Positions 1 to 46,999 of a stretch of 46,999 nt of DNA are shown here, one piece after another (position 1 is the stretch's first letter; every line of letters begins with the position of its first letter). Below the pieces are notes generated by a model, which saw only the letters and a program-made list of their open reading frames with translations, was not told the origin of the DNA and ran no database searches. The position numbers and the translations under genes were made by a program. Source of the stretch: Candidatus Colwellbacteria bacterium (GTDB lineage Bacteria; Patescibacteriota; Minisyncoccia; UBA6257; Colwellbacteraceae); assembly GCA_023228665.1 (NCBI GenBank), contig JALOAR010000002.1, positions 1 through 46,999 on the forward strand. The letters are read 5' to 3'.

Positions 1-1
1 T

Positions 2-1333
2 ATTGTCGGCTATGTCGGGTTTCCAACAAAAGGAGAAATATTTGAGCGCGAACTGACATCCGTCGATGTTATAGGAAAAACTAATCTTGAAAAAAAATAT
101 GACAGTCTTCTTAGGGGAATAAATGGAGAAAATGTCGTATACAGGAATGTTAAAGGCGAATCTCTCGGAACTCATACTTTCAGCGAACCTAAAAAAGGGA
201 ATGATCTTACGACAACAATAGACGCTGGTTTGCAAAAATTCTTTTACAGTCGCTTGCAGAAAGCTTTAGAAGGAGCTGGTCCTGGAGGGGTGGGTATAGC
301 TATAAATCCTTTAAACGGCGATGTGCTTAGCCTTGTCAGTATCCCTAGTTTTTCTTCTTCTGATATATCAGAAAGCTTGGTAGATCCGAATAAGCCTTTA
401 TTTAATAGAGCTGTTACCGGCCTCTATAGTCCTGGCTCAACAATAAAAACCGTAATTGCTGCAGGAGCTCTTAAAGATGGCGTAATAGATACGGATGAAA
501 TGGTATTATCTACCGGACATCTTGATATTCCTAATAAATACCACCCTGAATATCCAACGCGTTTTGTTGATTGGAAAGCTCACGGGTGGGTTGATGTATA
601 TTCCGCCCTTGCTCGCTCTTCCAACATATTCTTTTACGCGGTTGGCGGAGGACTCCCTTATAATTTAGATCTTTTTATGGGTGATTCGGATTTGTCTTCA
701 GGTCTTGGAATTAATGGATTAAAAAAATATTATTCTATTTTCAGGCTCGATAAGAAAACAGGCATAGATTTAAGCGGAGAATCTGAAGGATATCTTCCTT
801 CTGCAGAAGATAAGAAAGAAAGAACGGGAATAGATTGGACTATAGGCGATACCTACAACGTATCTATAGGGCAAGGTGATTTAGTAGTCACTCCTATCAG
901 CCTTATTAATGCCGTATCTTCCATAGTGAATGGCGGAAAAATATTCAAGCCTAATCTTATTTTGGGAAAAGAATCGGAAATATTAGATGATATCAGTTAT
1001 TTATCAAAAGAGCTTAGCGAAGTCGTTGTAGGAATGAAGGACGCTGTCAATAAATCCTATGGAACAGCATCTATGCTAAACAGTTTGCCTTTTGAAACTT
1101 GCGCTAAGACCGGTAGCGCTCAAGTTATGAATAACACTCAAACAAATGCTTTCTTTGTCGGTTGCGGGCCTTTTCCTCTTAAAGAAGAAGAAAATCCCAT
1201 ATGTGTTCTTGTTCTCGTTGAGCAAGCTAAAGAAGGGGGTCTAAACGCTGTTCCTGTAGCCTACGATGTATTCAAATGGTATTATGATTCAAGAATAAAT
1301 CCGGTTCAAAATGGACAAGACGCAACAGAGTAA
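2..1333 (+). CDS. Penicillin-binding protein 2-type D,D-transpeptidase, C-terminal part (5' end lies outside the window)
   Basis: Frame 2 is open from base 2 (IVGYVGFPTKGE...). The listed M at 230 is only an in-frame TTG. Transpeptidase motifs SxxK (GSTIK), SxN (SSN) and KTG (KTGSA) are present in order. Confidence 0.85.
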   Translation: MVGYVGFPTKGEIFERELTSVDVIGKTNLEKKYDSLLRGINGENVVYRNVKGESLGTHTFSEPKKGNDLTTTIDAGLQKFFYSRLQKALEGAGPGGVGIAINPLNGDVLSLVSIPSFSSSDISESLVDPNKPLFNRAVTGLYSPGSTIKTVIAAGALKDGVIDTDEMVLSTGHLDIPNKYHPEYPTRFVDWKAHGWVDVYSALARSSNIFFYAVGGGLPYNLDLFMGDSDLSSGLGINGLKKYYSIFRLDKKTGIDLSGESEGYLPSAEDKKERTGIDWTIGDTYNVSIGQGDLVVTPISLINAVSSIVNGGKIFKPNLILGKESEILDDISYLSKELSEVVVGMKDAVNKSYGTASMLNSLPFETCAKTGSAQVMNNTQTNAFFVGCGPFPLKEEENPICVLVLVEQAKEGGLNAVPVAYDVFKWYYDSRINPVQNGQDATE

Positions 1334-2399
1334 TAATAAAAAAAATTATTCTTCTCCCGGCAAGCTTGAAGAAAATATTTCAACGAAAAGCGGATCGGAA
1401 TTCAGGCAAGATATTGTTTCCGGAGATTGGGTTCTTATAGCAACAGGAAGAAAGAAAAGGCCTCACGATCTTATTGTTAAGAAGAAAAGAAAAGCGTCGC
1501 CAAAAAGAAAATGTCCTTTTAAAGACCCTCAAGCTTCTGGAAACGCTGAACCTGTCATAATTCGTTACCGTCCTGGAAAAAATGAAAATAAAAAAGACTG
1601 GAGCATTCAAGTTATTCCTAATCTTTATCCGGCTGTATTTTCTTCCAGTGATATTGATCCGACTATAAAGCAAAACGGCCCTTATTTTATTGCAGATGGA
1701 GCCGGCTATCATGATCTTATAATTACGCGTGACCATTATAATAATTTTCCCCAGCTTTCGCCCCAAGAGGCGGTTGAAGTCCTTTCTGTTATGCAGGAAA
1801 GATATAAGCAAGTTGCCGAAGATAACCGCATAGATTACGTTTCTATATTCCACAATTGGGGTCCCTCGGCTGGCGCTTCGATATATCATCCGCATTACCA
1901 AATTATTTCCATTCCTGTTCTTCCTCCAGATGTCAGTCATTCTTTAAAAGGATCTGAAAAATACTTTAAAGAAAACGGTTCTTGTGTTCACTGCGCCGTA
2001 TTAAAAAAAGAAATAAGCGAAAAGAGCAGAATTATATACGAAAATAATTCCGCTGTGGTTTTTTTGCCTTTTGTTTCCAGAGAGCCTTTTGAAATAAGAG
2101 TTTTTCCAAAAAGACATTCTTCTTTTTTTGAAGATTGCCCGCCTGAAGAATTATCTGATATAGCTGATGCTCTTCAAAAAGCAACCGGAATGCTTGAAGA
2201 AAAAATGAAGAACGTTGATTATAATTTTTTCATACATACCGCCCCGGTAAAAGATAAAAATAAATACAGCTATTATCACTGGCATATAGAGATTCAGCCT
2301 AAAATAAGCATTTCTGCCGGATTTGAATTAAGTACGGGCATAGAAATAACAGTAGTCGATCCAGACGACGCAGCTAAATTTTTAAGAGGAGAACAATAA
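1311..2399 (+). CDS. galT: Galactose-1-phosphate uridylyltransferase-family (HIT superfamily) nucleotidyltransferase
   Basis: GDWVLIATGRKKRP, VIPNLYPA and the HxHxQ motif (HPHYQI) are typical of the GalT family. The CPFC zinc motif is degenerate (CPFK). Overlaps the upstream gene by 23 nt, so the true start may be later. Confidence 0.7.
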   Translation: MDKTQQSNNKKNYSSPGKLEENISTKSGSEFRQDIVSGDWVLIATGRKKRPHDLIVKKKRKASPKRKCPFKDPQASGNAEPVIIRYRPGKNENKKDWSIQVIPNLYPAVFSSSDIDPTIKQNGPYFIADGAGYHDLIITRDHYNNFPQLSPQEAVEVLSVMQERYKQVAEDNRIDYVSIFHNWGPSAGASIYHPHYQIISIPVLPPDVSHSLKGSEKYFKENGSCVHCAVLKKEISEKSRIIYENNSAVVFLPFVSREPFEIRVFPKRHSSFFEDCPPEELSDIADALQKATGMLEEKMKNVDYNFFIHTAPVKDKNKYSYYHWHIEIQPKISISAGFELSTGIEITVVDPDDAAKFLRGEQ

Positions 2400-2402
2400 A
2401 TA

Positions 2403-2870
2403 ATGGAAAAAGAATTATTGACCGTTCTTATTGCTTCTTCTCCTTTTGCGGAACTAAGAGGATCCATACCAACTGCCATATTAGCGTGGGATTTTCCGAT
2501 AATTAAGGCTTTTCTCTTGTCTGTTGTCGGTAATTTTATTCCCGTAATTCCTTTGCTTATTTTTTGGAATTTTATTGCGGAAAAACTATCTGACCGCTCC
2601 TATTATTTTAATAGGTTGTTTGCTTGGCTTTCAGATAGGACTATTAAAAATCATTCTTATAAATTTGAGAGATGGGAAAGTTTGGCGCTGCTTTTATTCG
2701 TTGCTATACCTTTTCCTCTAACTGGAGCTTGGAGCGGAACATTGGCCGCATTCATATTCGGCATACCTATTAAACGCGCTTCTATCATGATACTTATTGG
2801 CATCTTGATTTCAGGAACAATCGTTTCATTATTTATTAAAACAGGATCTGAACTACTGTCCGCGATTTAA
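2403..2870 (+). CDS. Small membrane protein, COG2426 / 'small multidrug export'-like family
   Basis: Four predicted TM segments. The N-terminal AELRGSIP motif resembles that family. GAGGAG Shine-Dalgarno lies 9 nt upstream. Confidence 0.6.
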   Translation: MEKELLTVLIASSPFAELRGSIPTAILAWDFPIIKAFLLSVVGNFIPVIPLLIFWNFIAEKLSDRSYYFNRLFAWLSDRTIKNHSYKFERWESLALLLFVAIPFPLTGAWSGTLAAFIFGIPIKRASIMILIGILISGTIVSLFIKTGSELLSAI

Positions 2871-2890
2871 ATTCAAGGTATAATCAATCT

Positions 2891-3619
2891 ATGGATATAA
2901 AAGGCAAAATAGCGGTAATGAACTGGAAGTGCAATCCTTCTTCAAAAGAAGAGGCTGAAGCGCTTGCTATTGCTTCTGATATGGACGGCGTAATTATCTG
3001 TCCTCCGGCACCATTTATTGAAGCTGTCCGCAACAAATTAAATAAGGCTATTCTCGGATCTCAAGATGGTTTTTGGGAGGAAGGCGCCTTTACCGGAGAA
3101 TATTCTTTTAACCAGCTCGCTTCTGTGGGAGTTAAATATTCCGTGATAGGCCATTCTGAAAGAAGGTGGCTCTTTAGCGAAGATTCCAATTTGATATCAA
3201 AAAAAGTAAAAGCAGCGATAAAGGCGGGTATAATTCCCATTTTATGTATCGGAGAAAAAGAAAGAATATCCGAACCTGAAGCGATTGAAACAGTTCTTTC
3301 TCAATTAATGGCTTCAATTAAAGATATTGCTGAAGATGATATGGAAAATATTATTATTGCTTACGAACCAGTATGGGCAATAGGCACAGGCAAGAATGCC
3401 TCTCTTAAGGAGGTGGAACCGGTTATCTTAGGTATTATTGAGTATTTTAAGGAAAACTTCGATAAAAAAATGAATATTATTTATGGAGGATCGGTTTTAT
3501 CGGAAAATGTTAAAAATTATATGATCAGTCCTTATATTGGCGGAGTCTTAATCGGCGGATCCAGTCTTAATAAGGATAAAGCATTAGAAATAATTAAAAT
3601 TATCAGATCAACTATTTAA
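2891..3619 (+). CDS. tpiA: Triosephosphate isomerase
   Basis: NWK, IGHSERR, AYEPVWAIGTG and YGGSV motifs. Confidence 0.93.
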   Translation: MDIKGKIAVMNWKCNPSSKEEAEALAIASDMDGVIICPPAPFIEAVRNKLNKAILGSQDGFWEEGAFTGEYSFNQLASVGVKYSVIGHSERRWLFSEDSNLISKKVKAAIKAGIIPILCIGEKERISEPEAIETVLSQLMASIKDIAEDDMENIIIAYEPVWAIGTGKNASLKEVEPVILGIIEYFKENFDKKMNIIYGGSVLSENVKNYMISPYIGGVLIGGSSLNKDKALEIIKIIRSTI

Positions 3620-3629
3620 TAATAAAAAA

Positions 3630-4067
3630 ATGATTAAAAAAATAATAAACTTTTTTCTTAAATTTCAATTTGTTCGTTTTGCCATCATTGGGGTTATGAA
3701 TACAGGTTTGGATTTTGGAGTTTTAAACCTTTTAATATTCGCAACTGGAGTAAGGGAAGGTTTGTCTCTTGCGCTTTTAAATAGCATTTCTTTTTCCGTG
3801 GCAACAGCAAATAGTTATTTATGGAATAAATATTGGACTTTTAAGGATAAAGACGCTGTCCGCGCTGCGGAAATAGGGCAATTTCTTACTGTAAGTCTTA
3901 TTGGTCTTGGTATTAATTCAAGCATTGTTTATCTTATTTCAACCTTTATAGACCCTATTTTAGGCCTCTCACCGGCAATGTGGGTGAATGCTTCTAAGGT
4001 TATTGCTACCGGCATCGCTCTTTTTTGGAACTTTTTAGGTTATAAATTTATAGTGTTTAAAAAATAA
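3630..4067 (+). CDS. GtrA-family membrane protein
   Basis: Four TM helices. N-terminal RFAIIGVMNTGLDFGVLNLL and C-terminal FLGYKFIVF are typical of GtrA-like proteins. Confidence 0.75.
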   Translation: MIKKIINFFLKFQFVRFAIIGVMNTGLDFGVLNLLIFATGVREGLSLALLNSISFSVATANSYLWNKYWTFKDKDAVRAAEIGQFLTVSLIGLGINSSIVYLISTFIDPILGLSPAMWVNASKVIATGIALFWNFLGYKFIVFKK

Positions 4068-4086
4068 GTAAGAAACCTATGCTTTT

Positions 4087-4123
4087 AATACACGCATATC
4101 TGCACAGATATGCGTGTATTTTT
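4087..4123 (+). terminator. Intrinsic terminator after the GtrA-like gene
   Basis: Perfect inverted repeat AATACACGCATATCT / AGATATGCGTGTATT (about 15 bp stem) followed by TTT. Confidence 0.7.
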
Positions 4124-4158
4124 CATTTAATTTGAATAGATTTAGATATATTATAAAA

Positions 4159-4187
4159 TTGACAAGTTGCTAATTTTATGATAAAAA
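4159..4187 (+). promoter_or_regulatory. Sigma70-like promoter for the 4249 gene
   Basis: TTGACA, 17-nt spacer ending in TGa, then TAAAAA (extended -10 type). Confidence 0.45.
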
Positions 4188-4248
4188 GGCCCATACGCTT
4201 ACAGCGTAAATTTTATCCGCCGAAGAAGCGGAAAGGAGGTCTTTAAAA

Positions 4249-5559
4249 TTGGAAAATAAGAAAAATAGCCGGTTTTCATCAAAAACTCTCATTTGGTTGT
4301 GGTCGATTATTGTTCTCATGATTATTGTTGTGATTATCGGATGGGCAATCCATTACTTTTCTGGAAAAAATAATTCTGACGAAAAAATTGAAGAAGGTAA
4401 GGAAATAGAAACCACAATTGAGGATGAGGTTTCCGTTATTATTAAGAATAGCGAAGAATCCGAAAAAAACGAGTCAGATCTTTCTGAAAAAAGATTGACC
4501 TTAACTCTCCGAAAAGGGGATGAAAATGAAGAGGTCAAGATATTACAAGCTAAGCTTAAAAAACTTGGGTTGTATCAGGGAGAGATCCATGGTTGTTTTT
4601 CCGAGTCTGTTTATAAAGCTGTTATTGCTTTCCAAAAGCAAAATGGTTTGAAACAAGACGGAATTGTAGGGAGAAACACTCGCGCTGTCTTGAATGGAGA
4701 TCCGCTGCCGACTTCCGCGCCGATTTCCGGAGGATCAACTAAAATAGTGGTCCAAAAAGAAGTTGACAAGGAAGCTCTTAAAAAACTGGAAGATGAAGTA
4801 GAAAAGCTTACGGACGAGGTTAAGAAATTAACTGAAGAAAAAGAAGTTGACAAGGAAGCTCTTAAAAAACTGGAAGATGAAGTAGAAAAGCTTACGGACG
4901 AGGTTAAGAAATTAACTGAAGAAAAAGAAGGTGAACCTTCTCCGACTCCAGTTGCATTAAAACCTTCAGCAACATCATTAGGAGTAGAATTAATCAATAA
5001 CAATTCTGCCATCTTAACTGGTAAGGCTGATCCGAATGGCTTCCAAACTGATGTTTGGTTTCAGTACGGCTTAACAACATCGCTTAATAAAAAAAGCGAT
5101 GTCCAAAGCATCGGTAATGGCACTCTAGAACAAGATGTGTCAATACAAATTACCGGTTTGGAGCCAAGTACCAAGTATTGGTACAGGCTTTATGCAAAGA
5201 GTTCTAAAGGCCAAGATATCGGAACTCTAAAAAGTTTTGTTACTACCAGTTCTGGAACAACCAGTACCGCAGAAGCTAAAGCATCCTTGGTAGATTACAG
5301 AATCTTTCAAGTCAGCGGCAAAAGCTACATCGAGGCTTTTGTGATAGTTGAAGACCTTGAAAGCGGACTCTATCCGGAGAAATACTGGATCAAGTTCAAT
5401 GGCAATTCCGATGGAGAAGAAGACTGGGAAGGTGATCCTAACCATAAAAATGGCCGGTCTTACCTTAAGCCATCATCAAGCCAAGTAGAGATTCAAGCCT
5501 TTGTTAGGCTCTCTAATGGTGAGGTTTTGCAAAGTAAAATTGTGAAATATCCGGAATAG
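4249..5559 (+). CDS. Membrane-anchored surface protein: PG_binding_1 domain, duplicated coiled-coil segment, one Fn3-like module
   Basis: TTG start with AAAGGAGG 9 nt upstream. N-terminal TM helix. LQAKLKKLGLYQGEIHGCFSESVYKAVIAFQKQNGLKQDGIVG matches the peptidoglycan-binding domain pattern. DPNGFQTDVWFQYG module is shared with the next gene. Confidence 0.75.
   Translation: MENKKNSRFSSKTLIWLWSIIVLMIIVVIIGWAIHYFSGKNNSDEKIEEGKEIETTIEDEVSVIIKNSEESEKNESDLSEKRLTLTLRKGDENEEVKILQAKLKKLGLYQGEIHGCFSESVYKAVIAFQKQNGLKQDGIVGRNTRAVLNGDPLPTSAPISGGSTKIVVQKEVDKEALKKLEDEVEKLTDEVKKLTEEKEVDKEALKKLEDEVEKLTDEVKKLTEEKEGEPSPTPVALKPSATSLGVELINNNSAILTGKADPNGFQTDVWFQYGLTTSLNKKSDVQSIGNGTLEQDVSIQITGLEPSTKYWYRLYAKSSKGQDIGTLKSFVTTSSGTTSTAEAKASLVDYRIFQVSGKSYIEAFVIVEDLESGLYPEKYWIKFNGNSDGEEDWEGDPNHKNGRSYLKPSSSQVEIQAFVRLSNGEVLQSKIVKYPE
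4754..4930 (+). repeat. Perfect 84-bp tandem duplication (2.1 copies) inside the CDS
   Basis: Bases 4754-4846 are identical to 4838-4930. Encodes KEVDKEALKKLEDEVEKLTDEVKKLTEE twice, in frame. Confidence 0.95.
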
Positions 5560-5584
5560 CCTTAATAGCCTTAATCAGGCAACC

Positions 5585-5613
5585 AAAGAACGGTCATAAC
5601 CGTTCTTTTTTTT
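5585..5613 (+). terminator. Intrinsic terminator
   Basis: AAAGAACGGT / ACCGTTCTTT stem with a 4-nt loop, followed by a T-run. Confidence 0.7.
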
Positions 5614-5702
5614 ACAAAGAACACGCGTAAAAACGCTCCCTCTGGCATATTTAATGCATATATGTGTATAATTTGCCCGTTAGTCTAAAAAGCATTTATG
5701 GG

Positions 5703-5731
5703 TTGACAAAATGATAATTAAATGCTAATAA
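5703..5731 (+). promoter_or_regulatory. Sigma70-like promoter for the large surface protein
   Basis: TTGACA, 17-nt spacer ending in TGc, then TAATAA. The -10 overlaps the first listed ATG (5722), which argues for the 5740 start. Confidence 0.45.
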
Positions 5732-5739
5732 TTAAAGTT

Positions 5740-8349
5740 ATGAAAGCTATGAAAAAAATAATACCAATTATAGCTGCTATCTCCGTTATTTTTAGCGGAT
5801 TTAGTGGAGTGGCTCTTGCTTCTAGCTCGCCCTCCGTTGTTGCTACGGAAGCGTCGTCCATTACTTCAACATCAGCTTATCTTAAAGGATACGTAGATCC
5901 TAATGGCTCATCCACCGAATATTGGATAGAGTATGGGACAAATAATGATTTTCAATATTCAACTATACGCTACACTGTCGGAAGCAGCAGCTCCGGTATT
6001 TCGGTAGGCAGAAATGTTACTGGACTTACAGCCGGAAAAACCTATCAATATAAATTGATAGCAAAAAATGCTAGCGGTACGAATAAGAGTAATGTGGTGT
6101 CGTTTACTACTACCAACAGTTCTTCTTCTTCAAATAACGATAATAATGACAATTCTAGCGATAGTGGAAATCCTCCGTCAGTCGCCGCTACCAGTGTCAC
6201 TTCTAAAACTTCAAGCGCCGCTACTCTTAACGGTTCGGTAGATGCAAACGGAAAATTAACTGAATACTGGATAGAGTACGGAACAAATAACAATTTCCAG
6301 TATTCTACCATTAGGTACTCAATCGGAAGCTCTAGTTATGCAATCGGCGTAAGCCGAAGAGTTACCGGTTTATCTGCTAGCACTACTTATCAATATAAAG
6401 TAATCGCCAGCAATTCTGCCGGCAAAAATGTAAGCAACGTCGTTGAATTTACGACTTCAGGATCTTCTAACGAAAATACCAACGATGAACCCAGTATTGG
6501 CAACGCTCCTTCTGCTGTTGCTACTGGTTATTCTTCAGTTACTTCTAATTCCGCAAATATTTCCGGTTCTATAGATCCTAACGGTCTTTATACTGAATAT
6601 TGGGCAGAATATGGTACGAATAATTCTTTCAGCTCGCGAACTTCAAGCTATTATATTAGCTCAAGCGACAGTTCTAAGTCTGTTAATTTGTCTTTATCCG
6701 GACTTTCTTCAAATACTGTTTATAAGTTTAAATTTATAGCCAAGAATTCTAAAGGGTCTATTGCCAGCAATGTTATGCAATTTACCACTAGTTCTTCCGG
6801 TTCCATAGTCACTGAAGGTGATGCTCCGAGCGTTAGTCTTTCTTCTGCTTATAGTATAACTAAAGATTCAGCTGTTCTTTCAGGATCAGTTAACCCAAAC
6901 AGTTCATGGACAGAATATTGGTTTGAGTATGGAACTAACAGTAATAGTCTCGTTTATTCAACGCCTAAATGGTCTGTAAGCTCTACGTCTGGAAATACTC
7001 CGGTTTCTTCATCCGTTTATAATCTCCAAAATAATACCACTTACTACTACAGGCTTGTTGCTAATAATTCTTACGGAACAAGATATAGCTCTGTGTGGAA
7101 CTTCATAACCCAGGGAGGCGGGGGAACCCAATATAACAACCCTTACGTTGTTACTAGAGAAACAACTGAAAAATACTCTACATCAGCCGTTTTAAACGCT
7201 GATGTGTCCCCGAACGGCTACCAGACTGATGTTTGGTTTGAATATGGATATTCGAACCAAAGCTTAAATCGTGTTTCTGGAAGCAAGTCAATATCAGGCA
7301 ACAGCGGTTCGCAAAGAGTGTCTATTCAAATAAACAATCTTTCTCCGAACACTTATTACGATTTCCGCGCCGTTGCGAGAACTTCGTATGGAACTTTCTA
7401 TGGCGATACAATGTCCTTTAGAACTTCTGGGCAAAATAACGGATATTACGGAGAGCCCCAAGTAGTTACTATTGGAGTATCCAACGTATTGCAGAACGTC
7501 GCAGTATTGGAAGGTAGCGTTAATCCGAATGGCTCTGCCGGCAGCGTATGGTTCGAGTATGGAACGTCAGCTTACAACTTGAATAATAAAACTACTTCCA
7601 TCTCGGTTCCTTCGCATATCGCCTTAAAAAATTATTATATAGCTGCTACCGGATTATCTGCCTCTACCACTTATTACTATAGAGTTGTCTGCTCTAATGC
7701 TTATGGCACTAAAAGCGGAGAAATAAAGTCTTTTAAGACTTCCGGCTATTGGAAGCCTTATAGTGGCCCAACCGAAAAAGAAATAATTGTCATTAAAGAG
7801 CATGTATCTACAGATGAAGAATCTGGAGTTATCCTTGATCCGTCTGTCAGCAATCTTGAGCCCAAAGCAGGCGATACTATCGATTACGTGCTGACTTATC
7901 GTAATGCTTCTAAAAAAGCTATTACTGGCGCTTCTCTTAAAGTAACTCTTCCGTTTGAAACGGAGTATGTTAACTCTAACGTTAAACCAACATCTCAAAT
8001 GGGAAATAATCTCGTCTTCTATATCGGAGATGTAGAAAAGGGCAGTCAGGGAGTAATAACCATAAAGGCTAAAATTAACGAAGATACCGCTGAAGGATCT
8101 AGTATTATGTTTAACTCTTTCCTTGAATATACCGATGGTGATGATGATTTTCAGACGGTAAATTCTTATATTGCCGTAATGATTAAAGGAAGTGCCAATA
8201 TAGGATTTCTTGGATCATTAAGTTCTCTTGCTAAATCTCTTTCCGGAAGCTGGCTTATGTTGATATTGCTTCTCTTGATGTTTGTCACCATAATTTACCT
8301 TCTTATTACTAGAAAAAAGCAAGCTGTTGTTGAAAACTCATCCCAATAA
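5740..8349 (+). CDS. Large cell-surface protein: signal peptide, six Fn3-like modules, DUF11-like domain, C-terminal TM anchor
   Basis: MKAMKKIIPIIAAISVIF signal-like N-terminus. By my reading there are six modules of about 100 aa, each with (D/N)PNG..T(E/D)(Y/V)W(I/F)EYG. LTYRN...VITIKAKIN resembles a DUF11 / conserved repeat domain. Hydrophobic tail followed by RKK. The ORF track starts it at 5722. Confidence 0.8.
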   Translation: MKAMKKIIPIIAAISVIFSGFSGVALASSSPSVVATEASSITSTSAYLKGYVDPNGSSTEYWIEYGTNNDFQYSTIRYTVGSSSSGISVGRNVTGLTAGKTYQYKLIAKNASGTNKSNVVSFTTTNSSSSSNNDNNDNSSDSGNPPSVAATSVTSKTSSAATLNGSVDANGKLTEYWIEYGTNNNFQYSTIRYSIGSSSYAIGVSRRVTGLSASTTYQYKVIASNSAGKNVSNVVEFTTSGSSNENTNDEPSIGNAPSAVATGYSSVTSNSANISGSIDPNGLYTEYWAEYGTNNSFSSRTSSYYISSSDSSKSVNLSLSGLSSNTVYKFKFIAKNSKGSIASNVMQFTTSSSGSIVTEGDAPSVSLSSAYSITKDSAVLSGSVNPNSSWTEYWFEYGTNSNSLVYSTPKWSVSSTSGNTPVSSSVYNLQNNTTYYYRLVANNSYGTRYSSVWNFITQGGGGTQYNNPYVVTRETTEKYSTSAVLNADVSPNGYQTDVWFEYGYSNQSLNRVSGSKSISGNSGSQRVSIQINNLSPNTYYDFRAVARTSYGTFYGDTMSFRTSGQNNGYYGEPQVVTIGVSNVLQNVAVLEGSVNPNGSAGSVWFEYGTSAYNLNNKTTSISVPSHIALKNYYIAATGLSASTTYYYRVVCSNAYGTKSGEIKSFKTSGYWKPYSGPTEKEIIVIKEHVSTDEESGVILDPSVSNLEPKAGDTIDYVLTYRNASKKAITGASLKVTLPFETEYVNSNVKPTSQMGNNLVFYIGDVEKGSQGVITIKAKINEDTAEGSSIMFNSFLEYTDGDDDFQTVNSYIAVMIKGSANIGFLGSLSSLAKSLSGSWLMLILLLLMFVTIIYLLITRKKQAVVENSSQ

Positions 8350-8359
8350 GAATCTTCTA

Positions 8360-8387
8360 TTGACTTTTCTGTTTATTGTGATAGAAT
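8360..8387 (+). promoter_or_regulatory. Sigma70-like promoter immediately after the surface-protein stop
   Basis: TTGACT, 16-nt spacer ending in TGa, then TAGAAT. Confidence 0.5.
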
Positions 8388-8393
8388 AAGCGT

Positions 8394-8486
8394 GCGAGTG
8401 AGACAATCTCCGGTCATATGAAAATATGAAATCGAGGATTGTTTTGCCCTCAAGACCTTTTCCCCCCGCAATTGCGGGGGGATTTT
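8394..8486 (+). ncRNA. Candidate small RNA or pgk leader (promoter to terminator, about 90 nt)
   Basis: Lies between the 8360 promoter and the 8462 terminator. Long imperfect hairpin ACAATCTCCGGTCATAT-GAAA-ATATGAAATCGAGGATTGT capped by a GAAA tetraloop. Confidence 0.3.
8462..8486 (+). terminator. Intrinsic terminator
   Basis: CCCCCCGC-AATT-GCGGGGGG hairpin followed by ATTTT. Confidence 0.7.
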
Positions 8487-8538
8487 GGTTGTTATTCCCC
8501 AGTTTCACGATTTATATTTCATGCTATAGTTAATCAAC

Positions 8539-9597
8539 ATGAACGCAGTTGTTCGCCTTAACCTTGATATCGATCCCAAAGAATTTGATTCTTCCTTAAG
8601 GCTTAAAAAAGCGGCAGCGTCTCTTAGAGATCTTTACCCGAAATTTGAAAGAATTGTTATTTTAGGCCATAGGGGGCGCCCCAAAAAATTTGATAAAAAG
8701 CTTAGCCTTAAGCCTATTGTTAAAGAGCTTTCTGACAAAGCCCGCAGAAAAATTGTTTTTTTAGACGGCTCTCTTAATGATTGCCTCAAGCAGGTTCTAG
8801 AAAAAAAAGGTATATTTGCTCTCGAAAATACCAGGTTTTTCCCTGGAGAATACAAGAATAGTTCCGCTCTTGCGCGCAATTACGCCTCTTTTGGAGATAT
8901 TTTTATAAATGATGATTTTGCAACTGCCCATCGATCGCACGCATCTACCGCAGGCATCGCTTCTTTTTTAACAAGCCTTCAAGGACCTATTATTAAATCA
9001 GAGCTTGAAGCGCTTAAAAAAATAACCAACAAGCCTTTAAAGCCTATGACTTTTATAGTAGGAGGAATTAAGATGTCGACAAAAATGCCCGCTATTAAAA
9101 ACCTTCTTCCCAAATCGGATTATGTTCTTCTTGGCGGAGGTGTCGGAAACACAATGTTAAAAGCTCAAGGAGAAGACATTATGAATTCTATCTATGAAAA
9201 AGGGCTTTTAAGCGAAGCAAAAAAGCTGGCAAAAAACTCTAAGGTTAAATATCCCGAAGATTATCGTGTTTCAAAAAGGCAAATATTAGATATAGGCAAG
9301 AAAACAGCGGAAAGCTATGCTGAAATAATATCCAAATCCAAAACAGTCGTTTGGGCAGGTCCTGTCGGCATGTTCGAAAGAAAAGCATACATTAAAGGAA
9401 CGGAAACTATTGCAAACGCTATAGCAGAAGCAAACTGTTTTTCAGTAGCCGGAGGAGGGGAAACTACTTCAGCAATAATTTCTCTCGGCCTTGAAAGAAA
9501 ATTTTCTTTCCTTTCAACTGGAGGTGGAGCAATGCTTGAATATCTTGCTGGAAAAAAATTGCCGGCTCTAGAAGCTCTTCGAATAACTTATAGGTAG
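8539..9597 (+). CDS. pgk: Phosphoglycerate kinase (short form, 352 aa)
   Basis: GHRGRPK, NTRF, NDDFATAHRSHAST, GGGVGNTMLKA, WAGPVGMFE and STGGGAMLEYL motifs in canonical order. Confidence 0.9.
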   Translation: MNAVVRLNLDIDPKEFDSSLRLKKAAASLRDLYPKFERIVILGHRGRPKKFDKKLSLKPIVKELSDKARRKIVFLDGSLNDCLKQVLEKKGIFALENTRFFPGEYKNSSALARNYASFGDIFINDDFATAHRSHASTAGIASFLTSLQGPIIKSELEALKKITNKPLKPMTFIVGGIKMSTKMPAIKNLLPKSDYVLLGGGVGNTMLKAQGEDIMNSIYEKGLLSEAKKLAKNSKVKYPEDYRVSKRQILDIGKKTAESYAEIISKSKTVVWAGPVGMFERKAYIKGTETIANAIAEANCFSVAGGGETTSAIISLGLERKFSFLSTGGGAMLEYLAGKKLPALEALRITYR

Positions 9598-9643
9598 CTA
9601 ATTCTTTTAATATTTGTAATTTGAATTTTGAAATTTATTATTA

Positions 9644-10495
9644 ATGTCTATGTCTTCTAAAAAAATATTAGTTATATACCATAAGAATTGCCTTGACGGA
9701 TTTGGTTCCGCTTGGACAGTTTGGAAGAAATTTAAAGATAAAGCTGATTATATTCCGGCAGTCCACCAATCGCCTCCGCCAAAAAATATAAAAGGAAAAG
9801 ATATTTATATGGTAGATTTTTGTTATTCGGAAGAGGTTATGGAAAATATTAAAAAGAAAGCTAATAAAGTAATTGTTATAGATCACCATATCAGCCAAAA
9901 GAAAGCAGTTAAGATATCAGATAATTATGTTTATAATCAGAAAAATTCGGGTGCAGTACTTACATGGAAATATTTCTTTCCAGAAAAAAAAGTGCCTAAG
10001 CTATTGCTTTATATAGAAGATAAAGACATATGGAAGTTCAGCCTCAAAAATACTAATGAGCTTTTAGCAGCCGTTGAAATGGTGGGTTTTGATTTCAAGG
10101 CCTGGAATAAACTTGCCAAGGATTTTGAAGAAGATAACAAGAGAAATGAATATTTTAAAAAAGGATCGCATATAATTGCCTTCAGCGAAAAGAACATTGA
10201 ATCAATAGCATCTAATGCCGAACAGGTAATATTTGAAAAAAAGAAGTGTTTATCAGTTAATTCTCCTATCTTTGTTTCAGATATCGGCCATATTTTAGCC
10301 ACGAAAGCTAAAGGTATAGGAATAATCTGGTGTAAAAAAGGAAATAAGCTTAAAATATCCCTTAGATCAAACGGCAAAGTAGATGTAGCTAAAATAGCCG
10401 CTAAACATGGAGGCGGAGGACATAAAGCTGCCGCAAGCTTTTCTATTGAGGTTAAAGGAAATACTCTAAAATTTCCTTGGAAATCATCTTTATAA
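9644..10495 (+). CDS. DHH/DHHA1-family phosphoesterase
   Basis: DHH motif (VIDHHIS) and DHHA1 motif (GGGGHKAAASF). Confidence 0.8.
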   Translation: MSMSSKKILVIYHKNCLDGFGSAWTVWKKFKDKADYIPAVHQSPPPKNIKGKDIYMVDFCYSEEVMENIKKKANKVIVIDHHISQKKAVKISDNYVYNQKNSGAVLTWKYFFPEKKVPKLLLYIEDKDIWKFSLKNTNELLAAVEMVGFDFKAWNKLAKDFEEDNKRNEYFKKGSHIIAFSEKNIESIASNAEQVIFEKKKCLSVNSPIFVSDIGHILATKAKGIGIIWCKKGNKLKISLRSNGKVDVAKIAAKHGGGGHKAAASFSIEVKGNTLKFPWKSSL

Positions 10496-10514
10496 AAATA
10501 ATAATAATTCAATT

Positions 10515-10545
10515 AAAATCACCCTTTTAAAATTAGGGTGATTTT
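10515..10545. terminator. Bidirectional hairpin between convergent genes
   Basis: AAAATCACCCT / AGGGTGATTTT, an 11-bp stem flanked by A/T runs. Confidence 0.65.
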
Positions 10546-10565
10546 AATTATCAATATTATCCGTG

Positions 10566-11297
10566 TTATTTTGCTTCTATAGTAACTTTTTTCATTATCA
10601 CGTCTTCTACCGGCTTATCCATTGCTCCTGTTTGAACTTTCGCTATCGCGTCTGCCACTTCTTGGCCATCAATAACTCTTCCGAATATTGAGTAATCATG
10701 AGGGAGGGGATAATCGGCAACCATTATAAAGAACTGGCTTCCGTTCGTATTAGGGCCGGAATTTGCCATAGCAACAGCCCCTTTAACATAGCCTTTCTTA
10801 TAAGATTCTGTATCAGTGTTAAGCTCGTCTTCAAAAGTATATCCAGGTCCGCCCATGCCGGTACCCGTCGGATCTCCTCCTTGAATCATAAAGCCGTCTA
10901 TAACCCTATGAAATATAACTCCATCATAAAAACCTTTATTAGCAAGGCTTATAAAATTAGATACCGTTTTTGGGGCATCCGCATCATAAGTCTCTATTTT
11001 TATATTTCCCATAGTAGTTTCAATAGAAATAATATGCTTAAAATTTTCCATTTTTGATTCTTGTTGATTATTATTTGATTCTTCTTCGTTCGGCTCTGTA
11101 ATTACAGGCTGATCTTCCTTGAATACATTTTCTTCCTGTGAAGATTGTTCGCCATTATTATTTTTATTTTCTGCAGAAATCTCTGTATTAGGACTTCCGG
11201 ACAGCCGGTTATTAAGCCGATTATTTATAGAGGAAAAGGCAAAAATAACTGCCACGCCCAATATAACGGCTCCTATTGCTATTAATTTATTTTTCAT
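10566..11297 (-). CDS. Cyclophilin-type peptidyl-prolyl cis-trans isomerase with N-terminal membrane anchor
   Basis: FHRVIDGFMIQGGDPTGTGMGGPGY and GSQFFI motifs. N-terminal TM helix plus a low-complexity linker. Confidence 0.9.
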   Translation of the reverse strand: MKNKLIAIGAVILGVAVIFAFSSINNRLNNRLSGSPNTEISAENKNNNGEQSSQEENVFKEDQPVITEPNEEESNNNQQESKMENFKHIISIETTMGNIKIETYDADAPKTVSNFISLANKGFYDGVIFHRVIDGFMIQGGDPTGTGMGGPGYTFEDELNTDTESYKKGYVKGAVAMANSGPNTNGSQFFIMVADYPLPHDYSIFGRVIDGQEVADAIAKVQTGAMDKPVEDVIMKKVTIEAK

Positions 11298-11349
11298 ACA
11301 GAAATTATTTTAACACGCGCGTATCCAGGCTTTGCAAATATATTTATAC

Positions 11350-11377
11350 TTGACTTTATTTAAATTTATGGTTTAAT
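11350..11377 (+). promoter_or_regulatory. Promoter of RNase P RNA
   Basis: TTGACT, 16-nt spacer ending in TGg, then TTTAAT. The predicted start falls about 7 nt downstream, at the beginning of helix P1. Confidence 0.5.
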
Positions 11378-11383
11378 CAGCGG

Positions 11384-11762
11384 GCAGCCTTGATGGTAGC
11401 GTTTCCGCCTTTTTTGGCAGAAATGAGGAAAGTCCGGACTTTCTCCTCCTGAATTTGCTTTGCAAAATTTTAGAGGATAAAACACAGCGGTTAAAAGCCG
11501 TCTGCGCCGAAAAGGCGCAAGAGGTGCGAGCAGTGACGGTTTTAGTCGAAAGGCTGAAACAGGCCCCATCCCAGCGTAGATGGCCTAATTCCGCGATAGG
11601 GATAAAAAGCGGAAGTGAAACGGCTAAATCCTTGTGGAATGCAAGACCGTGCCCGTCGATGAGGCGGGAGTGTCGCTCGAGCCTAAGAGTAATCAAAGGC
11701 CTAGATAAATTGCCATCATCCGCCGATAAGGCGGACCACAGAATCCGGCTTATAAGGTTGCA
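11384..11762 (+). ncRNA. rnpB: RNase P RNA, bacterial type A
   Basis: Universally conserved GAGGAAAGTCCGGAC near the 5' end and ACAGAATCCGGCTTAT near the 3' end. The 5' GCAGCCTT pairs with the 3' AAGGTTGC (P1). GC-rich relative to its surroundings. The three ORFs listed here are spurious. Confidence 0.88.
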
Positions 11763-11763
11763 C

Positions 11764-11794
11764 TAATAAACGTCTCGATATGGGGCGTTTATTA
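11764..11794 (+). terminator. Hairpin after rnpB
   Basis: TAATAAACG / CGTTTATTA outer stem, extended by G-U pairs, followed by T-rich sequence. Confidence 0.5.
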
Positions 11795-11797
11795 TAT

Positions 11798-11826
11798 TTG
11801 ACAAATTAAAGATTATATGTTTTACT
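11798..11826 (+). promoter_or_regulatory. Sigma70-like promoter upstream of the pyk leader
   Basis: TTGACA, 17-nt spacer ending in TGt, then TTTACT. The box ATATTTGACAAATTAA recurs at 14683. Confidence 0.4.
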
Positions 11827-11857
11827 ACGCCTAGTTCTTTCGAATTTACTTCTGTCA

Positions 11858-11920
11858 GCTAAAGAGTATGCCAGCTCTTTAGCATCCACCCGCCGCTCTT
11901 GTTTGAGGCGGGTTCTTTTT
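11858..11920 (+). terminator. Two-hairpin leader element ending in an intrinsic terminator, 35 nt before pyk
   Basis: GCTAAAGAG-N8-CTCTTTAGC (perfect 9 bp), then ACCCGCC-N12-GGCGGGT followed by TCTTTTT. Confidence 0.5.
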
Positions 11921-11954
11921 CTATAATCAAACCTCGCAAAAAATCAGTAAAAAA

Positions 11955-12974
11955 ATGAGAACTAAAATAATAGCTACTATAGGCCCTAAATCCGAATCGC
12001 CAGAAATGCTTCGCAAGCTTGTTCTTGCTGGAATGGATATAGCAAGAATGAATTTTTCCCATTGCACTTATGACGAATACCTTGCTAGAAAAGAAGCCCT
12101 TAAAAAAATATGTAAAGAAGAAAAAAGGGACGTTAAAATACTTCTTGACCTTAAAGGCCCTCGTTTAAGAGTAGGTGAGCTTCCTGAAGAAGGAAGAGAG
12201 TTATATAAAGACGAAGAAATTATTTTTTCCACCAATAAAGACGAAGCTAAAGATGGCACTATTTTTATTGAAGACCCGCATCTTCACAAAGATATTAATG
12301 TAGGAGATCCTCTCTTCTTAACTAATGGAGCTATGGAGCTTGTAGTCACTAAAATTGAAGAAACAAAGATATTCGCTACAGTATTGACCGGAGGCATACT
12401 TTTTTCCAATAAGGCCGTTAACGTTCCTATGACTACGCTTACTACTTCTAGCCTTACCAATAAGGATATTGACGATATCCAATTCGGCCTGGAGCATGGA
12501 ATGGATTACGTCGCTCTTTCTTTTGTTCAAACCAAAGAGGATGTTGAAAGGTTAAGAGCTCTAGTTGGGGACAAAGCCAAGATAATTTCTAAAATAGAAC
12601 GCCCGATTGCCGTTAAAAATATTGATACTATTATCCAGGCATCCGACGCGGTTATGATTGCAAGGGGAGACCTTGGCATAGAAATGCCTATGGAAGATAT
12701 TCCAACCGTCCAAAAGCATATAATCGAACATGCCGCTTGGAATAATATCGGCTCAATAGTTGCCACACAAATGCTTCTCTCTATGATTGATAAAAATCAC
12801 CCGACAAGAGCTGAAGTGTCTGATGTCGCTAATGCGGTTTTTGACGGCGCCGACGCAGTAATGCTTTCTGATGAAACTGCTACAGGAGATTATCCAGTCG
12901 AAGCGGTAGAATTTATGGCAAAAATAGTGCGTAAGGCAGAGAAATATTTATATTCAAAGCCAAACCATATGTAA
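11955..12974 (+). CDS. pyk: Pyruvate kinase (short form, 339 aa)
   Basis: MRTKIIATIGP, MNFSHC, ARGDLGIEMP and MLSDETA motifs. The protein ends soon after the A domain. Confidence 0.9.
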   Translation: MRTKIIATIGPKSESPEMLRKLVLAGMDIARMNFSHCTYDEYLARKEALKKICKEEKRDVKILLDLKGPRLRVGELPEEGRELYKDEEIIFSTNKDEAKDGTIFIEDPHLHKDINVGDPLFLTNGAMELVVTKIEETKIFATVLTGGILFSNKAVNVPMTTLTTSSLTNKDIDDIQFGLEHGMDYVALSFVQTKEDVERLRALVGDKAKIISKIERPIAVKNIDTIIQASDAVMIARGDLGIEMPMEDIPTVQKHIIEHAAWNNIGSIVATQMLLSMIDKNHPTRAEVSDVANAVFDGADAVMLSDETATGDYPVEAVEFMAKIVRKAEKYLYSKPNHM

Positions 12975-13010
12975 TTAGTTTTGATAGAAATATATATAAG
13001 ATAATAAAAA

Positions 13011-13047
13011 AGCGCCTGCCTGCCATTTGGCGGATAGGCGCTTTTTT
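13011..13047. terminator. Bidirectional terminator between convergent genes
   Basis: AGCGCCT ... AGGCGCT stem flanked by an A-run and a T-run. Confidence 0.7.
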
Positions 13048-13052
13048 GTTTT

Positions 13053-13649
13053 TTATAAGGTGCTAACTATGCCGAGATTTTTTTGAAATATTTCTCTGAT
13101 ACAATCCATTGTCGAAACAAAAATAGTTCTCTCACCTTCTTTAAATGCCTTTTCCATATTCATAATTTTCCCAAAAAAATTATCGCCGTCTTCTGATTCA
13201 GACTCTGATGCTACTCCTAATATCAATTTCTCGTCACGCATTAAAAAATCAACAAAAGCCATAAAATATTCCATTATTATGAGCCATGCTTCAGTGTTCC
13301 TATACTCCTTTCGTACCACTATTGACTCCATAATAACATTATGAACAATCTTTGAATCAAAACTAACTATACTGCCTAAGCAATCCCTCCAATTGTGTAC
13401 CGAAGCTTTGCCTTTGCAAAAATCTTTAAAAAAAGATGATGTCACTGACAGCACTAACATTCCGCCGACAACCAAGCCGTTATTAGCATAATCCTTAAGA
13501 ATTATTACAGAGCGAGGTGATGCTTTATATATGGCTTTTAAGTCGTTCAGAGTAGATGGCGAATTAGGGAAATAACTCTTTAAAATACTAACTATTTCTT
13601 TCAGGTCGGCCTCTGTCACAGCTTTTGCTATCGAAAAACATGTTTTCAT
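13053..13649 (-). CDS. Hypothetical protein (weak GNAT-like flavour only)
   Basis: GGAGGGG Shine-Dalgarno 5 nt before the ATG. A TTGACT-N17-TAAAAA promoter lies upstream on the minus strand. No motif I can assign. Confidence 0.6.
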   Translation of the reverse strand: MKTCFSIAKAVTEADLKEIVSILKSYFPNSPSTLNDLKAIYKASPRSVIILKDYANNGLVVGGMLVLSVTSSFFKDFCKGKASVHNWRDCLGSIVSFDSKIVHNVIMESIVVRKEYRNTEAWLIIMEYFMAFVDFLMRDEKLILGVASESESEDGDNFFGKIMNMEKAFKEGERTIFVSTMDCIREIFQKNLGIVSTL

Positions 13650-13746
13650 AAAAACCCCTCCAATATATTATTTTTTGAGAACTGGTCGTTTTTTAGCACT
13701 TTTTAAAAAAGTAGTCAACAAAAATGGCGTCACAAAAAAAACGCTA

Positions 13747-13772
13747 AAAAGCCCCGCTAAAACGGGGCTTTT
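13747..13772 (-). terminator. Intrinsic terminator of the ATP-cone gene
   Basis: AAAAGCCCCG / CGGGGCTTTT stem, with T-rich sequence downstream on the minus strand. Confidence 0.65.
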
Positions 13773-13781
13773 CGAATTATC

Positions 13782-14075
13782 TTATTTAAATCTTCTTTCG
13801 TAATCTACCCAAGCAGCAGCTATTGCATTCTTTTTTTCATCCTCTTCGCTGGCAGTTAAGGAATCTATTATTTTATCCCTTATATCTGTTGTATTGACCT
13901 CGTTGCACCTGATCGCAAAAACTATAGTCTCGTAATAAGTCTCTCTGACTATCTTTTCGGCAACTGGTTCCTCTATGCCGGAATCCTGGGCCGCTCTTTC
14001 TAAAGACATCCTTATCTTATCCGCCACAAACGGCTCGCTCGCTCTTCCTCCTTTTTTGAGGATTATATTTGCCAA
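13782..14075 (-). CDS. Standalone ATP-cone domain protein
   Basis: 97 aa. The pattern (I.KK.G..EPF...KI..S...A) is shared with the 19855 ORF and with NrdR/NrdD-type ATP-cones. TTG start, no nearby ATG. Confidence 0.7.
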   Translation of the reverse strand: MANIILKKGGRASEPFVADKIRMSLERAAQDSGIEEPVAEKIVRETYYETIVFAIRCNEVNTTDIRDKIIDSLTASEEDEKKNAIAAAWVDYERRFK

Positions 14076-14129
14076 TTTGCCAATTTATTGTTTGTAGGCG
14101 ACCTTTATTTATTATATCATGAAGACTGA

Positions 14130-14666
14130 ATGGTACTAGAAGCAAGAACTATGCGCTCTGCGGAGTGGCAAAAATACAGAGATTTCAGGCTTAAAGCCTT
14201 GCGTGAAAATCCGGATAGGTTCGATAAGTTGTACGAAGAAGAAAAAGACCTCCCGGATAAGTTTTGGAAGGAGACTATTGCAGAAGCCGATAAAATGGAA
14301 CGTTTTTGGCTGTTTTTTGCTTGGGATACGGATCTCGGGCCTGAATCAATGCCGATAGGTATGATAAGCGCTCTTAAAAGCCCTAACGCCAAAACAAGCC
14401 ATATAGTAACCATATCTGGCCCTTTCGTATCCGTTAAGGAAGGAGGCAGGGGAGTTGAAAGAAAAATGATATCCTATATGCTAAGCAAGCTCTCAAATGA
14501 TAATACTATTAAAAAGCTTCGTTGTTTTATAAAAATAGATGATCCGGAAAAACTGGCTTTATATCAGCAAGAAGGATTTAAGATAATAGGAGAAATGGAA
14601 CAAGAGTTTAAGCTTAAAAGCGGAGGATATATGAATGAATATATCCTCGAAAAAATAGTTTCTTAA
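14130..14666 (+). CDS. GNAT-family N-acetyltransferase
   Basis: N-terminal W..YR..RL.AL...P..F block and a G.GVE.K motif-A-like segment. The start may be the ATG at 14151. Confidence 0.7.
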   Translation: MVLEARTMRSAEWQKYRDFRLKALRENPDRFDKLYEEEKDLPDKFWKETIAEADKMERFWLFFAWDTDLGPESMPIGMISALKSPNAKTSHIVTISGPFVSVKEGGRGVERKMISYMLSKLSNDNTIKKLRCFIKIDDPEKLALYQQEGFKIIGEMEQEFKLKSGGYMNEYILEKIVS

Positions 14667-14685
14667 TTAAGGATAGTCTTCATAT

Positions 14686-14714
14686 TTGACAAATTAATCA
14701 TTATATATCATTAT
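14686..14714 (+). promoter_or_regulatory. Sigma70-like promoter for the DEAD-box helicase
   Basis: TTGACA, 17 nt, then CATTAT. Shares ATATTTGACAAATTAA with the 11798 promoter. Confidence 0.35.
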
Positions 14715-14744
14715 TAGAACCTCGCGTTAATACGCGTTTTTTTT

Positions 14745-15950
14745 ATGACTGAAAGAAAATTTAAGCCGAGACGACATTTTTATGGTGAAAATAAAAAACC
14801 TGGAAAAAGATCATTTCGCAATAATAGAAAATTTGCCGGCGATAATATAAACGTATCTAAATTTATAAACAAGGCCCGCAAGACAGAAGATGTTGAAAAA
14901 TTTGTTCCTAAAAACAATTTCAACTTCCTTCCAATATCCGGAAAACTTAAGGCTAATATCAAAAGAAAAGGATATTCTTCCCTTACCCCTATACAAGATC
15001 AAGCTATCCCTGAAGCCCTAAAAGGCAGGGATATTATAGGCATAGCAAATACCGGAACAGGAAAAACCGCCGCTTTTCTTATTCCTCTCATAGATAAAAT
15101 TTTAAGAAATCGCCAAGAAAAGGTCCTTATTATTGCTCCAACCAGAGAGTTGGCATTTCAAATTCAGGATGAAATGAATGAATTTTCTATGTTTCTTAAT
15201 ATCTATTCGGCAATATGTGTTGGCGGAGTAAATATTAGAAGTCAAATATCCAGGTTAAAAAGAAAGCCTGATTTCGTTATCGGTACGCCTGGGAGATTAA
15301 AAGATCTTGTTTTAAGAAACAACCTTAGATTAAGCGAATACAAAAATTTAGTTCTTGATGAAGCAGATAGAATGCTGGATATGGGTTTCTTGCCTGATAT
15401 TCAATTTCTACTTTCCTCTCTGCCTAAAAAAAGACAGTCTCTTTTCTTTTCTGCAACGATAAATTCAAAAATTGAATCGCTTATAGCCGACTTTGCCGTT
15501 AATCCTTTTAAAATATCCGTAAAAATGAGAGATACTTCAGCTAACGTGGATCAAGATATTGTTAGGATATCTCGCAATGAAAACAAGGTAGATAAGCTGC
15601 ACGATCTTCTTATTGAAAAAGATTTCAATAAAGTGCTTATTTTCGGAAAAACTAAGCGCGGAGTAGAGAATCTTTCAATAGACCTTAATAAGAGAGGATT
15701 TAAGTCAGTATCCATCCACGGCGATAAAAATCAATCGAAAAGGCAAAAAGCATTAAGAGAATTTAAAAATAATAGCGCGCATATCTTAGTAGCGACAGAT
15801 GTTGCTGCCCGCGGATTAGATATCCCAAACGTATCTCATGTCATTAATTTTGATATGCCGTCAACTTACGATGATTATGTTCATCGTATCGGCCGAACCG
15901 GCAGGGCAGACCAAAAAGGCAACGCTCTCACGTTCGTTAATGCGAATTAA
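14745..15950 (+). CDS. DEAD-box ATP-dependent RNA helicase
   Basis: Q-motif region, ANTGTGKTAAF, PTRELA, DEAD, SAT and HRIGRTGR motifs. Confidence 0.93.
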   Translation: MTERKFKPRRHFYGENKKPGKRSFRNNRKFAGDNINVSKFINKARKTEDVEKFVPKNNFNFLPISGKLKANIKRKGYSSLTPIQDQAIPEALKGRDIIGIANTGTGKTAAFLIPLIDKILRNRQEKVLIIAPTRELAFQIQDEMNEFSMFLNIYSAICVGGVNIRSQISRLKRKPDFVIGTPGRLKDLVLRNNLRLSEYKNLVLDEADRMLDMGFLPDIQFLLSSLPKKRQSLFFSATINSKIESLIADFAVNPFKISVKMRDTSANVDQDIVRISRNENKVDKLHDLLIEKDFNKVLIFGKTKRGVENLSIDLNKRGFKSVSIHGDKNQSKRQKALREFKNNSAHILVATDVAARGLDIPNVSHVINFDMPSTYDDYVHRIGRTGRADQKGNALTFVNAN

Positions 15951-15954
15951 TATT

Positions 15955-15981
15955 AAAACCGCGGGTTAATCGCGGTTTTTT
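15955..15981. terminator. Bidirectional terminator
   Basis: AAAACCGCG / CGCGGTTTT stem flanked by A/T runs, between convergent genes. Confidence 0.7.
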
Positions 15982-16005
15982 AAAAAATTAGAAATTATAT
16001 TATTT

Positions 16006-17460
16006 TTATAATTCCTCAAGATCTAATGTCTGGGTTATATTTATTTGATTAATAAATTCCGGATAATGGCTCACAATTATAAGAGCGCCTTCATATCGAT
16101 TTATTGCTTTCGCTATAACCGGTATATGACGGAAATTTATATGATTTGTCGGCTCGTCTAGAATTAATAACCCCGGACGGGAAAATACCAGTCTCGCCAT
16201 AGATACTAATCCTTTCTGACCTTCAGATAAGGATTTTACCTTATTGTTTATTATATCTTTAGCAAGAAGAAATCCGGCAGCAGTCGAACGCAGATCCTCT
16301 TCTCCTCCTTCAATCATCGATTCCGCAAGCACATTGTATACTGTTTCTTCCGGATCTAAGGTAGAAAAATCTTGTCTATAATAGCCAATTCTAGTTTCAG
16401 GCAAAATTTCAACGCCTTTCGTATCTTTTTTTATTAAAGATTCTAATAAGGTAGTTTTTCCTATGCCGTTCGGCCCCTTTATTAAAAGCCTGTCTTTTTT
16501 CTTCAAGGCAATATTAACCTTCTTTTTAACAGACTTATCATTCTTCATTATGCTTACAGAGCTTATTTTTATAATATCTCCGGAAATATCTTCTTGCGCC
16601 GGTATTGCAAAATCACGGATAGTTTTGTCTTCTTGCCTCATCTCAACTTTATCTGATTCTAATTCATCAACTTTTTTGCGCATCTTCGCCGCCACGTCGC
16701 GCAAATGTCCGCCTTTTTGGGCGAAAAATCCCATTTGCTCCTTGCGATTTTCAATATCCCTTTCAAGCCTTACATTTTTCATTCTTTCTCTTTCTATTCT
16801 CGCCTCGATTTCTTTTACTACATCAAAATAATTGCCCGTATACTGCTCAATTTTTTGAGTATGCGCGTCAAGATATAAAACACCGTCAGTAAAGGAATTT
16901 AAAAAATCGGCATCATGGGAAATGACAATGCATGTTTTTTTATAATCAATAAGAAATTGCTTTAGCGCCGCTATTCCGGCTTTATCAAGATTATTAGTTG
17001 GCTCGTCAAGTAATAATATGTCCGGATCCTGTATTAGGGCAAAAGCAAGTAATAATCTCGCCTGTTGTCCGCCGGAAAAATCACCGACTTTTTTTTCAAG
17101 CGAAGCTGATAAATTAACAGCAGCTGTAGCTTTTTCTATTCTTGGATCTATATCATATATTTTCTCTTCAAAAGCTTCCTCAAAAAAATCCCGGACTGTC
17201 ATATCAAGCTTTTCTCTTGGTATAACTTGCCTTGCCGTCGCAACTGACATCCTGTCGTTAATAGCTATAGAACCGTCATCTGGTTTTAATTCGCCGGTTA
17301 TAAGCTTAAAAATAGTCGTCTTTCCGGCGCCGTTCTGGCCCATTATCGTTATCTTGTTTCCTTGGCGCACAGAAAAACTCACCTCATTTAAAATAGGCTT
17401 ATTATATCCATAACCGTAGGATACATCGTTGAACCTTAATATTACGTCGCCTTTTGGCAT
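16006..17460 (-). CDS. ABC-F family ATPase (two ABC domains, no TM domain)
   Basis: Two Walker A motifs (GQNGAGKTT, GPNGIGKTT), two signature-like motifs (FSGGQQ, LSEGQK), two Walker B motifs (LLLDEPTN, LILDEPTN) and a charged inter-domain linker. Confidence 0.9.
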   Translation of the reverse strand: MPKGDVILRFNDVSYGYGYNKPILNEVSFSVRQGNKITIMGQNGAGKTTIFKLITGELKPDDGSIAINDRMSVATARQVIPREKLDMTVRDFFEEAFEEKIYDIDPRIEKATAAVNLSASLEKKVGDFSGGQQARLLLAFALIQDPDILLLDEPTNNLDKAGIAALKQFLIDYKKTCIVISHDADFLNSFTDGVLYLDAHTQKIEQYTGNYFDVVKEIEARIERERMKNVRLERDIENRKEQMGFFAQKGGHLRDVAAKMRKKVDELESDKVEMRQEDKTIRDFAIPAQEDISGDIIKISSVSIMKNDKSVKKKVNIALKKKDRLLIKGPNGIGKTTLLESLIKKDTKGVEILPETRIGYYRQDFSTLDPEETVYNVLAESMIEGGEEDLRSTAAGFLLAKDIINNKVKSLSEGQKGLVSMARLVFSRPGLLILDEPTNHINFRHIPVIAKAINRYEGALIIVSHYPEFINQINITQTLDLEEL

Positions 17461-17656
17461 TGAACCTGGCTAAGGTTACATTATAAGACTCCTTTTTTCA
17501 ATAGAAATTAAACAACTTGCCAATTCCTCTCGAACGAAGTGAGGTGGAAATTGGCACCCTCCGACTTGTCTCGCCGTAGTCTTGAGCGACTTGTTCCAAG
17601 CAAAGTCGAGGAAAGTCGAAGGATGAGGGCGGAAGGCGAGCTATATTATGTTTGTC

Positions 17657-17676
17657 ATTCCCGCGAAAGCGGGAAT
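17657..17676. repeat. REP-like GC-rich palindrome
   Basis: ATTCCCGC-GAAA-GCGGGAAT. It translates as VIPAKAGIQ / SRESGNP, as in the two spurious ORFs listed here. Confidence 0.6.
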
Positions 17677-17781
17677 CCAGGTCTGTATTTTTGGAATTTG
17701 TATTTCAGGATTCAGGTTTCAAGTTCCAAGATTCAGGATTTATGAGTTGGATTTTGTGAATTGTAAGTTTATTATTATTTT

Positions 17782-18201
17782 ATGGAAACTGTTAAAAAGC
17801 TTTCCTTTATTCTTATTCTTTTTGGAATAGGAGCGGTTATAGGGAGCTGGATAGTTGCGGAAAATATTTCCAAGCAAATAAAAAAAAGAGAAGAGCTGAC
17901 GCCTGAACAAGTTGTCGCTTCTTTTTATGGAAAATGGAAAAATGACCAAAACCCTTTTTCAGACGGATTTCATACTTTTAAAGTAGATATAACAGATAAT
18001 TTTAAAAGTTTTCTTATAGATTTTTCCGAAGACTTCGATCCGGTTGTGTGTTCTAATGAATTTCCATCAAATTATTCCCTTAGCCAAGCCGAAATAGAAG
18101 GGGATAGTGCTAGAATATTTTTTGAAGGCACAAGCCACGCAGTGGTTAATCTTAAAATGTTTAATAACCGCTGGCTTATAGACTCTGTAGTATGTAAATA
18201 A
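17782..18201 (+). CDS. Small membrane-anchored protein, possibly NTF2-like fold
   Basis: N-terminal TM helix. The C-terminal ...NNRWLIDSVV pattern is typical of small NTF2/DUF-type lipoprotein-like domains. Weak assignment. Confidence 0.55.
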   Translation: METVKKLSFILILFGIGAVIGSWIVAENISKQIKKREELTPEQVVASFYGKWKNDQNPFSDGFHTFKVDITDNFKSFLIDFSEDFDPVVCSNEFPSNYSLSQAEIEGDSARIFFEGTSHAVVNLKMFNNRWLIDSVVCK

Positions 18202-18239
18202 AAAAAAGATGCCTTATTCAGACATCTTTCTAAAATAGT

Positions 18240-18677
18240 TTAATTGGCGTTCTGGTTTATCTTCCATTTTCCGTCATTTAGCTTCATTTCATAAGTCACA
18301 GGATAAGTCATTTTTTGAACGCCTCTTACAAGTTCCGCCTGAATAAATGCTTTATCTCCAGATACCGTAACCCCTAATACTTTAAAGCTGTAAAAAGGAT
18401 CTGTTTGTAACTTTTTTTCGCGAAGGCATTTATTTGACCAGTTATCAAAATCTTTCAATAAATAATCGCTGAATTCATCGCAATTTCCGGTAATTCTTGC
18501 TTCAAATGCCCGGCTGAAATCTTTTTTTGCCAATAAACCCCTGTTGATGTAAATGTCTGTAGTGGATAACAATAAAAAACCTGCCAAAACAAATACAAGT
18601 AAGATAGCGACAAAATAAGCAACTATATTTTTTTGTTTTTCTTTCTTTGTAAAAGGCTTCTTTTTCATCCGTTTCAT
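18240..18677 (-). CDS. Small membrane-anchored protein, possibly NTF2-like (DUF4878-like)
   Basis: N-terminal TM helix. GDKAFIQAEL...LNDGKWKI pattern. Confidence 0.55.
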   Translation of the reverse strand: MKRMKKKPFTKKEKQKNIVAYFVAILLVFVLAGFLLLSTTDIYINRGLLAKKDFSRAFEARITGNCDEFSDYLLKDFDNWSNKCLREKKLQTDPFYSFKVLGVTVSGDKAFIQAELVRGVQKMTYPVTYEMKLNDGKWKINQNAN

Positions 18678-18791
18678 TATAACATTGCAACTCGTTTTTT
18701 AACGCTGTTTCTTTATGAAAACAGCGTTATTTTAAAATATAATTATAAACAAGCCCTGAAATTTAATATCAGGGCTTGTTTATAAGCTTAA

Positions 18792-19481
18792 TTATTTTAA
18801 TTGGAAAGAGCTTCCCGACAAAAAGAATTTATCTTCATACTCGCTCCATTTATCAGTTATCGTATTAAATGACACTGTCCAAATATCTTCCTCGTCCCAA
18901 ATAAGAAAAATAAGGGCTTTAAAATCCACGCTTTGTTGGGTAAGAGATATTTCTAAAGCCGAAGCATCTTTTCCATCAATCTTAGTTGCCCATATTTTTT
19001 CGATAGAAACAGAAGAAGATATTTTCTTAAGCTCATTGCTGATAAAATTTATATATTCTTCTTTAGTCTGTCCCTGAAGATTATCCTTTGTTATTGCAAA
19101 ATAGCTCCTAAATCCTATATTTTCCGCTCCAGAATTATTTAAAACTTCATTTGTATTAACAGCTATGGCTAAAATTCCTTCTTGAGGAGGTCTGCTCTCC
19201 CAGCCCGGCGGGGGAGTTATTTGAAAATTATCAGTAACAATATTATTGCCTGATAAAACAGTTTGTGATTCTTGGCTGGCAGATAATTGCTCTGTCTGCT
19301 CGCTCTCTGTACTCGTTAGTGACTCTTCGAGCTGATCTTCGTTATTTTTATCTTGTTGTTCTGAAATATTTTCATTATTTTCGGCCACATCTCGCTTCAC
19401 GAATAAATCGCCATTTATAAATAAAATAAATCCGCTAATAACCAGAACTGAAAGTATTATATAAATAATCTTATTCTTCAT
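18792..19481 (-). CDS. Membrane-anchored protein, possibly PsbP/DcrB-like
   Basis: The start at MKNKIIYIIL (TM helix) is more plausible than the listed 19511. Acidic low-complexity linker, then a domain of about 140 aa. Weak assignment. Confidence 0.55.
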   Translation of the reverse strand: MKNKIIYIILSVLVISGFILFINGDLFVKRDVAENNENISEQQDKNNEDQLEESLTSTESEQTEQLSASQESQTVLSGNNIVTDNFQITPPPGWESRPPQEGILAIAVNTNEVLNNSGAENIGFRSYFAITKDNLQGQTKEEYINFISNELKKISSSVSIEKIWATKIDGKDASALEISLTQQSVDFKALIFLIWDEEDIWTVSFNTITDKWSEYEDKFFLSGSSFQLK

Positions 19482-19654
19482 ATAACAATCATTATAACAA
19501 AAAAACACCAACAGTTTTTATATAAAATATTAATCCACAAAACAAGAAGAATTAATTCTAGTTTTACTGTAAACTTAAGTAATTGTATTATGCCTTTTAA
19601 CTCAAAATTTCAGAACTCCTTAACATAACCTCGCTAAAAAGCGGGGTTATCTTG

Positions 19655-19725
19655 CTACCGGGCATGGATTCGAACCATGATTGACGGCTTCAAAGGCCGC
19701 TGTCCTACCATTAGACGACCCGGTA
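19655..19725 (-). tRNA. tRNA-Gln (anticodon UUG)
   Basis: The reverse complement folds as a cloverleaf. Acceptor TACCGGG/CCCGGTA, anticodon arm GCGGC-CUUUGAA-GCCGU, T-arm with GGTTCGAATCC. No encoded CCA. Confidence 0.85.
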
Positions 19726-19854
19726 ATACGGCTTATTCTATAATTGCAAGCAATAAAAGTAAACGATTTGATATTATTAAGCATAAGAAACAATTGGCAT
19801 TTTCTTTAATCAGAAAATAGGTCGATCTTTATAAAACCAAATCTAATTTCAAAA

Positions 19855-20124
19855 ATGATAACAGTCATAAAGAAAGATGGAGCAAAGGAACCGTATGATG
19901 AAGAAAAGCTAAGAAACTCTATAATAGCCGCAGCAAAAGACGCGGGATTTGATGAAGATAGAATCCGGCAAGTTGTTAATAATATTACTCAAAAAGTAAC
20001 GGACCGCATAAGTGGAGAGGAAGAAGTTGCAAGCCATAGGTTAAGAGAAATAATTCTCCGCGAGCTAGATAATATAGAAGCTGAAATAGCAGACGCCTGG
20101 AGAAAATACGAAGCTGCTAAGTAA
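19855..20124 (+). CDS. Standalone ATP-cone domain protein (second copy)
   Basis: MITVIKKDGAKEPYDEEKLRNSI... is the canonical ATP-cone N-terminal pattern. 89 aa. Confidence 0.72.
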   Translation: MITVIKKDGAKEPYDEEKLRNSIIAAAKDAGFDEDRIRQVVNNITQKVTDRISGEEEVASHRLREIILRELDNIEAEIADAWRKYEAAK

Positions 20125-20207
20125 TGCATTAAAAAAAATAAAAATGGCTCATATATTGAGTCATTTTTATTTCTAATATTATAAATTTAAATTTTAAAGC
20201 TATATTA

Positions 20208-21314
20208 CTATTTTAAGCTTTCCACTATCGCCACTTCTAAAGGAATTATGGCAAAAGGGGAATACTTTATTTCTCCATAAGCCTCAATAAGAGCTTTTAG
20301 TAATTTTATTACCATTTCCTTATCGCAACTTTTTGCATAAGCTTCAATTTTTTTGATCGTTTCAGAAGTAACTTCATCCTTAAAAACATCCGTCATTTTA
20401 GGATCAAAAGAAGCCACGAGAACTCTGCGCAAATAATGTATTAAATCTTTTGTAAGCTGGGAAAGGTTATACCCGGCCTCATTTATAATAGATAAGCTTT
20501 CTAAAGCGCCGGCGAGGTCTTTTTCTATCAGTTTCCCCGCAAGAAATTCGGTTTTTTCCAATCCGGCCTTGCCGATTATTCTCTCTACTTCTGGAAGAGT
20601 TATTTCTTTATCTTCCATGGTAATAACTTGCTCGAACAAAGATTCTGCATCCCTAAAACTTCCTTCTCCCGCTGAAGCAATAAGTTCTAAAGCCTCATCA
20701 TTAATTTTTACGCCTTCTGCTTCAGCTATTTTTTTCAGTTTTTCAGTTATTTTAATTATAGGAATTCTCTTAAAAGAAAACCTTTGCGTTCTTGATATTA
20801 TCGTGGCAGGCAGCTTGTCATATTCAGTAGTGGCAAGAATAAATATAACGTGTGCAGGCGGTTCCTCTAATATTTTAAGCAAGGCATTAAAAGCTTCTTT
20901 TGTTAATTGGTGAACTTCATCAATTATAAAAACTTTTTTGTTTGAGTGGGTAGGGGACATCCTCGCGCCTTCTTTTAATTCTCTTATTTCATCTATGCCG
21001 CGATTGGAAGCGGCATCTATTTCAACCACGTCAAGAGAATTTCCATTATCTATTTCCAGGCATCGAGCGCATTCGTTACAAGGCTCGCCAAGCTCTCTGA
21101 ATTTTTCATCTGAATTCCTCTTTTCGCAATTAGCAAGCTTCGCTAATATTCTCGCAACAGATGTCTTTCCGCAGCCTCTCGGTCCGTAAAAAAGGTAAGC
21201 ATGCGAAAGTCTTCCAGATTTCGCTGCGTTTCTTAAAACTTCAGAAACCGAATCCTGACCCACAAGATCTGATAATTTTTGAGGCCTATACCTCCTATAT
21301 ATTGCAAATGCCAT
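20208..21314 (-). CDS. dnaX: DNA polymerase III subunit gamma/tau (short)
   Basis: YRPQKLSDLVGQ, GPRGCGKTS, zinc module CNECARC, IIDEVHQLT and SRTQRF motifs. Confidence 0.9.
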   Translation of the reverse strand: MAFAIYRRYRPQKLSDLVGQDSVSEVLRNAAKSGRLSHAYLFYGPRGCGKTSVARILAKLANCEKRNSDEKFRELGEPCNECARCLEIDNGNSLDVVEIDAASNRGIDEIRELKEGARMSPTHSNKKVFIIDEVHQLTKEAFNALLKILEEPPAHVIFILATTEYDKLPATIISRTQRFSFKRIPIIKITEKLKKIAEAEGVKINDEALELIASAGEGSFRDAESLFEQVITMEDKEITLPEVERIIGKAGLEKTEFLAGKLIEKDLAGALESLSIINEAGYNLSQLTKDLIHYLRRVLVASFDPKMTDVFKDEVTSETIKKIEAYAKSCDKEMVIKLLKALIEAYGEIKYSPFAIIPLEVAIVESLK

Positions 21315-21400
21315 AATTAATTAAAACGTTTGAACCTAATCACTTCCTCTTCTTTATGTCTTCCATTATAAGTCAAGCAAAGATAAAATAAAGGCTGATA

Positions 21401-22624
21401 ATGAAAGTAAAAAAAGCTTTTCTTGCTATATTATGTATATTTTTCGCGGCAGCTGCCGCCTTTTTGGTTTTTGGAATAGATAAAAAACATTCTATTATCG
21501 AATATGGCGACACCCGAGAAAATCCTTCACAAAACGGTCCGATATCCGAAAACTTACCTGCTGTTGCCGGCATATCGGCATCCCAAGAGTTAGACAGCCT
21601 GAAAGTTGTTCCTTCTGATATATTAGTGCCACCAAGCGCTTTTATTGCCCCTGAAGAAATTAAAGCAATATATGTAACCCAATGGTCTGCATCTTCTTCT
21701 GCTAAAATGAGTTATTTGACATCTTTAATTGAGGAAACAGAAGCAAACGCAATGGTTATTGATATTAAAGACTACTCTGGAAAAATATCTTATAAAACTG
21801 GAGATAATGAAATATCAAAATATGGAGCAGAAGATCCTAAAATTAGAGATATTTCCTCATTAATAGAGTCTCTTCATAAAAAAAATATTTATGTCATAGC
21901 CAGAGTAGTCGTATTTCAAGATCCTTCTTTTGCCTTAGCAAGGCCGGATCTAGCTATTAAAAACAGTAAAACGGGAGAAATATGGCTAGATAACAAAGAG
22001 CTTGCCTGGATGGATCCCTCATCGCAAGAAGTATGGGACTATAACATTCGTATAGCTAAAAACGCCTTATTAAAAGGATTTGATGAAGTAAACTTTGACT
22101 ACATAAGGTTTCCTTCAGACGGCAATCTCGGCGATATGTCCTTCCCTATATATAATGAAACAAAAACAAAAAAAGTGATTATGGAAGAATTTTTTTCTTA
22201 TCTCCGCGAATCGCTTAAAGGACATATTATCTCCGCCGACATATTCGGACTGGTTACCAGCGCTTCAGGCGATATGGGTATAGGCCAGAACCTTGAAGAT
22301 ACTTTCGGTAATTTTGATTTTATATGTCCTATGGTTTACCCTTCGCATTTTGCATCCGGGTTTATCGGGCTTGAAAATCCAGCCAAATTTCCATACGAAG
22401 TGGTAAAATATTCAATGTCACAAGCCCAAAAAAGGCTGTTATTATCCGGTAAAGAAAATTTATCTAAATTAAGGCCGTGGATTCAAGATTTTAGCCTAAG
22501 GCACGAATATAAAAAAGAAGAAGTCGCATCCCAGATTCAAGCTGTATTAGAAACATCCAACACTGGATGGATGATATGGGATCCGGCTAATAATTACACT
22601 AAAGAAGGATTTGTTAAGCAATGA
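21401..22624 (+). CDS. Putative glycoside-hydrolase-like TIM-barrel protein (DUF4015/COG1306 type) with signal anchor
   Basis: IKAIYVTQWSA...ANAMVIDIKDYSG and FDYIRFP blocks resemble that family. Confidence 0.65.
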   Translation: MKVKKAFLAILCIFFAAAAAFLVFGIDKKHSIIEYGDTRENPSQNGPISENLPAVAGISASQELDSLKVVPSDILVPPSAFIAPEEIKAIYVTQWSASSSAKMSYLTSLIEETEANAMVIDIKDYSGKISYKTGDNEISKYGAEDPKIRDISSLIESLHKKNIYVIARVVVFQDPSFALARPDLAIKNSKTGEIWLDNKELAWMDPSSQEVWDYNIRIAKNALLKGFDEVNFDYIRFPSDGNLGDMSFPIYNETKTKKVIMEEFFSYLRESLKGHIISADIFGLVTSASGDMGIGQNLEDTFGNFDFICPMVYPSHFASGFIGLENPAKFPYEVVKYSMSQAQKRLLLSGKENLSKLRPWIQDFSLRHEYKKEEVASQIQAVLETSNTGWMIWDPANNYTKEGFVKQ

Positions 22625-23985
22625 GCTATATAAAAAGCATATTCAGCAAAAAAGTTCCTATCGGCGTAGTTATAACTTTGCTTATTTTGATAGTAATCGG
22701 CTTTTTCTCTTTTATTTTTATATCTAAAGAAAAATTAAACTACACTTTATTTGTCGGAGATATGTCTGTTACGCCTGAAGAACTCGAATTTGGATCTATT
22801 CCTGCTCTTGGCGATTTTGATTTTTTCAATAAAGTGAAAAACAGTTTTTTGGAAAATAAAGCTGATTTTATGGAAGCCAACCTTTCCGAAATGATTATTC
22901 GCGTATATATAAAAGGAGAAAATAAATACGAAGCACCTATATTAACGAAGGGCAGGGAAGGCTCGTGGTGGGAAACTCCTGCCGGCATATACAAAATAGA
23001 AACGATGGAAAAAAATCATTTTTCTTCCTTCGGCCATGTTTATCAGCCTTGGAGCATGTCTTTCCAAGGGAATTTTTTCATACATGGATGGCCTTATTAT
23101 CCAAGCGGAATGCCCGTTGAATCAGAATATTCTGGAGGATGCATAAGGTTAAGCGATGAATCTGCGAAAGAAATATTCAAAATGGCATATATGGACATGC
23201 CTATTATCGTTTTTGAGGAAGATTTTAATTCAGATGGATTCGTTTACCATTCAAAACCGCCCGAACTCTCTGCTAGCGCTTATTTAGTAGCTGATATTAT
23301 GAACAACTATGTCCTTCTTGATAAAAACCGCTCCGAAATTATGCCTATAGCATCCATAACCAAACTAATGACCGCTCTTATCGCCGGAGAATTTATTAAC
23401 CTTGATAAGGAAATATATGTTCCAGAAGAAGCTTTAATACAAACTTCAAAGCCTCGCCTTAGCGTTGGAGAAAAAATATCAGCATATGATCTTCTTTTTC
23501 CTCTTCTTATGGAATCTTCAAACGAAGCCGCTGAAGTATTCGCTCGCAACACAAGCAAAAATTGGTATATATCGCTTATGAACCGAAAAGCCTCATCAAT
23601 AGGAATGCTTCATACAGAATTTGCCGATCCTTCCGGAATAGATAAAGAAAACAAATCCACTTGCATGGACTTGTTTAACTTATCAAAGTACATTTTTAAT
23701 AATCGAAGCTTTATTTTTAAAATATCGGCAGGAAGAATGGAAAAATCAGCTTATGGAGAACCTTCTTTTAAAAATCTTAGCAACTTCAATCTCTTTAGCG
23801 AGAATCAAGCTTTTATTGGAGGCAAAGTTGGAAAAACAACCGCCGCAAAAGAAACCTTTCTCGGCGTTTTTAATCTTGATTTTTCCGAAGAAAAACGCCC
23901 GATAGCAATAATAATTCTTGGATCTAACGATGTTTATAGCGATACTGTTAAAGTGCTTGATTGGCTGAAATCCAATTATCAATAA
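22621..23985 (+). CDS. Fusion protein: L,D-transpeptidase (YkuD) domain plus S11 D-alanyl-D-alanine carboxypeptidase domain
   Basis: YkuD active-site region FIHGWP...SGGCIRL. The S11 motifs SxxK (SITK) and SxN (SSNEAA) lie downstream. N-terminal TM anchor. 4-nt overlap with the upstream gene. Confidence 0.8.
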   Translation: MSYIKSIFSKKVPIGVVITLLILIVIGFFSFIFISKEKLNYTLFVGDMSVTPEELEFGSIPALGDFDFFNKVKNSFLENKADFMEANLSEMIIRVYIKGENKYEAPILTKGREGSWWETPAGIYKIETMEKNHFSSFGHVYQPWSMSFQGNFFIHGWPYYPSGMPVESEYSGGCIRLSDESAKEIFKMAYMDMPIIVFEEDFNSDGFVYHSKPPELSASAYLVADIMNNYVLLDKNRSEIMPIASITKLMTALIAGEFINLDKEIYVPEEALIQTSKPRLSVGEKISAYDLLFPLLMESSNEAAEVFARNTSKNWYISLMNRKASSIGMLHTEFADPSGIDKENKSTCMDLFNLSKYIFNNRSFIFKISAGRMEKSAYGEPSFKNLSNFNLFSENQAFIGGKVGKTTAAKETFLGVFNLDFSEEKRPIAIIILGSNDVYSDTVKVLDWLKSNYQ

Positions 23986-24010
23986 TATTGCAATCAGTAT
24001 ATTTTAAACC

Positions 24011-24712
24011 ATGGCTTACGAAATAGTATTGGAAAAATTTTCAGGACCTCTGCATAAGCTTCTAGAACTGATAGAGGATAAAAAATATGAAATCACCGAA
24101 GTTAATCTTTCAAAAATAACTGGAGATTTTTTGGAATACCTCAAAGAAGTTGAAAGCAAAGAACCTCGCCTTCTGGCAGACTTTATAGCAATAGCCTCAA
24201 AGCTGATACTAATTAAATCAAAATCGCTTATACCGGAACTTGAACTGACCGAAGAAGAGGAAGAAGAAATAAGAGATCTCGAACAAAGGCTAAAGCTTTA
24301 TAAAAAACTTAAAGAAGCCGAAGAAATTTTCCGTAATCTATGGAACGCTCAAAATATTTCATTCTCCAGAGATCCATTGCCATTTGAAAGAATTCCAGCC
24401 TTTATTCCATCACCAGACCTCAATCAGCAATCACTTTTAAATGCTTTGGCAGCAATGCATTCCTCCGTTGTTACCCTTAAAACTCAATACGAAAAATATG
24501 ACGCTGTAAATTTTGAAAATTACATATCAGAACTTATTTCAAGAATAGGCAAGAATATATCCAAGTTTGGCTCTGTTACCGAAAATAAAGGGAAAAAAGA
24601 AGTTATTTTGCTTTTTCTCGCCCTTTTACATCTTTTAAAAGATAATAAAATATCAATAGACCAGTCGCAGTCCTTTTCAGAAATAACAATAACTCCAAAT
24701 CAAGATGAATAA
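24011..24712 (+). CDS. scpA: Segregation and condensation protein A
   Basis: FSGPLHKLLELIEDKKYEITEVNLSKITGDFLEYL is the canonical ScpA N-terminus. Confidence 0.85.
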   Translation: MAYEIVLEKFSGPLHKLLELIEDKKYEITEVNLSKITGDFLEYLKEVESKEPRLLADFIAIASKLILIKSKSLIPELELTEEEEEEIRDLEQRLKLYKKLKEAEEIFRNLWNAQNISFSRDPLPFERIPAFIPSPDLNQQSLLNALAAMHSSVVTLKTQYEKYDAVNFENYISELISRIGKNISKFGSVTENKGKKEVILLFLALLHLLKDNKISIDQSQSFSEITITPNQDE

Positions 24713-25238
24713 CTTAGAACAAAAAATAGAAGCTATACTTTTTATATCGGGAGATCCGATAAATATTAAAAAATTAGCAAAACTATCCGAAGCCGTCGAA
24801 AAAGATGTCGCTGAAGCTCTTTCATCCTTAAAGGAAAAATATTCTTCTCCTTCTTGCGGAATATATATCATCGAGCACGGTTCTGATTTTCAGCTTGTTA
24901 CAAAACCTGAAATTTCGCCGATAATTAAGAAAATAGTTAAAGAGGAAACCAATGAAATTCTTACGCCAGCTATACTCGAAACATTATCTCTTGTTACATA
25001 CCTTGGCCCTATATCAAAATCTTCGCTAGAATATATCAGGGGAGTAAATTCCAGTTTTACATTAAGAAGCCTTCTTATCCGAGGCTTGGCAGAACGCATT
25101 CCTCATCCTGAAAAAAAGAATAGCTTTTTATACAGGCCAACTTCAGATTTATTAAAATTCCTCGGAGTATCTTCCAAAGAGGATTTGCCCGAATTTAAAA
25201 AATATCAAGAATTAAAAGAAACTATTGAAAATGAATAA
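24705..25238 (+). CDS. scpB: Segregation and condensation protein B
   Basis: IEAILFISGDPINIKKLA and two winged-helix halves. Overlaps scpA. Confidence 0.85.
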   Translation: MNNLEQKIEAILFISGDPINIKKLAKLSEAVEKDVAEALSSLKEKYSSPSCGIYIIEHGSDFQLVTKPEISPIIKKIVKEETNEILTPAILETLSLVTYLGPISKSSLEYIRGVNSSFTLRSLLIRGLAERIPHPEKKNSFLYRPTSDLLKFLGVSSKEDLPEFKKYQELKETIENE

Positions 25239-26163
25239 TAAAGTTAAAGCGATCGCTTTCGGTGCAATATTTCTTTCAGTCGGACTTTGTGCAAAATTAG
25301 GAACCGCAGCAATCTTTTCCGAAAAAGAAGATAAGGCTGTTATTACGGCAAACATAGCCGAAGCTCTTCCTTCTGAAAATCAGGCTGTTGAAGATATTTT
25401 GGAAATACCAGGCAATAAAGAGCCTAAAACTCCTGATGAACTTAATATTCAAGCAGGGATCGTTATAGACTTATCTTCTGGAGAAAAAATCCTTTCCGTA
25501 AATAAGACAAAAAGATGGCCGCTCGCTTCCGTATCTAAAATGATGGCTTCCATTGTTGCCCTCGAAGAAATGGATCTTAAAAAAGAAATAACTTTTTCGG
25601 AAAATGCCATAAACACCGAAGGCGTAGCAGGCAGTTTTCAAGAAGGTGAAATATATACGGCAGAAGATCTTGTTTACGCAATGATGGTTGTCTCATCTAA
25701 TGACGCAGCTGTCGCCCTTATGGAATCAATGCCCGAAGGAGAATTTGTTGGCCTTATGAACGCTAAAGCTGAAGAACTTGGTATGGTAAATACTTATTTT
25801 AAAGAGCCTTCTGGATTGTCTATGCTAAATCAGTCCACGGCAAATGACGTAAGCTTAATGCTCGAATATGCCTGGAGAAACCATCCGGAATTATTTTCTA
25901 TTTCTTCTAAAAAAACAACTCTTATTACAGAAATAAATACTGGCCTAAAAGTGCGTTTGACTAATATAAACGCCTTAGCTTCAAGATATGATTTTTTGGG
26001 AGGAAAAACCGGCTATACCGAAATCGCAGGCGAAAATCTGGCAGCTGTTTTTTCAATAGACAATAAGCCTACCGCTATTATCATCCTCGGGGCCGAAGAT
26101 AGGGTAGTTGAAACAGAAACAATAATTTCATTCATAAACAATGATATTAACTCAAGCAATTAA
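25225..26163 (+). CDS. S11 D-alanyl-D-alanine carboxypeptidase
   Basis: SxxK (SVSK), SxN (SSNDAA) and KTG (GGKTGYT) motifs. Signal-like N-terminus. Confidence 0.85.
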   Translation: MKMNNKVKAIAFGAIFLSVGLCAKLGTAAIFSEKEDKAVITANIAEALPSENQAVEDILEIPGNKEPKTPDELNIQAGIVIDLSSGEKILSVNKTKRWPLASVSKMMASIVALEEMDLKKEITFSENAINTEGVAGSFQEGEIYTAEDLVYAMMVVSSNDAAVALMESMPEGEFVGLMNAKAEELGMVNTYFKEPSGLSMLNQSTANDVSLMLEYAWRNHPELFSISSKKTTLITEINTGLKVRLTNINALASRYDFLGGKTGYTEIAGENLAAVFSIDNKPTAIIILGAEDRVVETETIISFINNDINSSN

Positions 26164-27190
26164 GGTACTCGCTGTTGCAGTAACAGCTTTTTTTATTGCC
26201 ATAATAAGCACTCCTTTAGTACTCAAAGCGCTTCGCCGTTTTGGTATTAAGAAGCAAATCCGAAACGCTTCATCGGCTCCGATAATGTCAGCTCTTCACG
26301 CTAAAAAAGAAGGGACCCCAACCATGGGAGGTATTATTATATGGGGAACAATTCTCGTAACAGCGGGGATTATGCTTTTGGCAAGCAATATTCTTGGCGG
26401 TGTTTTTGAAAATCTTGATTTTATAAATAGGGCAGAGACTTATTTGCCTCTTGCCGCAATGGTTATAGCCGCTCTGATCGGCCTTGCTGATGACGTATTA
26501 GGCGTATTAAGAATCGGTCCGAAAGGGGGAGGGCTCGCCGTAAAGCATAAGCTTGTCGTTTATGCTTTAATTGGCGCTCTCGGAGCCTGGTGGTTCTACG
26601 CCCCGCAAAATCTCGACTGGCACGTACTGAATATTCCTTTTGTCGGAAGTATTGATATAGGTATCTGGTACATACCTATGTTTATATTTATCCTCATAGC
26701 CAGCGCTTTTTCAGCAAATGAAACAGATGGTTTAGACGGACTGCTTGGCGGAGTCTCTATTTTTGCCTTCGGATCCCTTGGAGTCATCGCTTTTATTCTC
26801 GGCAGATACAACCTTGCCGCTCTTGCCGGCGCTTTTATAGGAGCTCTTATAGCATTTCTATGGAATAATGTTTATCCGACAAAATTCTTTATGGGCGATA
26901 CGGGATCTATGGCAATAGGCATAACTTTAGGCCTTATAGCAATGCTCACAAATACTGCTTTTCTCCTCCCCCTTTTTGCTATAGTTATGGTGATAGAATC
27001 TCTCTCGGTAATAATCCAAATGTTTAGTAAAAAAATTTTAAAAAAGAAAATATTCTTATCCACACCCATACATCATCACTTTGAAGCAAAAGGTATGCCC
27101 GAATCTCAAATAACTATGAGGTTTTGGATAATATCCGGCGTTTCCGCCAGCCTTGGCCTTATTTTATTCTTCCTGGATAGAATTATTTAA
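26141..27190 (+). CDS. mraY: Phospho-N-acetylmuramoyl-pentapeptide transferase
   Basis: DDVLGV, NETDGLDGL, MGDTGS and HHHFE motifs. Polytopic membrane protein. Confidence 0.93.
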   Translation: MILTQAIKVLAVAVTAFFIAIISTPLVLKALRRFGIKKQIRNASSAPIMSALHAKKEGTPTMGGIIIWGTILVTAGIMLLASNILGGVFENLDFINRAETYLPLAAMVIAALIGLADDVLGVLRIGPKGGGLAVKHKLVVYALIGALGAWWFYAPQNLDWHVLNIPFVGSIDIGIWYIPMFIFILIASAFSANETDGLDGLLGGVSIFAFGSLGVIAFILGRYNLAALAGAFIGALIAFLWNNVYPTKFFMGDTGSMAIGITLGLIAMLTNTAFLLPLFAIVMVIESLSVIIQMFSKKILKKKIFLSTPIHHHFEAKGMPESQITMRFWIISGVSASLGLILFFLDRII

Positions 27191-27237
27191 CGCTTGCTAA
27201 TAAAACAGCAAGATTTTTATTGTATAATCATTAGGTT

Positions 27238-28527
27238 ATGTCCGCTTTTTACGATAATTTCCATAACAAAAAAACATTTTTAAACTCCTCCACCCAATTC
27301 CACTCTGCACCTTCCTTCACCCTCGTCGAGCTCCTCATAGTAATAGCAATTTTAGCCGTTTTGGCTGCAGCAGTAGTCATTGTCTTGAACCCAGCAGAAC
27401 TCTTGGCCCAAGCTCGAGACTCTGAACGTATAACAGATATGAAGACTCTCAAAGACTCCATAGATATCTGGGTAGTGGATAATCCCAATGTATCCATGGG
27501 CATATCTCAAACAGTATATATCTCCATCCCTGACACCAGCTCTACCTGTGCCAATATCTCTGATCTCCCAGCTCTTCCTTCAGGCTGGGCATACCACTGT
27601 ACAACAGAAGCAAACCTCCAGAATACGGATGGCACAGGCTGGATACCTCTTAACCTCTCATCCATATACGGAGGAAGCCCCATACCTTATTTCCCTATAG
27701 ATCCTTCAAATGAAGCTTCTTCAGGCAAATACTATACATATACTTCAGGAGGTTCATATGAACTGACTGCTCTTATGGAATCTGAAAAGCACTTTGCTAT
27801 GAAAGACGGAGGAAGATATGTAGAGATGTTTGAAGCAGGAAGCAATCTTTCTCTCCTCCCTGTTTCCAGAGATCCTTCTCTTGTAGGCTACTGGCCCTTT
27901 GAAGGATATGGATCCATAGCGGATCTCCAGACTTCTGGCCTTGAAGACTATTCAGGCTATGGAAACAACGGCACCGCAGACAATACAAACGGCCTTGGAA
28001 TGTCTTTTGTTTCCGGGAAAGTTGGCAGTGCCGTGCAGTTTGATGGAGTGGATGATTATGTAAATGGAGGAACACCAACACTCCTAACCACAACTGATGA
28101 TTTCAGTATTTCTGTATGGGTTAATCCCGGAATAATAGAAAATTGGAGCGCTCTGGTAGGGCTTGTTTCTAATAGTAATATAAGAAGATCTCTTTACTTT
28201 TCTCATTCATCCACTCCTATGTATTACACAACTTTTTCGGATGACAATTATTCTACCTTTTATGGAACACCTGAAGGATTAATCGTAGGTAGTTGGATTC
28301 ATATAGTCTTAACCTATGATTATTCATCAAAAACCTATAAATTTTATCAAAATGGATCTTGCACAAAAACAATTAAACGTTCACTACCTGAAAAAATAGA
28401 TTCCAACGCTGTGCTTATCGGAAGAATAGATAACCACTATGGGGACTGCTCCATAGATGAAGTAAGAATATACAATCGCGCTCTCTCTGAAACCGAAATT
28501 AATGCAATATATGAAACCGCAAAATAA
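27238..28527 (+). CDS. Type IV pilin-like protein with C-terminal LamG / concanavalin-A-like domain
   Basis: Class III signal core SFTLVELLIVIAILAVLAA with Glu at +5. LamG-type blocks GYWPFEG, GSAVQFDGVDDYV, SISVWV and DEVRIYNRALSETEI. Confidence 0.75.
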   Translation: MSAFYDNFHNKKTFLNSSTQFHSAPSFTLVELLIVIAILAVLAAAVVIVLNPAELLAQARDSERITDMKTLKDSIDIWVVDNPNVSMGISQTVYISIPDTSSTCANISDLPALPSGWAYHCTTEANLQNTDGTGWIPLNLSSIYGGSPIPYFPIDPSNEASSGKYYTYTSGGSYELTALMESEKHFAMKDGGRYVEMFEAGSNLSLLPVSRDPSLVGYWPFEGYGSIADLQTSGLEDYSGYGNNGTADNTNGLGMSFVSGKVGSAVQFDGVDDYVNGGTPTLLTTTDDFSISVWVNPGIIENWSALVGLVSNSNIRRSLYFSHSSTPMYYTTFSDDNYSTFYGTPEGLIVGSWIHIVLTYDYSSKTYKFYQNGSCTKTIKRSLPEKIDSNAVLIGRIDNHYGDCSIDEVRIYNRALSETEINAIYETAK

Positions 28528-28529
28528 AA

Positions 28530-28555
28530 ACCGCCTTTCGGCGGTATTTTATTTT
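28530..28555. terminator. Bidirectional terminator between the pilin-like gene and gatB
   Basis: ACCGCC-TTTC-GGCGGT flanked by an A-run and a T-run. Confidence 0.6.
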
Positions 28556-30000
28556 AAACTTTCTCCTAGCACCTTTCTTATTGCCTCCGGATTTCCCTGC
28601 CCTTTTAGTTTCGCCATAGTCTGGCCAAAAAGAAATTGAATGACATTTTCTTTTCCATTTTTATAATCCTCTACCGCTTTCGGATTTTCTTCTAAAACTT
28701 GGTTTATAACCTCTGTAATAGCGCTTTCATCAGTCACCTGCTTTATACCCTTATTTTTTATTATATTTCTCGGATCAAGCCCCGTTTCATACATTTCCGC
28801 TAATATGTCTTTCGCCATACGGCTCGAAAGATCTCCTCTAGTTATCAGTATGCAAAGATCTGCCATATTCTCCGGAGTAACTTTTTCTTTAAATCTTTCT
28901 AAATCAACGCCGGCCTGGTTTATTACACCCCTTACATCGGCAATCATATAATTAGCCGCTATTTTTAAGCATTCTTTTTTTTGGTCATCTGAAATATCTT
29001 CCGCCACTACCTCCGAAGCAGTTTGTTCATAATAATCTGCGAACATCCTGTCTTCTGAGAAAGTACTTGCAGCATCATCGGTTATACTAAACTCACTAAC
29101 AAATCTTTCTCTTTTTTCCCAAGGCATTTCAGGAACCTCGAGTCTTAATTTTTCAATATCTATAAACTCCTTATCGGTAAGGTCAAAAGGAGGTATGTCC
29201 GGCTCCGGTAAATAGCGATAATCATGAGCCTCTTCCTTGCTCCTTTGGCTGAAAGTTTTATGTTTTTCACTGTCCCAGCCCCGCGTCTCTTGAATTATCC
29301 TATTTCCTTTTTCAATCTCTTCAATCTGCCTCTTTATTTCATAATCTATCGCCTCCGCCATAAACTTAAAAGAATTAAGATTTTTTACCTCGACTTTCGT
29401 CCCAAGCTTATCCGTTTCTTCAGGACGAACCGAAATATTTGCCTCAAGCCTCATTTCTCCTTTTTCCATATCAGCTGACGATATACCTAAATAACGCAAC
29501 ACCAATTGTAATTCCTTGGTAAATCTCACCGCCTGCTCACCATTCTCAATATCAGGTTCGGTAACAAGTTCCATAAGCGGAACTCCGGCGCGATTATAAT
29601 CGCAAAAAGTTTCTCCATTTTCAGAATGAACTAATTTCCCGGCATCTTCCTCAAGATGTATTCTTGTAAGCTTTATGCCTGTTAGTTCTCCTCCCTCTAC
29701 GAACGGATATTCGTATTGGGATATTTGGTACCCTTTTGGCAGATCAGGATAAAAATAACTCTTGCGATCAAAATAACTCCTTTCAGAGATATTCCCTCCA
29801 AGAGCCATGCCTAGCTTTAATATTGATTTTATTGCCTCCTTATTGGGTGCTGACATAGTTCCCGGATGCCCTAAGCATATCGGACAAACATTTATATTAG
29901 GTTTTTTTTCTTCTCTGTCATTCGGACATCTGCAAAACATCTTGGTCGCCGTATTAAGCTCCATATGCACCTCAAGCCCTATCGTCGGAATATACTTCAT
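28549..30000 (-). CDS. gatB: Asp/Glu-tRNA amidotransferase subunit B
   Basis: GLEVHMELNT..KMFC.C N-terminus, DYNRAGVPLMELVTEPD and a GatB/YqeY C-terminal domain. Confidence 0.93.
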   Translation of the reverse strand: MKYIPTIGLEVHMELNTATKMFCRCPNDREEKKPNINVCPICLGHPGTMSAPNKEAIKSILKLGMALGGNISERSYFDRKSYFYPDLPKGYQISQYEYPFVEGGELTGIKLTRIHLEEDAGKLVHSENGETFCDYNRAGVPLMELVTEPDIENGEQAVRFTKELQLVLRYLGISSADMEKGEMRLEANISVRPEETDKLGTKVEVKNLNSFKFMAEAIDYEIKRQIEEIEKGNRIIQETRGWDSEKHKTFSQRSKEEAHDYRYLPEPDIPPFDLTDKEFIDIEKLRLEVPEMPWEKRERFVSEFSITDDAASTFSEDRMFADYYEQTASEVVAEDISDDQKKECLKIAANYMIADVRGVINQAGVDLERFKEKVTPENMADLCILITRGDLSSRMAKDILAEMYETGLDPRNIIKNKGIKQVTDESAITEVINQVLEENPKAVEDYKNGKENVIQFLFGQTMAKLKGQGNPEAIRKVLGESLK

Positions 30001-30052
30001 TTCAAAGGAATTTTAACAGAAGAATAAGCTTATATAAAGCCGCTTATATTAC

Positions 30053-30081
30053 AAAAGAACCGCCCTCACCGCGGTTCTTTT
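30053..30081 (-). terminator. Intrinsic terminator directly after rplK
   Basis: AAAAGAACCGC / GCGGTTCTTTT stem with a T-run on the minus strand. Confidence 0.65.
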
Positions 30082-30107
30082 AATCACTTAAAACTATAAT
30101 TTATCGG

Positions 30108-30530
30108 TTACTCAACCGTAATGCCCATCGATTTTGCTGTTCCGGCAATAATTTTTTTAGCAGCCTCAATATCATTAGCATTCAAATCCTCCATCTTTTT
30201 CAAAGCTATAGCTTCAAGATCGCTTTGAGTAATTTTTCCTACTTTATTTTTGTTCGGTATGCCAGAACCTTTCGAAATACCGGCAGCTTTCCTTAAAAGA
30301 TCAGAAGCCGGAGAAGTCTTTAGCTTGAAAGTAAAACTCCTATCTTCAAAAATAGTTATTTCTGCAGGAACAATATCGTTTCCCATATCCTTAGTAGCAT
30401 CATTAAACTGTTTGCAAAAATCCTGGATGCTAATACCATGCTGTCCGAGAGCCGGACCGATTGGAGGAGCCGGATTAGCTTTACCGGCTTCTATCTGTAA
30501 TTTAAGTACTGTTTTTATTTTCTTAGCCAT
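30108..30530 (-). CDS. rplK: 50S ribosomal protein L11
   Basis: [24 protein letters not shown]... is canonical L11. Confidence 0.95.
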
Positions 30531-30560
30531 GTTTTTTGTATTTAGCCTGATTAATCTAAC

Positions 30561-31148
30561 CTATATCTTCTGTATTTGCAAAGCGTCGAGTTCAACGGCA
30601 GTATCCCTTCCGAATATCGGAACAAGAACCTTTACTCTGCCTTTAGCTTCGTCTATTTCATCAATCTTTCCATCTGAATCCTTGAAAGGTCCGTCAACTA
30701 TCCGAACAAGCTCGCCAATGCGAAAATCAACCTTAAAGCTAGGTTCCTCGCCCTTCATCTTCATCATAAGACTATCAACTTCTTCCTTAGAAAGAGGTGA
30801 AGGAGTAGTGCTGTCCGCCCCGACAAAACCCGTTACTCTCGGCGTATTTCGCACGATGTACCAAGTATCAGGACTCATTATCATTTCGACAAGAACATAG
30901 CCGGGATATATCTTTTCTTCCACTTCGCTCCTTTTGCCGTTTTTTATCTTAACTTTTTTCTCTTTTGGGACAATAACGTTAAATATGCGATCATTAACGC
31001 CTAAAGATTCTATTCTCTGCTTAAGATACCTTTCTACAGCATCTTCATAACCGGAATATGTATGTACCGCAAACCACTGGCGAGATTCATCCTCTGCCTG
31101 CATACTATTTTTTTGGTTTATATCTTTTGTCTCCGCCATATGGATCAA
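30561..31148 (-). CDS. nusG: Transcription termination/antitermination factor NusG
   Basis: WFAVHTYSGYE NGN domain and KOW motif GELVRIVDGPFKDSDGKI. 4-nt overlap with secE. Confidence 0.9.
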   Translation of the reverse strand: MIHMAETKDINQKNSMQAEDESRQWFAVHTYSGYEDAVERYLKQRIESLGVNDRIFNVIVPKEKKVKIKNGKRSEVEEKIYPGYVLVEMIMSPDTWYIVRNTPRVTGFVGADSTTPSPLSKEEVDSLMMKMKGEEPSFKVDFRIGELVRIVDGPFKDSDGKIDEIDEAKGRVKVLVPIFGRDTAVELDALQIQKI

Positions 31149-31327
31149 ATTATAAATTTTTGTACTAACTGCCTAAAGCCAAGATCGGCAAAACCCAAAA
31201 AGAAAGACATCAAAAGTGAAAAAGCGATGACCACGATAACAAGTCTGATAGTTTCTTTTTTGCTTGGCCAGGTTACTTGTTTAAATTCAGAAACAATCCC
31301 GGAAATAAACGAATTTAAAGACTTCAT
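31145..31327 (-). CDS. secE: Preprotein translocase subunit SecE
   Basis: 60 aa. EFKQVTWPSKKET followed by a single TM helix. Conserved secE-nusG-rplK order. Confidence 0.82.
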   Translation of the reverse strand: MKSLNSFISGIVSEFKQVTWPSKKETIRLVIVVIAFSLLMSFFLGFADLGFRQLVQKFII

Positions 31328-31355
31328 TTGTGCTAAAACAGTATAATTTTAATGC

Positions 31356-33287
<1,932 letters not shown>

Positions 33288-33359
33288 TTAGCCACTTTTT
33301 CAGAAAAAAATAAGCCTGATATAAAGCAGCTTAAATACCTGGTAATTATAGCTTAAAAA

Positions 33360-35249
33360 CTACCTTATTTCCACTCCTTTAAGCGCTGATATTGCCTGTA
33401 TTATCTGACCCATTTTAGCCTCAATTTCGGCTTCAGTCAGCGTCTTTTTATAAGACTGGAATATCAGCCTAAACGTAATTCCAAAGCGATTATTATCCAA
33501 ATCTGGATAATAATCTTCAAGATCAACATCGCTAAGATCACTTATATTCAAATCATTTATAGTGCCAAGCAAATCGCCTACCCTAATATCTGCGCTAACC
33601 CACAAAGAAAGATCTCTCATTGCCGTCGGGTAAGGAGATAAAGGTTTATACTCAAATTCCGCCTCCGAAGCTTCCATTAATTTTTCCGCATCAGCTTCAA
33701 AAAAAGCTCTCGAGCCTTTTTTGCTAAGCCACAGCTTACCCGCCTCTTTGCCGTCGACTTCCAGTATTAATAAATCTTTATTGCTAGAAATAAAAGATGT
33801 ATAACCTATTCCTATTTTATCAAGAACCTCCTCAAGAGACCCTCTTAAAATTCTTAAAGAATCTTCCTTGCTGTCAGTTTTTACAGCTCCCGCCAATGAC
33901 CAATGTTCCTTGCCTATGCCGTCAAATACTTTCCCAAATTCAAATATTCTAATCCTGTTAAAAGACTTTTCGTTTTTATCTATAACTTCATCCAGGCCAG
34001 TTGCCAAATTCGGCCTCATATAAGCTTTATCTTGGCTTATAGGATTAAGCAATTCGACAAAGCTATTATTAAAATCCCCAAAACTATAACTTAATATTTC
34101 ATCAAATCCGACAGTTACAAAAGATCTTTTAACTTTATCCTTAAAATGAACTATCGGATCGTCATGGAGAGGCACTATCGAAATAACCGGAACCTCTGCT
34201 TCAATTTCTTCCAAGCCATACATCCTTATAACTTCTTCTGCTAAGTCTTCGAATATTTCCACATCCAGCCTTTCAGCCGGAACTTCTGCTACATTTCCCT
34301 TCATTTTAAATCCAAGTTTTTTAAGTATTCCTATTGCCTGCGCCTTGCTTACTTTGACGCCAGTTATGCTCTCAAACTTATCCGAATCAAACTTTATAAA
34401 CTTTCTTGGTTCCTTCACCTCATACACATCAGTTATAGAAACCGGCTTGGCAAAACAAATTTGCTCAAGTAGCTTTAATGCCCTGCCCATTCCCAAATAT
34501 GCTTTTTCCGAACTCATTCCATGACCATATCTGCGGGAAGCATCCGTATCCAGCTTAATATCCCTAGATGTCTTATAAACAGATACTGAATCAAAGTTAG
34601 CCGCTTCCAAAATAACTTTTTTTGTTTTTGCAGTTATTTCGGCAGATTTTCCGCCTTTTATTCCTGCTATTGCAAGCAACTTTTCTTCATCGGCAATTAC
34701 AGTGTCCGAGGAAGACAACTTATATTCTCCTCCATCAATAGTTATTATCTTTTCTCCTTTCTTCGCTTTTCTGACAATTATGTCGCCTTTAACTTTCTCT
34801 GCATCAAAAGCATGCATCGGCTGGCCGACTTCTATCATTACATAATTAAGAATATCCACTATCGGACTAATTGATCTTAAGCCGCAGACTCTTAAATATT
34901 TTTTCATCCAAGACGGAGTCGTCCCTTTTTTAGCCAACTCAATCTTGCAACCCATATAGCGATAACAGCCAGAATCCTTATTTAGCCTCACGCCAAGGCC
35001 TTTTTTTATCTTTTTAAGATTAAATACTTTTACAGGTATGCTTCGAAAATTGAATATCGCCGCAGCCTCTCTCGCTATTCCTGTGTGAGAAGCAGCATCA
35101 GACCACCTATTAGAATTTATTTTAATATCCAACGCATCGCCTTCTATGCCGTCCACCTCAAAAGATTTGAGAGCAAGCTCATCAGCCACCTTCTTCTTCG
35201 CCGGAAGATTTGGGACCATCTCACGTATTAATGAATAACTAAACTTCAT
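33360..35249 (-). CDS. pheT: Phenylalanine--tRNA ligase beta subunit (short, 629 aa)
   Basis: MKFSYSLIREMV N-terminus, B3/B4 and B5 regions, and a FDX-ACB-like C-terminus. Directly downstream of pheS. Confidence 0.9.
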   Translation of the reverse strand: MKFSYSLIREMVPNLPAKKKVADELALKSFEVDGIEGDALDIKINSNRWSDAASHTGIAREAAAIFNFRSIPVKVFNLKKIKKGLGVRLNKDSGCYRYMGCKIELAKKGTTPSWMKKYLRVCGLRSISPIVDILNYVMIEVGQPMHAFDAEKVKGDIIVRKAKKGEKIITIDGGEYKLSSSDTVIADEEKLLAIAGIKGGKSAEITAKTKKVILEAANFDSVSVYKTSRDIKLDTDASRRYGHGMSSEKAYLGMGRALKLLEQICFAKPVSITDVYEVKEPRKFIKFDSDKFESITGVKVSKAQAIGILKKLGFKMKGNVAEVPAERLDVEIFEDLAEEVIRMYGLEEIEAEVPVISIVPLHDDPIVHFKDKVKRSFVTVGFDEILSYSFGDFNNSFVELLNPISQDKAYMRPNLATGLDEVIDKNEKSFNRIRIFEFGKVFDGIGKEHWSLAGAVKTDSKEDSLRILRGSLEEVLDKIGIGYTSFISSNKDLLILEVDGKEAGKLWLSKKGSRAFFEADAEKLMEASEAEFEYKPLSPYPTAMRDLSLWVSADIRVGDLLGTINDLNISDLSDVDLEDYYPDLDNNRFGITFRLIFQSYKKTLTEAEIEAKMGQIIQAISALKGVEIR

Positions 35250-35250
35250 A

Positions 35251-36234
35251 TTAGAATTTTTTTATAAATTTAAGATCTCCTGAATTAAATAGCCTGATAT
35301 CCGATATTCCATATTTAACCATTATCAATCTTTCCAAACCAAAGCCAAAAGCAAAACCTTGCCATTCTTTCGGGTTATAACCCGCGTATTTAAATACTTT
35401 CGGATGAACCATTCCAGCCCCGGCAACTTCCAGCCAATCAGAATCATCGAGCTTAATATCTATTTCCACTCCTGGCTCCACAAAAGGAAAATAACTGGAC
35501 CTTAACCTGACTTTAACATTTTTATTGGAAAAGAATTGCCTGAAAAATTCACTGATTACAAACTTTAAATGAGCCAAAGAAATATCTTTCCCGACCATAA
35601 GACCTTCTAATTGGTAAAAATTAGTTTCGTGAGTCGAATCCGTAGCCTCGTACCTGAATGTTTTTCCCGGAGATATTATCTGGAAAGGAGGCTTATGAGT
35701 CTCCATATACCTTATTTGCACAGGGCTTGTATGCGTTCTTAAAAGATACTTCTTTTTTGCTGAATCCGGAGTTTTAATCCAAAAAGTATCCCACATTTCT
35801 CTCGCTGGATGCCAAGCCGGAATATTCAAAGCGTCAAAATTATGATACTCATCTTCCATCTCTGGACCATCAATAACCGAAAAATTCATTGAATTAAATA
35901 TTCGCCTTATTTCCGTTTCCGTCTGCGTTATTAAGTTAAGATGACCCGGTTCCGGCCTTTTTCCCGGCAAGGTCACGTCTGCCCAATCTTCCTCTTCCGA
36001 TAATTCTCTTTTTTTAAAAACCAAAGCTTGCTCTATATTTTCACGCATTTCTTGCAATTGCGGGCCAAATTTTCTCTTATCTTCATCAGAAAGAGCCTTT
36101 AAAGATTTTAAAAGCAAGGTTATTTCACCTTTTTTTCTCCCAAGATATTTTAGCCTTATTTCTTTAAGTTCATCCAAAGAAATAGCCCCGTTTATCTCGG
36201 TAGTAGCCCTGTTTCTTATATCATCGATATTCAT
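35251..36234 (-). CDS. pheS: Phenylalanine--tRNA ligase alpha subunit
   Basis: Class II motifs: HPAREMWDTF, FRYE...HE..FYQLEG and GFAFGFGLERL. Confidence 0.93.
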   Translation of the reverse strand: MNIDDIRNRATTEINGAISLDELKEIRLKYLGRKKGEITLLLKSLKALSDEDKRKFGPQLQEMRENIEQALVFKKRELSEEEDWADVTLPGKRPEPGHLNLITQTETEIRRIFNSMNFSVIDGPEMEDEYHNFDALNIPAWHPAREMWDTFWIKTPDSAKKKYLLRTHTSPVQIRYMETHKPPFQIISPGKTFRYEATDSTHETNFYQLEGLMVGKDISLAHLKFVISEFFRQFFSNKNVKVRLRSSYFPFVEPGVEIDIKLDDSDWLEVAGAGMVHPKVFKYAGYNPKEWQGFAFGFGLERLIMVKYGISDIRLFNSGDLKFIKKF

Positions 36235-36281
36235 ATATGCAATACAAAAATATTAGCAGAATAAAGCTAATAGTTACAAAT

Positions 36282-36301
36282 AAAAAAACGGCTGTAAGCC
36301 G
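36282..36301 (-). terminator. Terminator after the minus-strand tRNA pair
   Basis: CGGCT-TAC-AGCCG followed by T7 on the minus strand. Confidence 0.55.
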
Positions 36302-36327
36302 AAATAATAACAAATTAAAACAATCTG

Positions 36328-36400
36328 TGCCGGCGGCAGGAATTGAACCTGCGACCTAGCGCTTATGAAACGCTCGCTCTAACCCCTGAGCTACGCCGGC
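36328..36400 (-). tRNA. tRNA with CAU anticodon, elongator type (Met, or Ile2 if lysidinylated)
   Basis: Reverse complement GCCGGCG TAGCTCAGGGGTTAGAGC ... loop UUCAUAA ... GGTTCAATTCC ... CGCCGGC A. G1-C72 is paired. Confidence 0.85.
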
Positions 36401-36410
36401 ATAAACCTTG

Positions 36411-36482
36411 TTGCGGAGGCGGGAATCGAACCCGCTCCTAGAGCTTATGAGGCTCTCGAGGTAACCAGTCCTCCACTCCGCG
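36411..36482 (-). tRNA. Initiator tRNA-fMet (CAU)
   Basis: The reverse complement starts CGCGGAG and ends CTCCGCAA. This gives the C1xA72 mismatch typical of bacterial initiators. Loop CUCAUAA. T-arm GGTTCGATTCC. Confidence 0.8.
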
Positions 36483-36553
36483 ATACTTATCCTGTTAGGA
36501 CAAGGGTAATGTTACTATATGAACAAGCTTAATTCAATGCCTTAATAAGCTTC

Positions 36554-36582
36554 TTGATTGAGCTAATAAAGATAGTTATAAT
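36554..36582 (+). promoter_or_regulatory. Promoter of tRNA-Asp
   Basis: TTGATT, 17 nt, then consensus TATAAT, about 25 nt before the tRNA 5' end. Confidence 0.6.
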
Positions 36583-36607
36583 CCAATCTGTTTAATATTA
36601 AGCGCAT

Positions 36608-36684
36608 GCAGCGGTAGCTCAACTGGTTAGAGCGCTGCCCTGTCACGGCAGAGGTTGCGGGTTCGAGTCCCGTCCGCTGCGCCA
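36608..36684 (+). tRNA. tRNA-Asp (GUC) with encoded CCA
   Basis: GCAGCGG acceptor, D-arm TAGCTCAACTGGTTAGAGC, anticodon arm CTGCC-CUGUCAC-GGCAG, T-arm GCGGGTTCGAGTCCCGT, CCGCTGC-G-CCA. Confidence 0.9.
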
Positions 36685-36689
36685 TATAC

Positions 36690-36710
36690 AAAACCCCTTT
36701 AGGGGTTTTT
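36690..36710 (+). terminator. Terminator after tRNA-Asp
   Basis: AAAACCCCT / AGGGGTTTT followed by T. Confidence 0.7.
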
Positions 36711-36773
36711 ATATATCAATTCGGGACGAGAACGCCGGACTGAAGATTTTTCAGCAGAAAAATCGAAGGAGGC

Positions 36774-36838
36774 GCGGGTTTGAAGCAATTTCGAGCGACA
36801 GCGAGGAATTGACTAAAAACGAGTCCCGTCCGCTGCGC
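36774..36838 (+). pseudogene. Interrupted duplicate of the tRNA-Asp 3' portion
   Basis: GCGGGTT (= 36657-36663), then a 39-nt insert, then CGAGTCCCGTCCGCTGCGC (36820-36838, identical to 36664-36682). No 5' half or CCA. Confidence 0.7.
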
Positions 36839-36840
36839 AG

Positions 36841-36869
36841 AATAAAATCCCCACAAAGGATTTTATTTT
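36841..36869 (+). terminator. Hairpin and T-run after the duplicated tRNA fragment
   Basis: AATAAAATCC / GGATTTTATT, a 10-bp stem. Confidence 0.55.
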
Positions 36870-36885
36870 AAAAATTTAATCTTTA

Positions 36886-36914
36886 TTGACATAATCCCGT
36901 CAAATTAATAGTAT
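36886..36914 (+). promoter_or_regulatory. Strong sigma70-like promoter of the tRNA-like element
   Basis: Consensus TTGACA, 17-nt spacer, then TAGTAT. Confidence 0.6.
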
Positions 36915-36949
36915 ATATCTCCAAGACCTAGGTCTTTTAAAATAAACGT

Positions 36950-37073
36950 CGCGATGTACCTCAGCTGGTTTCAGTTTCTAATTAGAGAAGTCCGGAAAAA
37001 CTTTAATAAGAAAATAAGAGGATCTCTTTTTAAAAAGGGAAAGACGAGGGTTCAAATCCTTTCATCGCGGCCA
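36950..37073 (+). ncRNA. Atypical 124-nt tRNA-like RNA (acceptor stem, T-arm, G-CCA end; no canonical anticodon arm found)
   Basis: 5' CGCGATG pairs perfectly with 3' CATCGCG. T-arm GAGGG-TTCAAAT-CCTTT. Discriminator G plus encoded CCA. D-arm-like CCTCAGCTGGTT...TAGAG carries an insertion of about 12 nt. The interior is A/U-rich. Confidence 0.5.
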
Positions 37074-37131
37074 TTAGGCGAAGCGCCTCAACTCATTCAG
37101 CCATATCTGGCTGCTTGCTCTAAGCTTCGCC

Positions 37132-37164
37132 AAACGCCCCGGCAAATTGCCAGGGCGTTTTTTA
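37132..37164. terminator. Strong hairpin terminator shared with convergent gatA
   Basis: AAACGCCC-CGGCAA-A-TTGCC-A-GGGCGTTT followed by TTT. Confidence 0.75.
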
Positions 37165-37188
37165 TTTACCTATATTCCTAAATTATAA

Positions 37189-38619
37189 TTACTGCCCTTC
37201 ATAATATTTTCCTAAGCTAAAAAGGTCGGAATCATGCCAGTGTTTGCCGATAAGCTGAAACCCTATAGGTAACTTATCAACTCTGCCTTTAACCGGTATC
37301 GATATTGCCGGAAGACCCGCCAAATTAACAGGCACGGTAAATATATCCGATAAATACATCTGTACCGGATCATCTGATTTTTCGCCGAATTTAAAAGGTA
37401 CTGTTGGAGAAGTCGGAGACAATATTACATCAACCTGGTTAAAAGCTTCTATAAAATCTCTCTTTATAAGCTGTCTAACCTTCTGCGCTTTGGCATAATA
37501 CGCGTCATAATATCCGGCCGAAAGAACAAAAGTTCCTAAAAGCATTCTCCGCTTAACTTCTTCTCCAAAACCCGCGCCCCTGGTCTTCATATAAATATCA
37601 AACAAAGAACCATTATTGCTTCCCCGGGAATACCTTATTCCGTCAAACCGCGCCAGATTAGTAGATATCTCGGCAAAAATAATAATGTAATAAGCTGATA
37701 AAGCATACTTGCTATAAGGAAGATTGATCTTTTTTATTTTCATTCCGGCTGAACGGAAAAAATCTACCGTCTCCTGCATAGCTTTAGAAGTTTCATCATC
37801 TAAGCCTGTTCCAGAAAAATATTCATCCGGAATTCCTATGGTTATTGATGAAGGATCGCCTAAATTAAGCTGGCTTTCCCCGGCATTTCTTGAAGTAGCG
37901 TCATGCTTGTCAGCTCCTTTTATCACTGAATATATTTCTTCCGCATCAGCTACAGTTTTTCCAAAAGGACCTATTTGATCCAAACTCGAAGCCATTGCCA
38001 TAAGGCCAAATCGAGATACTCGCCCATACGTAGGCTTCATTCCGACAACGCCGCAAAACGATGCGGGCAACCTTATTGAACCGCCCGTATCAGAACCTAT
38101 TGCGCCAAGAGCCATTCTTCCGGCAACAGCCGCCGCCGAGCCTCCGGAAGAACCCCCCGGAACTCTCTCTGTATCTACTGGATTTTTAGTCGGACCAAAT
38201 GCAGAATTTTCAGTTGAAGAACCCATAGCAAACTCATCCATGTTAGCCTTTCCTAAAAATACTGCCCCGGCGGTCCTTAATTTCTTTATAACTGTAGCAT
38301 CATAGGCTGATACATAATCCTTAAGCAGTTTAGAAGCCGAGGTACATACTTCATCTTCTATTAATAAATTGTCTTTTATAGCTAAAGGCGCTCCGCAAAG
38401 AGGACCCGCATCTTCTCCCGCTTTTATTTTTTCATCAATCTCTTTTGCAGACGCAATCGCCTCTTCCTCTCTTATGGATATATAAGCATTTATTTCCTGA
38501 TTCTTTTGCTTAGCTTCTTTTAAAAACTCGCTAGTTACTTCCTCCGCCGAAAAATCTCCAGAAACAATTCCATCTCTTACATCTTTTATGCTTAAAATAT
38601 TTTTATCCATACTAATCAT
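37189..38619 (-). CDS. gatA: Glu/Asp-tRNA amidotransferase subunit A
   Basis: Amidase signature GGSSGGSAAAVA...GSDTGGSIRLPA. Confidence 0.93.
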   Translation of the reverse strand: MISMDKNILSIKDVRDGIVSGDFSAEEVTSEFLKEAKQKNQEINAYISIREEEAIASAKEIDEKIKAGEDAGPLCGAPLAIKDNLLIEDEVCTSASKLLKDYVSAYDATVIKKLRTAGAVFLGKANMDEFAMGSSTENSAFGPTKNPVDTERVPGGSSGGSAAAVAGRMALGAIGSDTGGSIRLPASFCGVVGMKPTYGRVSRFGLMAMASSLDQIGPFGKTVADAEEIYSVIKGADKHDATSRNAGESQLNLGDPSSITIGIPDEYFSGTGLDDETSKAMQETVDFFRSAGMKIKKINLPYSKYALSAYYIIIFAEISTNLARFDGIRYSRGSNNGSLFDIYMKTRGAGFGEEVKRRMLLGTFVLSAGYYDAYYAKAQKVRQLIKRDFIEAFNQVDVILSPTSPTVPFKFGEKSDDPVQMYLSDIFTVPVNLAGLPAISIPVKGRVDKLPIGFQLIGKHWHDSDLFSLGKYYEGQ

Positions 38620-38908
38620 TATTTTTCATTACTCCGGGAACCTTTAAATAGCCATCTTTAGTTTCCGGAAAAGATTCGATTCCTTTTTGCAAAAGACCTT
38701 TATCAATATCATCAGCTTCCGCCTGATTAACCATATCGGAAGCACCAGACATCGGAGAAATGTTGTCTGTATTTACATCTTTTAATTGTTCAAAATACTC
38801 AAGAATATTTTCGGCATCCTTAACTAGCCCTGCTTCCTTTCCTTCTATATCTATTCTTGCAAGCTGGGCAAGCCTCTCTATATCTTCTTTTTTTATATCT
38901 TTCAGCAT
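38612..38908 (-). CDS. gatC: Glu/Asp-tRNA amidotransferase subunit C
   Basis: I prefer the start at MLKDIKKEDIERLAQLARI (canonical GatC N-terminus) over the listed 38944. Overlaps the gatA start. Confidence 0.8.
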   Translation of the reverse strand: MLKDIKKEDIERLAQLARIDIEGKEAGLVKDAENILEYFEQLKDVNTDNISPMSGASDMVNQAEADDIDKGLLQKGIESFPETKDGYLKVPGVMKNND

Positions 38909-39021
38909 TACAAGATTTATAATACCCGCAAGCGCCATACCCATGCAAACAACAATTTGCGCATTATCCCAAGCCTGTCGAAGGATAAAAAAACCGTTGC
39001 TTTAAGCAACGGCCGTTCTGG

Positions 39022-39543
39022 TTAAAAATTAACCACTTTTTTTAAAATTTTTCCTCCTAATTCAGGCGAATACAAGTCCACGATCTCAATGTTAACTTTT
39101 GTTCCGCCATTATTTTTGTTCTCATAGACAATATGGCCCAGGCCTTTACCCAAAATATTCTGCGCCATTTCCGCATTAGCAGAAATAAACATTACTTTAG
39201 AAAAAGGCTTTAGCTCGTCAATTTCTTTCAAAGTTTCCGCGTCCACCTCTAGAGGAATTCCTTCAACTCTATGGGAAATAAAAACAACTGCAGTTTTTCC
39301 CGCCGGTAACTCCAAATCATTTTCTCCTATAATCGCTACACAGCCAAGAGTTATACAACTACCATCGAAACTGACTAAAGCTCTGATTAAGCTTTGTTTG
39401 AGTTCTTCGATTTCTTTCTCGCGATCCTCCTCCGTATGTTTTTTAAAATCTCTCCTTCTTAATTCATAAACCCTTTCAGCTGTTTCAGCAGCCAGTTCGA
39501 CTAGAGAACCATCTCTTCCGTCATCAAAGCCATAATTGTACAT
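39022..39543 (-). CDS. Divergent GreA/GreB-like protein (tentative)
   Basis: Start at MYNYG, with GGAAGGGAG upstream. Charged coiled-coil-like N-terminal half. The C-terminal ISANAEMAQNILGKGLGHIVYE...TKVNIEIVDL resembles the GreA C-terminal domain pattern IS..SP.A.ALLGK..GD.V. Confidence 0.45.
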   Translation of the reverse strand: MYNYGFDDGRDGSLVELAAETAERVYELRRRDFKKHTEEDREKEIEELKQSLIRALVSFDGSCITLGCVAIIGENDLELPAGKTAVVFISHRVEGIPLEVDAETLKEIDELKPFSKVMFISANAEMAQNILGKGLGHIVYENKNNGGTKVNIEIVDLYSPELGGKILKKVVNF

Positions 39544-39688
39544 AGTTCTTTCTCCCTTCCTTTTTTGAGTTTTTAAAAGACCTTCCAAGTCTTAAGCTTA
39601 AATATAACCACAAAAACCAAGAAAGTCAATAAATAAATTTCTTTTATTATTCTAAGCTTTTTATGCCCAGCCACTATTTTTGTTCTTT

Positions 39689-41734
<2,046 letters not shown>

Positions 41735-41846
41735 TTATACTATTCCTATATTATTATCGCGACACTTTATATAAAAAAACTACCATTAAAAAAATTAAAT
41801 AAAAATAGCTCGGATGATATCCAAGCTATTTGCTCATAACAAGCAT

Positions 41847-41921
41847 TTATCCTTTCTTCTTGCCTCCAGACTTCTTGCCCTTATCGACATCATCTTTGCC
41901 GCCCTCGCTGCATCTTTCCAT
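41847..41921 (-). CDS. Candidate micro-ORF B (24 aa, Lys/Gly-rich): MERCSEGGKDDVDKGKKSGGKKKG
   Basis: ATG preceded by AAAGGAGGG with a 7-nt spacer. Followed by hairpin AAATAGCT-N13-AGCTATTT and T-rich sequence on the minus strand. Confidence 0.35.
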   Translation of the reverse strand: MERCSEGGKDDVDKGKKSGGKKKG

Positions 41922-41942
41922 ACAATAACCCTCCTTTCTAAA

Positions 41943-42011
41943 TTATTTAGTAGGTCTTATCTTTTTCCCACTCGGATCTCGCCAAGGTCTTGGCTTACTC
42001 TTCCTAACCAA
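41943..42011 (-). CDS. Candidate micro-ORF A (22 aa, strongly basic): (M)VRKSKPRPWRDPSGKKIRPTK
   Basis: TTG start preceded by AAAGGAGG with an 8-nt spacer. Lies between the 42111 terminator and micro-ORF B. Confidence 0.3.
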   Translation of the reverse strand: MVRKSKPRPWRDPSGKKIRPTK

Positions 42012-42110
42012 GATAAAAACCTCCTTTTATAAGAACTAATTAAAATATATAGAATCATAATTAGCTTGTACAAGCCCCTCCCTCTTTGCTTTAATTAAAA
42101 TCCACCCACC

Positions 42111-42138
42111 AAAAACCCGCCAATGAGGCGGGTTTTTT
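42111..42138. terminator. Terminator after the 967-aa gene
   Basis: AAAAACCCGCC-AATGA-GGCGGGTTTTTT. Same stem family as the hairpins at 45824 and 46759. Confidence 0.7.
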
Positions 42139-42149
42139 CTTCTCTTCTT

Positions 42150-45053
42150 TTAATTTAATGTTTTCTTTAATCCCTCGCTTATAGATCCTATAAGATTAAA
42201 GAAGCTATCTTTAAATGAAGGTGACTTCTCCTCAAGGTAAGGTTCGAACACTTTAACTTCGTAACTCTCTGTATCCGAATCTTGGTAGCAATGCAGCGGA
42301 TCCGTATTATCCCTATTTCTGCAAGTTATTTCATAATCAGTTGTTGTTTGAGGCTGAAGATTTTTAACCTCCCCGGAAGAATTAAGCCTATCCATATTCC
42401 CTGTCGATGTTACCCAGCCAGTATCATCGCCGATAGATATGCTCGGCGTACATTTTAGAGTTGTCGGCGTCCCAGAGTTCGGCTTGCTAACATTCCAAAT
42501 TAAATTTATAAGCTGGTTAAGAAGAATCTGCGGTTTAGATGGATCAGTTGTTAAATTATTCGTCGGTATGCCCGGCTCCTCAATAAACCTGACTAATTGC
42601 GAATCCGAATCAGACGAAGAACAAATGTCTCCAGAACGGACAGTTTGGTCATATTCATAATATCGACAAGAATAACTAAGGCACGGTTCGCAGTCTTCGT
42701 ACTTAACACAATCATATTCCTCAGGCTTAAATATCGGCTGTCCGGTAATCGGATCATACCCGATAAACACCTGTCTAGTACAAGTTGTATCATACGGACA
42801 CTGTGTCCAATTGGTACAGTGACTACCGCTTGGATTAGATGAGGAGTTCCACCTCACATCGCAACTTCCGCTAGAACAAGAGCAAGAAGTAATAGCATCA
42901 TACCTTCCCTCTAAATAGTCACAGCTATCTTCACATTCGTCATCGTTCCTACTGCCATAGCCATCAAAGGTGTTGTAATCAGTACACCTATACGAATCCC
43001 TGGTACAACTCGCTGAATATGTTTGCGTACTGCTTGGCGTATCCGTCTCACTGCCGGAAATACTTGAAGAACCAGATCTGCTAAAATTCCAATTACTCGA
43101 ACTATCAGAGCAAGATATATTTCTATTTGAGGGGCTCCCGCCTCCAATTATCGAAGAACATACATTATTAACAGAACCGCTCCAATTTATTGTCGTCTGC
43201 CTTACCTCTGGAGAAGGATTATTTCCATTTGGATGGTAAGGAAGACAATCCCTAGTCGCTGAAACATTCGTTGATACGGAACGCGGACCGCTATAGCATG
43301 AACCCGCACCGACACTTACCGTAGCGCTATCTGAACAAGAGCCCGCGCCAACCGCATCGCAGCTTAAGGTATAAGTAGTTGTAGATGAAGGGCTTACAGA
43401 TCTGGAGCCCGATGTAGAAACAGCGCCAATACCCTGATTTATCGAACAACTGGCTGTTCCGCTCGTACTCCAGCTTAGATTAGACGACTGCCCGGAAGTT
43501 ATAGACGAAGGATTTGCCGTTAAATTAGCCGTGCATCCGCCACTGCCCACATTCACAGTTACTGAATCGCTCTTTATTACATCAGGATTGGCGCTATAAG
43601 CGCAAGAAAGCGTATATTCATAATTCCCTTCATCATTAAATGGTCCCACTGTTTCACTGCCTCCAGAAAGAACCGATCCGGTTATACTCGGACTTGTCGG
43701 ATCTGAAGGATCGGCGCTTATACTGCAATTACTCGCCCTATCCGTAGACCAAGAAATATTAGTAGTATCTCCTTCGCTTATAGAAGAAGGTAAAGCATTT
43801 ATATCAACATCAAAAGCGCATATTGCGTTCGGCTCATAAGTAACATCATCCCAGCCGTCATCGCAGATAACTCCCCCGCTCATATTCCAATTATCGTCAG
43901 TCCACGTCGCCATATTGCCCAACTGATCCGGATTATTACTGCACCTACTGCAATAAGCTATACACGAACTCCCGGTATCTTGTATCTCAAGCGTTGAGCC
44001 GTCTGCGGGATCAAATATTGATTCATCAGGACATCCGCCAAACTCTTCTCCAGAAACATAAACCGATACCTCTTTTGAAGCTGATGTTTCTATACTATCT
44101 CGCCGAAAACCTCCGGCGTATTCGCTATAATATTGTTTACAAGTAATTTCATACGTATAAGGCTCCTCTCTCGGCGTTAAGTCGCTTGCCCTAACAGTGT
44201 AGCTGCCACTCGTATCCCCGCCAGTATTAATATCTGATGAATAGCACTCCCTTGCATTGGAAGCCGACCAAGATATATCTGTACTTTCTCCCGGTTTAAT
44301 CGTAACGCTCGATTTATTCACGCCATCAAGAAGAAGATTTACTACCGGTGGAACCGGGCATGTCGGCCCTCCTTGGCTGCAATTTGCAGATGACGGCGTC
44401 CACCCCACGCAATAAACAGTTCTGGAAGTATAAGGACATACTCCTTCTTCAGGAGGTATGCCGTCTTGAACGCTAGGACCATCTGCTACAGCACTCCTCG
44501 GAACATAACTCCCGCCTTCTTGATTACAGCATATTTTATAGCTAGACCCCGCCGAACAATTACAATAACCATAATTTAATAAAGGAGTAACCGAAGGACT
44601 ACCCTCGCCGCATTCATTAGTAGCGCACTTATCAGAAGTAGAACAGACATTACCGGCAAGATAATAAGTAATACTAAATTCATAATAATAAATATAACTC
44701 CCATCCCAAGCTAATTCTTGAAATCGCTCTTTTATTTTAACTATTCTATTTTGTTCCCATGGACCAGTTTGGTTAGCATAAATCAAACAATCTGCTCTTA
44801 CTTCATCAAAAACTGGATCTTGGCAAAGAGGAACACAGGCCGGTTCCGTACAATTAGAACTCGTATTACTTCCGCTATTCTGGCAAACTTTTTCTTCACA
44901 ATCTATAACATTTGGCGAAGAGCAAATTTCATTCACGCATTCTTCTGTAAACCTATCCGTATCACAAGCTGAAGCATTTACAACACTAGAAAATAAAAAA
45001 CCAACCGCAAAAACAGAAAATAAAATCGTTAATAATAAAAATATTTTTTTCAT
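42150..45053 (-). CDS. 967-aa secreted cysteine-rich, Ser/Gly/Thr-rich protein with repeated Ig-like modules (unknown family)
   Basis: Signal peptide MKKIFLLLTILFSVFAVGFLFSSVVNASA. About 56 Cys by my count. At least four modules with the pattern (I/L)SWS....C.......Y.(L/I).C. No C-terminal anchor. The start overlaps the upstream stop (ATGA). Confidence 0.8.
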   Translation of the reverse strand: MKKIFLLLTILFSVFAVGFLFSSVVNASACDTDRFTEECVNEICSSPNVIDCEEKVCQNSGSNTSSNCTEPACVPLCQDPVFDEVRADCLIYANQTGPWEQNRIVKIKERFQELAWDGSYIYYYEFSITYYLAGNVCSTSDKCATNECGEGSPSVTPLLNYGYCNCSAGSSYKICCNQEGGSYVPRSAVADGPSVQDGIPPEEGVCPYTSRTVYCVGWTPSSANCSQGGPTCPVPPVVNLLLDGVNKSSVTIKPGESTDISWSASNARECYSSDINTGGDTSGSYTVRASDLTPREEPYTYEITCKQYYSEYAGGFRRDSIETSASKEVSVYVSGEEFGGCPDESIFDPADGSTLEIQDTGSSCIAYCSRCSNNPDQLGNMATWTDDNWNMSGGVICDDGWDDVTYEPNAICAFDVDINALPSSISEGDTTNISWSTDRASNCSISADPSDPTSPSITGSVLSGGSETVGPFNDEGNYEYTLSCAYSANPDVIKSDSVTVNVGSGGCTANLTANPSSITSGQSSNLSWSTSGTASCSINQGIGAVSTSGSRSVSPSSTTTYTLSCDAVGAGSCSDSATVSVGAGSCYSGPRSVSTNVSATRDCLPYHPNGNNPSPEVRQTTINWSGSVNNVCSSIIGGGSPSNRNISCSDSSSNWNFSRSGSSSISGSETDTPSSTQTYSASCTRDSYRCTDYNTFDGYGSRNDDECEDSCDYLEGRYDAITSCSCSSGSCDVRWNSSSNPSGSHCTNWTQCPYDTTCTRQVFIGYDPITGQPIFKPEEYDCVKYEDCEPCLSYSCRYYEYDQTVRSGDICSSSDSDSQLVRFIEEPGIPTNNLTTDPSKPQILLNQLINLIWNVSKPNSGTPTTLKCTPSISIGDDTGWVTSTGNMDRLNSSGEVKNLQPQTTTDYEITCRNRDNTDPLHCYQDSDTESYEVKVFEPYLEEKSPSFKDSFFNLIGSISEGLKKTLN

Positions 45054-45775
45054 TGCGCCTCAATCAATTGGACTAATTGATTCAAATATTCTACTGGATC
45101 TTCAGATCGAGTAATGTCCTTATCCCAACTAGCTTCAGGATAAAAAATTAAACTGGTTTCTTCTTTGACATAGTTCTCATAAACTAGTCTATCAGAAACT
45201 TTCATTACACCAATTGGATCACCCTTATTAACAAGTGTATCATTAGCCGGAATTGGTTTAACGCCATAACCAGCAAATCTAAACGACTTGTTACGATTAG
45301 GATCATTAGCCTCTTCAATAGTTGAAGCTGGTTTCCATAAACCGTCTTTAGTAACTATAATCTCTCCTCTTCCGCTTCCATCACTCTCCGTATTCAAATA
45401 TTTTATATACCCGTCTATTGGAGAGTATAGTGTAATCTCTTCCTTATCTTGGATGTTGAAACCTATACCAGACAATCTTTCTCCGTCAGAGTTATGAGGA
45501 ATGAAAGCGCTAGCACAATTTTCTTCATTTAAAATCAAACAATCGCCTATTTTTTCTCCCATTCTCGATAAAACTCCCGGGAAATAATTTACTATAGGAA
45601 ACTCGCCTTCTTCTTCAGGCTCGCTAACAGTACCTTCTTCTTCAACAGGAATCCCTTGTTCTGTAGGGACTCTTGTAAGCATTTCGGGATTTGTAACTAT
45701 CAAATAAGCCAATACAGCGCCAACCAAAATAATCAAAACCGCTCCAGCTACTAAGAAAGTGTTCTTTCTCGTCAT
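45050..45775 (-). CDS. Membrane-anchored paralogue 1 of an unassigned family
   Basis: N-terminal TM helix, acidic linker, conserved C-terminal domain (SAFIPH, SGIGFN, YSPIDGYI, PASTIEEANDPNRNK, WDKDITRSEDPVEYL). The stop overlaps the start of the 967-aa gene. Confidence 0.7.
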   Translation of the reverse strand: MTRKNTFLVAGAVLIILVGAVLAYLIVTNPEMLTRVPTEQGIPVEEEGTVSEPEEEGEFPIVNYFPGVLSRMGEKIGDCLILNEENCASAFIPHNSDGERLSGIGFNIQDKEEITLYSPIDGYIKYLNTESDGSGRGEIIVTKDGLWKPASTIEEANDPNRNKSFRFAGYGVKPIPANDTLVNKGDPIGVMKVSDRLVYENYVKEETSLIFYPEASWDKDITRSEDPVEYLNQLVQLIEAQ

Positions 45776-45823
45776 ATTTATAATTATAAACCATCAGACT
45801 AAATACAAACATGTGGATATACT

Positions 45824-45852
45824 AAAAACCCGCCATATGCCAATGGCGGGTT
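45824..45852 (-). terminator. Terminator after paralogue 2
   Basis: AACCCGCC-N10-GGCGGGTT with TTTTT on the minus strand. Confidence 0.65.
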
Positions 45853-45898
45853 CTGTAGCATTCATTTAAAAGTTCTCTTCTCATAAATACCCCCATCT

Positions 45899-46666
45899 TC
45901 ATTTCTCCATAATTTCCAAGAGCTGTTTCAGATATTCTCTTGGATCTTCATCTCTTTGGATATCTTTGTCCCAATCCGTTTCCGGCACAAGTATTAAAGA
46001 AACTTCTTCTTTTAACTTGTCTGTCAAAATAACTTTTTCGGAATTAACAACTGCTATTTCCTTTCCTTTTTTAACAAACGAATCATTAACAACTAAAGAT
46101 TCAATCCCATAACCGATCAACATAATAGTTTTGTTTCGATTAGGATCATTAAGTTCCTCTATCGTAGATGCTGGCACACGAGGAGCATTAGCAGTTATTG
46201 AAAGAAATGCTTCTCCTCCAGATTTGTTGAAAAAAATCTGAACATATCCATCTGTCGGAGAATATACAGTTACCTCTTTTCCTAGAAAGTTAAACCCGAC
46301 ACCAGAAGCTATATTTCCAGTAGATTTATCGTGAGGATAAAAAGCACTTTCCCACAACTCATCTTTCACAACAAGCGGCAATCCTGCGGGAATAACTTCT
46401 GCTGATTCTGTAGGTTTTACTTCTTGTGTTGAGGTTTGTTCGCTAACCTGTTCGGTTACTTCCGGTTCAGAAGGAATAACAACATTGTTCTCCTGTACAG
46501 GTTCTGTTTGTATTGGTTCGGTTTTACTTTTCTCCAAAGATTCCGTAACTGTCGGTTCAACCACTATAATTTTTTTATCCTTATTAGTTGGACGATTAAA
46601 AAATAAAATAATAGCAACAAGTACAATAATAAGAATAATTAACAAAAACCTTTTAAATCTAAACAT
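45899..46666 (-). CDS. Membrane-anchored paralogue 2
   Basis: Same architecture and conserved blocks as 45050-45775 (SAFYPH, SGVGFN, YSPTDGYV, PASTIEELNDPNRNK, WDKDIQRDEDPREYL). Confidence 0.7.
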   Translation of the reverse strand: MFRFKRFLLIILIIVLVAIILFFNRPTNKDKKIIVVEPTVTESLEKSKTEPIQTEPVQENNVVIPSEPEVTEQVSEQTSTQEVKPTESAEVIPAGLPLVVKDELWESAFYPHDKSTGNIASGVGFNFLGKEVTVYSPTDGYVQIFFNKSGGEAFLSITANAPRVPASTIEELNDPNRNKTIMLIGYGIESLVVNDSFVKKGKEIAVVNSEKVILTDKLKEEVSLILVPETDWDKDIQRDEDPREYLKQLLEIMEK

Positions 46667-46753
46667 ATAAATCCATCCTTTCTAATCAAAAAAATATTTT
46701 TAAATAACATAATGTCTTTATTTGAAATACCATTAAATTATTATTTAGTCAAG

Positions 46754-46882
46754 ATACTAAAAACCCGCCATATGCCAATGGCGGGTTCTGTAGCATTCAT
46801 TTAAAAGTTCTTTCATAAATACCCCCATCTTCATTTCTCCATAATTTCCAAGAGCTGTTTCAGATATTCTCTTGGATCTTCA
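46754..46882. repeat. Direct repeat of 45819-45950 (3' end and terminator region of paralogue 2)
   Basis: Identical by eye except for one 3-nt indel (ctcttctcat versus ctttcat). Confidence 0.9.
46759..46787 (-). terminator. Terminator after paralogue 3 (copy of 45824-45852)
   Basis: Sequence identical to the hairpin at 45824. Confidence 0.65.
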
Positions 46883-46999
46883 GATCGAGTAATGTCCTTA
46901 TCCCAACTAGCTTCAGGATAAAAAATTAAACTGGTTTCTTCTTTGACATAGTTCTCATAAACTAGTCTATCAGAAACTTTCATTACACCAATTGGATCA
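46831..46999 (-). CDS. Paralogue 3, C-terminal part only (5' end beyond the window); mosaic of paralogues 1 and 2
   Basis: Translates to ...DPIGVMKVSDRLVYENYVKEETSLIFYPEASWDKDITRSEDPREYLKQLLEIMEK*. The body is identical to paralogue 1 and the last 13 residues are identical to paralogue 2. Confidence 0.65.
   Translation of the reverse strand, partial: DPIGVMKVSDRLVYENYVKEETSLIFYPEASWDKDITRSEDPREYLKQLLEIMEK
46873..46999. repeat. Direct repeat of 45095-45221 (inside paralogue 1)
   Basis: 127 nt identical by eye, running to the window edge. The junction with the other repeat is the shared TGGATCTTCA. Confidence 0.9.

Follow-up and report, generated by a model that had tools for sequence, protein, structure and literature searches.

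The window analysed here is a 46,999-nt stretch of DNA from a Candidatus Colwellbacteria bacterium, and the gene of interest lies on its forward strand in a hypervariable cassette between gatA and a tRNA-Asp gene. The host carries bacterial hallmarks (sigma-70 promoters, GatCAB and an NAD-ligase), and translating the window's genes with code 11 gives normal proteins and no hint of in-frame stops. The gene order LigA-hypothetical protein-GatC-GatA-slot-tRNAs-PheS-PheT is kept in most of the GatA relatives that were fetched. Within these relatives the slot holds tRNA-Ala(GGC) in L097, L098, L099 and L142 and aberrant tRNAs in L081, L082, L104 and L140; L084 through L088 have no extra tRNA gene there, and in L084 and L085 an insertion element alone remains. 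The insert-bearing tRNA gene is missing from most relatives, and the promoters and leaders of the slot cassettes align across them.

The insertion element, termed X, is a 118-nt segment (36722-36839, forward strand) between tRNA-Asp and the cassette, recognized by a direct repeat, D1, that matches 36664-36696 with 36820-36852. It starts with an inverted, T-arm-like sequence (CGGGACGAGAAC), and its final 20 nt directly repeat the 3' end of tRNA-Asp. Homologues of X adjoin tRNA-Asp, tRNA-Ala and tRNA-Met in relatives, and short inserts flanked by direct copies of tRNA 3' ends occur throughout the region. A GAGCGAC-type hairpin is conserved in the flanking elements. Mosaic tRNAs are also found at the slot: the body of the L082 tRNA resembles an Ala-like 5' part joined to an Asp-like 3' half, and the "Asp-AUC" tRNA of L104 combines an Ala-like T-arm with the anticodon arm of an Asp tRNA. 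Short insertion elements that copy the 3' ends of tRNAs flank the cassette and have probably rearranged the region repeatedly. A 23S-like motif is present in the trailers of relatives and absent from the window; a 23S rRNA remnant was considered and rejected, as no LSU match was obtained at E<=0.1.

The cassette itself would consist of a promoter, a leader ending in CGU, the tRNA and a terminator; in Parcubacteria it occupies the interval from gatA to the tRNA-Asp/tRNA-Met cluster. A preliminary description of this DNA had proposed a consensus promoter, and the sigma-70-type elements TTGACA (36886-36891), a 17-nt spacer and TAGTAT (36909-36914) are indeed present, with a scan score of 10/12. 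By itself a promoter-like hexamer pair is weak evidence for a promoter; six such pairs were found in 1.2 kb against 2.4 expected. A TTGAC-type -35 hexamer lies at the matching position in 7 of 9 aligned cassettes (the window and its relatives), the hexamer being placed out of register by MAFFT in L082 and L140. The leader (36922-36949) forms a hairpin, AAGAC-CUAG-GUCUU, followed by UUUAAAAUAAACGU. It is about 28-30 nt long and includes, as first described, a palindrome (AAGACCTAGGTCTT, 36924-36937). The leader motif CAAGAC-N3-5-GGTCTTTTWAAAWA occurs once in the window, where none is expected by chance, and is common to the L081 and L104 cassettes, with a related leader in L140.

Downstream of the gene, the 3' trailer (37074-37163) contains a long stem, GGCGAAGC/GCUUCGCC (37078-37085 with 37125-37132), found by inverted-repeat search and by reading the sequence. 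Inverted repeats also indicate an intrinsic terminator, with a stem at 37132-37160 followed by a U run; this terminator is absent from the list returned by a simple terminator scan. We infer that the gene's own sigma-70 promoter drives a precursor of about 245 nt, which would be cleaved by RNase P at C1 and trimmed at its 3' end to the encoded CCA. An open reading frame of 75 aa (36954-37181) was rejected as a protein, since it is low-complexity and overlaps a structure that covaries as RNA.

A cloverleaf with an enlarged D-loop

The gene encodes an entire cloverleaf tRNA of 124 nt, its D-loop enlarged by about 46 bases that lie between G19/U20 and A21. Its acceptor stem is the perfect 7-bp helix of the preliminary description, CGCGAUG (36950-36956, positions 1-7) making seven Watson-Crick pairs with CAUCGCG (37063-37069), and it is followed by an unpaired discriminator G73 (37070) and an encoded CCA (37071-37073), both read as first reported. 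After U8 and A9, the 5' strand of the D-stem (CCUC, 36959-36962, positions 10-13) leads into a 55-nt D-loop (36963-37017). This loop reads A14 G15 C16 U17 G18 G19 U20 U, then the insert of about 46 nt (roughly 36971-37015), then A and A21; it amounts to a normal AGCUGGUU…A loop plus the inserted bases. The D-arm had originally been closed on GAG at 36985-36987 with some 12 extra nucleotides. RNAfold, the alignment of homologues and pair counts instead place its 3' strand at GAGG (37018-37021, positions 22-25), just before A26 (37022), so that the excess is about 46 nt.

The anticodon arm (37023-37040), recognized by ARAGORN once the insert is deleted, has the stem UCUCU/AGGGA and an 8-nt loop, UUUUAAAA (37028-37035). 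It had been thought missing and replaced by an A/U-rich segment, but the palindrome noticed in that segment, CUUUUUAAAAAG, is the anticodon stem-loop itself. Since the insertion is in the D-loop and does not replace the anticodon arm, the 124-nt molecule has all four arms. A 5-nt variable loop, AAGAC (37041-37045, with G46 and C48), connects to the T-arm (37046-37062), where the sequence GAGGG-UUCAAAU-CCUUU stands as first described; two of the five T-stem pairs are G.U.

The minimum-energy structure given by RNAfold is a cloverleaf, a four-way junction with the D-stem (36959-36962/37018-37021) paired, contrary to the earlier statement that the RNA does not fold as one. Geometry is that of class I: a 7/5 acceptor/T branch, a 4-bp D-stem, a 5-bp anticodon stem and a 5-nt variable loop. 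Read from the sequence, the tertiary nucleotides are all canonical (U8, A14, G15-C48, G18, G19, A21, G46, G53-C61, U54, U55, C56 and A58), and the T-arm has the class-I pattern of G53-C61 with U54 U55 C56 R57 A58. With these L-shape nucleotides intact, the 124-nt RNA should still be able to fold as a tRNA. The D-loop departs from the class-I form: where a 3-4-bp D-stem and a 7-11-nt D-loop are usual, the stem and A14, G18, G19 and A21 are present and the loop is 55 nt. Where a 7-nt anticodon loop with U33 and a purine at position 37 is usual, the 5-bp stem is present and the loop has 8 nt in the window and in seven contigs and 7 nt (U33, UAA, A37) in the strain variant L095. RNAfold allows the all-A/U anticodon loop to close on itself, giving a 7-bp helix capped by four nucleotides.

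Against the insert-free homologues L140 and L104, whose D-loops have 9 and 7 nt respectively, MAFFT opens a gap of 46-48 columns at the insert. No second copy of the insert was found in the window or in the fetched loci, and its own fold is no better than those of shuffled sequences (z = -0.86); a repeat or MITE was rejected on these two counts. Group I and II introns in tRNA have a catalytic core of more than 200 nt and usually sit in the anticodon loop, whereas the present D-loop insert is some 46 nt long and has no Rfam intron match. It is predicted to form a weak additional hairpin that would stick out at the elbow.

Homologues, strain variants and tRNA finders

Two homologues without the insert, L140 with 80 nt and L104 with 75 nt, come from Colwellbacteria-like relatives and align across the D-loop gap. 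Both keep the D-arm pattern UA-CCUC…GAGG-A and begin the T-loop with the same six bases, UUCAAA, and the variable loops of the homologues read AAGUC and CAGUC. Cloverleaf pairing far exceeds shuffled and slid controls: 98.8% of alignment cells are paired, compared with about 50-55% in the control with displaced 3' partners. The covariation comparison proposed in the preliminary description found changes on both sides in 11 of 21 pairs, a count reached in 0 of 500 shuffles. By stem, both-sided changes affect 5 of 7 acceptor pairs, 3 of 5 anticodon pairs and 3 of 5 T-stem pairs. The covariation rests on only three independent homologues, which might be paralogues or mosaics; it would then show tRNA ancestry alone. 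Acceptor pairs 5-68 and 6-67 carry double substitutions between the window and L140; if these two genes are orthologous, long-term selection for pairing at both positions follows.

Strain variation is concentrated in the gene. Over 4.7 kb, L095 differs from the window at four positions, three of them within the tRNA gene. Its anticodon loop has one U fewer, giving the 7-nt UUUAAAA with U33, anticodon UAA and A37, so that the kind of loop reported as lacking does exist in this variant; in addition, a G-to-A change at 37048 converts a T-stem G.U pair to A-U. An identical copy of the window's gene is present in seven contigs from different samples, and the anticodon loop of the L081 cassette tRNA likewise has 8 nt. 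The window's anticodon loop is a slippage-prone U5A5 run.

Among genome contigs, a GatA search returned only relatives of <=60% identity, and none of them has the element. In a single metagenome scan the leader motif retrieved 34 loci, of which only L123, on the contig that also gave L081, was real. Four viral-sequence searches and a phage BLAST gave no homologue, the D-arm pattern matching ordinary phage tRNAs. R1, the covariance model built here, recognizes tRNAs in general; among the 29 loci searched it brought up no additional close member of the family.

Standard tools, whose use had been suggested at the outset, do not call the native sequence as an ordinary tRNA. ARAGORN made no call on it, either with default settings or with intron and tmRNA options, and Rfam returned no match to the native 124 nt at the gathering score; at E<=10 there was only an 8-bit tmRNA-clan match, 39 bits under the 47-bit gathering score. 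Removal of about 46-47 interior nucleotides leaves a tRNA-sized molecule, as had been anticipated, and when the insert is deleted in silico ARAGORN calls tRNA(UAA) in 28 of 63 deletions, or in 35 of 63 for the L095-type allele. Relaxed ARAGORN settings did produce a parse of the native sequence, as a tRNA-Phe(aaa) interrupted by a 26-nt intron, but a poor one in which the D-stem has 2 bp and the variable arm is long; it was rejected because the homologues align otherwise.

Under E. coli rules, bacterial tRNA-Leu is identified by a class II long variable arm and A73. The present gene has G73 in place of A73 and the 5-nt variable loop AAGAC in place of a long arm, and the combination of G73, C1-G72 and no long variable arm is unlike any UUA-reading isoacceptor. 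No parent isoacceptor could be named, the best identity to any compared tRNA being about 68%, which is background level. The gene has a G+C content of 40%, which rises to about 47% once the insert is left out, whereas the window's four canonical tRNAs have 55-66%; on its composition the gene is AT-drifted.

Decoder, intron or pseudo-tRNA

We favour, with a probability of roughly 0.55, the reading that this is a class-I tRNA gene with a D-loop insert, in a fast-turnover cassette, which is now a pseudo-tRNA and no normal decoder. Of the options first offered, a tRNA with an unusual insertion was right: RNAfold, alignment and pair counts agree on four arms with the insert in the D-loop. A decaying tRNA is a serious possibility: the anticodon loop has 8 nt, all A or U, the G+C content is low, the T-stem has G.U pairs and most relatives lack the gene. 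Rather than a new class of RNA, we probably have here an accessory or degenerating tRNA that is evolving fast, and its sequence features, from which loss of decoding is deduced, make it most likely a transcribed pseudo-tRNA or a non-standard accessory tRNA. The tRNA elbow is a contact surface for the ribosome and for many tRNA enzymes. An insert at the elbow, an expanded anticodon loop able to pair with itself and mismatched identity features have therefore probably ended normal decoding, and the low G+C, the G.U pairs of the T-stem, the clustering of the L095 differences and the lack of a native ARAGORN or Rfam call count in the same direction. Retained function is favoured by the fully paired stems, the canonical tertiary nucleotides and the intact promoter, terminator and CCA; long neutral decay would not yield such stems and tertiary nucleotides. 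On the same side stand the identical copies in seven contigs from different samples, the position of the insert where D-loops vary in length, the double substitutions at acceptor pairs 5-68 and 6-67 if L140 is an orthologue, and the canonical 7-nt loop of L095. As a pseudo-tRNA the RNA could be a remnant of cassette turnover that is still transcribed, or it could have the shape of a tRNA and be retained for some role other than decoding.

It is unlikely, though it deserves to be weighed, that the gene encodes a functional decoding tRNA whose insert is kept as a stable extra arm. Some aminoacyl-tRNA synthetase would charge the 124-nt RNA; the 7-nt allele would read UUA, and the 8-nt allele would read UAA or the quadruplet UUAA. 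The L-shape core, stems, CCA and strong promoter are intact, and the insert falls exactly in the naturally length-variable part of the D-loop, so it might be tolerated. The L095 allele supplies U33-UAA-A37, a second cassette tRNA (that of L081) also has an 8-nt anticodon loop, and natural decoders with such loops exist, for example yeast mitochondrial tRNA-Thr1 (PMC4267643). Set against this are the missing tRNA-Leu identity elements (G73, no long variable arm), the normal reading of the window's genes under code 11, the ability of the all-A/U loop to zip shut and the gene's absence from most relatives. From general structural knowledge, a 46-nt elbow domain should also clash with ribosomal and enzyme contacts.

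A broader version of a functional gene, which we consider distinctly improbable, is a working bacterial tRNA with a 46-nt D-loop intervening sequence that either stays in place, as a fifth arm on the elbow, or is taken out by a bacterial pathway that is neither group I nor EndA-based. Its U5A5 loop would slip between 7-nt (UAA) and 8-nt (UUA/UUAA) forms, and it would belong to a Parcubacteria cassette in which recombination at tRNA 3' ends generates varied tRNA bodies.

That the 46-nt segment is specifically an intron or intervening sequence, removed by splicing or cleaved to leave two base-paired halves and yield a tRNA(UAA) of about 78 nt, is highly doubtful. We know of no bacterial enzyme that splices such short D-loop introns, the host is by its hallmarks a bacterium, and 46 nt is far too short for group I or II, with no Rfam match either. 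Folded by itself the insert shows no significant structure, and a spliced product would still have mismatched identity features. The proposal draws on the textbook tRNA restored by deletion in silico, the insert-free homologues, a phage contig (L145) with tRNA-like genes bearing insertions of about 55 nt, D-loop introns in Archaea and a red alga (PMC4090602, PMC3728597) and short "enigmatic" introns reported in megaphage tRNAs (PMC6784885).

A tRNA mimic without an anticodon arm, whether tmRNA-like, Y-RNA-like or of the allo-tRNA/Sec type raised in the preliminary description, can be set aside as scarcely credible: the failure of the tools on the native sequence, the weak 8-bit tmRNA-clan match and G73 speak for it, but the RNA has a regular anticodon arm, a variable loop and a D-stem that covary with those of its homologues, C-G stands at 3:70 and not the G3:U70 of tmRNA (RF00023), whose length is around 260-400 nt, there is no tag reading frame or pseudoknot, ARAGORN finds no tmRNA, ARAGORN and Rfam reveal no Sec or Y-RNA features, and the 7/5 branch, 5-nt variable loop and 4-bp D-stem differ from the 8/5, 9/4, 8/4 or 9/3 branch, long variable arm and extended D-stem of allo-tRNAs and tRNA-Sec (PMC5389517).

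Comparison with known systems

A full-text literature search found no bacterial tRNA with a large D-loop insertion. If functional, the gene would be, to our knowledge, the first bacterial case of such an insertion tolerated or processed, and would bear on the limits of tRNA elbow remodelling and on whether the odd rRNA insertions for which candidate-phyla-radiation bacteria are known have a counterpart in tRNA insertions that these bacteria process. If it is a pseudo-tRNA, the locus still offers a clear natural example of the rapid birth, remodelling and death of accessory tRNAs, with turnover at a hot spot shaped by small elements targeting tRNA 3' ends. Tools that assume a D-loop of <=11 nt miss such genes, and the tRNA complements of Patescibacteria may therefore be mis-counted.

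In form the gene is close to the canonical bacterial class-I tRNA (RF00005), which it resembles in stem lengths, UUCAAAU T-loop, tertiary nucleotides and encoded CCA, and from which it differs in its 55-nt D-loop (against 7-11 nt), its 8-nt anticodon loop and its sub-threshold standing in Rfam and ARAGORN. It also resembles the tRNA genes next to it in being served by a promoter and a terminator of its own. Anticodon loops of 8 nt also occur in classical +1 frameshift suppressors. The 8-nt-loop tRNAs typified by yeast mitochondrial tRNA-Thr1 (PMC4267643) share the 8-member loop on a normal 5-bp stem; they have defined decoding roles and normal D-loops, whereas here the loop is slippage-prone and one strain has 7 nt.

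Interruptions of tens of nucleotides in the D-loop of an otherwise normal gene are familiar from Archaea and Cyanidioschyzon, where the introns form a bulge-helix-bulge motif at each exon-intron junction and are excised by the EndA splicing endonuclease (PMC4090602, PMC3728597); the present host is a bacterium, and removal of its insert is hypothetical. The enigmatic introns of Lak megaphages (PMC6784885) are likewise short, not group I, missed by bacterial-mode finders and present only in some variants, but they are predicted in the anticodon loop and in phage genomes, whereas this insert interrupts the D-loop of a chromosomal gene amid housekeeping genes.

The tRNA-Other of Bacillus cereus, also tRNA-derived and at an integration hot spot, is an expressed pseudo-tRNA that flanks a genomic island, has no translation role and can have a cellular effect (PMC3399842); it has no sequence relationship to the present gene and no D-loop insertion. 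Partial and hybrid tRNA genes left by integrating elements (PMC9897764) recall a locus full of duplicated tRNA 3' ends and mosaic tRNAs, but the candidate described here is complete, with a perfectly matched acceptor stem, and is not a 3' fragment.

A cloverleaf with an enlarged D-loop

The candidate, a 124-nt tRNA-like gene at 36950-37073 (+), lies in a housekeeping stretch of a low-G+C genome (about 38%), where the gene order runs GatB, L11, NusG, GyrB, PheT, PheS, two tRNA-Met, tRNA-Asp, the candidate, GatA, GatC, a hypothetical protein and LigA. The sequence agrees with the preliminary description on the promoter (TTGACA and TAGTAT with a 17-nt spacer, 36886-36914, +; 10/12 in a promoter scan), on the hairpin AAGACCUAGGUCUU in a leader of about 28 nt between the promoter and 36950 (+), and on the acceptor helix, G and CCA of the tRNA body (CGCGAUG…CAUCGCG-G-CCA, +). 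A 90-nt trailer 3' of 37073 (+) has an intrinsic terminator at its end (inverted repeats I4 and I5). ARAGORN calls four ordinary tRNAs in the window and makes no call on the native candidate, for which Rfam gives no match at the gathering score and, at E<=10, only an 8-bit match to the tmRNA clan. CCA is encoded in tRNA-Asp (36608-36684, +), as in the candidate, and in neither tRNA-Met gene (36327-36482, -).

The claim that this RNA does not fold as a cloverleaf is contradicted by both the RNAfold structure and the alignment of homologues. The minimum-energy structure (-31.4 kcal/mol, z = -1.79) is a four-way junction whose arms are the acceptor stem, the T-arm and two helices, one of 36959-36962 (CCUC) with 37018-37021 (GAGG) and one in the 'CUUUUUAAAAAG' region. 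In tRNA numbering, acceptor positions 1-7 (CGCGAUG) are followed by U8 A9 and by a D-stem of C10 C11 U12 C13 with G22 A23 G24 G25, which encloses a 55-nt D-loop: A14 G15 C16 U17 G18 G19 U20 U, about 46 extra nt, then A A21. A26 leads into an anticodon stem (UCUCU/AGGGA) with the loop UUUUAAAA, a variable loop (A44 A45 G46 A47 C48), the T-arm (GAGGG-UUCAAAU-CCUUU) and the acceptor 3' strand CAUCGCG with G73 and CCA. The nucleotides that shape the L are all canonical (U8-A14, G15-C48, G18, G19, A21, Y11-R24, G46, G53-C61, U54, U55, C56 and A58).

The split D-arm proposed earlier was right in its 5' strand, CCUC, and wrong in its closure on GAG 36985-36987; the true partner is GAGG 37018-37021. 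Because the stem was closed too early, the remainder seemed to be an A/U-rich segment devoid of an anticodon arm, where a stem and loop are in fact present. The suggestion that removing interior nucleotides would leave a tRNA-sized molecule held up: once the insert is deleted in silico, ARAGORN calls a tRNA with anticodon UAA in 28/63 variants of the window allele and in 35/63 of an allele of the type found in a second strain (L095). The observation was real, its parse was not correct: the gene encodes a cloverleaf tRNA that has a giant insertion in the D-loop. A Phe-AAA tRNA with a 26-nt intron, returned by relaxed ARAGORN at full length, has a D-stem of 2 bp and is contradicted by the homologues.

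Homologues and strain variation

Insert-free tRNAs of the candidate's type are found in two relatives, in the same slot between gatA and the tRNA-Asp/tRNA-Met cluster. That of L140 (GCA_028710275.1) has 80 nt, CGUGGCG-UA-CCUC-AGAUUGGUA-GAGG-A-…-AAGUC-GAAGG-UUCAAAU-CCUUC-CGCCGCG-A-CCA, and that of L104 (GCA_028711965.1) has 75 nt, UCCCUGG-UA-CCUC-AGUUGCA-GAGG-A-CUUCG-UUGCCUA-CGAAG-CAGUC-GCGAG-UUCAAAC-CUCGC-UCAGGGA-G-CCA. Unguided MAFFT matched GAGGA of the window (37018-37022) to the D-stem 3' strand of both, opening a gap of 46-48 columns in the D-loop. With the cloverleaf imposed from knowledge of tRNAs on these three independent sequences, 98.8% of cells pair, against 49-55% when the 3' partners are slid by 1-3 columns and a shuffle mean of 82.5%. 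Both sides have changed in 11/21 pairs (acceptor 5/7, anticodon stem 3/5, T-stem 3/5), and none of 500 shuffles equalled the pairing together with these changes. The homologues confirm the placement of the insertion in the D-loop. Should the three be paralogues or mosaics and not orthologues, their covariation would be proof of descent from a tRNA and not of a function today.

The same GatA protein occurs on eight contigs, each from another sample, and the whole 591-nt region is identical in seven of them. The eighth, L095, differs from the window at four positions over 4.7 kb, three of them clustered within 22 nt of the candidate (L095 4538-4660, -, versus window 36950-37073). A U5 run short by one U leaves a loop of 7 nt, UUUAAAA, in which U33 and A37 flank the anticodon UAA; the other two are A-to-G in the variable loop and a G-to-A change by which a G.U pair of the T-stem becomes A-U. 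Strain L095 probably differs upstream as well, because its contig stops 19 nt into the promoter. The clustering, seen on this one contig, may reflect gene conversion or a locally raised mutation rate, or else, together with the contig end, a rearrangement in this strain just upstream.

Turnover of the slot

The order LigA, hypothetical protein, GatC, GatA, slot, tRNAs, PheS, PheT is kept in most relatives fetched via GatA; proteins labelled Parcubacteria group match the window GatA at 75-76% identity and Colwellbacteria proteins match it at 69-72%, which places the host among the uncultured Patescibacteria (candidate phyla radiation). The content of the slot varies among them. It is empty in L086-L088, holds only a short insertion element in L084 and L085, and carries a canonical tRNA-Ala(GGC) with G3.U70 and A73 in L097, L098, L099 and L142. 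Other occupants are aberrant. The tRNA of L081 (4696-4770, -) has an 8-nt anticodon loop (UUGGAAAC; 'ggaa' to ARAGORN), a weak D-stem, the T-loop UCCGAGU and a tRNA-Asp-like 3' half; L082 has an 'Ile-GAU' tRNA (4634-4711, -) whose acceptor stem has a bulge and whose 3' half is Asp-like; in L104 the insert-free GCC tRNA is followed after 3 nt by a mosaic 'Asp-AUC' (4114-4190, -) with an Asp anticodon arm and an Ala-like T-arm; and the anticodon stem of the L140 tRNA is irregular. Promoters and leaders of the slot cassettes align, with CGU just before +1 in most, so that a putative expression cassette is conserved while the tRNA body changes. The leader hairpin motif CAAGAC-N3-5-GGTCTTTTWAAAWA is common to the window, L104 and L081, and occurs once in the window, where zero are expected by chance. 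The candidate belongs to an accessory tRNA cassette that is prone to recombination, in a genome of the Parcubacteria.

Between the slot tRNA and gatA, four relatives share a conserved stretch of about 200 nt with a terminator at its end (- strand; L081 about 4440-4690, L097 about 4445-4700, L099 about 3950-4150, L142 about 2270-2470). It is not present in the window and has no Rfam match at E<=0.1; within it lies the motif AAGUAGCGGCGAGCGAAA, which we take to resemble a segment of 23S rRNA domain I. The tRNA-Asp gene is flipped relative to the tRNA-Met pair in several relatives (L097, L098, L104, L140, L142).

Short ORF-less elements of about 118-190 nt lie just 3' of tRNA genes in the window (36722-36839) and in L082, L084, L097, L098, L099, L104, L140, L142 and L004. 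Each opens with the T-arm of the neighboring tRNA in inverted orientation and closes with that tRNA's 3' end repeated directly (D1 in the window). One backbone adjoins tRNA-Asp, tRNA-Ala and tRNA-Met alike, in tandem in places, and near the right end is a hairpin with the conserved loop GAG(C/U)GAC..CGAG and a covarying stem. The elements match nothing in Rfam. They may be scars left by elements inserting at tRNA 3' ends, miniature, site-specific forms of such elements, or an undescribed RNA, and the mosaic tRNAs could plausibly have arisen by recombination at these sites. In L013 (6794-7240), a 443-nt segment separates tRNA-Asp from a copy of its 3' end and contains an ORF of about 95 aa (…YIGYSSNLKKRITDH…). 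Because this ORF seems GIY-YIG-like by eye, it hints that nuclease-type mobile elements may target these tRNA 3' ends.

Possible roles and known parallels

The analysis establishes that the tRNA fold is complete and has an insertion in its D-loop, that promoter, terminator and encoded CCA are present, and that the gene belongs to a variable cassette. The RNA would be transcribed, cut by RNase P at C1 and trimmed at its 3' end to CCA. The insert may protrude at the elbow and leave the core intact, because it is placed where D-loop length varies naturally. Its predicted hairpin is no better than shuffles, and no second copy of it lies in the window or the fetched loci. The reading favored here, at a probability of roughly 0.55, is a pseudo-tRNA, which could be a relic of cassette turnover that is still transcribed or an RNA of tRNA shape that serves in something other than decoding. 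Several features speak against a normal decoder. The 8-nt loop is self-complementary and, in the minimum-energy fold, closes up as a 7-bp helix around a 4-nt loop; a UAA anticodon would need Leu identity, and the body, with its G73, is of class I; G+C is 40% (about 47% without the insert) versus 55-66% in neighboring tRNAs; the T-stem has two G.U pairs; and the gene is missing from most relatives. The elbow, moreover, is a contact site of the ribosome and many enzymes. Against a dead gene stand the perfection of every stem, the intact tertiary nucleotides and regulatory signals, and the identical copy in seven samples.

These last features would also suit a working tRNA with a fifth arm, which the case against a decoder makes unlikely. 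Removal of the insert, which would yield the kind of molecule that ARAGORN recognizes, is more doubtful still. D-loop introns, described in Archaea and a red alga, depend on bulge-helix-bulge motifs and the EndA endonuclease (PMC4090602, PMC3728597). An arm-less mimic is a barely credible reading of an RNA with this cloverleaf. Interest in the candidate would climb sharply if its RNA proves to be charged or processed.

Among known systems, the candidate descends from a class-I tRNA and would work like one; it departs from that family in the length of its D-loop and, in the window strain, in an anticodon loop that is not of 7 nt. Excerpts of a review of non-canonical tRNAs (PMC7609411) list no large D-loop insertion in Bacteria, nor was one found in the literature searched, whose incomplete coverage is not proof of absence. 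Megaphage tRNAs are reported to contain short 'enigmatic' introns (PMC6784885). In IMG/VR viral contigs, tRNA arrays include tRNA-like genes that ARAGORN does not call: two in L145 (3155-3287 and 3298-3425, -) that each carry about 55 inserted nt, in one case clearly in the anticodon loop, and one in L148 (5317-5403, +) whose anticodon arm has about 12 nt more than usual. Closest in function and evolution are tRNA-Other, a pseudo-tRNA of B. cereus (PMC3399842), and the hybrid or partial tRNA genes derived from integrating elements (PMC9897764).

Follow-up and report, generated by a model that had tools for sequence, protein, structure and literature searches.

Results and Discussion

The window, by which we mean the whole stretch of DNA that was analysed, corresponds to an entire contig of 46,999 nt. 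Its assignment to a CPR host in an earlier, sequence-only reading is supported by LigA, whose best matches come from MAGs named as Parcubacteria group or Candidatus Colwellbacteria (64–72% identity). As the window encodes a PBP, an LD-transpeptidase / DD-carboxypeptidase and MraY, the organism makes peptidoglycan.

At one end of the contig three related genes follow each other on the minus strand, and re-reading of the positions confirmed the tandem arrangement proposed before. Paralogue 3 (46831–46999) is cut by the contig end and its last 55 codons and stop (46831–46998) encode the C-terminal part of a degenerate LytM protein, which is membrane-anchored and of the W-type. This part is mosaic, agreeing fully with paralogue 1 over the first 42 aa and with paralogue 2 over the 13 aa at the end. 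Paralogue 2 (45899–46666, 255 aa) is also of the W-type and contains no cysteine, and paralogue 1 (45050–45775, 241 aa) represents the Cys-pair type. Both consist of a TM helix, an acidic linker (E/P/T in paralogue 2) and a degenerate LytM-like domain, which starts with LVVKDELWESAF in paralogue 2 and with GDCLILNEENCASAF in paralogue 1, and they share 46% identity over 164 aa (E = 1e-44). All five conserved blocks described for them (SAF.PH, SG.GFN, YSP.DGY, PASTIEE.NDPNRNK and WDKDI.R.EDP.EYL.QL) were found again, and so were a hydrophobic helix at the N-terminus and an acidic E/P/T linker (AF2 helix at residues 2–28 and disorder at 32–88; TM helix of paralogue 1 at residues 7–27). The small membrane proteins are bitopic; among their relatives there are also lipoproteins, with lipobox-like GGC/SGC/MGC signals in the family members P0029, P0045 and P0058.

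Downstream of paralogue 1 and on the same strand follows the gene of a secreted cysteine-rich protein (967 aa, 56 Cys; 42150–45053), and the ATGA overlap between the stop of paralogue 1 and the start of this gene (45050–45053) could be read directly. Two copies of a 58-nt repeat, which are 100% identical, lie between the small genes on the minus strand: copy 1 (46754–46811) contains an intrinsic-terminator hairpin that ends the transcript of paralogue 3, and copy 2 (45819–45876), with a hairpin of −26 kcal/mol (z = −5.2) followed by UUUUU, terminates paralogue 2. A further GC-rich, terminator-like hairpin (AAAAACCCGCC-loop-GGCGGGTTTTT, 42111–42137) lies 13 nt past the stop of the 967-aa gene and has the stem AACCCGCC in common with both repeats. 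The W-type copies, one or more, are separate transcripts each with its own terminator, and the last copy, which is of the Cys-pair type, shares its transcript with the gene of the secreted, disulfide-rich protein (about 900–1000 aa in the different loci) and is also coupled to it in translation. Such coupling is evidence of co-expression and not of physical contact between the products.

Small proteins and cysteine-rich protein had been suggested to belong together, and the comparison of gene neighbourhoods in divergent relatives indeed revealed a conserved, tightly coupled unit. Seven independent loci show one or more W-type genes, then the Cys-pair type and then the coupled downstream gene, which could be called an orthologue of the cysteine-rich gene in the loci besides L006, where the contig holds only the first 27 aa with a signal-peptide-like N-terminus after a 2-nt gap. 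Next to the window itself with its ATGA overlap these are L001 (1-nt overlap), L007 (4-nt overlap), L012, L013/L014 (2-nt gap before a protein of 947 aa with 58 Cys) and L015 (1-nt gap before a protein of 894 aa with 62 Cys). In close relatives the 967-aa ORF is intact. CPR genomes are gene-dense and stop/start overlaps are common in them, and the window contains other examples (1311..2399 after 230..1333 and 38612..38944 before 37189..38619), so that the tight spacing might be due simply to operon packing in so compact a genome, with the neighbouring genes having unrelated functions. We consider this improbable, as order and coupling persist where the small proteins are only 17–35% identical and where the flanking genes differ, and as the copy adjoining the exoprotein gene is always the Cys-pair form. 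Paralogues within a locus are 37–90% identical compared to the 17–35% between proteins of the same type across loci, and L008 contains a tract of 426 nt with 99.5% identity to paralogue 1. The paralogues are therefore subject to concerted evolution by gene conversion, with the position-specific W/Cys-pair dimorphism being retained.

The 967-aa exoprotein starts with a signal-peptide-like N-terminus (MKKIFLLLTILFSVFAVGFLFSSVVNASA), and neither a TM nor an LPXTG anchor is present, in line with the description of a secreted, anchorless protein with about 56 Cys. The signal peptide is followed by a cysteine-rich N-terminal domain (about residues 30–235; 44349–44966, minus strand), five Ig-like modules, a central Cys-dense module and a C-terminal amphipathic tail. 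At least four Ig-like modules had been recognised, and we count five beta-sandwich modules of the form W..(S/T)..C ... Y.(I/L).C (about residues 237–335, 415–505, 508–582, 593–690 and 838–935). The motifs CST.DK, G.C.C....YK.CC and P.E..C of the N-terminal domain are kept in every orthologue, the distant L007 fragment among them. The tail (VKVFEPYLEEKSPSF..F..IG.I.EGLK; 42153–42260, minus strand) carries a predicted helix at residues 948–966, is not a TM segment, corresponds to no known sorting signal, and is also kept in L010, a relative with a 72% identical LigA. In the searches run, N-terminal domain, central module and tail matched nothing known, and it is thus the architecture that suggests an adhesin. 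The structural model of the exoprotein is poor (pLDDT 48.3); its top Foldseek matches are the macroglobulin-domain arrays of alpha-2-macroglobulin and complement C3, which likewise are strings of beta-sandwiches. With TM-scores of 0.08–0.16 and an rmsd >14 Å this resemblance is only that of generic tandem beta-sandwiches, and neither a thioester motif in the sequence nor a Pfam A2M match was seen.

The gene is GC-richer than its neighbours as claimed (0.424 compared to 0.35–0.38), but this has no special meaning according to the codon-position analysis: the excess sits at codon position 2 (0.527), with GC3 being ordinary (0.33), and thus reflects the Ser/Thr/Gly/Cys/Pro content and not a foreign origin. 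Long antisense ORFs are not restricted to this gene as had been stated, since ORFs of at least 100 aa overlap other genes throughout the window (e.g. 1380–1940 and 4611–5012).

Inside the central Cys-dense module we found a strain-variable cassette of about 300 nt (42670–42965, minus strand; about residues 697–794). In a blastn comparison with contig L019 its DNA aligns nothing and the flanks are 99.3–99.9% identical; the encoded segment is about 40–50% identical to the L019 allele (P0008), and the amino acid identity is lowered from about residue 685 to 800. The same boundaries are seen in L002. Such a replacement between strains otherwise >99% identical fits a surface-exposed recognition module, and is the one indirect sign in favour of the putative episymbiotic lifestyle and host interaction suggested before. 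Tandem arrays of small membrane paralogues beside a large secreted protein in which a cassette can be swapped might also recall a toxin/immunity-like or phage-derived module, with the exoprotein as polymorphic effector or virion-like structural protein and the paralogues as immunity proteins, and residues 392–581 match PHROG 2155 “virion structural protein” (3e-25). This match is limited to the Ig-like repeats, however, a toxin domain is lacking, phage genes are absent from the vicinity, and the family does not occur in IMG/VR contigs. As the cassette is internal and not a C-terminal toxin tip, and as the small genes lie upstream and not downstream of the exoprotein gene, we regard this origin as highly improbable.

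The domain of the small proteins had been called unassigned, which is too strong, whereas the aside on a degenerate LytM-like fold lacking HxH was the right assignment: it is a very divergent, degenerate and catalytically dead LytM / peptidase-M23-like domain. The top Foldseek matches of the paralogue 1 model (moderate confidence, mean pLDDT 57.7, core 68–83) are LytM (2b13/2b44), phi29 gp13, LasA, the LytM domain of EnvC (8c0j_B), SpoIIQ (3uz0_B) and lysostaphin, with target-normalised TM-scores up to 0.52–0.55 and weak E-values of 1e-3 or worse. PF01551 is matched by 7 of 40 family members (best 26.5 bits, below the cut-off of 28.7), and the window's own paralogues match neither Pfam nor NCBIfam. 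Searching PDB sequences with the family profile returned the peptidase M23 5kqb first (E = 0.009), with LECT2, TagE and LytM also listed, and hhalign against the LytM domains of E. coli MepM, NlpD and EnvC gave 81.7% probability (E = 1.1e-5, 73 columns). It is quite unlikely, in our view, that all this reflects a generic barrel-sandwich-hybrid motif (lipoyl/biotinyl, HlyD, EIIA, RNA polymerase inserts) and that we are dealing, instead of a LytM derivative, with a newcomer to this superfold whose binding role is unrelated. The Foldseek list does include EIIA-Glc and the RNA polymerase beta' insert, PTS_EIIA_1 is weakly matched (E = 0.028), the motif YSPIDGY was also found in a HlyD-type adaptor of Rufibacter and every M23 score stays under the family thresholds. 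Nevertheless, four independent methods (Foldseek, Pfam, PDB profile, hhalign) rank M23/LytM first, and the aligned stretch runs through three successive M23 blocks whose order and spacing are as expected (G-x-[DG]-F, P-x-G-T-x-V-x-A-x-x-D-G-x-V and V-K-x-G-x-x-I-A).

Core fold and order of conserved blocks are shared with active M23 peptidases (LytM, lysostaphin, LasA, MepM), but the H-x3-D and H-x-H zinc ligands of these are absent from every family member. The M23 motif H-x-G-x-D-F aligns with x-x-G-x-G-F, replacing the H-x3-D ligands, and in the alignment of 40 members only two Gly are invariant and neither a conserved His nor HxH is present. Having lost its metal site, the domain is therefore most likely a protein-binding module, and because the ligands are missing it is unlikely that the small proteins process the exoprotein, as had been considered. 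Degenerate LytM domains are known to bind proteins, SpoIIQ binding SpoIIIAH and EnvC the amidase regulatory helix.

In Proteobacteria degenerate LytM factors activate the amidases AmiA, AmiB and AmiC, and in the activators EnvC, NlpD and ActS the former substrate groove of a dead M23 domain binds another protein. The small proteins might accordingly be regulators like EnvC, NlpD or ActS that activate an amidase or endopeptidase encoded elsewhere, either for local wall opening during crossing or insertion of the exoprotein or for wall growth and division. EnvC among the Foldseek matches, EnvC and NlpD in the profile behind the hhalign result and the peptidoglycan-synthesis genes of the organism agree with this idea. 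We still find it unlikely, since amidase and FtsEX genes are missing from all seven loci and their surroundings, as are LysM and coiled-coil elements. In contrast to these activators, the family is confined to one CPR clade and has no coiled-coil, LysM or lipoprotein-plus-LysM architecture. With a general wall role one would also expect neither that the genes are so strictly paired with a single exoprotein family nor that they are so rare: a search of 1.84 billion representatives gave 47 matches, the family comprising some 40 cluster representatives, and 185,579 GTDB species genomes scanned with a single peptide motif gave none.

A close parallel is SpoIIQ of endospore-formers (along with SpoIVFA), which has one N-terminal membrane anchor, a linker and a LytM-fold ectodomain that serves as docking module for the separately made partner SpoIIIAH; in B. 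subtilis SpoIIQ the metal ligands are lost. This ectodomain, represented by 3uz0_B in our Foldseek list, has been described as a degenerate LytM domain that probably works through protein–protein contact (PMC3817522). In contrast to SpoIIQ, sequence homology is undetectable beyond the fold, there is no sporulation context, the putative partner is a secreted cysteine-rich multi-Ig protein of 900–1000 aa from the same operon and the genes are arrayed in tandem, undergo gene conversion and fall into two conserved subtypes. The paralogous LytM proteins Csd1 and Csd2 of Helicobacter act together as an active/inactive pair and offer a precedent for a co-assembly of W-type and Cys-pair type (PMC5053510), but no active paralogue is present in our loci. 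For the exoprotein, large CPR cysteine-rich extracellular proteins have been proposed as attachment factors, and those of Peregrinibacteria are also big, with a signal peptide, very high Cys content and strain-level variation (PMC4736985); they belong to another family and share no Pfam domains with it. Searching the literature we found no description of LytM-like anchors with a cysteine-rich exoprotein, nor of a defined replaceable cassette.

Conclusion

In summary, a gene unit restricted to a small clade of Parcubacteria (CPR) combines membrane-anchored, dead LytM-like proteins with a coupled cysteine-rich exoprotein. We tentatively propose that the small proteins are non-enzymatic receptors that may tether or position the anchorless adhesin in a SpoIIQ-like manner. 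By binding the exoprotein where membrane and wall meet, the dead LytM ectodomain would hold it on the surface of the cell or position it there, and the exoprotein could then work as adhesin or recognition protein with its variable module under diversifying selection; the W-type copies would perhaps be alternative or co-assembling partners. For the organism, the whole gene cassette is most likely a surface-display or attachment device.

Results and Discussion

At the right end of the window, which is the contig in full (46,999 nt), four genes are located, all on the minus strand: paralogue 3 (46831-46999, a fragment truncated at the contig end), paralogue 2 (45899-46666, 255 aa), paralogue 1 (45050-45775, 241 aa) and a large ORF encoding a protein of 967 aa (42150-45053), whose start overlaps the stop of paralogue 1 in the sequence ATGA. 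Paralogues 1 and 2 are 46% identical over 164 aa (E=1e-44), and all sequence blocks quoted for this family in the sequence-only reading were found in the paralogues. A 58-nt repeat is present once after each of paralogues 2 and 3 (45819-45876 and 46754-46811, the copies being 100% identical) and forms a strong hairpin followed by UUUUU on the coding strand (-26 kcal/mol, z = -5.2). The terminator-like hairpin after the large ORF (42111-42137) reuses the AACCCGCC/GGCGGGTT stem of these repeats. As such hairpins follow paralogue 3, paralogue 2 and the large ORF, the array is likely to be transcribed in three units, namely paralogue 3, paralogue 2, and paralogue 1 plus the large gene. Antisense ORFs, thought to be peculiar to the large gene, are not special there.

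The proposed CPR host is supported by the adjacent LigA, which among named entries comes closest to proteins of 'Parcubacteria group bacterium' and 'Candidatus Colwellbacteria' MAGs (64-72% identity), and by the gene order ligA-gatC-gatA-pheS-pheT-gyrB-nusG-L11-gatB, which is the same in such a MAG. The rest of the window encodes glycolytic enzymes, ScpAB and enzymes of peptidoglycan synthesis (PBP, LD-transpeptidase / DD-carboxypeptidase and MraY), and the organism makes a wall. Other envelope genes on the contig encode a pilin-like protein with an N-methylation motif and LamG (27238-28527), an 875-aa FN3/DUF11 surface protein (5722-8349) and a PG_binding_1 protein (4249-5559). Between ligA and gatC there is a 188-aa ORF (39022-39588) that matches no family; in the related contigs L010 and L019 this position is taken by an unannotated ORF of 140-173 aa.

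Little is known about the way in which CPR bacteria form their surface and recognize partner cells, and the majority of their envelope proteins are without annotation. For the small proteins of the window, Pfam and NCBIfam gave nothing save a weak match to PTS_EIIA_1 (E=0.028), and PHROGs gave no match. The family is very rare: a word-indexed search of 5.8 billion sequences returned seven proteins and an exhaustive search with a profile among 1.84 billion representatives 47 matches (E<=1e-3), nearly all of 210-290 aa and with the domain at the C-terminus. The sole match to the motif Y[SA]P[IT]DGY[IV]x[YFI] among GTDB genomes was a Rufibacter HlyD-type efflux adaptor, a false lead due to a generic hybrid motif, and the two contigs found with the same motif in metagenomes were both already known.

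The sequence-only reading had left the domain unassigned, with the remark that it recalls a degenerate LytM-like fold without HxH; the remark was correct, but the missing assignment was too cautious, as four methods point to M23/LytM. Using an AF2 model of paralogue 1 (mean pLDDT 57.7, core 68-83), the best PDB folds in Foldseek were LytM, phi29 gp13, LasA, the EnvC LytM domain, SpoIIQ and lysostaphin, the top matches reaching E-values of only 1.5e-3 to 1e-2 and a target-normalised TM of 0.5-0.55. Seven of 40 family members match PF01551 at E<=0.1, just under threshold, with 26.5, 26.0 and 24.2 bits for the best relatives against a cut-off of 28.7. Against PDB sequences a shallow profile of 8 sequences found no match, and the 40-member profile retrieved Peptidase M23 5kqb first (E=0.009), followed by LECT2, TagE and LytM. 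Finally, hhalign to the LytM domains of E. coli MepM, NlpD and EnvC, which were aligned from the MG1655 record, gave a probability of 81.7% (E=1.1e-5, 73 columns). That all this likeness to M23 reflects a generic hybrid-barrel motif only is clearly unlikely given the agreement of the four methods.

In both alignments the M23 block H-x-G-x-D-F stands opposite x-x-G-x-G-F: where 5kqb has 'HYGIDF' and MepM 'HRGVDF', paralogue 1 reads 'LSGIGF' and the consensus of the family 'xGGvGF'. Neither of the zinc ligand motifs H-x3-D and H-x-H is found in the family, and the 40-member alignment contains no His or Asp that is invariant or nearly so and no HxH, its invariant positions being two glycines only. 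From the M23 matches together with the substituted ligand positions, the domain is best described, as judged from sequence and model, as a degenerate LytM-like domain that is membrane-anchored and predicted to be non-catalytic. The family does not belong to Pfam Peptidase_M23, where it fails both the score threshold and the catalytic residues, and the window paralogues have no match to Peptidase_M23 (PF01551, MEROPS M23) at the curated threshold. It fits the looser 'degenerate LytM' (dLytM) class, a LytM-like domain devoid of catalytic metal ligands, on predicted fold and ligand loss. An N-terminal hydrophobic helix and a linker are predicted in nearly all of the about 40 members, a few having lipobox-like signals in place of the TM helix, and an anchored, extracytoplasmic topology is predicted from the sequences. 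One extra copy in a relative (P0029, L013 3250-4017) carries a lipobox-like 'LGGC' instead of a plain TM anchor. Directly after the TM helix (residues 28-39 of paralogue 1) a juxtamembrane motif of approximately [ND]-P-E-x-L-T-[RK]-x-P-x-E is retained by many proteins of either subtype described below, its Pro being present in at least 90%.

The large protein shows a signal-peptide-like N-terminus, 56 Cys, five beta-sandwich modules with the signature 'W.(S/T)...C ... Y.(I/L).C' and a conserved C-terminal amphipathic helix. Neither a TM nor an LPXTG anchor is present in its 967 aa, and it is predicted to be a secreted, anchorless exoprotein. Its gene is GC-richer as had been observed (0.424), but this is no sign of horizontal transfer, which we rejected because the excess is confined to codon position 2 (GC 0.527, with ordinary GC3) and results from a composition rich in Ser, Thr, Gly, Cys and Pro. 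In the true orthologues P0008-P0013 the N-terminal head is Cys-rich and bears the motifs CST.DK and G.C.C....YK.CC; they further have in common the Ig-like modules, the sequence motifs IIGGGSPS, SCSCS.GS and KPQILLNQ and the tail 'VKVFEP.LEEKSP...', and the big proteins of the related loci L001, L014 and L015 have the same head, modules, motifs and tail. The distant matches P0014-P0022 come from non-CPR contexts and have only one or two Ig-like domains in common. In the 1009-aa orthologue of L001 (12015-15044) the variable module, which is the region of the replaced cassette described below, contains the short Cys/His-rich tandem repeats CYDTCHDTCYDTCYDKCY and NCNPHNCNGHNCNPHNCNPHN, which may point to the binding of metal or to variation driven by slippage.

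For eight orthologues, Pfam at E<=1 returned noise only, and the profile of the big protein matched no PDB sequence. Alpha-2-macroglobulin / C3, a candidate for the 967-aa model, was rejected as a generic tandem beta-sandwich match (Foldseek TM <=0.16); no family-level A2M/C3 match was found with Pfam across the eight orthologues and no thioester motif CGEQ is visible in the 967-aa sequence. Pfam, NCBIfam and PHROGs returned nothing for the large protein beyond one Ig-like match of residues 392-581 (window 43311-43880) to PHROG 2155 'virion structural protein' (E=3e-25), meaning that the same type of Ig-like domain also occurs in phage structural proteins. As no relatives were found in a scan of IMG/VR, a phage origin is not supported, and that the locus is a toxin/immunity or phage-derived module is highly improbable.

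The adjacency of small proteins and Cys-rich protein is conserved in seven independent loci, each with one or more upstream paralogues and then a last paralogue abutting or overlapping the big gene, of which L006 and L012 contain the start only. In the window paralogues 3 and 2 are followed by paralogue 1 with the 4-nt overlap to the large gene. L001, a contig of 323.9 kb, has upstream copies of 284 aa and 401 aa (double domain), a last copy of 238 aa and a 1-nt overlap with a gene for 1009 aa with 65 Cys. In L007 an upstream fragment and P0035 precede a partial big gene (4-nt overlap), in L006 an upstream fragment and P0030 lie 2 nt before the gene start, and in L012 an upstream fragment and P0041 precede a big gene of which only the signal peptide is present. 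L013/L014 have an upstream copy of 271 aa (in L013 also one of 255 aa), P0055, a 2-nt gap and a protein of 947 aa with 58 Cys, and L015 (NCBI GCA_964601595.1) has an upstream copy of 288 aa, P0032, a 1-nt gap and a protein of 894 aa with 62 Cys. Additionally, in the MAG with the 72%-identical LigA the conserved tail of the big protein is found at a contig start, 1.5 kb from ligA. Close relatives carry an intact big ORF, and nothing that the sequence-only reading had named as speaking against such a locus turned up in a form that overturns the finding. Co-transcription and translational coupling of the last paralogue with one exoprotein family, as read from the gene arrangement, are thus conserved, and that both are unrelated neighbours is very unlikely. 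In L015 a radical SAM / SPASM-domain gene (4795-5799) lies downstream of the gene for the Cys-rich protein, at a distance of about 430 nt; it was not seen in the other loci and could be a coincidence or encode a maturase.

The segment just before the LytM core exists in two forms across the 40 members, a Cys-pair type 'G.CL(I/V)......C..A' in 14 and a W-type 'NF(I/V)V..E.W..A' in 24 of them. The copy adjoining the exoprotein gene is of the Cys-pair form in every locus of known position, and upstream copies are W-type wherever their N-terminal segment is on the contig (L006 and L012 hold C-terminal fragments only). Within a locus the copies are 37-90% identical compared to 17-35% for the same type between loci. 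Paralogue 3 itself has a mosaic sequence, in part that of paralogue 1 and in part that of paralogue 2, and the contig L008 (1-1206) carries its full-length gene (P0003, 310 aa) with a 426-nt tract 99.5% DNA-identical to paralogue 1, followed by the paralogue 2-to-paralogue 1 intergenic region. Such a pattern is indicative of gene conversion, unequal crossing-over or an assembly chimera. Copy number differs between 96%-identical strains, the additional W-type paralogue of L013 being absent from L014, and short-read contigs of several samples repeatedly break inside or beside the array (window end 46999, L002, L019, L008); L010 begins within the big-protein gene, and the start of L011 likewise lies in or next to the array or the big gene. 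As the dimorphism is kept despite homogenisation, we infer that the two subtypes do different jobs.

A different kind of variation was found inside the large gene. The DNA of L019 is 99.3-99.9% identical to the window on both sides of a cassette and does not align across window positions 42670-42965. This cassette of about 300 nt has sharp boundaries (2271-2572 in L019, 2203-2504 in L002), and L002, with flanks 94-97% identical to the window, breaks at the same points. The encoded proteins of window and L019 are approximately 40-50% identical over residues ~689-796, the central Cys-dense module, and strain diversification, as seen in these sequences, affects one module. The allele of the window resembles that of the much more distant orthologues P0012 and P0013. 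A diversity-generating retroelement was rejected as the source because the template repeat is absent from the 47-kb window, where no second cassette copy was found anywhere; for the adenine-specific differences such an element would leave, the alleles are too divergent to be aligned at the DNA level. Local allele replacement would be expected of a surface-exposed recognition or antigenic determinant, and a module of about 100 residues swapped between near-identical strains is an obvious candidate for a specificity determinant.

Among known systems, membrane-anchored degenerate LytM proteins such as SpoIIQ and SpoIVFA and the EnvC/NlpD class come closest. EnvC binds an amidase helix (PDB 8c0j). 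The small proteins might likewise be EnvC/NlpD-like hydrolase activators that open the wall for the exoprotein; however, the amidase, FtsEX, LysM and coiled-coil elements of these activators are absent from the proteins and their flanks (L001, L013-L015 and the window), and we regard this role as unlikely. SpoIIQ docks SpoIIIAH via its degenerate LytM domain (PMC3817522; PDB 3uz0). By analogy, the dead LytM domain would dock the exoprotein and in this way keep or place it at the cell surface, where the latter would serve in adhesion or recognition, a reading that we consider plausible but still tentative. Partner binding via the former active-site groove is putative here, the loci showing genetic coupling with the Cys-rich protein only. 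Large Cys-rich extracellular proteins of CPR have already been proposed as attachment factors (PMC4736985) and disulfide machinery of the MdbA/VKOR type is common in CPR (bioRxiv 10.1101/335083). In the literature we came across no paper that connects LytM-like proteins with Cys-rich exoproteins in these bacteria.

Conclusion

In summary, the cassette is well defined, conserved and narrowly distributed, and the domain of the small proteins is probably not a new fold. The scope is narrow, covering one Parcubacteria clade known here from sequence and models alone. An orphan family gains a predicted fold and a likely non-enzymatic role, and conserved gene order ties it to one specific family of Cys-rich exoproteins. 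A more far-reaching and rather doubtful possibility is a so far unrecognised surface-display system of CPR, in which dead LytM receptors, kept as two position-specific subtypes despite gene conversion, would dock an anchorless, disulfide-rich multi-Ig adhesin; the exchangeable Cys-dense cassette of this adhesin would determine which host cells are recognized by these Parcubacteria as episymbionts. If the analogy to SpoIIQ holds, dead LytM docking modules as found in sporulation and division would be extended to a new phylum and to a new kind of partner.
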